Shown: one piece after another, positions 1 through 64,000 of the stretch | How positions within the stretch are numbered: the stretch's first letter is position 1 | Layout: the number at the start of each line of letters is the position of its first letter | Assembly (NCBI GenBank): GCA_951406725.2 | Contig: OX597817.1 | Coordinates: forward strand, 131,750,001-131,814,000 | Length of the DNA stretch: 64,000 nt | Direction of reading: 5' to 3' | DNA from: Octopus vulgaris | Taxonomy: Eukaryota | Program-made: the position numbers and the translations under genes | The notes under the pieces: model-generated | What the model saw: the letters and a program-made list of their open reading frames with translations, nothing else | Told to the model about the DNA's origin: nothing | The model's database searches: none

Positions 1-113
1 ACGATATGTCGAGCTACGGCCACTAGGAGTAAAGTTCAAAAAGTGTAACACGCTGAGATACTGGCATTCACATTTATAATATTATATTATATCATATTAT
101 TATATTATATTAA

Positions 114-330
114 GGCGACGAGCTGGCAGAATAGTTGACACGCCGGGCGAAATTTTTAGCGGTATTTCGTCTGCTGTTAGGTTTTAAGTTCGAATTCTGC
201 CGTGGTCGACTTTGCCTTTCATCCTTTCGGGGTCAATAAAATTAGTACCCGTCATGTACTGCCATCGATGTAATCGACTTAATCCTTTCCCCCAAAATCT
301 GAGGCGTTGGGCTTCCGGTAGAAAGTATTT
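114..330 (+). mobile_element. tRNA-derived SINE, Meta-domain type (family M)
   Basis: tRNA-like head GGCGACGAGCTGGCAGAAT...GTTCGAATTCTGCC, then GTCGACTTTGCCTTTCATCCTTTCGGGGTCAATAAAATTAGTACC, which resembles the Meta/Sauria-SINE central domain. More than 15 related copies occur in the window. Confidence 0.85.
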
Positions 331-419
331 ATTAAAGTTGTAAATGTGACACACTGACATTCGCATTTATTATATAAGATTTGTTTAATTTGGGGGTAAA
401 ATTTATTTCAATTAAAGTG

Positions 420-463
<44 letters not shown>

Positions 464-533
464 GTGTGTGTGTGTGTGCGCGCGTAGTGTGTGTGTGCAT
501 GTATTAAAGAACGTAAAAAAAAAATGATAGTGG

Positions 534-929
534 TTAGTATGTTGGCGACAGGAATTTCTGCCAAAGAGATATGGTTAAACAAAGTTGTAGATCGTCTCCC
601 TCTTTCTCTCACATAACACCCTCTCTTTCTCTCTCTTTTATTATTACTCCCACTGCCACCATCAACACTACTACTTTTGATAAAACATCATCAACTCTCT
701 CGAAATTTCTTTGTCACGCTCTCTCTCAGTTTCTTTTTCTTTTTTTTCTCTCTCTCTCTTTTTCTTTTTTTTCTCTCTCTCTGTGTCTTCGCCACCGCCC
801 TCACCTGTACCTACTATTACTCTGACCCTATCATGAGGACCAGTAGGAGTGTTACTGAAGAGTGAGAGAGGGAGTCTAAGTGTGACACACTGACACACAG
901 AAATTAGTTTGCGCATTTATTATATTAGA
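534..929 (-). mobile_element. Helitron-like non-autonomous element (decayed)
   Basis: Minus strand starts A|TCTAATATAATAAATGCG and ends with a TTGGC..GCCAA hairpin plus CTAA (CTAG-like). Related 5' ends also occur at about 17-80 and 345-379. Confidence 0.45.
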
Positions 930-1027
930 TATAGCTAAAATTATAATGATTGAAGGGCTAAGAGCTTCGTAATGAGCAACTTTGTAACATCTAGTGATTA
1001 GTAACAATAGTAATAGTAATAACAACA

Positions 1028-1111
<84 letters not shown>

Positions 1112-1420
1112 ATACATACATACATACATACATACATACATACATACATACATACATACATAATGCACTGCGAACGCAATGGGATGTGAGTGCGTGTGTA
1201 AGCGCTTTATGGACGTGAAACCCCAGATTAATCCCAGGGTAAAGCCCATATATAAATATCAAAATTTCTGAGACCTGTTATGTGACTATCCTCTACCAAT
1301 CAAATCCTCTTCAAAGCATATACTAATTTGAGTCAGAACTCTCAATAAAAACAGGGCAAACTTCAAACACTAATCAGAAGCCAGACAGCTGCAACATAAG
1401 TCACGTCTTTCTATCTGAAC

Positions 1421-1458
1421 CTTTCGAAAATCAGTGTGAACTGTGAAACCGGTTAAAG
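1421..1458 (+). ncRNA. degenerate hammerhead-like motif, possibly at a Penelope-like 3' end
   Basis: cttt-CGAAAAT-CAG tgtgaa CTG-T-GAAACCGGT-T-aaag: palindromic stem III (ACCGGT) and a decayed core, followed by AATAAA and (TA)n. Confidence 0.35.
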
Positions 1459-1557
1459 CTTCAAATATTTTAATAAAACAATATTTTACCTGTTCTCAGT
1501 GCATTTTTAACTTCTGTTTTTCCTATATTTCTACTCGTCTGGATTAAAATATATTTG

Positions 1558-1619
<62 letters not shown>

Positions 1620-2240
1620 ATGCATACGTATATATGTATATATATGTGTGTAAGTATATGCATGTGTATATATATATACATGCATTATATACCTATATGT
1701 GTATATATATATGCATATATTATATATATATATACATATATATATATATGCATATATTATAATATTATATATATATATATATATATGTATAGATATCAAT
1801 GTATACTTACACACATACATACATGTGTAAATATATGCACACATTCATACATACCTGCGCACTTTTGCACATGAATAATTGCTGGGGAAACAGGGTCTTC
1901 AAGAGAAGTTTTGCAATGTGGTCCGTTGTTGTTTCCTGTTCCCACCCGAGAAAGATGTCAGGCCTCTCCTCATACAGCTCAGAAAATCTCTGGCACTTGT
2001 CTAGCATCTTGAGTCGCACTTGCATCTCTAGTTTCCAGGTTAGTCACTCTCTTATAAGACTTGTCTGTACACAGCATGCCTTATATACATACATGCATAA
2101 GAACATGGTTATGTAGATACACACATACTTGCATACATACATGCATACATACATGCATAATACGTACATAAATGTACATATGCATGCCTACATGTATACA
2201 TACATATGAAGACCCATACATGCATGAGTAAATGCAAACC

Positions 2241-2910
2241 TCACTAGTTCGTCTGAAGGTGTCGGCGATGACCAAGTATATGACATATGAGAAAAAAGAT
2301 GGTGTGTCCGGTTGTGTCCAATCAGTGCGATGTGGGCTCAGAGGGCTCTGCTCTACAGGTCGGGCACTGCTGGTCTGTTGGGAATGAAAGCAAGAAGTTG
2401 TCTCTGGACTGGCGTAGTTCGAGTTTGCCCTGTGCTCTTGCAATCCTGTCCTGTTGGTATGAGGTGGCACCTCAGATGCTGCATACATTGCAGCATCTGC
2501 CAGACATTGTGGGTTTGCGCTTGTGTTTCTCAGGTGCCGGGGTTGATTTCAAAACTCTTTCGTAAGGTTTTAAGTGTATCTTTGAAGTTTTATCCGTTCT
2601 ATTTGCGTGGGCTTGCCTTCCGCCAGTTCCCTGTAAAACAGGGTCTTTGGGAGGCGTGTTGGAGGCAATTTGAGTGACCTGTCCACTTGATTTAAGCTCT
2701 CCTCAGCAATGTGTACACGCTTGGCAGATTACCTCGAGAGAGGATACCAAGCACTTCGTGTGGAAGCAGTCACGTATTTTGGCGTGACGTTCATAAACCG
2801 TCCATCTCTCACAGACGCACAGAAGTGGACGCAGTACAAATGCTTGGTACATCTATCTGGTGACCAGTATAATGCCTCTTCTTTCATACGCTGATTCACT
2901 GGTTCACAGG
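2241..2910 (-). pseudogene. RTE (BovB-like) LINE ORF 3' part, frameshifted
   Basis: Minus-strand translation pieces [26 protein letters not shown] and TRLPKTLFYRELAEGK...FKDTLKTLRKSFEINPGT*E, plus an RIALIGHNR-like C-terminal zinc-finger remnant. These are typical of RTE C-termini. Confidence 0.8.
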
Positions 2911-2912
2911 CA

Positions 2913-3136
2913 TACCTACATACGTACCTACTTACCTACCAACATACCAACCAACCTACCTACCTACCTACCTACCTACCAACCAACCTACCTACCTATC
3001 TACCTACCTACCTACCTACCTACCTACCTACCTACCAACCTACCTACCTACCAACCAACCTACCTACCTACCTACCTACCTACCTACCTACCTACCTACC
3101 TACCTACCTACCTACCTACCTACCTACCTACCTACA
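2913..3136 (+). repeat. (CCTA)n/(CCAA)n tetranucleotide microsatellite
   Basis: Direct reading of the sequence. Confidence 0.95.
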
Positions 3137-3255
3137 GATAAATGCCCATGCATACCTTTATGTATATATATATATAGACACATTCATACATACAAACATA
3201 CATACATACATACACATATATTGGTTTCAAATTTTGAATATATATGTATATTTCT

Positions 3256-4078
3256 GAAGGCGCCTTGGCTAGTGTCCTGATGATTTGCGACGGGTATCAA
3301 AGTGCCGACAACGTGGTTGCTGTCCAGCGCTCTGTGTGTAGTGTAACGGCTGTGAGAAGTGACATGAACAGCTGAAACTGAAAGAACGAAGCCATGTCCG
3401 ATGGAAAGTGAACCACAACACGTTCTGTATCGGAACTTCGGAATTCCTCTCCACATTTTTGAACATGGTCTTAGGGTCAGTTCAGACAACTATGTAAAGC
3501 TGCTGGAGAACGTAGTCACCTTTTGCCGGACAGGATTGCTGCTGGAAGACCACATCAGTGACAGTAGGTTTCACTTCTTTGCCATACCTCTGGGAAGTGT
3601 CAGAAGTTGTAGTCAGAGAATTTCTATGAGAATTTCAATAATTTTCCCAACCTCAATTCCTGGCCTATTTCCCCCGCCCCACACATAGTAATCCTATAGA
3701 TGTTTTGGAAGCAGCATGCGCATACAGGTGCTACTACTCGGGAGCTCCGCATACCAGAAGCCAGCAAATGTATGCGGTTATTAGGAGAGAATGCGCGCCG
3801 TTTCGGGGCCTACATCTCGAAAGCATAATTGCGCACCGGCCCCGCTCACCACATGAGGAGCCGCTTGCTATATCAACTGGTTATCAAATTATCTAGTATT
3901 ACCATGGATTACTATGTGTGGGTCACAATTGAGAGACACCAACCGCTCTGCCGGCAACACCAAGCTAGTTGACAAGGTATTCGAACATCTTCCCAGGAAC
4001 ACAGTGAGAAACGTAGGCGCCAGATACCGCAACCATCTTGAGGCCGTAGTTGAAGCTGAGTGTGACTACTTTGAGTAA
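3256..4078 (+). pseudogene. Tc1/mariner-superfamily (DD37D/maT-like) transposase remnant with internal insertion
   Basis: PLHIFEHGLRVSSDNYVKLLENVV, RIAAGRP, CHTSGKCQKL*SENFY, WP-SP, then an insertion at about 3678-3900, then PMDYYVWVTIER and RYRNHLEAVVEAECDYFE*. Confidence 0.8.
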
Positions 4079-4190
4079 GCTGTTATATCATAACCATAAT
4101 GGAGTTCATATTCTTTAATTTTGGGTTAGGATATTGTGATCTCTTTTCCTTTTAGGCGGACTGTTAAATTTACCCTTAACTCTCTCTCTC

Positions 4191-4277
<87 letters not shown>

Positions 4278-4281
<4 letters not shown>

Positions 4282-4704
4282 AAACAAGTCAAAAATAGAA
4301 AATGCTAAAATAATTTTATAGTGAACATTTCAGTACCGGTTTCGGTCATTTTGAGATCTTTTCAACTGTAACGATTAAATAATTAAATTTAGAAAAATTA
4401 GAAGAAAAGTTTTTTTAAAGGAATATTTCTATAGTAGTGTTCAGATATAAGTGGCATTCTGCCTTTCTCTGACTCCCTTGTTTGCACTTGTGTGTTCGAG
4501 GTCGTGGAGTCAGAGAAAGGCAGAATGCCACTTATATCTGAACACTACTATAGAAATATTCCTTTAAAAAAACTTTTCTTCTAATTTTTCTAAATTTAAT
4601 TATTTAATCGTTACAGTTAAAAAGGTCTCAAAATGACCGAAACCGGTACTGAAATGTTCACTATAAAATTATTTTAGCATTTTCTATTTTTGACTTGTTT
4701 TTTC
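4278..4704. repeat. 199-bp near-perfect inverted repeat (arms 4278-4476 and 4506-4704, 29-bp spacer) between (TA)n tracts; each arm carries a hammerhead-like motif
   Basis: The arms are reverse complements with only 2 mismatches seen. Motif cag-TTRAAAA-GRTC tcaaaat GACC-GAAACCGGT-A-ctg at 4614-4651 (+) and 4331-4368 (-). Confidence 0.9.
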
Positions 4705-4739
4705 ATATATATCAACTCGTGTGTTCCTTTTCACCCTTA

Positions 4740-4779
<40 letters not shown>

Positions 4780-4857
4780 GAGTGTGTGTGTATGTATGTA
4801 GATGTAAATATGTATATATAGATGCATACATATATATATATGTATATATATATAGAT

Positions 4858-4951
<94 letters not shown>

Positions 4952-5430
4952 TTATGTATAGATGCATCTAGACATAATCACATATACACATAATTACAAT
5001 GCAGCTACCATGGGATAAGAAAAAGTTACTCAGCTCCGTATTTGCTGACATTGTTATGAGTCACTCTAAGAATGGCAATTCCATTAGCATAAACACCATT
5101 TGCGTGTACAGTGTTGAATGAGTTGTCATATCCATTTTATTTTTAAGTCTCGACAAAAACACATAAATTACGAAATTATTTTGTCGAGCGTAGCTGTGTG
5201 CCATGGTTGTGTTGTTTGGAAGGTTGCGTTGCAGCCACGGGGTTTCCGGTTCAGTCTCACTGGGTGGCAACTTTGACAAGTTTTATTCTACTACAGCCCT
5301 GTTCGACCGATCACTTGAGAGTGAATTTGGTAAACAGATACTACGTGGAAACCACATTGTCTCTCTCTCTCTATCTGTCTGTCTCCCTCTTTCCCTCCAT
5401 CTCTCCCTCTCTTTCCCCCCCTCTCTCTCT

Positions 5431-5472
<42 letters not shown>

Positions 5473-5478
5473 TTACAT

Positions 5479-7062
5479 AGGTGCAGGCGTAGGTGTGTAG
5501 TAAGAAACTTGCTTTCCAACCGGTTCAGTCCCACAGTGTGGCTTCTACTATAGCCTCGGGCTAACCAAAGCCACGTGAGTAGATTTTGTAGACGGAAACT
5601 GGAAGAAGCCTGTCGTGTATATATATATATATATCACTCACCTCCCACATCATTAAAGTGTTTGAAAGAGTGTTAAGATCAAGGACAGCTGACTTCCTGG
5701 AGACCCACAAACTCCTAAATGCAAATCAGCATGGCTTTCGCTGTGGCAGGGACTGTCTAACACAGCTCTTACACCACATTGAAGATATACTCAAAGCCTT
5801 GGGAACAGGTTCTAACTCTGATGTCACATAGCTTGACTTCAGTAAAGCGTTCGACAGGGTTGACCATAATATCCCACTCTCAAAATTGGCAAATGTTGGA
5901 ATCCGTGGAGAACTTCTACACTGGATTAAGTATTTCCTGGCGAATAGAACACAACATGTTGTAGTCGATGGAGTCCACTCAAGCCCAGCAAAGGTCACCA
6001 GCGGTGTCCCCCTGTGGGCTGTCTTGGGCCCGCTACTCTTTATAATTTACATAAACGACCTTTCCAGTGTCGTACATTAATGCAAAGTGAAAATATTTGC
6101 TGATGACACTAAGCTCCAGCAAATCGTCAATGAAGAAGCAGACCGAACTCAACTCCAGTCTGATCTATATGCTGTGAGTCAATGGGCAGACAGAAACAAA
6201 ATGCAACTGAACGAGGGAAAATTTGAGCTGGTGCATTTTGGAAGAAATTCCTCACTAAAACAGCCATACTCTCTGCCTTCACAGCCTCTAACAATATCAG
6301 AGACCTGGGCGGAATTGTTGATGACGAGCTCAGTTGGAGTGCACATATCAACAATAAGGTCGATATAGCTCGTAGGATGAATTCCTGGATCTTAAGAACT
6401 TTCCGGTCCAGAGAACAAGGTGTCATCATACCACTTTTCTCCTCCTTTGTACGGCCACACCTCGAACACTGCTGCCCCCTGTGGTCTCCCCATACAATAC
6501 AAAACATCTCGAGGATTGAATCACCCCAGAGGGCACTCACTAAACGAATTAAAGGCATGGCTGCTCTCGATTATTGGGACCGCCTTAAAGCCTTGAAACT
6601 CTACTCCCTCCAGCGTCGCCGTGAGCGGTACATCATTTGTACGATGTGGAGGATATACCGCCAACTTTGCCCAAACGACCTGAACATTAGCTTCAAGGTT
6701 CATCCAAGCCTGAGACCACGGGCCATACGTCCCCTGCCCAATTCAAGATCACAGCATACATGTACACTGCAACATAATTTCTTTTCCTCAACAGGCCCTG
6801 CCCTATTTAACATTGTCCCGAAAGAGACCAAAGAGGAAAAGGATCCCATCAACTTTAAACGGAGTCTGGATAGAATCCTTCAAGGAATACCAGATAAGCC
6901 ACCCATAATTGGATACAACTCACCCAACAAAAACTCACTACTTGAATGAACCATAAACAAAACTTGACTTAAACAGGATTTAGATACTCCTATCAGGTGG
7001 TGCTATTAATTTAGACATCACATGGACCAATCTTTGGTCGAATCATATCTAAGTTTTATCTA

Positions 7063-7128
<66 letters not shown>

Positions 7129-7352
7129 TATATATTTACGTTATATGTGTGTGTCTGTGCTTGTCACACCCCACCTCTTTACAGCCGGTGTCGTTTTGTT
7201 TACATTAACATAACATAGTGGTTCGTCAAAAGACTCCGATAGAATAAATACCAGACTTAGAAATGTACACTGGGTTCGAAAACCCTCACCAGCGGGGTCC
7301 CATCATGGCCGTAATCCAATGACTATAACAAGTAAACGATATAGAAGATAAA
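5479..7352 (+). mobile_element. bipartite tRNA-SINE (family B), split by a CR1 insertion in its internal microsatellite
   Basis: Head AGGTGCAGGCGTAGGTGTGTAGTAAG...GAAGCCTGTCGT at 5479-5617 and tail ...CCGATAGAATAAATACCAG...CATGGCCGTAATCCAATGACT at about 7145-7352 flank the LINE. Confidence 0.7.
5635..7067 (+). pseudogene. 5'-truncated CR1-type non-LTR retrotransposon (RT domain, C-terminus, 3' UTR)
   Basis: QHGFRCGRDCLTQLL, LDFSKAFDRVDH, SGVPLWAVLGPLLFIIYINDL, KIFADDTKL, FVRPHLEHCCPLWSPH, LKLYSLQRRRERY, with stops and frameshifts. Ends in a short tandem (ATCTAAGTTT)2 tail. Confidence 0.92.
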
Positions 7353-7365
7353 GTGTAATTGAAAG

Positions 7366-7532
7366 TTTTTTCTTGAAGTCTCCTCCAGTATTTAACTGGT
7401 ATTTATTTCATAGACCCCGTATGAATGAAAGGCAAGGTGGACCTCGGTGAAATTTGAATACAGAACACAAAGTGGAATGATAGGCCGCTAAGCATTTTGT
7501 CCGGCATGATCAGGATTCTGCTATCTGTCCGC
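7366..7532 (-). mobile_element. family M SINE, old copy
   Basis: Reverse complement of the Meta-like domain (GAATGAAAGGCAAGGTGGACCTCGG) and of the head. Confidence 0.7.
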
Positions 7533-7622
7533 GCAATTTAATGGATAAGATATTCTTAAATGGTGAAGGACAGAAACAAACAACAGAGATCAATTGAAAA
7601 TACCGACAAACCTATAAACATT

Positions 7623-8020
7623 TCCTATTATAAATTTGAGTGGTGATTCTTGTCCGTTACGTTTTTATGTTCGCTAACTCCTCCTAGACCGTTGGGCAAG
7701 GGTAACGAATCTCAAACCAGCAACTCCCCTAATATCAGGGAATGTCCTAAGGGCGTCTATTTTTTTTAATGGCTGCTTCCCCTATTATTACTGTATTTTA
7801 AACTAGATACATGGCATTGGCGACCAAATCGGAGCAATGACAATGAATTTCATATCATGAACTCCTAGGGAATATCGTAAAAGGTTCAATATCTAAAGGG
7901 CCGCTTAAATGGGGCCCCACAGATCACCCCACTACTTTTACTGCACTTACCTCACTCCTAGGCTTATTGATTAAACTATGATCAATATCAGTCCTTAAAA
8001 CATTTGCAGAAATAAGTTTG
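7623..8020 (+). mobile_element. Helitron-like family H2, 5' part
   Basis: Reverse-complement homology with 51357-51758 over about 380 bp (e.g. GGCATTGGCGACCAAATCGG, TGATTAAACTATGATCA). Confidence 0.6.
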
Positions 8021-8469
8021 CGCATTCTAAATATCTTCACGTACCTTCAAATCAAGATAAAGAGTCATAACAGGTACGTTTGAAGTGTGGTAGTATGGAT
8101 AATTATATTTTGTAGTTCATGAAACTTATGTGTAGAATATGTATAATTATACAGAATATAATGATAATTAAGGGGTCAGAAGCCACTGTGCCTGTATGCT
8201 AGAAAAATACGCCAAATAGTCCAACAACGACAAGATTCGCTTCAATATACACAAGTATATACAGCCTCTTTTTGCATATACCTGTGTATATTGAAGCTAA
8301 TCTTGGTGGGGCGGTGGTGGGGAACTATTGAGAAAACGTCAGCATCCAGATACATTTTCATATTAAATCTGAATATAAGTATTGGCATTAAATTAATATT
8401 GATACGTGTGTATATATGAGTATATACGTGTGCGCAATACATACATACAATATACATATATACATATAC

Positions 8470-8965
<496 letters not shown>

Positions 8966-9295
8966 CAGTATTCGTCTATAAATCTGTAATTTGAATGAGT
9001 TGGACATGGAAACAATTGTAGGCAAATGCAAACTGACAATATGTATAAGTTTAACTTTGGTATGATGCCTCCCCGTTGGCCATGCAGGAAGGCGGCAGTC
9101 AGGCCAATATTCCTCGGTGATGGGAAGGCTAGTCCCTCTCAGGATTAGACATTTGCCGAGCCGATCAGTAAAGTGGAGCAACGTAAAATGAAGGGCTTTG
9201 CTCAAGAGCTCAACGCGCAGCCGTTCAGAGAATCGAAATCACGATCTTACTATCGTGTGCGCAACGCCCCTCACTGCTGAGAGTGAGCACCGTCT

Positions 9296-9326
<31 letters not shown>

Positions 9327-10473
9327 ATACATCGCGTACGCACACACACACAAATATATACCAAACATACACACATCCACATCCACATGCACACATATAT
9401 AAACTGACGTACACACACGCACACACCACGCACACATATATACATACATTCACACACGAAACCAAATACTTTAAGAAAAATATGGAAAGAGAAGTTTGGA
9501 GCAGATCAAGATAGAAGTATATAAATGATGTATATAACGTTCAACATCAATATTTGCATATTTAATTTGATTAGAATATTAATGAAATGGACCCCATTTG
9601 CATATAATTACGAACAAGTGCATACTAATACATAATTCATATTTTCGTATCCCTATGTATTACTATCGATAATATCATTGATATCATTTCAGCGCATGCC
9701 CATACAGTACTCTCCAAACCTTGACACATCTGTATACAATTATATACACAGTAACAGTGTCGAATATTGAATCTAAACAATTTTAATAGTAATTATATTC
9801 CATTCCGTAACATACTAACATTGAGAAAGGAATTTAATATAAGCTTGGCTAAATAAAAGCACGTTTATGCAGTTACGTTTGCTCGTCTTAAACCTATTCA
9901 TTATTGAATTTCTGGTACCAATTTTCTTGTATTTCTTATTATATTACTAATTCTATTTCTGCCAAGGGATTACCAGCATTGCGCCATTTATGCAACGAAC
10001 GGACAGATGCTAGCTTTGTTGTATTGGGATGTTAGTTTACATCGGTTCATCGTCTCATAGGAAAACTCAAATACAAAGGAAACGTTACAAAGTGTCTTAA
10101 CTCAACCAGCACGATTTTCCAATCTGATGGATCGCGTCAGAAAAGCTCCGAATTGGTACCATTTTTTAATTCGTTTCTTAGAAATTATATATTGGTTTAT
10201 TGATAATCTTGTCCAATTAATATATGTCACCCTTGTTGATTATAAATTAAATTAAGCGCAGGCGTGGATATGTACTAACAGATTTGCTTCTAAAGCACAC
10301 AGTTTTTGGTTCATTCCTACTCCGTGGTGCATTGAGAAAGTGACTTCTGCTAAAGCTCTGGGCCGATCGAAGCCTTCTGAATGGATTGGGCAAACATATT
10401 TACATGCTATTATTTATAAATTTATTTGCTTCGAAATGCATTATTCCCTCAAAAAGATGCAGCACGGAATTTT

Positions 10474-10517
10474 TTCAGTGAACAGGTCGCGGTCTCAAAT
10501 AGACGAAAGTATAGCAA
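10474..10517 (+). ncRNA. degenerate hammerhead-like motif with G3:C8 core (GTGAACA)
   Basis: tca-GTGAACA-G-GTC...GAC-GAAA. Stems I and III are eroded. The element ends at (TA)n near 10595. Confidence 0.3.
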
Positions 10518-10592
10518 ATTAAATTCAAATGTTGAAGCGAATCTAACGGTTTTTGTGTGTCTCTAAATGGCTTATAAACACCCTCCATGCTG

Positions 10593-10633
<41 letters not shown>

Positions 10634-10830
10634 TCTTTTACCTGTTTCAGTCATTTGACTGTGGTTATGCGGGAGCAACGCCTTTAGTCGAAGAAATTGA
10701 TCCTAGAACTTATTCATTGTTAGCCTAGTACTTATTCTATCGGTCTCTTTTGCCGAACCGCTAGTTTAGGGGACGTAAACACACCAACATCGGTTGTCAA
10801 GCGATGGTGAGAGAGGGGCAAAAACAGGCT
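10634..10830 (-). mobile_element. family B SINE tail
   Basis: GTTTCAGTCATTTGACTGTGG...GCCGAACCGCTAG...ACACCAACATCGGTTGTCAAGCGATGG. Confidence 0.85.
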
Positions 10831-11115
10831 CACAGACATATGCATATGTGTTTCTTTGTCTTTGCGTATGTCAACGGCTCACCGAGACCGATAAAATAAC
10901 TACCAGATCTGAAAATCCTTCGCGGAGGTACCTCATTAAAAGGTAGAAATATTTTCGACCCACAGCAACTAGCGTTTTAAATTTAGTTTATAATTACACG
11001 AAGCCGTAATTATAAGTGTTAACGCGATAATCCGTTTGTTCCATTGATTATCTCGTTACTGGCATATTTACCGTGGTTGCTGAACTCTTTTATTGTTGTA
11101 TTTGTTTAGCCACGT

Positions 11116-11430
11116 GGCTGCACATAACTTAGTAGTTAGAGCAGCGGACTCGCGGTCGGGGGATCGCGGGTTCGAATCTCAGACCGGGCGATGTGTGTAT
11201 TTATGAATGAAACCCCCAAGTTCCACGCGGTTACGGCAGAAGCTAATAGTGAACTTCTGCTGACTCTTTCGCCACAACTTTCTCTCTCTCACTCCTCCTG
11301 CATCTAGCAGTTTACCTGCGATGGACCGGCGTCCCGTCCAAGTGGGGAACCTCTACGCCAATGAAACCGGGAAACCGTCCCTTATGAGCCAGGTATGGCT
11401 CGAGAAGGGAAAGACAACAACAATAACAAC
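11116..11430 (+). mobile_element. tRNA-SINE, head A + tail Y (V-SINE-like tail, (ACA)n end)
   Basis: Same head as 8588. Different tail CCTGCGATGGACCGGCGTCCCGTCCA...GAAACCGGGAAACCG. Confidence 0.75.
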
Positions 11431-11544
11431 ATCATTTGTTTAGCCACACATTAACCCGGATCGATTATACATGGAATCGAAGGCACCACAGTAGTGATCA
11501 TTGGATCATTTAAGAGTTTTAACATTTTCCGAATCGCTAAGTTA

Positions 11545-11810
11545 CAAGAATGTAAATACACCAACACCGGTTGTCAAATGGTGATGGGTGACAAACACGG
11601 ACACACACACGCACACACACAGACACACAGACACACACGCACACACACAGATATATGACAAGCTTCTTTCAGTTTCTGTCTAGCAAATCCATTCACAATG
11701 CTTTGATCGGCCCGAGGCTTTAGTAGAAAACACTTGCGCGAGATGTCACGCGGTGGAACTGAACCCGGAACGATGTGGTTGGGAAGCAAATTTCTTACGA
11801 TACTGCCACG
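11545..11810 (-). mobile_element. family B SINE
   Basis: Tail part, internal (CA)n, then the head reverse complement CTTTCAGTTTCTGTCTAGCAAATCC...TGTGGTTGGGAAGCAA. Confidence 0.8.
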
Positions 11811-12464
11811 GCGAATAATAGTTATTGCATGATTGACATTTGGCTGTCAAACTTAAATTACCCACGCTCTGTCAGATTCGGTTCGCTGAATAAGTCACCA
11901 CCCTTAACGCTTGACATCGTTTCAGGTGTTTATCGACTCCTTGGATCACCAGGTAGACCCCACCATAGTGGTAGTGTTAAGAGGGTTTTTTTCCTTTTAA
12001 ATGTCTGACAATTTTCGGATTTAATGTAATAACGTGACATCTCGTTAACACTTGTGTTAGGCCTAAACTGTAAGTAGATCCATATTAAAAGGTGACCTGA
12101 ACTGTACCACAGATTTCTGCTTTGTTGAACATCACAATCAGTGATGCAGTGCAAATCAACTAAAAGGTTACGTAGCTGTAATCTCTCATAAATGCTATAA
12201 TTAACAAATTGAATCGCTATGGTCACATACACGCAATTACACCAACACACACACATATACACATATATTCACACATGTACACATACCTACAGATACGGGT
12301 TTATCCGGTCAATGACGAAGCTTTTATGGAGTCAAACGCTTTCCTCGAAATAGCAGCCAAATCTTGCAGACATAACCCATCTGGACTATTTTCTTTTTGT
12401 TTTACTAGTTAGTACAAGGACAAGACCGATGAAACTATGTTTTTTTATTATTATGCTATTAATA

Positions 12465-12526
<62 letters not shown>

Positions 12527-12779
12527 TAATTAATTTATTTATTTTGTTGGGGTGGGGTCCCAAAATGTAGAAGACAGACAGGCAGTTATTCCGGTTCGAG
12601 AAGAACGATGCGGGATGACGTGAACCTTGGCAGGGACGGAGAGTTATGCCTAATTCAGAAACCGTAGCATGTCGTTGTACATAGTCTAGTACTATAACGA
12701 AAAGCCTGACCTGAGCAGTTTACTGTTGACCAAAGAAAGCGTAAATCGAAGAGAAAATCAACAGTATAGAAGAAACAGA

Positions 12780-13615
12780 CGACAGTAGACAAACCACCAC
12801 AGTATGGAAAGCCAATATGGAAACTTGTCTGGTTGTAAATCTTAGCCATCTCGAAACTAAAGACAAGCAACCAAAAAGATCAACTAGCGGGCTGGGAAAA
12901 CCTCTTTGAAAAATTGATCAACCACAAGACTCCCGCAGACAATTTCGTTGTGACATTGATCTCACCGCCGCTCACTAATATTCTAACTGGTGGAATTATC
13001 TTTGGTGACGTATTAACTGCTTCTAACGAGCTCAAGATCGGGAAATCGTGTGATGTAGATGGTGTGTTTCCAGAGGTTCTTCCGAATCTTGCGTTAGTTC
13101 TTTTACTTTTTCTTACTCTAAACTTTTCTCAGATCACAGCTCAAGCGCCATCGGAATTCAAGTTGAGTCGCATGATACCTTTTCCGGAAAAAGTGGAGAT
13201 ACGGCTCGTAACGTGACATTAACCTGATATCATGTTATGCCAAACACATCAACAGTACCAAGCTCAAACGCAATCCGAGACCCTAACGAAATATTAATCA
13301 CATCAAGGCAAAACGGCTTTCACAAAGGTTGCTCCAAACGCTTTCTCCACTCATTGAATACATCTCAGTAAAGAAAGATATTTTTTATGTAGCATCGTCT
13401 TTGTGGATTCCCCCAAAGCTTTTGGCTCTGAGCCAATGTTTCAGATTCTCTCTGCTTATGGATAATGAAGTTAAGATGCAAAAGTTATCCACCCTCTCTA
13501 TTCAGATTGCAATTGTTTAGTATGCACCCCTGACAGAGTCAGCGACACATATGCTGTCAGCGCAGGAGTTCTCCAAGGTCAGAACTTTGCGGCCTTCCTT
13601 TCCATGATAGACTTG
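12780..13615 (+). pseudogene. old RTE-like LINE reverse transcriptase remnant
   Basis: LKIGKSCDVDGVFPEVL (K.GKAAGPDG-like), RQNGFHKGCS, FVDSPKAF, AGVLQG...FLS, in shifting frames. Confidence 0.65.
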
Positions 13616-13825
13616 AACTATATGCTATATATATATATATATAATAACAATTTAATAAATAAAACATATGCGTACATACATACATATATATGTACATACC
13701 TACAACTATATGTATATATGCATGCATATATGGGCACAGGATACCCCCCCCCCAAAAAAAAAACGTAGAACGCAACGATAAACGAAAACATGATCGAACG
13801 CCACGCATCAACTTCCAAGTAAGTT

Positions 13826-13863
<38 letters not shown>

Positions 13864-13906
13864 GTCTATTTATATCTATATATATCTATATATATATCTA
13901 TCTATC

Positions 13907-14046
<140 letters not shown>

Positions 14047-14781
14047 GAAATAGAAAGATGAATAATCTTGTTGCAGATTAATCGAAAGTTTAACCGATAC
14101 CTTGGTAGCAAAAATCACAGCAGAAGACAGCACGGTTGGAGGTACAACCATATGGTGTTGCAACCGTGCGTTGGTGCGGATAATTGAATTTTAATATTAT
14201 TAGTGAATTGAAGAAATGGAGTTGAACGAAGATTGAACAGAAATCGTTTTATTGCATTCTACACGTGTTTCGAAAGGCACAATTTACCAAATTCCGATTG
14301 AATAAGGAGACCATATTGTGTCTTTCTCTTCAGGAAGAAATAGGAAATCCGTCGGAAAAAACAAAAACAGAACAGAGGCGGAGCAAAACAAATCGAACGA
14401 GGCTCCTAAGAGCCCATGGCCAAACTGTTTATCAAAGTATGTTGAAAACGGGTGGTGGGTGCGTTGAAGATTTTAACGGGTCAGGCAGCTGTCATTCCGG
14501 TGGGTGAGAGCACGGGGTGCTTAGATGTTCTTTGTGACCGAGACTAAAGTTCTGACTATTTAAAGAATATTAGGTGTATTATATGGGGCGAGACAAAATC
14601 TACTTAGAAACATATATATATATACGCGGTCACATTTTGAATCATATATATATATATATATATATATTGGTATTACGTGACTGTTTGGTTTCGAAGCTTT
14701 TGCACAACCACAAAGTTTAAGGCAGAATCCCATCCGCGTCACCCTGGCTTTGTATGTGAATTTTGTAGACGGAAACACATG

Positions 14782-14822
<41 letters not shown>

Positions 14823-15573
14823 GCACGCACGCACACACACTCACGCGCGTGCACACACACACACATACACATGATCACATGCACACAAACACACAAAAAC
14901 ACAGGTGTGTGTGTGTATGTGCTCGAGTGTATACGTTTGTATGTTATTGTGTGTTTGCATTCCGTGTCTGCAAATTATAGTGTTGTGTAAATTTAAATTT
15001 ATTTTCCTCATTAATTCACCTCTGCCAGAACACAGGCTGTTGCCGAATTTAGCGTTGTGCTTTATTAAAGAAATCTATCACCAAAGGAATATCAGGCATT
15101 GAAATCTAGCGAAAGAAACAAGAAAAAAATGCCTAAATTACCCACTTGTAAATGAATGAATACTTAGACACAGAAAGAGAAAGAGAAAGAGAGAGAGAGA
15201 CAGAGAGAGAGACAGACAGAGGGGCAGAGAGAAAAAGGGAAAGAGAGGGGTGACTGAGAGAGGAGAAGAGGGTGAAGAAAAAAAGAAAAAAGAGAAAAAA
15301 CACAATTTACTTGAGCAAATGTTAACCGCGCCTAATAGCCTAGAGCAGTTGCCATTTTGGCACGCTTAATTTGGTTAAGAAATAATGAAATGCGTTCAAC
15401 TAACAATATTGGTCTGCTGCTTAGACCAAGGTAATAACTTTAGCCAACACAGTGCTTGCCGGTTAAATTAAAACAGCTAGGTAACTTAATTTGCCGGTCT
15501 AAACTTTATTTCTAAATCTTTTCGGTCAAACACATTTAGAAATATATACTTTCTTAATCAACATACCTAAACA

Positions 15574-15653
<80 letters not shown>

Positions 15654-15908
15654 ATATATATGTGATGTGTGCATGTGTGTGTGTGTGTGTGTTTTCAAAA
15701 AACTTAAAATATAATTATTAAATGTACACCGTATTTCCTGATGTTAGCCACGGTGGTAAAAGGATACTTCCAGACATATATTTAGCTTTGATTAAGACAG
15801 TCGTCGTGGTGTTGTTTAATGTGTTTGCAGCTGATATTTCACACAAGCTTTGTTGACAATCTTCTCAAAGCGTCAGTACGTGTTAAATAAACAACAGCAG
15901 TGCCTCTG

Positions 15909-15976
<68 letters not shown>

Positions 15977-16198
15977 CTTGGAAATGGATGTATGACGTTC
16001 AATTAAATAATAATATAAATTATATATATATATATAATTAACAGTTATCACCAAGCTAATATGGCAGTCCATAAATATAAGACTAAAGCTGCCGTTGATT
16101 AGCTCCAAGAGGCCATCGCCTCTAGCTAGCTATATGACACACGAACCTGTGTCTATTATAACCTTCAAACAGGGGAGGCCAGCCGCTTTCCCTTTCTG

Positions 16199-16291
16199 GT
16201 CAAGGCCCACAGGAAGCGTTGATGCTTCCTAGGGCTAAATAGCGGTAGTGTAATTCCCTCTATGGGGGACTGTCACTGACAGTATACAACT

Positions 16292-16292
<1 letters not shown>
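16199..16292 (+). repeat. copy of a structured repeat also found at 58499-58604 and 58867-58970
   Basis: CAGGAAGCGTTGATGCTTCCTAGGGCTAAATAGCGGTAGTGTAATTCCC...GACTGTCA.TGACAGTATACAAC matches 58867-58965. Confidence 0.8.
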
Positions 16293-16387
<95 letters not shown>

Positions 16388-16490
16388 TATGTATGTATGT
16401 ATATACGGTCGCGACAACACTTCTCTATGTAGTATAGCTATACACGTATATATACACAGACATATGTACATTCCACCATCGCGAATCTTG

Positions 16491-16524
<34 letters not shown>

Positions 16525-16879
16525 TTTACTCTCTCCCTTCCTCTCTCCGAACTTACACACACATACGCACACACACACACACTTAAGCGAATGCACACGC
16601 TGCAACTTATTCGTGTGCGCTCATGTAAACCGAACCAAAATCGACTTGTGTCAATACCTGACTGTAGTCTCTAGCGCACGTACACACACACACACACACA
16701 CGCCCGCGCACAAACACACACACCACACACACATACTCAAACTCATTCACAATTATACAAATACTTGTACGTGTCTAGAACAACACATTTTAAAACGAGC
16801 ACACCCACATACACAATTATATCACACTATCCAAATATATGTAAGTGTTTTTATGTGTGAATATATACGTGCATATTTA

Positions 16880-16941
<62 letters not shown>

Positions 16942-17004
16942 GTATACATATATATGTATATATATTTATATATATATATATATACATAAATATATGTATA
17001 TATA

Positions 17005-17341
17005 TACTTTTATACTTTTACTTTGTTTTAGTCATTTGACTGCGGCCATACTGGTGCATCGACTTTAGGCGAGTAATTCGACCCCAGGCCTTATTCTTTG
17101 GAAGCCTAGTACATATTCTATCGGCCAATTTTGCCGAACTGCTAGTTTACCAGCATCGGTTGTCAAGCGATATTGGTAGGGACAAACACACACACAAACA
17201 TATACACACACATATATATATATACACGGCAGGCTTGTTTCAGTTTCCGTCTACGGAATCCGCTAACAAGGCTTTGGTCGGCCCAAGGTTATACTAGCAG
17301 ACTGTTGCCCAAGGTGCCATGCAGTAGGACTGAACCCAGAA

Positions 17342-17343
<2 letters not shown>
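17005..17343 (-). mobile_element. family B SINE (tail plus truncated head)
   Basis: Same motifs as the copy at 29931-30329. Confidence 0.8.
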
Positions 17344-17388
<45 letters not shown>

Positions 17389-17429
17389 TATATATATATA
17401 CATATACAACCATATATATATATATATAT

Positions 17430-17505
<76 letters not shown>

Positions 17506-17920
17506 CACACACATATATATATACATATACAACCATATATATATATATATGCATTTTAACATTGCTGCACAAGATGAGATCCATAGTCACCTGCAGAATA
17601 TAATAAACCTCCTACCTTCCTTCTGTCTTCCTCTTCCTCATCCCCATCTCCACCCACCCCGTAGCCTTCAACTTCGTATTTCTTATCTTTATTCTCTTTA
17701 GCACCCTCTCCTGTTTCACCCTTAGTCTCTCTCCCTCGTTCTCCCTCTCTCTCTCCGTATCACATAATACTACATACTCTACCCTTCGTCTTTTCCATCT
17801 CGCACCTCTTCCTCTTGTTCCTCTTACTCCTCCACGTTTCTGTTATACAACCTAATGTAGCACACCATACTTCTTTCTTCCTTACCACCTACCTTTCTTT
17901 TTCTTCTTTCTTTTGTTTTC

Positions 17921-18020
17921 CTTCTTCTTCTTCTTCTTCTTCTTCTTCTTCTTCTTCTTCTTCTTCTTCTTCTTCTTTATTTTCTTCTTTATTTTCTTCT
18001 TCCTCTTCTTCTTCTTCTTC
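17921..18020 (+). repeat. (CTT)n microsatellite in a pyrimidine-rich tract (about 17610-18250)
   Basis: Direct reading. Confidence 0.9.
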
Positions 18021-18479
18021 TTGTCATCGTCCTTCTTTCTCCTCTCCACATTTTTCTACTTGTCGTCTTCCCTCCTCCCCTCATCCTCCCACTCCTCCTC
18101 TCCCTCCACTGCTGCCTCAACGTTCTTCCCCACCTCCACTTTCTACTCCGCCCCCTTTCTCTTATTCTTACACATATTCCTTCATTCTCTTCCCTGCTTT
18201 TCTACTTTTGTCCCTTCAACTCAAATGTCAACCTCTTCAAGCCACCCCTTAACAGCCCTTATTGCACCATAAGCTTTTTCTAGTTTGACTGCTCTTTCCC
18301 GATACTCTTTCGCCAGTGCTCCTTGTAATAATACTCAGTTGCTCTCCTCTCCAATTCCATATATCTTATTTTTTAATTAAGGAAGTCCTTATCTACCTCA
18401 CATAATCATTGTATTTCAGTCGAGAAACCTTCAAGATACGATCGGTTTTTCCAATTATTTGCATATCATTGACTCTCAG

Positions 18480-18850
18480 ACATAGAATCTCAGAATATCA
18501 GGCGCAGGTATTCGCTTTGCGATCACATTCTTTCCTGTTCGGTCACACTTCGAAGCAGCTTAGGCAAGCATCTTCTACAGGATGTTCAAAACGTCTCTCC
18601 GCAGCACGTATTTAATGGGTTCTCGAGCGATTCTTGTACACTGGTCCCTTACTTGCTCCCCATGAAAAAAGTCTGGCGGTGTTAAATGAGGTGATCTTGG
18701 TGGTCAAAATCCTTTCGAAATAATCTGTTCACCGAAAAACTCTTGAAGTAGCGCCATGGTGAGGCGCAGGATGAAAAATAAATTCGCTGCTGAGAGGCAT
18801 TTTGAAACAGCCTGTACTGTAACCCGGGGACGCCCCAATGCCTTGTGAGG
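18480..18850 (-). pseudogene. Tc1/mariner transposase C-terminal remnant
   Basis: Minus strand reads FFGEQIISKGF*PPRSPHLTPPDFF...KGPVYKNRSRT, matching the WPPRSPDLTPxDFFLWG motif. Confidence 0.75.
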
Positions 18851-19086
18851 GAATATGGTAGAGAGAAACTATGTGTAGGCTAGTTGGACACACACTTACA
18901 CACACCATTCTTAAGGATTCTGAAGGATCCGGGTTACCGACAGAAGTTGGCGGAACTGTAAGTCGCATCAAACCGAATCAAACTGCTTTCAATAATAGTA
19001 TATGTAACACATTCGAAAAGTGTGATCGACTCTTTCTTTCGTTCGTCCACTCCTCCGCATATATGTCTGTATATATACATGTATAT

Positions 19087-19161
<75 letters not shown>

Positions 19162-19723
19162 ATATATATATGTATACATATGAGTGTGTGTGTGCGTGTG
19201 TGTGCGTGCCTGTGTATAACGCGCACATCCATGTGCGAATATGATTTTGCATATTTCCAAAGATAATATGAATTCGTTAAAGAAACTATTCTCATTTGGA
19301 GTCGTAATTAAAATGCAAATTATTGATTCTATTTTCTGTTTTTCTATTTTCATTTGCCTTTTAGCCAAAAAAAAAAGAAAAAAATTAAAAAAAGAAATAA
19401 CTGAAAAGAAGAGAGAAAGAAATTCATTTTAGTGGCTCACTTAAATTCTATTAATTATGTTAAATATTTGAATATATATTTGATTTTTGAGTTTAATTTT
19501 TTCCGATTAGTTTCAGTCCACGTAGCAAATTTCAAAACACACACACACACATACACACACACACACATACACACACATACACACATAAACACACACACTC
19601 ACACACAAACACATACACACAGTTGTATATATATATATCAGCGTGTTCGTGTCTGCGTGTACATATGTATACATACATATATATACATACATACACCAAA
19701 CACACATGCACATACACACACAC

Positions 19724-19784
<61 letters not shown>

Positions 19785-20414
19785 TACATCAGCGTTTCCT
19801 ACTTCTCAGTAGCGATTTTCTAAAATTGCTATTAATGAAAATTTTGATTAAAATAATGTTTTAATTTACATAATTTTTCCTCGGTGGTTCAACAAAATAG
19901 TTAAAACACAACAAATGGTTTCTGTTAAATCCAATTTGTTGTGTTAGAACTGTTGAAGCGAATCTATGGCTTCACTGATTTCTAACAGAACTCAGCTTCG
20001 ATGCAGGGTTTTTCCAATTTAACATTACGTTCGTTAAATGTAGCATAGCTTGCTCCACCTCGATCTGCCTGTCCACAACTTGTTACCCTGGAGAAAGGTG
20101 ATTGATAGGAACAGCTGGGTCATAAAGTGGAGCACTTTAATACAGACAGGACAATAAGCATATTTCGTTATCGTGGACAAGCAGAAAATGTTTCAACACA
20201 TTGTCATTCATCCATCCATTTTCTGCACTGACTATTCCTAGTTGGGTCATCAGGTGGATTCTCCATGGCATTCTATCAGAAGTACTTATGATTAGACTTC
20301 TCTGCTGGATCCCTAAGCGTTTCCAACAGAAAATATGGACATTATCTGCTCATCTTATTCTTGGTCTGTTCCTAAGCTGTTGGCTTGGCAAGGAAAATCC
20401 ATCTTTTGATACAT

Positions 20415-20576
20415 TCCTGCGGTACATTATTTACATTATTTACATTCGACGGATATTTGTCCTCATCTTGTTTGTTGCTAACACAAGGTTTCGGCTGATA
20501 TACCCTCCATCCTTCATTAGGTGTCTTGGGGAGATTTTGAACCTGGGTTCTCATTCCTAAGGTATTTTTCGATGTT
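20415..20576 (-). mobile_element. short hammerhead-bearing element (Penelope pLTR-like); inverted partner at 22433-22540
   Basis: Minus strand 20524-20481 reads acac-CTAATGA-A-GGATG gagggtatat CAGCC-GAAAC-CT-T-gtgt. The partner copy shares AACATCGAAAAATACCTTAGGAAT and AACAAACAAGATGAGGACA. Confidence 0.65.
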
Positions 20577-20648
20577 CGAGTTCGATTCCAGTCAGTGACC
20601 TGAATAATAATAAAAATAAAAGTAAAAATGATGATGGTAATAATATTA

Positions 20649-20707
<59 letters not shown>

Positions 20708-20729
20708 AGTAATAATAATAATAATAATA

Positions 20730-21596
20730 TCTGCCAAGAAAAGAGGGATGCCGTGGACTTTTACAACTGAAATTAACAATGAAGACTGCCTGAAAAACTC
20801 TGAGGACTGGATGTTAAAACTTGTCTCAAAACATGAAAACAAGAAAGCATCATACTCAGTAACAAAACAGGCAAAGGAATATCTAAGGGAATTCCGAATA
20901 CAACAAATTTCGGAATTAGACATATAAGAAACAAGCACAGAAAAAGCTAAGCGCATGAAAACCAGTGCTAAAACTGCTGCCTTAGATATTCTGAATGATA
21001 AATGGCAAGAAAATCCTCTGAATGGCAAAAACCCAAAGAGAGTGAATAATGTAGATGTTGACAAAGCCCTGACCCATCAATGGCTAATGGCCTCTGGCTA
21101 GGCGTCATATTGAAAGACTTCAGATAAAAAACATGCCTCCTCATTGATATGACTGTCCCAATCGATATAAGCGTATCTGTCAAGACCTACCAGAAACTGA
21201 GCAAATATAAAAATCTTCTAATAGAAATCAACAAAATGTGGAACCTGAAAACTAAAACAATAACTGTTGTATGTGCCCTGGGAATGATAGCAAAAGGGGC
21301 TGACTGCTATCTAACTCAGATACCAGGAAACCCCAAAATGGCAGAAATTCAAAAGATAGTGCTCATGGGAACTGCTCATATCCTACGCAAAATACTTTCT
21401 ATGTAATCTTAATTTTAAAACAAACATAATTTTCGTATGGTCTTTTAGGCATTCACTAGTACAACACTAAGTACAAAACCAAATATAGAGAACCCTAGGC
21501 ATAACACTAACCCGAACTTCCAACCTGTTGTCTCTTGAGGTCTCTGGGTGAGACTTGGAGCCAGCTTGTGCAAATGTAAAGCAAAAGTCAAACATA

Positions 21597-21597
<1 letters not shown>
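20730..21597 (+). pseudogene. R4/Dong-type RLE LINE 3' fragment with 3' UTR, in (TAA)n
   Basis: KKTCLLIDMTVPIDISVSVKTYQKLSKY...KMWNLKTKTITVV.ALGM...IQKIVLMGTAHILRKILSM*, the restriction-like endonuclease C-terminus. Flanked by (TAA)n. Confidence 0.88.
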
Positions 21598-21661
<64 letters not shown>

Positions 21662-21722
21662 GTAATAGTAATAATAATAATACCCCAGTGTCACTTTGAT
21701 GGCATGAACTGCTCTCTCACTC

Positions 21723-21780
<58 letters not shown>

Positions 21781-21781
<1 letters not shown>

Positions 21782-22054
21782 TTATATGGGAATGATCCCT
21801 GGCTTACCATCCCTGCAAGAAGTGCAAAAGATTGTCTTAACTGGTACATCACACGTATTGAGAAGAGCATTGTCGATGTGAGAACTGTTGCTGCTCATGT
21901 ATTTTAATTCAACTTAAAAAAAAAAAATAAAATGAACGAACTACTGAGTTTGGTTTAATGGCCTACCAATATACACTATGAGTTTCTTTGCCCTAGGAGT
22001 CGGGAATACACTCGGCAAGAAATGGAAGAAAATTTGGAAGAAGAAAAAAAAAAA

Positions 22055-22055
<1 letters not shown>
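21781..22055 (+). pseudogene. second Dong-type subfamily 3' tip
   Basis: GMIPGLPSLQEVQKIVLTGTSHVLRRALSM* with its own 3' UTR, between (TAA)n tracts. Confidence 0.8.
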
Positions 22056-22090
<35 letters not shown>

Positions 22091-22377
22091 GAGGTAACCA
22101 GAATGTGGAATCTAAAAACAGAAACAATTCCTATCATAGTAGGTGCATTAGGCATGATAAAAAATATTCAGACAAATACATAACAAAAACACCAGGACTT
22201 ACAAACACATATAACATACAGAAAATTGCACTACTAGGCACTGCACACATCCTACGCAGAACACTTTCCATACAATAACCATCAGAGCATCACAACAAAT
22301 CACAGCACATACCCAAGGCACACAGAGCTGCGCTCGGTAGTGAAGTGAAAGCTCGCTATAAAAATAAAACTACTGAA
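22091..22377 (+). pseudogene. third Dong-type subfamily 3' tip
   Basis: EVTRMWNLKTETIPIIVGALGMIK...NIQKIALLGTAHILRRTLSIQ* with a distinct 3' UTR, between (TAA)n tracts. Confidence 0.85.
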
Positions 22378-22397
22378 TAATAATAATAATGATAATC

Positions 22398-22431
<34 letters not shown>

Positions 22432-24254
22432 CAACATCGAAAAATACCTTAGGAATATTAGCCGAAAAGTTGTGTTAACAACAAACAAGATGAGGACAGA
22501 TATCCGTCAAATGTAAATGATGTAAATAATGTACATAATTCCTCATCTTTTAAATATATAGCACTGCATTCGTACGGTGTTCTAATTTCGTGTCCGTAGT
22601 AAGGGAATTGTGACTCCTCACTACGGAGAAGTGGTAGCCTGGCCTGGAGAAATTGCTTGATCTCTACGAACTGTACACCCTGTTGAGTAGCACTACTCTA
22701 GAGATCCTTCGAAGAAAGGCGTTTTCCAAGGAACGCCTATTCGACATCCTTGTTAATAATCAAAGAAATGCAAAAACAATGCAAAACAAAATAGAATGGC
22801 CTTTCAAAACTGGGGCAGATGGGTGCAAAGTACGAAAATAAATTAGGGTATCACTGTGTTATTGATCCTCCTCCTCCTCCTTATCATCATCATTATCATA
22901 ATCACCATCATTATCATTATTATTGTTTTGAGTCTAAGGACACAGAACCGGTTATTCGCTTTTTGTGTGACGTACGAGTGAGGTCAAAAGTTTGACCCTA
23001 AATGCCACGCCCGCATCCATTGGGTTTGCTCATTTACAGCTGAGTGGAATGATGGCAGAGCGAAATGAATTGCTTTGCTGAAGAACACAACGCCTGCTCC
23101 GTGGATCTAAGACACTATCTTGCGATTCTGAGTGCAATGGCCTAACCAATGAACCTAAATTTATCCAATCGACAATAAATATAGATAGATAGACAGATAT
23201 AGATATAGATATATGATTGTCCGCTAGCTCCAAAAGTTCTCTTTTTTTTATTTTCGCTCTGTTTATGTCCTCGTTTTCCTTTCTGCTAAAGAGCGTAGAT
23301 CACAAATTTTATCCCCCATCGTATCCTTTATTAAGGAAGACAGGTTGATAAGTGATATTCGAGGGAAATTTGGCTGCTATTTCTAGCGACCATGAAGAAA
23401 GTGTTACGTTGGATCGACACTGCGTCAAATTTAATTAAAAGTAATAAATGTTAGATCTCATAAAAATCATGTCCTTCTGGGATAAAGAATTACCTCCCGG
23501 TGCATTAATTTTGGCAAGATGTTTTCAGTTTGTATTATTCATAAAATTACGTGGATATTTCTCCCAAATTTACCGAACAAAGACAATTTATACATCAAAT
23601 TTACGAAATCAAGCGAAATCGCAAAATGGCTGCTGCCGAAAGATATATTCTCGCACAGTAACACACATATTCACACACATCACGCACAAATACACACACA
23701 CACACGCATTTCTTTATACACACACTCATATATATATATAGAAAATTCATAGATACACATACACATTATAGAGACACACACATATATACACAGAACATTT
23801 ATAGACACACACACATTCTTTTATATGCATAGGCATATGTATATAAAATATTTATAAAAACATACACACTTCTATATATAAAAACATATATAGACTATTT
23901 AAATTCACACATACGTCTTTACATACATACATACATACATACATGTGTGAGAAAAGCTCTCATGCACATTGGGTATATAAGCAAGGTGTGTATAAACGTC
24001 TCATAACTTTATATGCTTCTCAGTACACGTTCTTGTATGTATATGCAAGAGGTGTAGATTTAATGAACGATTTTTAATAATTTGTTTATTCATGCGCAGA
24101 CATACAAGCATACGCGTACATACATACATACTTAACATTTACCATACGCTTAACTTACAAACAAACACGCACACATATATACGGATATGCAGCATACCCT
24201 GAGTGTATACCTAGATGTACGAATGCTTTTCTTGAGTTTACAGCTCATAATTTG

Positions 24255-24286
<32 letters not shown>

Positions 24287-24728
24287 TACACAAATGCGCA
24301 GGCAAACACCGCAAACGCACACACTCACACGCGCCCAAATGCTTATGTTTCGCGAAAATGATTGCATATTCTCAATTAGCACACGCATCATTTAATCAGA
24401 AAATTACCCTTAATGGTAATGTAGACCCGCAGATTTATGTTGACGCTGTTTTCAGAAATTCTATTGTACAATTTAATATATATTTCTATTCAAAGCCGAA
24501 AACCATTAATTTGCATTATCGTAATTGTAACAAATATCCCATCATGGATTTTTAATAATAATATTTGTGGTTTAAGCATCATGGAGTGTCTTTTCCTTCA
24601 TTTTCTCTTTCATTCATCCTTCACTTGAGGCTGCGGACATGTTAGAGCAGCATCTTCTCTATGTTAGTTATTCGTTTCGGGTATAGTGTAAACTTGCTCG
24701 TAGTTTATCATAGTTTATCGAACCGCTG

Positions 24729-24811
<83 letters not shown>

Positions 24812-24904
24812 TATATAGTTTATATATATGCTTAAATATTAATAAAAAATAGATATTTTCATGTTTTGAGTTATATTTTGCATGTTCGCATCATCATACT
24901 TATG

Positions 24905-24954
<50 letters not shown>

Positions 24955-25526
24955 GGATGTATGTATTGCCTCTATAGATGCCAAATAACATAGCTACAAG
25001 TTTTTTCCCCCACCCCTCCTCCGTTCCTTTTTCTCTCTTTCCCTTTCTTTCGTTCCCCCTCCTTGCTCAGTATATGAGAATTGCTACATATATGAATTTA
25101 GCTTGCGTGCGAGACGGTTTGCGTATATATATATGTACACATGCTTTTATGTGTATAATTTAGATTCATATTCATACGTCTGTATGTGTATGTATGGCGT
25201 TTACGCGCATCCTTTTGTGTATGTTGATATATATATGTGGATTTTAATATAAATATGTATTGCAGTATTTATAACAGGTTTAATTTCTATGCATTAATTT
25301 GTACTGTCTTCATTAACGGCAACAGGTTTTTTCCTCGGTATTTTCCTCGGATTTTATAATTTTTATAAGTTTTTATATATATATACATATATTTTTGACC
25401 TTTTTGTTTATCGCTCGAAGATTGACCGTTTTTTCTAAAGGGCCAATCAAACAAGTCCATTTCTTTTTAAAGGTGTAGCGTTTGTAAGAGTATAGATTGA
25501 ATTAATATATATGTTCCATTCTAGCA

Positions 25527-25573
25527 AAAACTGTCTGATGAACGGCAACGAGAAACTCAGAGTAACAGATTTT
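25527..25573 (+). ncRNA. minimal type-I hammerhead-like motif
   Basis: aaaactgt-CTGATGA-a CG gcaa CG a-GAAA-CTC a GAG-TA-acag: canonical core, weak stem II, near-palindromic stem III, GUA cleavage triplet. Followed by AATAAA and (TA)n. Confidence 0.6.
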
Positions 25574-25600
25574 GTTGAATTTTCTGCTGCTTAAAATAAA

Positions 25601-25633
<33 letters not shown>

Positions 25634-25635
<2 letters not shown>

Positions 25636-25741
25636 AGGGGCTCACGGTCCGAGAGTTTCGTGCGTTGCTTAAATATTAATAAAAAATAGATATTTTCATG
25701 TTTTGAGTTATATTTTGCATGTTCGCATCATCATACTTATG

Positions 25742-25793
<52 letters not shown>

Positions 25794-25897
25794 AGTATGG
25801 TGATTCGAACAGGCAAAATATAACTCAAAATATGAATATATCTATTTTTTATTAATATTTAAGCAACGCACGAAACTATCAGACCGTGAGCCCCTCT
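25634..25897. repeat. 110-bp inverted repeat centred on (TA)n
   Basis: 25634-25743 and 25788-25897 are diverged reverse complements. 25666-25745 is also duplicated directly at 24829-24908. Confidence 0.9.
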
Positions 25898-25914
25898 AGT
25901 GCCGCCGCTCAATA

Positions 25915-26007
<93 letters not shown>

Positions 26008-26019
26008 ATCTATCTATAT

Positions 26020-26084
<65 letters not shown>

Positions 26085-26409
26085 GATGCGTAAACTCCTA
26101 TAGAACCCATCGGGTATGCACAGCAAATATATCCATACACACATAAGTCCATACGTACATGCGCATGTGCAAAGGTAAATGTATTCTTACATATACATAC
26201 CCTACCATCCCATACATATAATTCTTCAAAGAATTACAAACGTTTATATCTAACAGAACGACGGAAGTTCACATCAAATTATAAAATTACTTCCGCCACG
26301 GAACGAACTGAACATAAAACCAAGAATGAAAGTACAAACTTGTCAGGAACTCATCGAGGTATTGGTTTCTTTTCTTTCGTCTTGTTTTATTTGCTTCCCT
26401 CACTGAGAT

Positions 26410-26757
26410 ACGGCCATACTGGGGCATTGTCTTGAAGAGGTTTACATGAACAAATTGTCCGCGGTACTTAGAATTTTTTGAATTGTGTCACTTATTCTAT
26501 AAGGTCACTACGCTAAGGGAACGTCAACAAACCAACACAGGTATTGAAGTAGTGGTGGTGGAACAAACAACAACCTAACAACCTCTCCCCACCACACACA
26601 TGACGGATTATATATTTTCCGTCTATCATATTCACGCACAGAACATTTGTCGGTCCGCGTTTATAGAAAACAGTTGAAGAATGTTCCGCTCACTGGGACC
26701 GAACCCAAGATCATGTAGCAACTAAGCGCGCTCCTTAACCACACAGCCAAACCTGCA
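26410..26757 (-). mobile_element. old family B SINE
   Basis: Diverged tail and head (CTTAACCACACAGCC). Confidence 0.6.
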
Positions 26758-26848
26758 TAAACTTAACATAAACTACTTAGAACTGTTCCGCTAAAACTAC
26801 TTCGAGGTAATAAGTCGTTGTTTTAATGCATAACAGTTGTTTGCTAAA

Positions 26849-27007
26849 ATCCTTTCTACTATAGGCACAAGGCCTGAAATTGGGGAGGGGTCAAGTCGAT
26901 TACATCGACTCCAGTACGCAACTGGTACTTAATTCATTGCCTTCGAAAGGATGAAAGGCAAAATCGACTTCGGCGGAATTTGAACTCAGAACGTAAAGAC
27001 AGACGAA
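26849..27007 (-). mobile_element. family M SINE
   Basis: GAAAGGATGAAAGGCAAAATCGACTTCGGCGGAATTTGAACTCAGAACG. Confidence 0.85.
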
Positions 27008-27034
27008 TACATATACACATATATATATACACAT

Positions 27035-27190
27035 TCTTTATTTTCTCTCCTTGTTTCTTTCCGTGTTCCTTTCTGTGGAAGAGCGTAGGCTCGAAGCATT
27101 AAATACTTTTTCACTTGCCGAGCGTTATACTGATAAATCTGCTTGTTGTCTACACCACCTGTCTTCGTCTTGTTTTTTTGTGAATTCTGC

Positions 27191-27195
<5 letters not shown>
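27035..27195 (+). mobile_element. short hammerhead-bearing element family HH-A (also 40635-40772 minus, 47058-47220 plus, fragment near 23255-23300)
   Basis: cttt-CTGTGGA-A-GAGC gtag GCTC-GAAGCATT. The downstream TGTTGT.TACAC.ACCTGTCTT.GTC is shared by the copies. Ends at (TA)n. Confidence 0.7.
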
Positions 27196-27260
<65 letters not shown>

Positions 27261-27373
27261 CGTTGTTATTATATCAAACTGTCGTATGTCCAAATTTGGC
27301 CAAATGCGTTTTTTCTTTCAATATCCAATTTTGCTTGCTATAGCTGGTTCTTTTGGTCAAACCATCATACTCT

Positions 27374-28893
27374 GAAAGGATGAAAAGCAAAGTCAAAATC
27401 GCTGGAATTTGAATTCAGACTGTAAAGATGGATGATGTACTGCTAAGCATTTTTCCTGGCGTGCTAACAATTCTGCCAGTTCACCACCTTATCCTGTTTT
27501 ATAAAATGAAGCAAGAAAAAACAAAAAAGTCTCTGTAGAAATCTTCGAATATTCCCTCACCAAAATGCTCTTGATTCTATAAAATGCTCATGGGCGCCGG
27601 AATGGTTGCGTGGTAAGACGTTTGCTTCCGGGTTCAGTTCCACAGCGCAACACGTTTGGCGATGTGTTGCTTTTATTTTTGAGAGTTCGGTAAGAGACTA
27701 CTCAAGACTATTCTTAGTTCAACGCCTTTGAAGAATAAGGGATGATAGTTGTGCTGGTGCTTTGCTTTGTTGAGCATCTTGCGTGATGAATATCATAATA
27801 GTGGGCTCGTTTTGTGCAGAGCAGTCCCACCCTCTCGTCCTTCAAACATGTACAGGTTAAGAGCAACAAGTAGCACGAGACAAGCAGTTATCAGGGTGCA
27901 GAATTTTTATGGAGTTACGTTCTGTTTGATGAACAGCTAAAGAGCTGATGGGCGTTATCTGCCCCGGGTCCGTTGGGTGGGGTCGGTCTGTGTGTGATCT
28001 TCGGAAAGCTATTCCATAACCTGCTGGTTAACGCTTTGTTGGAACCTTGACAAGAGTTTCTCTTCCTGTTCAGAGTACATTAGGGACAATAGTTGCTAAG
28101 AGTCGGTTCCACACCCTTCAAAACACTGGGAACCCTGAACTAGGGCCCCACTAGCAGATGCTGTTTAAAGTCATACTCAATAAAATGAACCATTCAACTG
28201 TGGAGGTAACAAAGTAGAGGAGAGCCAAAAGAGAAACAAAGTGGATGAGTGTTTATACGTTTGCCGTAAAATTAAGAAAGCCAGTAATTTCGGAGGAAGG
28301 ATAATGTCGAATACATGGACCCTAGTACTCAACTGGTGCTTAATTCAACAACCATGAAAAGATGAAAAGTGAAGTCATCCTAGGTGGAAATTAAACTCAC
28401 ACATTAAAATTGATGAAATGCTACTAAGGGTTTTGCTGGCGATTCTATCATCTCCTCGACTTAGGAAGAGTGATAATGTTGGTTTCAAAAAGAGCGGCGA
28501 GCTGGCAGAAACATTAGAATGCCGGGCGAAATGCTTAGCGGTATTTTGTCTGCCGTTACGTTCTGAATTCAAATTCCACGGAGGTCGACGTAGCCTTTCA
28601 TCCATTCTGGGTTGATAATCTAAGTACCAGTTGCGTACTGGGGTGGATTTAATGGACTGGCCCTCTCCCCCAAACAAAATTTCGGGCCTTATGCCTAGAG
28701 TCTACTCAAAGATTATTTATTTCAAACTTTGGCACAAGGTCAGGAAGTTCAGGGAAGGAGGTAAGTCGATTAGCTCGACTCCAGTACTCAACTGGTACTT
28801 ATCTAACCAGACGCGAAATGATGAACAGCAATGTTGACCTCGGCGGAACATATAAACGGATGAAATGCCGCTGAACATTTCCCCCAGCACGTT
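27374..28893. mobile_element. cluster of family M SINEs: 27374-27490(-), 28262-28462(-), 28494-28700(+), 28718-28893(-)
   Basis: Each copy shows the head and/or the Meta-like domain. Orientations alternate. Confidence 0.75.
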
Positions 28894-29930
28894 AAAGGTA
28901 AAGGTGAATATAACGATAGCAAATGCACCCTTACTTGGATACATAACTGTCACATTTTGAATTGTAGGAAATTTCAAATCCAAGAACAAGAGGCTAGCAT
29001 CTGAACAAAAGAAATACTACAAACGCTTAAACCTGCAAGGTGCGAGCGCAAATGTTGATTGTGTTAGATTTCTGTAAAAGATATTACACATGATCAGCAG
29101 GTGTACAGATTTCATTATTGCTAAAACAACTAGCCATGCCGTTTCTATGGGAAACACCCTGGCGATAGATTAGAAGGAAAAAGAAATTATGTTAAACGTA
29201 TACCTGTATTTGAACACAAGTTTTCACGTCGAGAAACAAAAGAACAATTATTGAGAATAAATCCCGGTAGACATTTACATTTATTAAAAAATATATGACA
29301 ATTCAGCGAGATAGAATATTTAAGGACGATTGCTTCTGAGTATAAAAAGAGTAATATAACGCACATAGTCCTATCAATACGAGTGTGTGTGTGTATAATC
29401 TTAGGTCCTGGTAGTGTATAAAGGTGGGGGGGTTTCCAGAGAAGTACACAACCCGAATACTGGGCTATGAACATTGTCTTGTTCTAGACCAATGCCGAAA
29501 TTCTTCAAGTGTAGAAAATCCTGGTTTTACGACGGTACCACCGTTATGCAGATTTGGCGAAGAGCAAATTATAATCCAAATAATAAAACAAAAGAATTTT
29601 AAACACATCTTTAATATATTCATTACGATTGCTTCTGCATCAACTCTGCTTGCAATACCAGCTTATGCACAAACGCGAAGTAAAAGTTCTACGTAATGGT
29701 TGCGGTTTTAGACATCAGAATGACACTTCAGACTTGCATCGAAAGGTACTATGCGTCTTCCAGGCATTGTTTTTTTTTTGGCTTATATCGGGGGTGGGCG
29801 GTGGGGACAAAAAATAGATAAAAGTGTGGTTAGAAGATGTGTGAATTAGCAGAGAGATGATGTGGAGAGGACAAAGAGGAAGAATACGAAGAAGAGAAAA
29901 AATAGAGATTGTGTGTATGTCAGGATATTC

Positions 29931-30329
29931 GTTTATTCTTTTACTGGTTTCAGTCATTTGACTGCGGCTATGCTGGAGCACCGCCTTTAGTCGAGCAAAT
30001 CGACCCCAGGACTTATTCTATCGATCTCTTTTGCCTAACCATTAAGTTACGGGGACGAAAATACAACAGCTTCGGTTGTCAAGCGATGGTGAGGGAACAA
30101 ACACAAACACACAAGCATACGCACACACACACACACACACACTCACACATACACACAAACATATACGACGGGCTCCTTTCAGTTTCCGTCTACCAAATCC
30201 ACTCACAAGGCTTTGGTCGGCCCGAGGCTATAGTAGACGACACCGGTCCAAGGTGTCACGCAGTGGGACTGAGCCCGGCACCATGTGGTTGGTAAGCAAG
30301 CTACTTATCACACAGTCACTCCTGCGCCT
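29931..30329 (-). mobile_element. full-length family B bipartite SINE
   Basis: Minus strand: AGGCGCAGGAGTGACTGTGTGATAAGTAGCTTGCTTACCAACCACATGG head, internal (TG)n, tail ending GACTGAAACCAGTAAAAGAATAAA. Confidence 0.9.
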
Positions 30330-30539
30330 ATATAGTATGTATGTATAATTTTTGTTAGAGTTTTATTTAAGTTCTCCTTAAAAGGGTTCAAACCAGCCCC
30401 TAACACTGCAACAAGCCCTTTTAAGTTAAGAGCGTTCCCTGTGTTCGTAAATATGTGGTTGAGCTGGTGTGTTGGTTGAACTGTCGATACAAACACCGAA
30501 GTCTATGCATCTCTTCACATAAGATTCTCACATGGAGAA

Positions 30540-31036
30540 TTTTTGGAACGTCTCACAAATCTCCGCTAGGCCACTAACAGATTGCATTTGGTGAGTCAGC
30601 ATCAGTTTGTTTTGCTTTTGCACCGTGAAACCGAATATTGCTAGGTTTTTGTGTTAATTTGTTGGTACAGAACCTAATGCACCTTTGATGATAGTCACAA
30701 ATGAGTCAGGCTACAAGAGCTGTAATTACCGCATTGATTCACCGTAGATGCTCTCACTTTCCTGGATTTTGAGTGTACATTCATATCTACTGGGCAGCTG
30801 ACCTCTACAACTACGCATGACAATTTTCCCGTTTCACAGATCAATATTAGGTCCGTTATGTTTGTTTCGTTATGATGCTTTTATTAGGGTGTTCCACTAT
30901 TATTCCTTGTTTATAAAGGTCTAAATACCTGCTGGTTCTGACAGGACTTTGATGTATATGTCAAGGCAGTCCTTCTTGCGGATAGCATCGTAAATAATCT
31001 TTACATCTATATCAGGTTTCAGGGGCAAGTAGTATG
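30540..31036 (-). pseudogene. RLE-type non-LTR retrotransposon C-terminal remnant (R4/NeSL-like)
   Basis: Minus strand: YYLPLKPDIDVKIIYDAIRKKDC, WNTLIK, SCVVVEVSCPVDMN, KIQESESIYGE, IIKGALGSVPTNL. Confidence 0.7.
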
Positions 31037-31494
31037 ATTGATTGATTGATTCTAGTTTCAGCTCATGAGCTGTGGCCATGCTGGGGCACTGCCATTTATA
31101 TCTCGCACATCCATATGAAATTAAGTGTATCTGATTAAGTAGATGTGATTGTGCTCCGTATAAATCTTGTGCTATATATTTGTTATATATTTTAATATTT
31201 ATCCATTATCTAAAGTGCCTATTATTCGTGAATTTGTATTAAACATTTACAAATTAAACTTTACAAATGATTCTTGACAAATATCTTATTTTTCTTCTTT
31301 TACTCCATTTTTCGTTCTTGTATTGTAAAATTCTTACAGGATATATTATTTTCTACAATCATTTATAAAGCACTTATCAATTATTCGGCTTGTTTTCCGA
31401 GTTAACTTCTCGTTATTTATTTTCAAGAATATCGTAATATATTTAATATAATAGTTTAGATGATATTTTAAGAATATAATATCGCTAATCGCTG

Positions 31495-31652
31495 ACATGG
31501 CTGTGTGGTAAGATGTATGCTTCCCAAAAATATAATTCTAGATTCAATCCCTAATGCGTAGCACATTGAGCAAGTATCTTCTACTATAGCTTCGGCCCAA
31601 CCACAAAGCCTTGTAAGAGGATTTGGTAAACGGAAATGAAAAAAAGCTGTAT
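31495..31652 (+). mobile_element. family B SINE head
   Basis: CATGGCTGTGTGGTAAG...TCTTCTACTATAGC...GGATTTGGTAAACGGAAA. Confidence 0.75.
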
Positions 31653-31739
31653 AAATACACACGCACACACACGCGCGAGCGCATATACATAATACATACA
31701 TACATACATACATACATACACACACACACATATATATAT

Positions 31740-32077
31740 GTGTGTAGCTTCTAGGATCTCGGGCATCCTCCACCCGATTGCGCTCAAATTTGATATGTAT
31801 ATACCGACAGTATCAGGGCGTGTATAAGTCTTGAAAAAAATTACAAAAATCGATTCCAGGTGAGAATGCGATCGATAAAGCCGTGGGAAATCGTTTTTCT
31901 TTGAAATAGAAAAAAAGTCTATCTTTATTTCTTATCTTGCTGGTGTCTCAAATTTAGGTTAAATCAGTGTTTCTCAAAAGGGAGGCCTATGGGACAGTCG
32001 GACAAGTTGTTTTGAAAAAAATTGGTTTAAATGTTTGACAACTCAGCACTGTCCATTGGGCAGGGGCGTTTTGCTCG
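31740..32077 (+). mobile_element. Helitron-like non-autonomous element (decayed)
   Basis: Follows a microsatellite. Has CCGATTGCGCTCAAATTTG near its 5' end and GGGCAGGGGCGTTTTGCTCG|T (CTAG-like) at its 3' end. Confidence 0.4.
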
Positions 32078-32296
32078 TATATATATACAAAGAAATGCGT
32101 TTATATATTTGTATATATATACATATAATAAATCTCTGAGAGAGTTATAAGCCGTAGCTGCACGACATCGTGAAGTATATTTGCCACCTAAATGTGACTA
32201 AGCCTTTTTCGAGATCAATGATCTTTCGTCACTGGAAAAAGTATATATATATATATTTGCATTGAGAACAACTTCCCATTGCCAACCGGTGGTTGT

Positions 32297-32341
32297 CATG
32301 CGCTGATGACGGGTCAATACCCAGACACTCGGGTCCGTGTG
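32297..32341 (+). ncRNA. type-I hammerhead-like motif inside an inverted-repeat-bounded element (IRs about 32167-32213 and 32462-32511)
   Basis: catgcg-CTGATGA-C-GGGT caat ACCC-A-GACAC-TCGG-GT-C-cgtgtg: 6-bp stem I with G:U pairs, GUC triplet, one core substitution (GAAA to GACA). Confidence 0.65.
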
Positions 32342-32514
32342 TATCATGTCAGGCGGGAGATGGGAACGATGACTTCCCTTTGCAAATACTGATAGGGCAC
32401 AGATAATGTGTCAATAGCCAGCTCGAGGAGATGTCTTCCTGGGTCTAGAAGCTACAGTAGCCTCAACCCATAAGGGTTAGAGACATGTAAGTGGAAAATA
32501 TACTTCACGATATA

Positions 32515-32592
<78 letters not shown>

Positions 32593-33052
32593 AGTGTGTT
32601 TGCGTATATAGATGTGTGCGTGTGTGCGTGCATGCGAGTACTGCGTATATAGACGTATCTTACACAGTGTCTTTACACATTTTCCTGTTTTTTGCTCTTA
32701 GCCCTGTTTTTTCTTGTGCTTGTGCGTATATAGACATGTGTATGAACCTTTATGGTGCGCGTGCGTGTGTGTGGGCTTTTATGTATATACCTATACATTT
32801 GCTGAAGGATGAGAGTGAGGATGTGTACATTTTCAAGCGAGGGTGGATGAATGTATACTTTTAGGTGGATGCACGTATGTATTCTGGCGCGCATGTGTAG
32901 GTATGAACAGGCGCGCTTACGCGAATACTATGAACAATTTACCCCCTTACTTAGCGGTCATTCGAATAGCTCTTTTGTCTTAATAACGGTCAATCACAAA
33001 ATAATTTCCCTTTGTATAACAGTAATTTTTCATAGCATTTTTCCGATGGCCG

Positions 33053-33113
33053 GATAACTGAAGAGATGCCAGCGTGGATTTCCATCTCGGCATCCGAAAC
33101 TCGGAGTTTTATC
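33053..33113 (+). ncRNA. type-I hammerhead-like motif
   Basis: gataa-CTGAAGA-GATGCC(18 nt)GGCATC-c-GAAA-CTC g GAG-TT-ttatc: canonical core, 5-bp stem I, 6-bp stem II, GUU triplet. The element runs to (TA)n at about 33218. Confidence 0.75.
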
Positions 33114-33249
33114 ATAGCTACCGAATAATTGTGACATATGTCCTTTACAGATAAATTCCTCTATTTACATAATATCGAGGTCTCTTTCTATCTTTTGTTG
33201 CCTTACCATTTTTATTAATATATATATATATATATAATATATGTATATA

Positions 33250-33338
<89 letters not shown>

Positions 33339-33431
33339 TATATATGATGGTGTATCTTTGTTACTGTGTTGTCCCCCACCAATTAAGTATTAACTTTATG
33401 TCATGACTCAATTTGTTTCTCAATAGACGTA

Positions 33432-33667
33432 CAGTAATCCCCCGACTATCGCGGTTTTTACGTTCCAAAACCTCCCACAGAAATAATTCAAATCTAAAAA
33501 AATATAAATACCTATCTGCCCCAGAAATCCGTGATATACTGAGGCGCCCGCGATATAACTTTACAAATATTAGCCAGAAAAGTCTGCTATGTACTGACTG
33601 CGCGATAGGTGAATCACGATGTACTGTGTGTGTGATAGGTGAACCGCGATATAGCGAAGAATTAATG
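33432..33667 (+). mobile_element. Tigger/pogo-like MITE (TA|CAGT... TIR) with 2 copies of a 30-bp unit
   Basis: TA-CAGTAATCCCCCGACTATCGCGG...CCGCGATATAGCGAAGAATTAATG-TA. Homologous to 41230-41616. Confidence 0.8.
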
Positions 33668-33857
33668 TAGTGGCAAATAAATCTATCTTTTTTCTTGCTC
33701 CAGTCATTAGCCTGCAGCTATGCTGAAGCACCCCCTTCAAGAACTTTTAGCCGAGTAAATGTAAACACAACAACACCGGTTGTCAAGTGGTGTTTGCGTG
33801 GTGGGGAAACTGATACGAATGCATCCCCATATATATATATATATTATTATTATTATT

Positions 33858-34230
33858 ATTATTATATTTCGGAATGGTCATTTTGCCAGTTTAGCCAATA
33901 AAAAACACACGCACTATATATTTGGTGTTACTTTGCTTCAGTGTTATTTATTTTTTACATTAATCTTAATCTTATTTCGTACTGTAATCCCTCGACTATC
34001 GGGGTTTTTACGTTCCAAAACCTCCCACAGAAATAATTCAAATCTAAAAAAATATAAATACCTATCTGCCGCAGAAATCCGTGATATACTGAGGCGCCCG
34101 CGATATATAGACTGTACGTCTATTGAGAAACAAATTGAGTCATAACACTGAAGCAAAGTAACACCAAACATATAGTGCGCGTGTTTTTATTGGCTAAACT
34201 GGCAAAATGACCATTCCGAAATATAATAAT
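33858..34230. repeat. 89-bp inverted repeat enclosing copies of neighbouring DNA
   Basis: Arms are 33858-33947 and 34142-34230. The interior is a direct copy of about 33428-33556 plus an inverted copy of 33403-33435. Confidence 0.9.
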
Positions 34231-34309
34231 ATCTGTTTCAACACACGACTTCACATAAAAAATCTTACACAACAAATATATACACGTATATATATATATA
34301 TATATATAT

Positions 34310-34520
34310 GTGTGACCCCGTGAGTACCGCTGGCGATTTTTTTCCTCTGTCTTCCCTTCTCGGGATTTTCCTTCTCCTATGTTTCCAACGAAGAGCTCCG
34401 CTCGAAACGTTAAACCCTCCTTCTTCCCTTCTTTCTCAGCGTCCAATAACACTTTATTTGTTCCACGTCCTCGCGTTATTGTGTTTTTTTTGGGTTTTTT
34501 TTGTGTTTTCTTGTTTGGAT

Positions 34521-34525
<5 letters not shown>
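34310..34525 (+). mobile_element. short hammerhead-bearing element family HH-B (inverse copy at about 37135-37330)
   Basis: 34381-34415 reads gttt-CCAACGA-A-GAGC tcc GCTC-GAAAC-GT-T-aaac. The minus copy at 37254-37220 reads gttt-CTAACGA-A-GAGC ttt GCTC-GAAACGT-T-aaac. Both lie next to (TA)n. Confidence 0.7.
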
Positions 34526-34594
<69 letters not shown>

Positions 34595-35096
34595 CTACGG
34601 AATTCAGTTTACATCTGCCAAATCCACTCACAAGGCTTTATTGTAGTAGAAGACAGTTGGCCAAGGTGCCATGCAGCGGGACTGAACTCAGAATCATGTG
34701 GTTGGGAAGCAAGCTACCTATCACACATGCACGTTTGTTAACCTTCCTGAAATACAATAAAATAAATCACAAGTTGTGATGTTTTCTCTCCGCCTCCATT
34801 TTCTACGACGCCTGATGAAATATTCATGGGCGCATCCCTATTCACTCCCTGATCAAATCATAACAACAAATGGATCCTTACTTAATCGATATTGCGTCAC
34901 CATTGATTAATGATGCAACGTTTAAATGTTCCCCTTGATTATTTTGACGAAGACAAAAGCATGAGAATATCCATTTATGCAATGATGAGGGCTGTTGAGT
35001 GAGTGATGCGATGCTTATTTGCATTATTCTCTGTCTCAGCTTCGTATCCCAAGCGTGAGGTCAAGAGTAAACATGGCTACATCCACCTGATTACGT

Positions 35097-35410
35097 GATT
35101 AGCTTGAAAGAATGAAAAAACTGGCGTTCTCTCTGTTGCGACTACAAGTGTTCCAGATGATTCGATCAACGGAACAATCAGGACATGAAATTAAACGTGC
35201 AACTGCCTGAACACCCCCACAGCCACGCGTGCCCTTAATGTGGTTTTCAGGGAGATTTAACAGGACATAGAATGTAACAAGGCCGGCTTTTTGAATCACA
35301 GGTACTTAATTTTATCAGCTGAGTGGACTGGAGCAATGTGAAATGAAATGTCTTGCTCAAGGACACAATAATCTTGAGCCGAATACCCAACCACTTAGCC
35401 ACGCGCTTTC
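35097..35410 (-). mobile_element. tRNA-SINE related to head B + tail X
   Basis: CAGCTGAGTGGACTGGAGCAATGTGAAAT and GTGCCCTTAATGTGGTTTTCAGGGAG are reverse complements of segments of 43680-44003. Confidence 0.65.
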
Positions 35411-35544
35411 ATTACCCGCCTGAAATATCTAAAGAGCGTCCTCATCCTTCAAGAAATAAAAAGCAAGTCGTTCCTATACCGCATTGTGCTTTTTTAAAAT
35501 GGAGAAAGACAGCTGGGTTGATGTTATTTTAAGAAGATATAATT

Positions 35545-35756
35545 ATTTCTATTATAGGCACAAAGCTTGAAGTTTTGGGGGAGGGGATGAGTCGATTACA
35601 TCGACCCCAGAATTTCACTGGTACTTAATTTATCGACCCAGAAAAGATGAAAGACAAAGTCGACCTCGGCGGAATTTGAACTCGGAACGTAGCGACGGGC
35701 GAAATACTGCTGAGCATTTCGTCCAGCGTGCTAATGACTCTGCTAACTCACCGCCT
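35545..35756 (-). mobile_element. family M SINE, full length
   Basis: Complete reverse complement of head, Meta-like domain and tail. Confidence 0.88.
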
Positions 35757-36745
35757 GTACGTACTTTGATCGTAAAAAACCTCGATCCGGTTTGATCTGG
35801 GATTAAAGAAAAAAACTCTCGAAAAGAAATCCGTCTTATGAAAAAACAATAAAATAATCGTAGATAAAAAAATTCAATTGCATAATATTTACTTGACTGG
35901 GGTTTATTTGGGGTAAAAAGATAAATAACAACAAAAATCAAACAGGAAAAATCCATTGAACAACCTTGCTGTAGATAAATACTACATGATGGTCATATTG
36001 GAACTCCTTAGGCTATATTTACGCTTGATCTGAGCAGACTTCGCGATAAACAAGAATAACACCAAAGATAACTTGATCAACATCTAAACTATAGTCATAT
36101 AATGGCGACATGTTATTCCTATTTGAAGCCGTTCCACGAACGCCAGCAAGACTCCTGCCAAATATACGACCGTCGTTTATTAGCATTTATTCCTCTTCCT
36201 TGAGATTATAAAGCTTTTCTATTTAATTATAAAGCAAGGAGAAGGACCTAAAATTGAATAAGTGAAGTAAGTGCTATAAAGATATCACTCCTCCATCTCT
36301 CCGCTTTTATTTACTTTCCTCTCTTTCTGAATCTCTCGCTTCTCTCTCTCTCTCTCTCTCTCACTTCTCTCTCTCTCTCTCACTCTCTCTCCCTCGTGAG
36401 GTGTTACTTATACAAATGTCTGTTTCAACAAAAGTCATACAACTTTGTAATACCAGTGAAAACATCTTCAGAAGGTTAGCCAAACGCTTGTTAAAGAAAT
36501 AAAGAAATTTGCTTAAAGAAATAACGTGAGGTTGTGACATTCATGTGTTTGTCCTGATGTAAGTTAATTTATACTAGTCTGGATTTTTTTTTACTTATTT
36601 CAGTCATTGGACAGCGGTCTTGCTGAGACTCCGCTTAAGGCGGTATCTAGAGAAGTACAGGGATCCATTCTCTGTAGCTGCCTCCTGGTAACATTTTTCT
36701 GGGCTGTTTCAATGCTATTCCGCGTTCAAAATTTACTTTAAAGAT

Positions 36746-36844
<99 letters not shown>

Positions 36845-37356
36845 GGTACATACGCCTCGAAGGGAAGACCTTACCTGTCACTGTGGTTTTGTGGCACAAG
36901 CAAAGCAGGCCTTGTCGTCCACTCAGGAAAACACATAATAAATGACCCACAAGCACTTGAACAAACTGAATCCTCAATTTCTTCCATTTGCAAGGCAGCA
37001 GCAAACCTCAAGAGATACATTCGGGTCCATAGAACATGTTTACCATTTTATTTTACTTACCCCTCGTTTGTGTTCACGACGAGAGAAAAAAATGTGTGTA
37101 GTGGCTAAGCTCCCTCCCAAAAAGAAACCTAAGAAAAAGCACACGAAAAAAGAAACAACAACGCGAGGACGTGGTACATGTAAAGTATTAGCAGACTCTC
37201 AGGGAAGGAAAGCAAGGTGGTTTAACGTTTCGAGCAAAGCTCTTCGTTAGAAACAGGAGATAGAGTAAAGTCCAAGAGAAAAGGAAGACGGAGGCCAAAA
37301 AATCGCCAATGATCCACACGTGGTTACATTTCGAAACGTATACATACATACATACA

Positions 37357-37399
<43 letters not shown>

Positions 37400-37419
37400 G
37401 CATATATATATATGTGTAT

Positions 37420-37462
<43 letters not shown>

Positions 37463-38006
37463 ACGGAATTATTTCAGTTTCTGTCTATCAAATCGCAAAT
37501 TCTTTCATATGGCATTGGTCGACTGGGAGCTATAACAGATGACATTTGATAATGGTGGCACGTAGTGGGACTGAACCCAGAACAATGTGGTTATGAACTA
37601 AACTTCTTTCCACGTTTGCGCTTATGATTTTCATCGTCAAGAAATAACTCGCAAGGCTGGAAAAGAATTTGATGACCACGACTGACTGTTTCTTGAAAAA
37701 AATCACACGAAGAAAATATCAAATGATATGCTGCTTAGTTTCAATTTCCATTTGTAATTGATACATTTTAAGAGTTTAAATCTTTACAAAATACTTTTGT
37801 TTAAATTAATGCTGTAAAAACTTAATCAAAACTGACGTTGTAATTGTAATTATTGTGTGCTAATTATCCCTATAGAAATTATTGTCAATATCTAGCAGAA
37901 TTCAAAATGAAGAATCTTTGCTGCATATGTCAAGGACAAAAAACAAAATAAAAACAAAAGAAAATAAGTGATTTTATGGCTGTTATCATTAACTTAACAA
38001 CAATAT

Positions 38007-38700
38007 CGTGACGTGCTGGGAAAATCGTTAGTGAAACGAACAAAATGCGTAGCGATATATTTTCCGGTACTTTACTGTCTGAGTTCAAAATCCGCAGCGG
38101 TCGACTTTGCCTTTTGGGTTCGATAAAACAGGCACCAGTTATACACCGGGGTTGACGTAATCGACATATAGCTGGGCCTGCGCCCAAATTAGTGAGCTTA
38201 AAATATTCGAAATGATTGGCTAAATACTATAAAGTCAAAGGCGCTTCTGATCAAGACACCATATTGGTTTCAAACTATGGCACAAGGCCAGCAATTTCAT
38301 AGTAATTTTCGGGTATAGGTAAGTCAATTAAATGCACTGCAGTGCTCAACTGATACTTTATCGAACCCGGAAAGATAAAAGGCAAATTCAACTACAGTGA
38401 AATTTGAGTACAGAACGTAAAGACGAACGAATCGTCGCTAAGCATCTTACTCGGCATTCTAAAGATTCTGCCAGCACACCTTAACAAAAGTTTTGGCACA
38501 AGGCCAGCAAGTTCAGGGGAGAGGGTAAGCCGAGTACATCGAACCCAGTACACAAATGGCACTTATTTTATCGACCTGCGAAAGAATGAAAGGATGAAAA
38601 GCCGACCTTGGCGGAATTTGAGTTCTGAAAGTAAAAAATGGAGAAGATGGCACTAAGCGTTTTGCTCGGCCTGCGAGAGATTCTGTCAGCTGGCCGCCTT
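38007..38700. mobile_element. three family M SINEs: 38007-38195(+), 38265-38482(-), 38490-38700(-)
   Basis: Head and Meta-like motifs are present in each. Confidence 0.75.
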
Positions 38701-39893
38701 ATAGTTGTGAAATATTAAAGCTCTGCGTTGGAACTACAGAAAATCAATCTGGCGCATGCTATCAGAAAATTGTTACCTTGGTCTAAATCAACAGGTGATC
38801 AGCCTTTATCTGATGACCTCTGTTGTGCAAATCGATGCAGCACACTAAGAATGTTTCACTTCAGTTTAATTCATTGAGACAGGAGGAAAATGAAGAGAAT
38901 GTCTAATCAGCTATAGTGCTTCTTCTTAGCAAATTAGTTTTCTTATGCTATCTGAAGGTATGGAAATTATATTTCATTTCAAACCGTTCCGACATATACG
39001 TGCTGGCATTATTTATCGATTTGTTTTCAATTAAATTCAATTGCAGCTTAACGAAATAATTTCGTTACTGTATTCCAAGTGTTCTCATGGGCAAATGCAT
39101 TAAGATGCAACCAAATGAACATGTATGCTCATTAGAAACGATTGAGAAGATTAAGAAAATTAATCCGCTTTCCAAATCAAATAAATATGGATTAATACTT
39201 ATTATTTTGACAGTTGGATAACAACTGGAAGGGCATAATTATAACAATGGGCCAACGAGTTCAACAAATACAACTACAACATCAACGATGGTAATAACAA
39301 ATATATGTTTATTTAAGTCATAAGAAACTTCGAGAGAACGTGAATAATTCGTCTTTAATATTTACAGATGTATTTAGCTTCGTTCTCACAGGCAGTCTTC
39401 GATCTTCCCTATACAAAGGCTTTTTCTAACCCAATGTTTGCATGCTATTACTTATATCTTTATCTACTTCGAGTTGAGCCATTAAAAACGAAATTTAGCT
39501 GCTTATATTATTATTAAAATTATATATTCATCATTTTTACTTCTCAACGTGTTTAAGACTGAATCATCCAATAAGAACTTCCTTCAATTTAAAACTAACT
39601 GTCGTGGTTTGAGGGTGATGTGACTGTAATTCCCGACACGTTTTGTTAGAGGCTAGTTGAAACCTGTTCATTGTTCAGAATAAGGAAAGATCTTGCTGAA
39701 GGTGTGTCTATTGTATCATTATGAAAGTTGTTTAATAAACGAGGTTAAAGCAAATATTACGGCCATAGAAGTACGATCCTGTCCGTTCTTGTTCGTACGT
39801 CATATTTGATTTCAGAGCACCTAATCTTATACACATATATATTTATTCATTGTCACCCATACATGTCCACCCACACGCACATATATGAGCGTG

Positions 39894-39952
<59 letters not shown>

Positions 39953-40043
39953 CATACATACATATATATATATATATACATACATACATATATATATATA
40001 CATACATACATATATATATGCATACATACATATATATATATAT

Positions 40044-40099
<56 letters not shown>

Positions 40100-40481
40100 G
40101 TATATGTATATGCAAAATGAATTGTTTGCTTTCTAGTCGAGATGCATAGCAAACAGTATAACACAAAACTGAAGGTTTACTTAGAAGTGTTGGCAGAGTC
40201 CATGTTTATTAAATATTTACATGCAAGAGGTTGACAGTGACATCGAAGTTTTACACTACTTGCCCTCGTCAGTCAGTCAAACGTTTATTAACTTGTCAAA
40301 TATGTATATGCATATATGAAAGGACCACTGCTGTTCTGGTAGAATTTTATCGACATATTCACAGATTACAACTTAATATATAATCTACCCCCGTCAATAG
40401 AATTTAAAACTTATATCAAACAGGCGGGATAATACATCGATCTCACACAGGCTTCCGAGAAACTCTCTCTCTCTTTCTTTC

Positions 40482-40635
<154 letters not shown>

Positions 40636-40726
40636 GTTGGAATTTATAAAGAAATAAAAGACGAAAACAAGTCTATAAACAACAAACACAGGTGTGTTAG
40701 TTTAACGCTCGGGAAGGTGAGAAAGT

Positions 40727-40762
40727 CTTTTACGTTTCGAGCCTATGCTCTTCAGCAGAAAG
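40727..40762 (-). ncRNA. hammerhead-like motif, family HH-A, A6C core
   Basis: cttt-CTGCTGA-A-GAGC atag GCTC-GAAAC-GT-A-aaag. Confidence 0.65.
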
Positions 40763-41229
40763 GGACACGAGAATAATCTATGGATGGAATTTATAAATAT
40801 TTTGATACATCGCTACGCGCATTTCCACAACTCATATGTTTCTTATTATCATAGTACGTATTGCTGGGATGATTACAGCACAGTCCGTAGTATCCATGGA
40901 CACTGGGTGGGTCATATTCAGGCGATATGGTGTTAACGTACGAAGCAGCGAATGTATAACTGAAGGTTGTTTATCAATTTTGATCAATGAAAAGGTTGAT
41001 TAGGATATGTCGGTAATTCTGTGTGTATTTGGTGGGGAGAAGTAGAAGGTGACGGAAAGAGAGAAAGGAATGGTAACTATACAGGAAAGGGAAGTGTGGA
41101 TGGTGATGTTATTTGGATATTTGAGTATGCAGATGTCAGAACGTGTAGTATAGTTCATTTGTTTGACCTTATTCTGGACAGGCGTCCCCTGAATGAATTC
41201 AGATGCAGTAGGGTCAACAAGTACAGCTA

Positions 41230-41616
41230 CAGTAATCCCCTGACTATCGCGGGTGTTACGTTCCACCCTCCTACACCACAGAAATAATTAAAATCTAAAA
41301 CAGTATAAATACCTATCGCGCAGAAACCCGTGATATACTGAGAAGTTCGCGATATAAATTTACATATACTAGCCAGAAAAATCTGCAATGTACTGAGTGC
41401 GCGATAGGTGAACCGCGATGTTCTGAGTGCGCGATAGGTAAACCGCAATGTACTGCGTGTGCAATAGGTGAACCGCGATATACTGAGTGCGCGATAGGTG
41501 AACTCTGATGTACTGAGTGCATGTTAGGTGAAGCGCAATGAACTGAAAGCGTGATAGATGAACCGCGATGTACTGAGTGCGTCTTAGGGTAACCGTGGTA
41601 TGGCGAGGGATTATTG
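41230..41616 (+). mobile_element. Tigger/pogo-like MITE with 7 x 30-bp internal tandem array (41383-41592)
   Basis: TA target-site duplication, TIRs CAGTAATCCCCTGAC and GGCGAGGGATTATTG, unit CCGCGATGTACTGAGTGCGCGATAGGTGAA. Confidence 0.85.
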
Positions 41617-41898
41617 TATTCTGTTGCTGGACTTCATCAAGTTGAAACTCTCTTAAAATATCCTTTTAATTACTTTTGGTGGTACAATGGAATAGTATTT
41701 AACATATGAAAATAATGGTTATTTTGATAAGTTGTTTATATGCTTTTCGCTTGACTGAGGTCAAACCAATGAACTATACTATATTACAGTATTGTTTCTT
41801 AGCATATTTTTGTTTAAATCATGGAAATTACCTCGGGTGTGTCTTGCTCTTTTATGCATAAGTCTAAGTGAATTGACTACAAGAGATAAAACCCGACA

Positions 41899-41949
41899 AC
41901 GGTCGTGCTGATGACGGTTTCTGAGCTAGAAACAACTCTGCATGATCGT
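41899..41949 (+). ncRNA. degenerate type-I hammerhead-like motif
   Basis: acggtcgtg-CTGATGA-C-GGTT tctg AGCT-A-GAAAC-aact-CT-G-catgatcgt: 9-bp stem I. Stem III and the cleavage triplet are mutated. Confidence 0.55.
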
Positions 41950-42602
41950 CCACTTATCTCCAAACTATCTTGTTCATGACTGTTATCTTATCTTTAGAAA
42001 ATAAACTTGTACTTTTCTGCGATGGCATGTTAGCTTCAGAAAATTCTTCATTCTTGATAATATCTCTCCTTGTCGTATGGAGCTTGTCTTCATTGTCTCT
42101 TGGTAAATGTGACATGTCCTCAAGAGGCACAAGATGTTTCATATGACGTATTTATTGCTCCGTCTTCAGCGGTATGACCAACCCATTAGCTATTCGCAAA
42201 TATATTGTTTAAACAGTCACTAAATTTAGCGTTGTTACAGCAATTGTTGGAACGGTTTGTATATTAAACACATTTTTGATAACTGGTACGTAAATACTCA
42301 GCGGATAACCTAGTTTACATAGACGTGTTCGCATACGCCGTTACTTTCGCTGCTGGCTTTAGATTCTGTGGAAAATCTGTAGAAATAAACATAAAAATGA
42401 AAAAAATGAAATGCACTAACACAAAACGTTGGACACGATACTGATTTGTAGACTTTTGATATACTTGGCCCGATAATATGGTTGCAAAACGCAATACGAT
42501 GTCCCTAGCAACAATTAATATGTACGTATCAGTTACCAGGAATGTGTTTGATATGTAAATTGGTCTGAAATATATTCGTGGATAGTTAATGGGTTGCATT
42601 TA

Positions 42603-42645
42603 GCGCTGAAGAAAGCGTAATAACTCTGAAATATGCATATACAGC
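42603..42645 (+). ncRNA. hammerhead-like motif
   Basis: gcg-CTGAAGA-A-AGCG taataa CTCT-GAA-ATATGCATAT-A-cagc: palindromic stem III, weak stems I and II. Confidence 0.45.
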
Positions 42646-43518
42646 CGTCACCTATTTTGTTTTCGATCGTTCTTGTTACAAAGCATCGTAACTTGCAGTG
42701 CAGATTCTACATACTGTAGAGTCTCAAGAAATAAACTTCAACATATGCGTACATAAATACATACACACATATACATGTATATACATACATATATATATAC
42801 ATACATACATACAAACAATCATGCATATATACATACATGCATACATGCATACATACATACATACATACATACATACATACATACATAAAAACATACATAC
42901 ATACATACATACATACAATCATGCATACATACATATCCAGATCACAAGTTATGATTTATATCTGTAATTATTGAAGCCCTGGGATATGTACACACTGCCT
43001 AAATACAAACCTTGAGAAATTAGGCTTCGCAAAACCAGAAACGGAAAAGCAACTTCGAAGACAACATATCTGATCCCTTACTGGAACTGTAAAAATCTCT
43101 AAAACTTTCCAGAAGTTTATCATTTAAATATATATATATGAGCATGTCTAGATATGCATTTATAAGCATGAGAATATATACATAAAGCAAAACATACAAA
43201 TCAGCACCAATACGTACATACATACATACACACATGCGTAAAAAATACCGTGTTGTTGAGATTCCAATAAAGAAGCCTTGAATCTAGGTTAGAAACCGGC
43301 TCTTTATTGACAAGAAATCTTGGAGTAGAACTGAAGAATGGCATACAAACGCGCGCGCACACACACACACAAACACACACACACATACACACACACATAC
43401 ACACACACACACACACATGTATATAACTTAATGTGCACCAGATAAAGAAAAAAACAACATATAGCTTCTTGCGTTGCAGACGCCGGTCTACGCAGCTTTT
43501 TTATAGCATACTTTCCGT

Positions 43519-43564
<46 letters not shown>

Positions 43565-43679
43565 GACAATAAATAATTTTCGCCTCTTTTATAGAGACAA
43601 AAGGGTTTAAAAGACTTCAAAAAAGAAGATCTCATGTATATGTGTCTGTGTGTGTGCGTGTGTGAAGGTGCGTGTGTAA

Positions 43680-44003
43680 AGGCGTGTGGCTTAGTGGTTA
43701 GGGCATTCGGCTCACGATCGTAAGGTCGTGCGTTCGATTCCCGGCGACGCGTTGAGCCCTTGAACAAGACACTTTATTTCACATTGCTCCAGTCCACTCA
43801 GCTGGCAAAAAATGAGCTGTACCTGTATTTCAAAAGGCCAGCCTTGTCCCATTCTGTGTCCCGCTGCATCTCTCCCCGAGAACTACGTTAAGGGTACACG
43901 TGTCTGTGGAATGCTCAGCCACTTGCGCGTTAATTTCAGGAGCAATCTTTACCGTTGATCGTACCAGCTGGTACTCTAGTCGTCGTAACCGACGGAGTAA
44001 GAG
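43680..44003 (+). mobile_element. tRNA-SINE, head B (CORE/V-like) + tail X
   Basis: A-box GTGGCTTAGTGGTTAGG, B-box GTTCGATTCCC, core CCTTGAACAAGACACTTTATTTCACATTGCTCCAGTCCACTCAGCTG. Confidence 0.85.
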
Positions 44004-44005
44004 TA

Positions 44006-44124
<119 letters not shown>

Positions 44125-44638
44125 ATACATACATACATACATATATATACATATTTAGAAAACGCCTAATATTAGGGCCGTCTTAGTATCAGACAAGTTG
44201 GGAGATTCCAATTTCGTGTATTCGTGTATGCAATGAAACTCTGAATACGCACATAATGTATGCATACACACATACACACATATGCATACATACATACATA
44301 TATATATACATATATATACATATATATATACATATATATACCAGCATAAACGTATATGTATATATACATGTATCTATGTACATATAGATGTAAATTCATT
44401 AAACCATGGCGACAGAGAGGGAGTGGAGCAGGCTATTTACTTAATATCTTATTGCTTCCAGAATCAAATTTATAATCCTCTTTATTGCTGTCTATATATC
44501 TACTTAAATTCGTATCAGATTATGCACGCACACACGATTACACACACACAGATTCTTATACATATATATATATATATATATGCCCCTTTGTGGATGTGCC
44601 TGGGAGTTCTTGTGACTGTACGTGGATGCGTGTGTATG

Positions 44639-44679
<41 letters not shown>

Positions 44680-44783
44680 ATACATATGTGTATATATGTG
44701 TGTACGCATTACATGCAGACACACATATTTGTGCGTACGCATACATCACACAGACGTAGATACACAGAACGTCAGGCGCACAA

Positions 44784-44817
<34 letters not shown>

Positions 44818-45371
44818 AGACATATATACACTTCGACATATACAGACGATGTAACAGAAATGGGCGATTTGTTTTGAATAAGAAAAAAACATTGTAGATA
44901 AACTACTTCGGAGATATTTCAGGATGTTCGATTTTCTGTAAAAGACGTTTGTTAGAATGAATTTCGACAGGTTTATATGATTATTAGTTTTGTTATTGAT
45001 TAATTGGCAGACATATTTAGTTGAAGGTCAGAAAATTATCGCAAAGACACTAAACATTAAAATATCGTATTTATTTGAATGCCAAAAGGTGGTGACTAAT
45101 ACGAGAGGAATAGAATTTCGATTGGAATATAAAAATTTTTAGCAGAATTTCATAAAGAATTCTAATTTCATCTCATTACCCGGTTAAATACCACCAGATG
45201 CTCCTTGGTGGGGATCCTCTCTGTTCCAAGCATTTCTGTGCTCGGATGTCCGGAATTTAATACATCTTCTATTCTTACTTTGGTTACAGAGAATTCCATT
45301 TCTTGCTATGTAATTATCATGTGAATATATAATTATCATGTGTATATATAATAGCAATACATTACATTTCT

Positions 45372-45778
45372 AAGGCAACGAGCTGGTAGAAACCTTAGCC
45401 CGCTGGCCAAAAACGCATATCGTCATTCCATCTGACTTTACGTTCTGAGTTCAAACACCGCTGAGGTCGACTGTGCCTTTTCGGGTTCTGTTTCGATAAT
45501 CGACTTCACCCCTTTCTCGAACTTGTGGCTTTGTGTAGAAATACGAAACCAATGCATAATATCAATATATGACATTTTAAGCGACGCGGTGGCAGAATTG
45601 TTAACAGGCCAGGCTAAATGTTTAGCGACATTTCGTCTGTCTTTACATTCTGAGTTCAAATTCCACCGAGGTCTACCTTGCCTTTCATCACTTCGGAGTC
45701 GATAAAATAATTACCATTCGACATAATCGACTTACCCCTTTCTCTCGAACGTGGTGGTCTTGTACCAAAATTTGAAAT
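45372..45778 (+). mobile_element. two tandem family M SINEs
   Basis: Heads at about 45372 and 45580, each with TTCTGAGTTCAAA...GAGGTC. Confidence 0.75.
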
Positions 45779-46052
45779 TAATATCATATATTTTCCATTC
45801 CATCGCTACCGGGCGGAATCGACATACTTCATTTGATCAATAGGATTTGTAGTGACAAGAAATGCCTAAATATGAATGTAAAAAGGAAAAAAACCATAGT
45901 TGTTGGTGATTAGTAAGAGAGTACAAAAATAAATAAATATGAAGCCTGAACATGTTAAAATTTCGGGTATTTAGGTAAAATAATAAAGCCGAGAGGTAGG
46001 TGTATAAAAATTACTCCATGAATTAATAAGTCAAAGACAATATTTAGAAGAA

Positions 46053-46450
46053 TGAAGGCGGCGAGCTGGCAGAAACGTTAGCACGCCGGACGAAATTCGT
46101 AGCCGTATTTCGTCTGCCGCTAGGTTCTGCGTTCAAATTCCGCCGAGTTCGACTTTGCCTTCCATCTTTTCAGGGTCGATAAATTAAGTACCAGTTACGC
46201 ACTGGGGTCAATGTATTCGACTTAATCCGTTTGTCTCTCCTTGTTTGTACTCTCTGTGTTTAGCCCCTAGTGGGTAGTAAAGAAATAGATATTTCGTCAG
46301 ACTTTACGTTCTGAGTTCAAATTCTGCCGAGGTCGACTTTGTCTTTCATCCCTTCAGGGTCGATAAATTAAGTACCAGTTGCATACTGAAGTCGATCTAA
46401 TCGATTGCCCCTCCACCAAAATTTCGGGCCTTGTGCCTAGAGTAGAAAAG
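46053..46450 (+). mobile_element. dimeric family M SINE with 14-bp target-site duplication
   Basis: AATATTTAGAAGAA at 46039-46052 and 46451-46464. The element has two Meta-like domains followed by two different tails. Confidence 0.88.
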
Positions 46451-46958
46451 AATATTTAGAAGAACAGGTCAAAAGATAAAATGAGAATGAGAAATCCGCA
46501 TGTGAATGCATTTAAATAACAAAAGCATGTACAACACGTGTGCCACACTCTTGGTCGCCATAGTAGGTTCTACTGACAAGCATTTAAAAAACGTTCTGTT
46601 TTCACTGCAAGTTTTACGTTTGACTATCTGTCTCCTAGAAGAGCCGCCCTCTTCAAGGTTTTGCCAAAGAACAGCGGGCGACTCCTCTGCTCGTAAGAAA
46701 TCTATTCCAACCATAAATGGAAAAAAATTGATAGGCACCACCGTTCCGGGTCCGAACGGACCTGGGAGTAATGGTAAACTACGGGATGACTTTACGCTCC
46801 CCCACGACACCAGAACACCTGAACTGAAACCCCGAACATAACGTAGTTTCATATCATACTCAGGACAAACATACATAGAAATATACGTACATACATTTTC
46901 ATGTATATAATACTATACACTGCTACACACACACATACACATACACACACACACGCTA

Positions 46959-47015
<57 letters not shown>

Positions 47016-47089
47016 AATATATATATCGCTATGATAGACCGCTATCCACTAAAGCATGTTTTATTCTCTCTGTTTATTTCCTCGTGTTC

Positions 47090-47125
47090 CTTTCTGCTGA
47101 AGAGCGTAGGCTCGAAACGTAAAAG
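47090..47125 (+). ncRNA. hammerhead-like motif, family HH-A, A6C core
   Basis: cttt-CTGCTGA-A-GAGC gtag GCTC-GAAAC-GT-A-aaag. Confidence 0.65.
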
Positions 47126-47397
47126 ACTTTCTCACCTTCCCGAGGGTTAAACTAATACATCTGTTTGTTGTTTACACACCTGTCTTTGTCTTTTGGTTTT
47201 ATTTTGTAAATTCCGTCTATATATGTATATCATATTTATGTTTTTTTTTTTTTTTTTTTTTTTTTGTGTGTGTTATATATATATATATATATATGTAATT
47301 AATGTGTGTGTGTGTATATATATATGTATATATATATATATATTTATGTATATATATACTATTGAATTAAATGTAGCTCCGAAGACTATATGAAATC

Positions 47398-47760
<363 letters not shown>

Positions 47761-48355
47761 TTAAAAGTTCATTAAAAGTTTTAGTTTCCCGTCTAGTCAC
47801 GAATAGGAAAATCACGTTGATTCCTCTAATCTTTGACCCAGCGTTACATTTAGAATTTGAGAGATGGAAGGTGAGAGAATTGCACCAGAATTTGACTTGT
47901 GTTCATTTTCGTTTGAGAAAATTGGTGAACATGAAATGAAGTACCTTGAGGAAAGACACAACATTACGTCGACTCCAGAAATTGAACTAATGACATTATG
48001 ATTGTGAACCGGACTCTGTAACAACTGGGCCACGCACCTTCACTTGAAACGATACGAATTGTATTATTCCAAGTGTTCTGAATACTCAACTATTTAGATT
48101 ACGTATTTGATGGTACATAATTGTAAAGTAAATAATTCGAGGATGATTTATAACAGCCTAACAACTCTGTTTGTTTAATCTGGTGATGGGTTGAAATAAT
48201 ATGGATAATTTATCGCATAAGCAGAGAGGTTCTAACGTAAATATTAAAGACAATTGCCGTTCACGTACTGAATAGCGTCGCCGAGAGTTGTCTATCGAAT
48301 TTTAAATGTGTGTATGCGTATGTACGTACGTATCATGTGTTTATGTTTGCGTATA

Positions 48356-48437
<82 letters not shown>

Positions 48438-50529
48438 TACATATTTATATATATATACATGTATGTATGCGTATGAGTGTGTGGATACATAATGCGTACA
48501 GACATATACACGCGTCTACCTTTATACACATAAATATGTACATACGTGCGTATATAGGAATACACATGCCAACATTAGTATAATATAATTCCATGACAAT
48601 CCAATCATTAATCGGGCGACAAATGTCCGCCAGCCTTCCATCAAGTCAATGAGTGCTTGCATAACTAAGAGATAAACGTATGCTGTCCTGTCATCCATTG
48701 TGGCTCTGAGTAGTTACAAGGGCGACATCCTATTAAGTCCAACTGGATAAAATAAAGCTGTGTTTATATTTAACACGTTCGTGTGTACTCAAACATAAAG
48801 CAACCATCGCTGCAGTAACGGTCTCGGAAGAAAAATTCTTATTCACTATATATGTGTATGCGCCTGCAAACACACAAGCTGGGCTTCATCCGTTATGGAC
48901 ACCAAATGCATTATTCGAAGCGCAATACAAACTGCCGTTCCTTTAATTCGATCCATCATTGCATCTTCTCTGATTCCTGCGATCCATCATTGCATCCTCT
49001 ATTCCACTTACTATTCCTGCAAGGTTTGCAAAGATAGATTACTCACGCTCCACTGTTTAGAATTCGCAATTATTAACGTTTAATTCCTCTTTCACGAGCT
49101 TTGGATTCCCATACACTCATCCTTTGTACTTCCTCCTCACCCACACTTCCCGGAACAAGTTGCAGGCTAATTGCCTGCTGTACCAGCATTGGGCGCAAAC
49201 TGCAATATATTTTTCGATCGCGGCCCCAGTCAATCTGCGTGGCAGACAATTCGGTGTGGTTATTCTTTCGAATCTTTTTCATATTGCAGATTTTGGTGGT
49301 TTTTGTATGAGCCAGGGACCGAACTGTTCTTTAAAATGGACCGTATAGAGCAAAACTAAGTTTGCTGATGTGTGCAAAGCTTTGTCAAGCTTTAATGAAT
49401 TACTTAATAACACACTAAACAAAGTTGATTAAATAAATTTTTGTACATTGTACTTAACACATTCATGTATATTCAAACACGGAAAGACTTTCTCTGTGAC
49501 AGCTGTCTCAGATTGAGTTATGTATCTCAAATCGATACCATTGAACAAAGAACGTATCGCAAAGAAGTAGAATGAACCAGAAAGAGGGAAACACAAATTT
49601 AATACATTTTGAGGAAATATTTTCAGATTTAGGCATTTGATCGAAGGTTCTCTTAGTGCAACGGATGAATATAAAATGTCTATCAGTATTTTCGTCTTTG
49701 ATGTTCTTGAAATCGAACATTAAATATTTTAATAGAACAAAAGAAGTTAGCACAAATCTATTGACTCAATCATAATACGTGGCCCTCGTTAATTTCATAA
49801 AACCTGAGAACTGAAACGGAACTTTAACCCTGCGCAGAGTACGACTAAGTGCGTATAGAAATGAAACTCATATACATACATACGTATATAGACACATACA
49901 TACACATGTGTGTATGTATGTATGTGTGTGTGTGTTTGTATATATATATATATTATAAAGGTGGGAAAGAGTGGAGGATGGAGGTACAGGTATCACATTT
50001 ATTCTTTGGCTATACTTTGTTCGTTTGAAAATCACTGTTCCTTTCTATATCCTGTTAGTATTTGCCTGGTTTCCTAAGTCCCATTTCATTCCATACATAC
50101 ACACATACATACATACATTCATACCCACGCACGTACACACACATATATACATCCATACATACACACAAATACACACATACACACATATACACATACACAC
50201 ACATGCATACACACATATACGCACACATACACACATATATACATACATAATATACACATACAGACACACATACATACACACACATACACATACGTACACA
50301 CACACATACACACATACATATATACGAATGAAAATTCAACACATTTAGTGGCAGTTATATCGGACCCAAGCGTCTTACATTTCCGTCGGATTCTTACTAA
50401 AACCTATACAAACCAGGTTTCTATAGGACCGTATACAAACCGCCGACTTTATGGTCATGAGGCCAACGTCCCAACGGCTAAGCCAGCCAAAACAATGATT
50501 TAAAAAAGTATTCCATCAGTGTCATCAAA

Positions 50530-50850
50530 TGCTATAAAAGTGTGAATCAGGGGTCTTTTCGCCTATATAGAAAATCGGACCAGAATGACTGCACAATTCG
50601 AATGATGCTTACGGTCCAGGGAAGAAGGACTTAAGATCAAACACTATTCAGTCGATTTCAGTCGGCAAGGCTTCATATCAGTTAGAAGGCCTGTGCACTG
50701 TAAAGCCGCCGAGAGGTCGAAACAGCACACATTCCGCCCTAACGCTGATAATCCAAAAATTCTACAAGAATCAAAGCTTCCGATTAGCAAGCAATCTGTT
50801 TGGAACTCTCTAATCTACAACTACTGAAATTGGCAAAGTTCCATGGCAGC
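50530..50850 (+). pseudogene. mariner transposase N-terminal remnant
   Basis: IRGLFAY, HNSNDAYGPG, LFSRFQS, ADNPK and EIGKV occur in the expected order across frames. Confidence 0.5.
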
Positions 50851-50965
50851 AGCTGAACAAGACAAAACCGGTGTCTCTCACCACGTTGCTAAAATACAAC
50901 AACCTGAGATACATCAAGTGAGTTGTAAACAAACTTTTGATAGATTCTCTCTTAAAGAGTAAGTT

Positions 50966-51130
50966 AGGCGCATACATGACTATGTGGTAAGAAGCTTGCT
51001 TCCCAACCACACGGTTCAGGATCAGTCTCATTGCTTGGCACCTAGAGCAGGTGTCTTCTACTATAGCCTCGGTCTGATCAAATCTTTACGTGTGGATTTT
51101 CGTAGAAGGAAACTTTAAAGAACGACGTCG

Positions 51131-51131
<1 letters not shown>
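50966..51131 (+). mobile_element. family B SINE head
   Basis: AGGCGCATACATGACTATGTGGTAAGAAGCTTGCTTCCCAACCAC. Confidence 0.8.
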
Positions 51132-51186
<55 letters not shown>

Positions 51187-51241
51187 CATACATACATACA
51201 TACATACATACATACATACATACATACATACATACAACATA

Positions 51242-51758
51242 CTAGCCTTGAAGCAGCCCTTCGGGTGGAATTCAAGCTGGTTCCTACGGAGGGCAACTTT
51301 GAGGCCTTCAGCCCCACTATCGGGTCGGTTCACAGCCTTCCACCCTTGTATAATGAACCTTATTTCTGCAAATGTGTTAAGCACTGATAGTGATCATAGT
51401 TTAATCAAAAAGCGTAGGAACGAGGTAAATGCAGTAAAAATGAGTTGGAGTTAGTGGAGCCCCATTTAAGAAGCCCTTCAGAAATTGAACTTCTTTTCGC
51501 TACTCCTTTTGAGTTCATGGTATGAAATTCATTTGTCATTGCACCGATTTGGTCGCCAATGTCATGTATTTACTTTAAAATGCAGTAAAAATGGGGTAGG
51601 TTCACTGGGACCCCAATTACGTGGCCCTTAAAAAAATTGATCTGCTTAGGACATTCCCTAGGTTTCAGTTTCGTTGGCCTTGCACCAATGGTCAAGGAGG
51701 AGTGAACGAACATAAAAACGTAAAAGACAATGAAACATCACTTAGATTTACATTAAGA
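51242..51758 (-). mobile_element. complete Helitron-like non-autonomous element (family H2)
   Basis: Minus strand: A|TC...ACCCGAAGGGC hairpin...CTAG|T, an AT target with no TSD. Second copy at 7623-8020. Confidence 0.7.
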
Positions 51759-51788
51759 TATATGTGTGTGTATGTCTGTGTGTGTGTA

Positions 51789-51827
<39 letters not shown>

Positions 51828-51899
51828 GCATATGTGTGTGTATGTGTGTTAATATAATATTCTAACTAGAGTCGATGCTCTCATTTATAACTTCAGTGA

Positions 51900-52200
51900 G
51901 CAAAGTGTTTGCTGATCCGTACAGATATCTGCCAAATTTCTGCTGCGGCGGAAGGAGTGCAATATACAGACTGAAGCTGATCAAGGAATCTAACTGCAAA
52001 CCTGCAACGAGACGGTTTCGGATATTTTCGTCGCTATTCTTCCAAACTGGGCGAATGTGAAGACTGGGCAACACCTCAACTCATCTAGTAGCCCTTTTCC
52101 CGAATAACACACCTCACCTGGCAATCACAAAGGAATTAGAAAATGTAGTCTAAGGCTTTCGTACTTCAGGAACTCGGTAGCAACCCAGCATCTGACGGTT
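51900..52200 (-). pseudogene. possible Gypsy-type gag remnant
   Basis: DENIRNRLVAGL resembles the gag motif D.MIRDRLV.G. This single motif is the only support. Confidence 0.3.
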
Positions 52201-52325
52201 GCCCTCTATTTGATAGCTTCCAGGTAAAGGTCCGAATAATTTATTATTTTGCTATAAGTGGTCGAACATGGCGTCGAGATGATTTTACTAGTGTATAAGT
52301 TCATCTATATATCTATTTATCTATC

Positions 52326-52452
<127 letters not shown>

Positions 52453-52860
52453 GTGTGTCTGTCAGTCCGTCTATCTGTCTATGTCTGTCTGTCTCTTTCT
52501 ATCTATCTCTCAGTTTATCGATTTACCTATCCAAAAATAAACGGATACATGCATACACGTATATATTTAGATACACACATATACAAATATATAAATACAT
52601 ATGTATAACCACATTCACACATACACACACACACATATTGATTTTTACCCGCAACAAATACATCACCTTTTATACACGAATTTCTATACAGTCTTAAAAT
52701 TATATTAGATAAACATTGCAATTAATATATGCATTGAATCACATACATACGCGTACATACATACTTAAGCAGGAATATACATACTCATATGCACTTTAAA
52801 ATACATATATACGTAACGACGAAGAGACAAAGGCATATATATATATATATAGATATAGAT

Positions 52861-52928
<68 letters not shown>

Positions 52929-53286
52929 AAGCGTACAAGACTATTATTGAAAATTCACCACCTTTGTTATCAATATTATACAATATTTAGGTGTAAATAC
53001 AAAACAGGCGCATGAATTGTAAACCCCACATATAAAGAACGAATCGACTTGAAATGGGGAAAACATCTCGACCTTTGATCCTTTTTGCTCGTTTTTATGA
53101 TTGTAAACTGGATAAATTTTCATGAATGCTACAATAATTCAACTAATATTCTGTTACATTTGAAATTCTTCTGAAGAGGGGAAATTTGTAGAAATTGGAA
53201 ATAAATAAATGAAAAATTGTAAACAGCAACAACAACAACAACTATAACAATAATAATGATGATAATTATAATAATAATAATAATGA

Positions 53287-53333
<47 letters not shown>

Positions 53334-53367
53334 ATAATAATAATAATAATAATAATAATGATAATGG

Positions 53368-53447
<80 letters not shown>

Positions 53448-53448
<1 letters not shown>

Positions 53449-54498
53449 CATCTGTCCTGACGGAATGTACCTATAGTTTTTTGACAGACAGCAGCATATT
53501 CCCTAATGAACAGAAAGGATGTAAACGTGGATCCTACGGTTGTAAAGATCAACTACTCATCAATAAAATGAACTTAGAAGATTGTCACAAACGACACAAA
53601 AACTTAGCAATAGCCTGGATAGACTATAAAAAGGCTTTTGATAGCCTACCACATAGCTGGATTAAGAAATGCCTAGAAATGTATAAGATAGCACCTACTC
53701 TGCGAAACTTTTTGTCTGTAAGTATGAGATCATGCAGAACCACACTAACTTTGAACAGTGACAATGAATCTCTAAATGCTGGTGATGTAAAAATTTCATT
53801 TGGCATTTTCCAGGGTGACTCACTATCACCACTCCTGTTTAGCCTTAATACCTCTCTCAAAACTGCTCAATGACGCGCAGTACGGATATAAAATGTTTGA
53901 TAAAAATATAAATCATCTCATTTACATGGATGATTTAAAGCTCTTTGCAAAAAATGACCAACAACTCAAGGGCTTACTAGCGATTGTCAAACAATTCAGT
54001 AATGACATCAGAATGCAATTTGGCCTCGATAAGTGTGCAAAAGCTACCTTTATCAAAGGAAAAATGACAGAAACATCTAACGTTAACATTGACCAGCAGA
54101 ATGTCATAAAAGAATTAGACCCGGTGGAGAACTACAAGTACCTAGGGGTAATTGAAGGAGACGGAATAAGGCATTCAGAGATGATGGGAAGGATCAGGAG
54201 AGAATGTTATCGCAGAGTAAGAGCAATACTCAAGACAGAGCTGAATGCGAGAAACAAGATCGAAGAGATCAATGCATTAGCCATACCAGTCGTGACTTAC
54301 AGTTTCAATATCGTTAACTGGTCAATTACTGAAATATGTAATTTTTTTTTTGACATCCACCAGTACAAAACAAAAACAACCAAATATATGGCACACTAGG
54401 CATAACAACAAAGTGAACTTCCAACCTGTTGTCTTTTGAGGTCTCCGGGTGAGACTTGGAGCCAACTTGTACAAATTATAAAGCATAAAGTCAAACAT
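53448..54498 (+). pseudogene. R4/Dong-type LINE: RT domain fused directly to the 3' UTR, in (TAA)n
   Basis: EQKGCKRGSYGCKDQLLINK, WIDYKKAFDSLPHSW, GIFQGDSLSPLLF, INHLIYMDDLKLFA, YKYLGV. 54350-54498 matches the 3' UTR at 21450-21597. Confidence 0.92.
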
Positions 54499-54866
<368 letters not shown>

Positions 54867-54997
54867 AGAAAATGTGAACGATTAGCTTAATGGAAAGAAC
54901 TTGAATCCTGTCTGTCTGTCTACCTATTTGTGAATGTGTATGTATGGCATTTACGTATATATACATATATGTATGCATGTGTGCATGTATCTATGTA

Positions 54998-55128
<131 letters not shown>

Positions 55129-55189
55129 CCCAGTGAAGCTATTTACAACACAACCATCCTGCGCCTAAATATATATATATATATATTTA

Positions 55190-55353
55190 GGCGCAGGAGT
55201 GGCTGTGTTGTAAATAGCTTCCTTACCAACCACATGATTCCAGCTTCAGTCCCACTACGTGGCACCTTGTCCAAGTGTCTTCTACTATAGCCTTCAGGCC
55301 GACCAAAGCCTTGTGAGTGGAGTATGTACATGGAAACTGAAAGAAGCCCGTCG
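55190..55353 (+). mobile_element. family B SINE head with a fold-back duplication of its 5' end
   Basis: Standard head. 55135-55170 is the reverse complement of 55185-55221. Confidence 0.88.
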
Positions 55354-55431
55354 TATATATATGCGTATATATGTATTGCATACATGTTTTATATACACAC
55401 ACACACGCGCGCGGACATATACGTACATATA

Positions 55432-55469
<38 letters not shown>

Positions 55470-55883
55470 TATTCTACTAGTGCATTTACTAAACATATGC
55501 TATTGGAGAAAGCAGTTATTTCAGAACTCTCACGTGCATTGAAATCCGTATTCATAATGTATATTATTACTCACCTTCTCATTTTCACTATTGGTTCGAT
55601 TTTACAATATTGAACAATTTGTATCGTTGCTTAATAGGTTTCAATAATTAAGTACACGTAACATACACTGAATATTACACTCAGTGCTATTACTTTCCGG
55701 CAGTTGTATCGCTGAAATACCGAAGTAAGGAATAACCTTAGAAGACCAAATATAATAGAATACACTACAATATTTTATTATGTTATACTATATTATGAAT
55801 GTATATATATATATATAACTGAGTAAGCACATAAATGCGAAACAAGGTGGAAATAATAGTGCTCGAATACCAGAGGTAGAGTA

Positions 55884-56056
55884 ATATGTTTTATTTAAAA
55901 GCAACAGACATATCACAAAAATTGTTACTCAGAGTTTCGTGTTCCCGTTCGTCGGACGGTTTAGTTTAGAATCTAAGCAAAACTGACCGACGAACGGTAA
56001 CTTGAAACTCTGAGTAACAGTTTTGTTATATTTTTGCTGCTTTTTAATAAAGCATA
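55884..56056. repeat. head-to-head inverted pair of hammerhead-like elements (same family as 25527)
   Basis: Plus: aaaactga-CCGACGA-acggtaactt-GAAACTCTGAGTA-acagtttt. Minus: aaaccgt-CCGACGA-acgggaacac-GAAACTCTGAGTA-acaa. Each is followed by AATAAA. Confidence 0.75.
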
Positions 56057-56285
56057 TATATATATATATATATATATTTTTTTTATAGAAGGAACTTCTA
56101 CAGGACTAGAACTGTTTCATTCAAATGAAATCATCAGGAAGCTTGCTGCCAAAATAAGATCTGGCATTTATATATATATATATATATATATGGCGGTGCC
56201 CCAGCATGGCCACAGCTCGTGAGCTGAAACTAGATAAAATTAAAAATTAAAAAAAATATATACATACATACATACACACACACAC

Positions 56286-56340
<55 letters not shown>

Positions 56341-56343
<3 letters not shown>

Positions 56344-56597
56344 AATCTATCGGAGCCTATTGCCGAACCGCTAAGTTAGGGGTACGTAAACACACCAGCA
56401 TCGGTTGTCATGCGATCTTGTGGGAACAAAGACAGACACACAAACATACACATACACGCCAACACACACACAGACACATATATACATATATATATATAAG
56501 ACGGGCATCTTTCAGTTTCCGTCTACCAAATCCACTTACAAGGCCTTTCCAACAATATTTGGCTGAGAAGCAAGCTTTTAATCACACAGCCATGGCT
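56341..56597 (-). mobile_element. family B SINE, internally deleted
   Basis: Tail and head motifs are both present. Confidence 0.75.
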
Positions 56598-56608
56598 ATA
56601 TATATCCA

Positions 56609-57101
<493 letters not shown>

Positions 57102-57813
57102 TATATAATTTACACACACAGAGGCACACATTTATGCACCCGCATCTATTTAAATCCTCTAGCAATCGGCGGACTTGCCATTTCCCAATATACGTAAGAA
57201 ATTCGGGGAATGTTCACTAAGTTAAATTACAATTTATACTTCATCTGCTTTGCTACTATACTACAACATACATACACATTTGCATGTATGCACGCATGCA
57301 TGCATACATACATACACACCTACATACATACATACATACATACATACATACATACATACATACATACATACATACATACATACATACATACATACATACA
57401 TAGGTGCGTACGTACGTACGTACATACATACATACATGTAAACATGTATCTGTGTATATGTGTGTTTGGGTCTATATATGTACGTATGTATATATATATA
57501 TAATATAATATAATATAATATAATTTTTTTCTTTGAAGTAGATTGATAAGCTTACCATTATAAATGTATGTATGCTATGAAACGCTAAAAAGCTTTGGTA
57601 TTTCGTGTAAAGGCGACTCCTTTAAACACATATTGGTTAAAATCACAACGCACATCAAAGCTAGAGGAAAGGAAACCGCCCCGGAAGTGAAAGAGAGCAA
57701 CAGATATCGATATTTCCCGGTCATTTCCGTTCTATGAGTCCTACAGCTACATAGAGATAGCTATATCTTTCTATCACTCTTTTCCTCTTTCTCCTTATAC
57801 ACACACACACTCC

Positions 57814-57847
<34 letters not shown>

Positions 57848-58318
57848 TCTTATATATATAATTGCTCATATATATGCATATATATATATATATGTATATG
57901 TATATGTATACATTTGAGCCCATGTTTATGACTTTGCCTGTATATACAATCCTATTTTTCTTCCCTAACATGTTTGTATATATGCATCAATGTGTATCCA
58001 TATTTGATTGTGTGGATGTATATTTAAGGTTTATCAAATAGGCAAGTGCGTTTGCGTTTATATTGGTTTGTGTGTTTATGTTTTATGTCTACAAATAAAC
58101 ACTTTCTAATTTTTTCAAATCTATGTATTTTGCTTGTTCTCCTCTCTCTTTCCTGCCTTGTGTTTACATTAAGAATGGCGAATTTCCTAAACATAGATCC
58201 AGTATCTTAATTGACCTGATGCAAAATATATCATTTATATTTAGCTGCTCTTCCATACACTGATACATTGTGTATGTATTTATGTATGTATGTTATTATA
58301 ATATAAATAATATATATA

Positions 58319-59017
58319 GGCGCAGGAGAGGCTGTGTGGTAAGTAGCTTGCTTACCAACCCCATGGTTCTGGGTTCAGTCCCACTGCGTGGCAACTTGGG
58401 TAGATATCTTAACTAGAGCTTCGAGCCCACCAAACTCTTGTGAGTGGATTTGGTAGACGGAAACTAAAGAAGCCCTTCCTATATATATATATAGAGAGAG
58501 AGTGGTTGTATACTGTCCAACATAACGTGACAGTCTCGTAAGGGAATTACACCACCGCTGTTTAGCCCTAAGAAGCATCAACGCTTCCTGTTGGCTTTGA
58601 CACATTTCCCGTGTCCTTATATTTGCGAAGGGGAGGCAAGCACCCCCATCAGCTAGGATTCACACCTGAGGACATGCATGTTTCTGGGACTTAACCAGTC
58701 ATCAGCCCAGGATAGTGAGGTCTGCTTGTTGAGATGCCTGTCTAGCCTTCGCAAATATATATATTTACAGTGAAATCTATTCACTGGTCACCGTAATTAG
58801 AAATTTTAAATTTTTAAATGTCTCAAAGAGACAGAGCGGTGGTGGAGCGATAGAGTGGTTGTATACTGTGTCAAAGCCGACAGGAAGCGTCGATGGTTCC
58901 TAGCGCTAAACAGCGGTGAGTAATTCCCTTACGGGACTGTCACGTTATGTTGACAGTATACAACCACTCTATCGCTCCACCACCGCTCATGTCTCTTTGA
59001 AACATTTAGAAATTTAA

Positions 59018-59077
<60 letters not shown>

Positions 59078-59088
59078 TATATATATAC

Positions 59089-59154
<66 letters not shown>

Positions 59155-59385
59155 GTATGTACGTATATGCATGTGTGTTTGTGATTGTCCCTCCAGCATC
59201 GCTTGACACCCGATGCTGGTGTGTTTACGTCCCCGTAACTTAGCGGTTCGGCAAAACAGAACCAATAGAATAAGTATTAGGCTTATAAAAATAAGTCTTG
59301 GTGTCGATTTGCTCGACTAAAGGCGGTGCACCGGCATGGCCGCAGTCAAATGGCTGAAATAAAAAAATAAAAATAAAAGAAAGAA
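58319..59385 (+). mobile_element. family B SINE (head 58319-58480, tail about 59175-59385) with a nested inverted-repeat/hammerhead composite
   Basis: Head and tail are intact. The insertion lies in the central (TA)n. Confidence 0.85.
58665..58711 (-). ncRNA. type-I hammerhead ribozyme candidate with intact core
   Basis: cctggg-CTGATGA-C-TGG ttaagtc CCA-GAA-ACATGCATGT-C-ctcagg: 6-bp stem I, 3-bp stem II, palindromic stem III, GUC triplet. Confidence 0.8.
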
Positions 59386-60232
59386 TATATACATATATAT
59401 ATATATACATATATATACATACACACACATATGTCTATATATGTGTGTGTGTGTATATATGTATATATATATACACATATACATATATACATACATACAT
59501 GCATACATATATATATATATATGAGAGGAAACTTTTGCATGTATATATACAATTGAAGCATTTATGTAGCTTCTTTATTAGTTCTGTCATGTAAAATAAT
59601 TCACTATACACGGAAATAACTATTGCATGTGGAAGACCGTGAAACGGCCGTAATCCGCGGATAATTATATTCACCATTTATTCTTTCCGTCTCTTTATGT
59701 TTCTTATAACCCTCATGACATAATTTCATGGATTGCATATCCTGGATGTCAGCTACATGGAAGTCTGCTGTATTGGGGTATTATGTGGTGTGATATCCTG
59801 ATCCTGTGGAGGAGCTTTGAGTGCATATGTTCCACTACAATTATTTATGTACGTGCACGCGCGTACTTATATTTATATGCATGTTTATATATATATATCT
59901 ATGCATACATACGTAAGCAGGTATATGTATGTGTATACATACATACGTAGATACATACATATATACAATCATATATACGTACATACATGCATACATCCAT
60001 ACATATGTACATACATACATTTATACATACGTACATTTACACATACATACGTACATACATATGTATATACATACGTACATACATGCATACGTACATACAT
60101 GCATACATACATACATACATGCAATCATACACACGTACATACACCCATACATACATACACACACATACATACACACACATACATACATACATACATACAT
60201 ACACACACACATACATACATACATACATACAT

Positions 60233-60283
<51 letters not shown>

Positions 60284-60949
60284 GGCAGACAGACAGACAG
60301 ACATGCATGCCTCCATCATTGTAATCGGCACTAAGATCGCATAATAAACAGGTGAGAAACGTTCAACGCCATTCACTCCCAACTGTGAACGAGTTAACTA
60401 CGTTTATTGCCGAGTCCAGTGACTTAGCAACCAATCATTTATTTACTTAACTGATTATATGTTTAATTTACTGGTTATTTCACTAGTAAGCAGTTTCTAA
60501 CGGAAACACTGCCGGAAGCCATCGGCAGGGATCGTTTCCGGTTCTAGAAGTAACAGTTCATTACTAAAAGATTTAGGTGCAGCAGCGACTCGTTATAGAT
60601 CAGTTGACTGCGTAGATGACGCCATATTAGTTGTGTGATTAAGTATCTGCTTATCGATTCGAGAAGGAGGAGTTTGTATATCGTACTTGGTGCTACATAA
60701 TGCGTCCCTACAAATGTACTATAACTGGTATGACCCAGTTAAATGTCAAGAAAACAAATAAAAATATACCGGTTATTTACGAATGTTTAAGGTTATTGAG
60801 TCAACACCGAATACATAATCGCATGAAAATTAATGCTTAATGATGTAACCTTAAATTATAATTAATAATGTGGGCTGAAATCTGGGTTAAGTTAGCATAT
60901 AATTTTAGTCGAAAGAGATTTTTTATAATAAAGTGATTTTTATAATATA

Positions 60950-61131
60950 GGCGCAGGAGTGGCTGTGTGGTAAGAATCTGGTTTCCGAACCACATGGTTC
61001 CGGATTCAGTCCCACTGCGTGATCCCTTGGGCAAGTATCTTCTACTATAGCCTCGGGCCGACCAATGACTTGTGAACGGATTTGGTAGACGGAAACTGAA
61101 AGAAGCCCGTCGTATGTGTGTATGTATATAT

Positions 61132-61199
<68 letters not shown>

Positions 61200-61671
61200 T
61201 AATAAAAGAATTCCAACCTTGTCTGATTTTCACGTTTTATTTACAATCTTATAATGATAATATATTATAATTGAGTAAAATAAATAAATAGTAGATGTTA
61301 AATATTCATTCTGATTGAACTAGTACTTTCATGCATTGAATTCTGCAATCTTCGGGTTCATGTAGTAGTGTTGACAGTCACAATTTTTGACTGTAGCAAA
61401 ATGAGTGATTCTGTGCTATAAATACAGCTGGGTAGGCTCAGAGTGCTAGGTTTGCAAATATATATATATATATATATATATTGGTTGGTTAGCTACATGT
61501 TGCTAGGTGGTTACTCAAAGGTATCTGACGGACCTCTGGGTCTCTAATCTGTTGCCGGTGTACACGTGATAAATTCGAACCCAAGCTAAATAAGCAATAG
61601 TAATAATACTTATTAATATATTCTTCTATACACAATCACAACACCCATATATATATATATCTATATATATT

Positions 61672-61705
<34 letters not shown>

Positions 61706-61912
61706 TGTGTTTGTTATTTGTGTCTGTGTTTATTCCCCACCCACCATAACTTGACAACCGATGTTGGTGTGTTTACGCCCCCGTGATAAGCGGTTCAGCA
61801 AAAGGGACTGATAGAATAAGTACTAGGCTTACAAATAATAAGTCCAGGGATCGCTTTGTTCGATTAAATGTGGTGCGCCAGCATGGCCGTAGTCAACTGA
61901 AACAAAAGAATA
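60950..61912 (+). mobile_element. family B SINE (head 60950-61113, tail about 61710-61912) with an expanded interior
   Basis: Head and tail are separated by about 600 bp of microsatellites and unclassified DNA. Confidence 0.75.
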
Positions 61913-61936
61913 TTTTTTTAAATAAGCTAACAGAGA

Positions 61937-62630
61937 AGGCCGCAAGTTGAGAGAATCGTTAAAGCGCTGCACAAGCTACTATCAGGCATTTATTTCGGCT
62001 GTTTACGTTCTGAGTTCAAATACTGCCGAGGTTGAGTTTGCTTTCCATACTTTCGGGGACGATGAAATGAGTGTTATTTAACCAGTGGAGATCGATGTAA
62101 TCGACTACTTCCACCTTCGCCCAACCCCCATGAGATTGCTGGCCTACCTAAAGTTAGAAAAATTTCATAAACACGTAAGATATAGAACATTTTGTTTGAT
62201 TGCTAATAAATTTGTGACGATTTTAAGATAAAGTACTTATCTTCGATCCTTAGTCGTGGCGTCAAATTCGCTCATTGTCAGCTTAGTCTTCAGTTCGTTA
62301 GAAATTTATGCAATTTCTAATAATATTATCCGGTCGTATAAAAGCTTAAATGAAAATGAAGTTTGTTATTTCAGATAAAGGCTCAATACAATATTTATTT
62401 CTTTATTGCCCACAAGGGGCTAAACACAGAGGGGAAAAACAAGGACAGACAAACGGATTAAGTCGATTACATCGACCCCAGTGCGTAACTGATACTTAAT
62501 TTATCGACCGCGAAAGGATGAAAGGCAAAGTCGACCTCGACGGAATTTGAACTCAGAACGTAACGGCAGACGAAATACCGCTAAGCATTTCGCCCGGCGT
62601 GCTAACGTTTTCTGCCAGCTCTCGGCGCCT
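61937..62630. mobile_element. inverted pair of family M SINEs: 61937-62160(+) and 62396-62630(-)
   Basis: Both carry the head and the Meta-like domain, facing tail to tail. Confidence 0.85.
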
Positions 62631-63015
62631 TTGATTGCTCTATGTAATTAATGTTATCCATATGTATGTACATGTTTGTGTGTATCTGTACATGTGGTAG
62701 AGTTATAGATGTATGAACATCACACATACACACACACACACACGCGCACACAAACACATAAACACACACACGCACTCACACATTCACTAATAAGCTCGCT
62801 TCCCTCACCACATATCATACATTGGGTTAATGCTGGTTTCCTCCTTCTGTCTTGCGAATTGACCTCACAAGTCTTTCGCTACCCTGCAGCTATGAAAAGA
62901 ACCATATTCCCAAGCTTACAGGCAGCGTGATCGAACATAAAGCCACGTGACTTTTTAATAAAGTTTTCCACCCCAAAGCTATGCCTATACCTATAAATAT
63001 TATTTATTTTGTTTT

Positions 63016-63328
63016 CTCTGCCTTAGCGAAGGTGGAGGTATTGTTTTCAGTCGCGTTTGTTTGTTTGTCCGTGGACAAGTTATCTCATGAACGGCTGGAT
63101 GGATTCAAATGAAACTTTCAGGGATGTTTGGCCTCGTGGTTGGCGCGAAATGATTAGATTTTAGGATCGATCCGGTACTGGACAAGGATTCTGGTTTATT
63201 TTTCCGGTTCTTTTATTTAAGTTTTGAGAGCGGTTGGGTTCATTTTAAAAATCCAGTCCGGGTAATTGTTGAGAGGTCGTTGGTGTTGTCTTGGTGAAGG
63301 TTTGCGCTCTCTGAGTGCTCTGCTTCTT
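63016..63328 (+). mobile_element. HINE (Helentron-associated, DINE-1-like) element
   Basis: 5' CTCTGCCTT..AAGGTGGAGG subTIR hairpin, (GTTT)n, GGATGGATTCAAATGAAACTT, 3' subTIR CTTGGTGAAGG followed by a GCGCTC-tct-GAGTGC hairpin. Confidence 0.75.
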
Positions 63329-64000
63329 ATGTTTCTATTGTTATCATACGCAAGCAAATGGTTTCTAGAATAACCGAAGATTCCAATTGGAACATCTGTT
63401 TTACTCTTCTAAAAGTTAGCTAGCTGTCTGATAATAAAGAAATCGCTATTTGTAAAGACCTTATTATTCTTAAGAAAGAAAATCCTTGACAGTAACACCT
63501 AAGTCTCAGCCAGTTTAGCCATCGTCAGATTGACATCTCAATCTGAAAATTCGAAGTCACTGTCAGAAATATTCTTGTTTAAAGATAAGAAACTTGTACT
63601 CAACAAAATTATAACCCAGCAGAATAATGCAAAATTATTTTTTTAAAAATTACAACTGAATATAAACAAACATTCACATATTTGTAAAGACTCTGTTTTC
63701 AACTATTTGTTTCACTTCTTCGGGCCTTCTTGCCAGAGCAAAACCTTTGGAGATGAAAGTCGAGCTGAACAAAGCCTCAACATCAATGGCGTCAAGTGAT
63801 CTAAGAAACATCCAAACAATTTGTTTTGATGGCACTCCCCGTTTCCCGTGAGAACCACCGCAATGAGGGGGTGAATGAAATCAAGAGAATCAAATATGTT
63901 GAGCTGGTGGATATATACAAAAGCAATGGGTAACAGGCTAAGTTATGGGGACGTAAACAACAACACCGGTTTTCAAGCGGTGGGGATAGACCTACACACA

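What the first reader, a model, noticed from the sequence alone, without database searches (positions are those of the whole stretch)
4278..4704. 199-bp fold-back whose hammerhead has a U3:A8 core, with one different lesion per arm
Seen: the two mismatches I found between the arms both fall in the motif. The left arm has core TTGAAAA with stem II GATC/GACC. The right arm has core TTAAAAA with a perfect GGTC/GACC stem II. The reconstructed ancestor is cag-UUGAAAA-GGUC..GACC-GAAACCGGU-A-cug. Known: C3 and G8 form a Watson-Crick tertiary pair, and U3:A8 is a tolerated compensatory variant. PLE insertions often carry an inverted partial pLTR. Inference: a recent PLE-type insertion with a non-canonical but probably functional ribozyme. 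Independent damage to both copies could be chance or selection against cleavage of a host transcript.
Basis: partly seen in the sequence, partly recalled or inferred. Interest (0 to 1): 0.72.

Follow-up and report, generated by a model that had tools for sequence, protein, structure and literature searches.

The report
Head-to-head Penelope retrotransposon stub with hammerheads
This hairpin is two short end pieces of an abundant Penelope-type jumping gene lying head to head; their predicted self-cutting RNA motif has an already published variant core, and the single mutation in each copy is likely chance decay, so the finding is ordinary.

Summary
The family is a young Penelope-like retrotransposon (RT, cysteine linker, C-terminal GIY-YIG). 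The insertion is a 228-nt and a 199-nt 5'-truncated copy, head to head, with a 38-nt tail on one end, in a TA microsatellite; 58 of 100 listed copies lie in such inverted pairs. U3-A8 cores, opposite-strand pairs and the tail are all published for PLEs. Selection against cutting a host RNA is not supported: substitutions are not enriched in the motif (8/3572 versus 42/13723 sites outside, p=0.49), about one such doubly hit locus is expected per genome by chance, and in a read-through RNA the motif is predicted to be locked in the 199-bp duplex. Activity was not testable. Side result: 5' ends of short copies pile up 200-235 nt from the 3' end (19 of 30), likely the RNA start; none of 30 tail-bearing copies ends at the predicted cut site. 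The scan noted similar stubs before, in this genome and others.

The parts
4233..4277 (.). TA microsatellite on the left: the target site; no target-site duplication can be read
   Evidence: sequence; family copies start in (TA)n or after the tail
4278..4505 (-).
   Evidence: 228-nt match at 99.6% to long copies; contigs of four runs continue past 4505 into element body
4331..4368 (-). Minimal type I hammerhead of the left copy, U3:A8 core intact; G10.2-to-A mismatch in stem II at 4357
   Evidence: stem II hairpin energy -0.6 versus -4.0 kcal/mol for the family form
4506..4704 (+). Right copy: last 199 nt of the PLE, inverted against the left copy, joined at 4505/4506
4614..4651 (+). Minimal type I hammerhead of the right copy; G5-to-A core change at 4619; predicted cut site between 4648 and 4649
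   Evidence: G5A is used as the inactive control in PMC4075628 (passages)
4705..4742 (+). 38-nt PLE tail, on one end only; in tandem units it continues into the start of the next unit
   Evidence: near the outer end of 35 of 94 copies
4743..4776 (.). TA microsatellite on the right
   Evidence: sequence

Best explanation
The fold-back is one short insertion of a young Penelope-like retrotransposon, made of two 5'-truncated 3' ends set head to head in a TA microsatellite, and its two hammerhead mutations are likely chance decay after insertion. Shown: family membership, copy geometry, tail on one end, U3:A8 as the family core, both arms of the same subfamily haplotype, no excess of changes in the motif. 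Inferred mechanism: the element's GIY-YIG nuclease nicks AT-rich DNA on both strands and its RT starts at two internal sites about 38 nt apart on the element RNA (as shown in vitro for the Anolis element, PMC11167929), giving one copy with and one without the tail. Both cDNAs here likely stopped at or near the 5' end of the RNA, about 230 nt upstream, which is where short copies of this family mostly end. Each arm then took one C-to-T change (G-to-A in ribozyme sense). Neither arm is predicted to cut now: the right has G5A, the left a weakened stem II, a minimal hammerhead needs a second sense copy, and a read-through RNA would bury the motif in a 199-bp duplex. Whether the family form cuts at all is untested (about 0.55, probably only as a dimer or with protein help).
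For: Family: 1201 candidates, 40 scored, nearly all 99%; 848 copies with exact motif flanks. Long copies carry RVT_1 (E 3.5e-8) and C-terminal GIY-YIG (E 3.8e-4 in the 784-aa frame, below the curated cut-off; E 5.8e-5 and above it in the 377-aa piece) with DKG, YLDD and a C-x4-C-x2-C linker; about 49 of 114 scored places have an unbroken 784-785-aa frame (hand count). A 4.4-kb tandem unit plus inverted piece is seen in L031. 29 inverted pairs of the window's geometry among the first 100 places, 6 of them under 340 nt apart, against 1 of opposite geometry. Substitutions in 94 copies chosen without regard to the motif: 8 of 3572 sites inside, 42 of 13723 outside after removing 11 subfamily sites, p=0.49; G/C sites only 7 of 1598 versus 9 of 3466, p=0.29. 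Expected 1.2 changes in 427 nt, P(2 or more)=0.35; expected 2.5 pairs per genome with both motifs changed, 0.8 with nothing else changed. Enforcing the hammerhead fold in a read-through RNA costs about 62 kcal/mol on either strand. 5' ends: 19 of 30 short copies end at 200-235 nt.
Against: Both changes do fall in a motif that is 19% of the arm (3.6-9.6% for one locus), and none of 26 other pairs with both arms fetched had two different motif lesions (hand count). The G/C-only rate is 1.7-fold higher inside the motif, though not significantly, and the sample has only 8 events, so a modest excess is not excluded. The fixed-length pattern misses indels in the motif, which exist (9 of 20 loci picked for variants near the core). 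No independent record spans the insertion. The two-start, run-off mechanism is inferred from another clade's in vitro data and from end positions, not shown.
Confidence: 0.9

Rival explanations
1. Both lesions were selected because an active ribozyme would cut a host transcript running through this locus.
For: Both changes are in the motif and on different arms; the right one is the standard inactivating G5A (PMC4075628); the left one removes most of the stem II energy.
Against: No family-wide excess in the motif; 763 of 848 copies keep it intact; one transcript exposes only one arm in sense, so one lesion is irrelevant unless both strands are transcribed; the sense arm is always downstream of its complement and predicted to be paired; no host exon was recognised among 46 frames of 120 aa or more (4 window frames scanned, one RT hit). 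G5A and G10.1A recur in other copies next to the A run, as a mutation-prone site would.
Confidence: 0.03
2. The palindrome is an assembly or read fold-back artefact.
For: No contig of the four runs laid spans the insertion.
Against: A fold-back read would mirror the flank too; here the flanks differ and both occur in low-depth contigs of other runs (3800-4175 and 4968-5250). The arms are unequal (228 and 199 nt), differ at two sites, and only one has the tail, as in other insertions of the family and in published PLEs (PMC3846280, PMC8557442).
Confidence: 0.02
3. The two lesions came in with the insertion, as RT errors or from two different parent RNAs, rather than arising later.
For: G5A is found in 11 of 20 loci fetched for carrying variants there, on several haplotype backgrounds, and on both arms of L137. 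A few pairs have arms of different haplotype (L138, L139; L038).
Against: The window's arms are otherwise identical and of one haplotype; no other 100% match to either arm among 40 scored candidates each; arms share subfamily letters in at least 23 of 26 pairs (hand count). RT error and later mutation cannot be told apart here; either way the lesions are chance.
Confidence: 0.2
4. The unit is a self-standing MITE-like DNA element with 199-bp terminal inverted repeats.
For: Long near-perfect inverted arms in a TA target.
Against: Junction points and arm lengths differ at every locus examined, the sequence runs straight on into an RT-GIY-YIG element, and no second copy with the same junction was seen.
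Confidence: 0.02

Closest known systems
C-terminal-endonuclease Penelope-like elements with a cysteine linker (Neptune/Nematis type; PMC8557442, PMC3846280)
   Same: RT with DKG motif, CX2-5CxxC linker, C-terminal GIY-YIG, partial tandems, inverted 5'-truncated copy, 30-40-nt tail on one end, TA microsatellite target, hammerhead near the 3' end
   Different: A different family (best database relatives 61% identical over the C-terminal half, unnamed). Neptune versus Nematis was not settled: no tree with named references was built.
U3-A8 minimal hammerheads of Cercyon PLEs in Schistosoma mansoni (Cervera and de la Pena 2014, PMC4209133)
   Same: U3-A8 in place of C3-G8 (about 1,300 hits there); minimal type I layout; motif pairs on opposite strands 100-700 bp apart
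   Different: Here stem II is 4 bp with no extra base before it, and stem III is a short palindrome; the Schistosoma motifs have 7-8 bp in helix II. Here the motif is very uniform across copies (90% identical).
Poseidon element of Anolis carolinensis (Frangieh et al. 2024, PMC11167929)
   Same: Tail between two RT start points; AT-rich target; hammerhead in the pLTR
   Different: Other clade; C3-G8 core; its hammerhead overlaps the start codon, whereas here it lies 54-91 nt before the tail-less end. Its mechanism is shown in vitro, here only inferred.

Membership tests
Penelope-like element, EN+ | RT followed by a C-terminal GIY-YIG endonuclease in copies continuous with this sequence | tested here: met
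   145 relatives with RVT_1, many with GIY-YIG. The window's own copy holds no coding sequence.
Penelope-like element, EN+ | Partial tandem (pLTR) and inverted 5'-truncated copy | tested here: met
   L031; 29 inverted pairs and 2 tandems among 100 places
Penelope-like element, EN+ | 30-40-nt tail on one end of the insertion | tested here: met
   38 nt at 4705-4742 only
Neptune/Nematis type | CX2-5CxxC linker between RT and EN | tested here: met
   C-x4-C-x2-C at residue 650 of the 784-aa frame; criterion from PMC8557442 passages
Neptune clade proper | RT phylogeny groups with named Neptune elements | not tested
   no named reference sequences were returned
Minimal type I hammerhead (family form) | Core Y3 U4 G5 A6 N7 R8 A9 ... 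G12 A13 A14 with 3:8 pair, A15.1-U16.1, H17, stems I and II | tested here: met
   Rfam alignment weak (E 0.16)
Minimal type I hammerhead (family form) | Palindromic stem III allowing a dimer | tested here: met
   cofolding two copies pairs them through the stem III palindrome, extended over stem I strands, so the active dimer itself was not the predicted optimum
Minimal type I hammerhead (family form) | Covariation or constraint supporting the structure | tested here: inconclusive
   older versus young subfamily: 0 of 13 core sites differ, 3 motif differences are two loop deletions and one G-C to G-U, 15 of 163 sites differ outside; shared alleles 0 of 38 versus 11 of 165, p=0.22; no two-sided change seen
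Minimal type I hammerhead (family form) | Self-cleavage | not testable with these tools
   needs an in vitro assay
Hammerhead, right arm of this locus | G5 present | tested here: not met
   A at 4619
Hammerhead, left arm of this locus | Continuous stem II | tested here: not met
   mismatch at 4357
MITE | Fixed-length unit repeated with the same ends and centre | tested here: not met
   junctions differ between loci

The most novel reading that the evidence does not exclude
The short head-to-head stubs of this family are pairs of run-off cDNAs copied from the 5' pLTR of an uncut RNA: their ends pile up at the transcription start about 230 nt upstream and never at the hammerhead cut site, and G5A-dead copies have themselves jumped. 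The genome would then be an in vivo record that the PLE hammerhead is not used to make the template's 5' end.
Probability: 0.4. Interest if true: 0.45.

Novelty: new member of a known kind. Interest (0 to 1): 0.15.

Why it matters
As given, little: it is one decayed stub among hundreds, with a published core variant. The family is of modest use because it is young, has many unbroken RT-EN frames and a uniform U3:A8 motif, so it is a ready substrate for asking what PLE hammerheads do, which the papers read here call unresolved (PMC8557442, PMC11167929). The pile-up of 5' ends gives a testable position for the RNA start.

Tried and rejected
Rfam over 1-20000 gave only microsatellite and hairpin matches below gathering score in the rows shown (150 of 210); the narrow scan gave a weak hammerhead hit. 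The repeat finder was swamped by microsatellites but ranked this inverted repeat first. A second control segment (519 copies, a partly different set) showed changes in 21 of the 100 listed rows outside one subfamily site (hand count) against 85 of 848 for the motif (p=0.002); no genome-wide exact count was obtained for it and the sets are not like for like, so I rest. Sequencing runs: no RNA holder listed; contigs of four runs did not bridge the insertion; no RNA coverage of the neighbourhood was obtained, so transcription through the locus is open. Different parent copies for the two arms: no sign at this locus. A paper on PLE hammerheads cleaving as dimers (Lunse et al., recalled) was not held and is not used. 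Searches by sequence and place in earlier findings returned nothing. No C3:G8 form of this family was seen in 94 young or 30 older copies, so the step from C3:G8 to U3:A8 is not caught here.

Full report
Observation. The arms 4278-4476 and 4506-4704 are reverse complements at 197 of 199 positions; the mismatches are 4357/4625 and 4363/4619. Each arm holds a 38-nt type I hammerhead layout read towards the outside: three-pair stem I strands, core, four-pair stem II with a 7-nt loop, GAA, a short palindromic stem III and a GUA cut triplet. On the left (minus strand, 4368-4331) the core is UUGAAAA and stem II has a G10.2-to-A mismatch; on the right (plus strand, 4614-4651) stem II is perfect and G5 is A. 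Rfam aligns the left arm to Hammerhead_HH9 only weakly (15.6 bits, E 0.16). The numbering of positions follows the usual hammerhead convention and is recalled.

The family. The window lies in a 2.8-Gb genome. Thirty copies of an older subfamily, 82-85% identical to the young one, also have U3 (29 of 30) and A8 (30 of 30); these were the best 30 of 46 matches to a query that itself carries G5A. Between old and young majority letters, 0 of 13 core sites differ, the three motif differences are two loop deletions and one G-C to G-U, and 15 of 163 sites differ outside. This fits constraint but is not significant.

The element. [quoted passage not shown] About 49 of 114 scored places have this frame unbroken (hand count). 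Database relatives are 660-790-aa RT plus GIY-YIG proteins, best 61% identical, none of the 120 listed named to clade. By the linker it is of Neptune/Nematis type (PMC8557442, passages; PMC3846280, passages); no tree was built. L031 shows the textbook arrangement: a 4.4-kb unit, a truncated copy in tandem, and an inverted truncated copy with the tail.

This insertion. The 29 nt between the arms are element body, so the left copy is 228 nt and the right 199 nt plus a 38-nt tail (4705-4742), set in (TA)n. Among the first 100 places listed, 29 pairs have the window's head-to-head geometry within 7 kb, six of them 267-337 nt apart (the window's are 284 apart), against one of opposite geometry and two tandems. 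Inverted 5'-truncated copies and a 30-40-bp tail on one end are described for PLEs (PMC8557442; PMC3846280). A read fold-back is unlikely: it would mirror the flank, whereas the flanks differ and both are present in other runs' contigs; but no record spans the insertion.

The two lesions. I took the first 93 of the 100 listed places plus 3 further copies in the same stretches, dropped 7 duplicate hits from overlapping loci and 2 copies lacking exact flanks, and scored 94 copies. Substitutions: 8 of 3572 sites in the motif, 42 of 13723 outside once 11 subfamily sites are removed (p=0.49); G/C sites only 7 of 1598 versus 9 of 3466 (p=0.29). At this rate 427 nt carry 1.2 changes on average, and with about 246 inverted pairs (extrapolated from 58 of 100) 2.5 are expected to have both motifs changed, 0.8 with nothing else changed. 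Against this reading: none of 26 pairs with both arms fetched showed two different motif lesions (one shared the same change, two had one; hand count), the sample has few events, and fixed-length patterns miss indels. Both arms share one haplotype and neither has a second 100% match among 40 scored candidates, so the lesions look private. G5A recurs in 11 of 20 loci fetched from the 41 matches, which were enriched for variants there; it was 0 of 94 in the unbiased set.

Selection against cutting a host RNA. On either strand the antisense arm is transcribed first and the sense hammerhead second; forcing the hammerhead fold costs about 62 kcal/mol and the stem II pair probability is near zero. 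Only one arm is in sense per transcript, and minimal hammerheads need a second sense copy: a Schistosoma monomer showed no cleavage and dimers low cleavage (PMC4209133, parts 1-2 of 4 read); the Anolis motif cut only with protein, and its mutants did not impair insertion in vitro (PMC11167929, parts 1-2 of 4 read). No host exon was recognised in the window, which does not exclude a large intron. The idea has no support here.

What is known. PMC4209133 reports U3-A8 in Cercyon PLE hammerheads (about 1,300 hits) and motif pairs on opposite strands 100-700 bp apart. PMC3088659 (section 8 read) reports natural U3-A8 covariation and earlier proof of activity in vitro. PMC4075628 (passages) uses G5A as the inactive control. 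Figures and supplements of these papers were not seen and may list this family. Searches listed no paper that describes this family or a pile-up of PLE 5' ends; Repbase and Dfam could not be searched.

Side result. Prompted by earlier scan notes, I mapped 5' ends. Of 96 copies reaching at least 103 nt, 30 end before 330 nt: 9 at 103-199, 19 at 200-235, 2 at 236-329 (rates 0.0010, 0.0065 and 0.0003 per nt; binomial p=7e-9, with the window chosen after seeing the data and some arms paired). Among 30 tail-bearing copies fetched by the tail and the last 53 nt alone (30 of 41 matches), 10 end at 197-232 and none near the predicted cut at 56. The window's arms (228 and 199) sit at this pile-up. The simplest reading is run-off at the RNA's 5' end from priming in the 5' pLTR of uncut RNA; an RT pause site is the rival.

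Verdict. Real, correctly reconstructed, and ordinary: a new member of a known kind. Interest 0.15.

Noticed in passing
window 25520-25580 (+), 33050-33115 (+), 58660-58720 (-): Three further hammerhead-like motifs with a canonical C3:G8 core and paired stem I strands, unrelated in sequence to this family; likely ends of other PLE or retrozyme families.
   Followed up: partly
L031:3756-5066 (-) and L148:1380-1620: The element has an upstream frame of about 410 aa from its first Met that overlaps the 784-aa RT-EN frame by about 60 nt, with a U-UUU-UUA heptamer in the overlap; the RT-EN frame's first Met (residue 68) lies after a conserved-looking N-terminal stretch, so a -1 frameshift is likely. 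Frameshifted ORF1 is noted for PLEs in the Fig. 1 legend of PMC8557442.
   Followed up: partly
L127-L131, L137: G5A copies share haplotypes across chromosomes (L127/L128; L129/L130/L131/L137, with both arms of L137 affected), a hint that ribozyme-dead copies have retrotransposed; a mutation-prone G beside an A run is the rival.
   Followed up: partly
family-wide; L037-L126, L151-L180: 5' ends of short copies pile up 200-235 nt from the 3' end with a sharp outer edge near 232.
   Followed up: yes
L138, L139, L038: A few inverted pairs have arms of different subfamily haplotype, which could mean two template RNAs or gene conversion.
   Followed up: no
window 6227-6949 (+), 53448-54399 (+): Fragments that look like non-LTR retrotransposon RT regions; RVT_1 hit for 53791-54396 (E 3.9e-8), none for 6227-6946.
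   Followed up: partly
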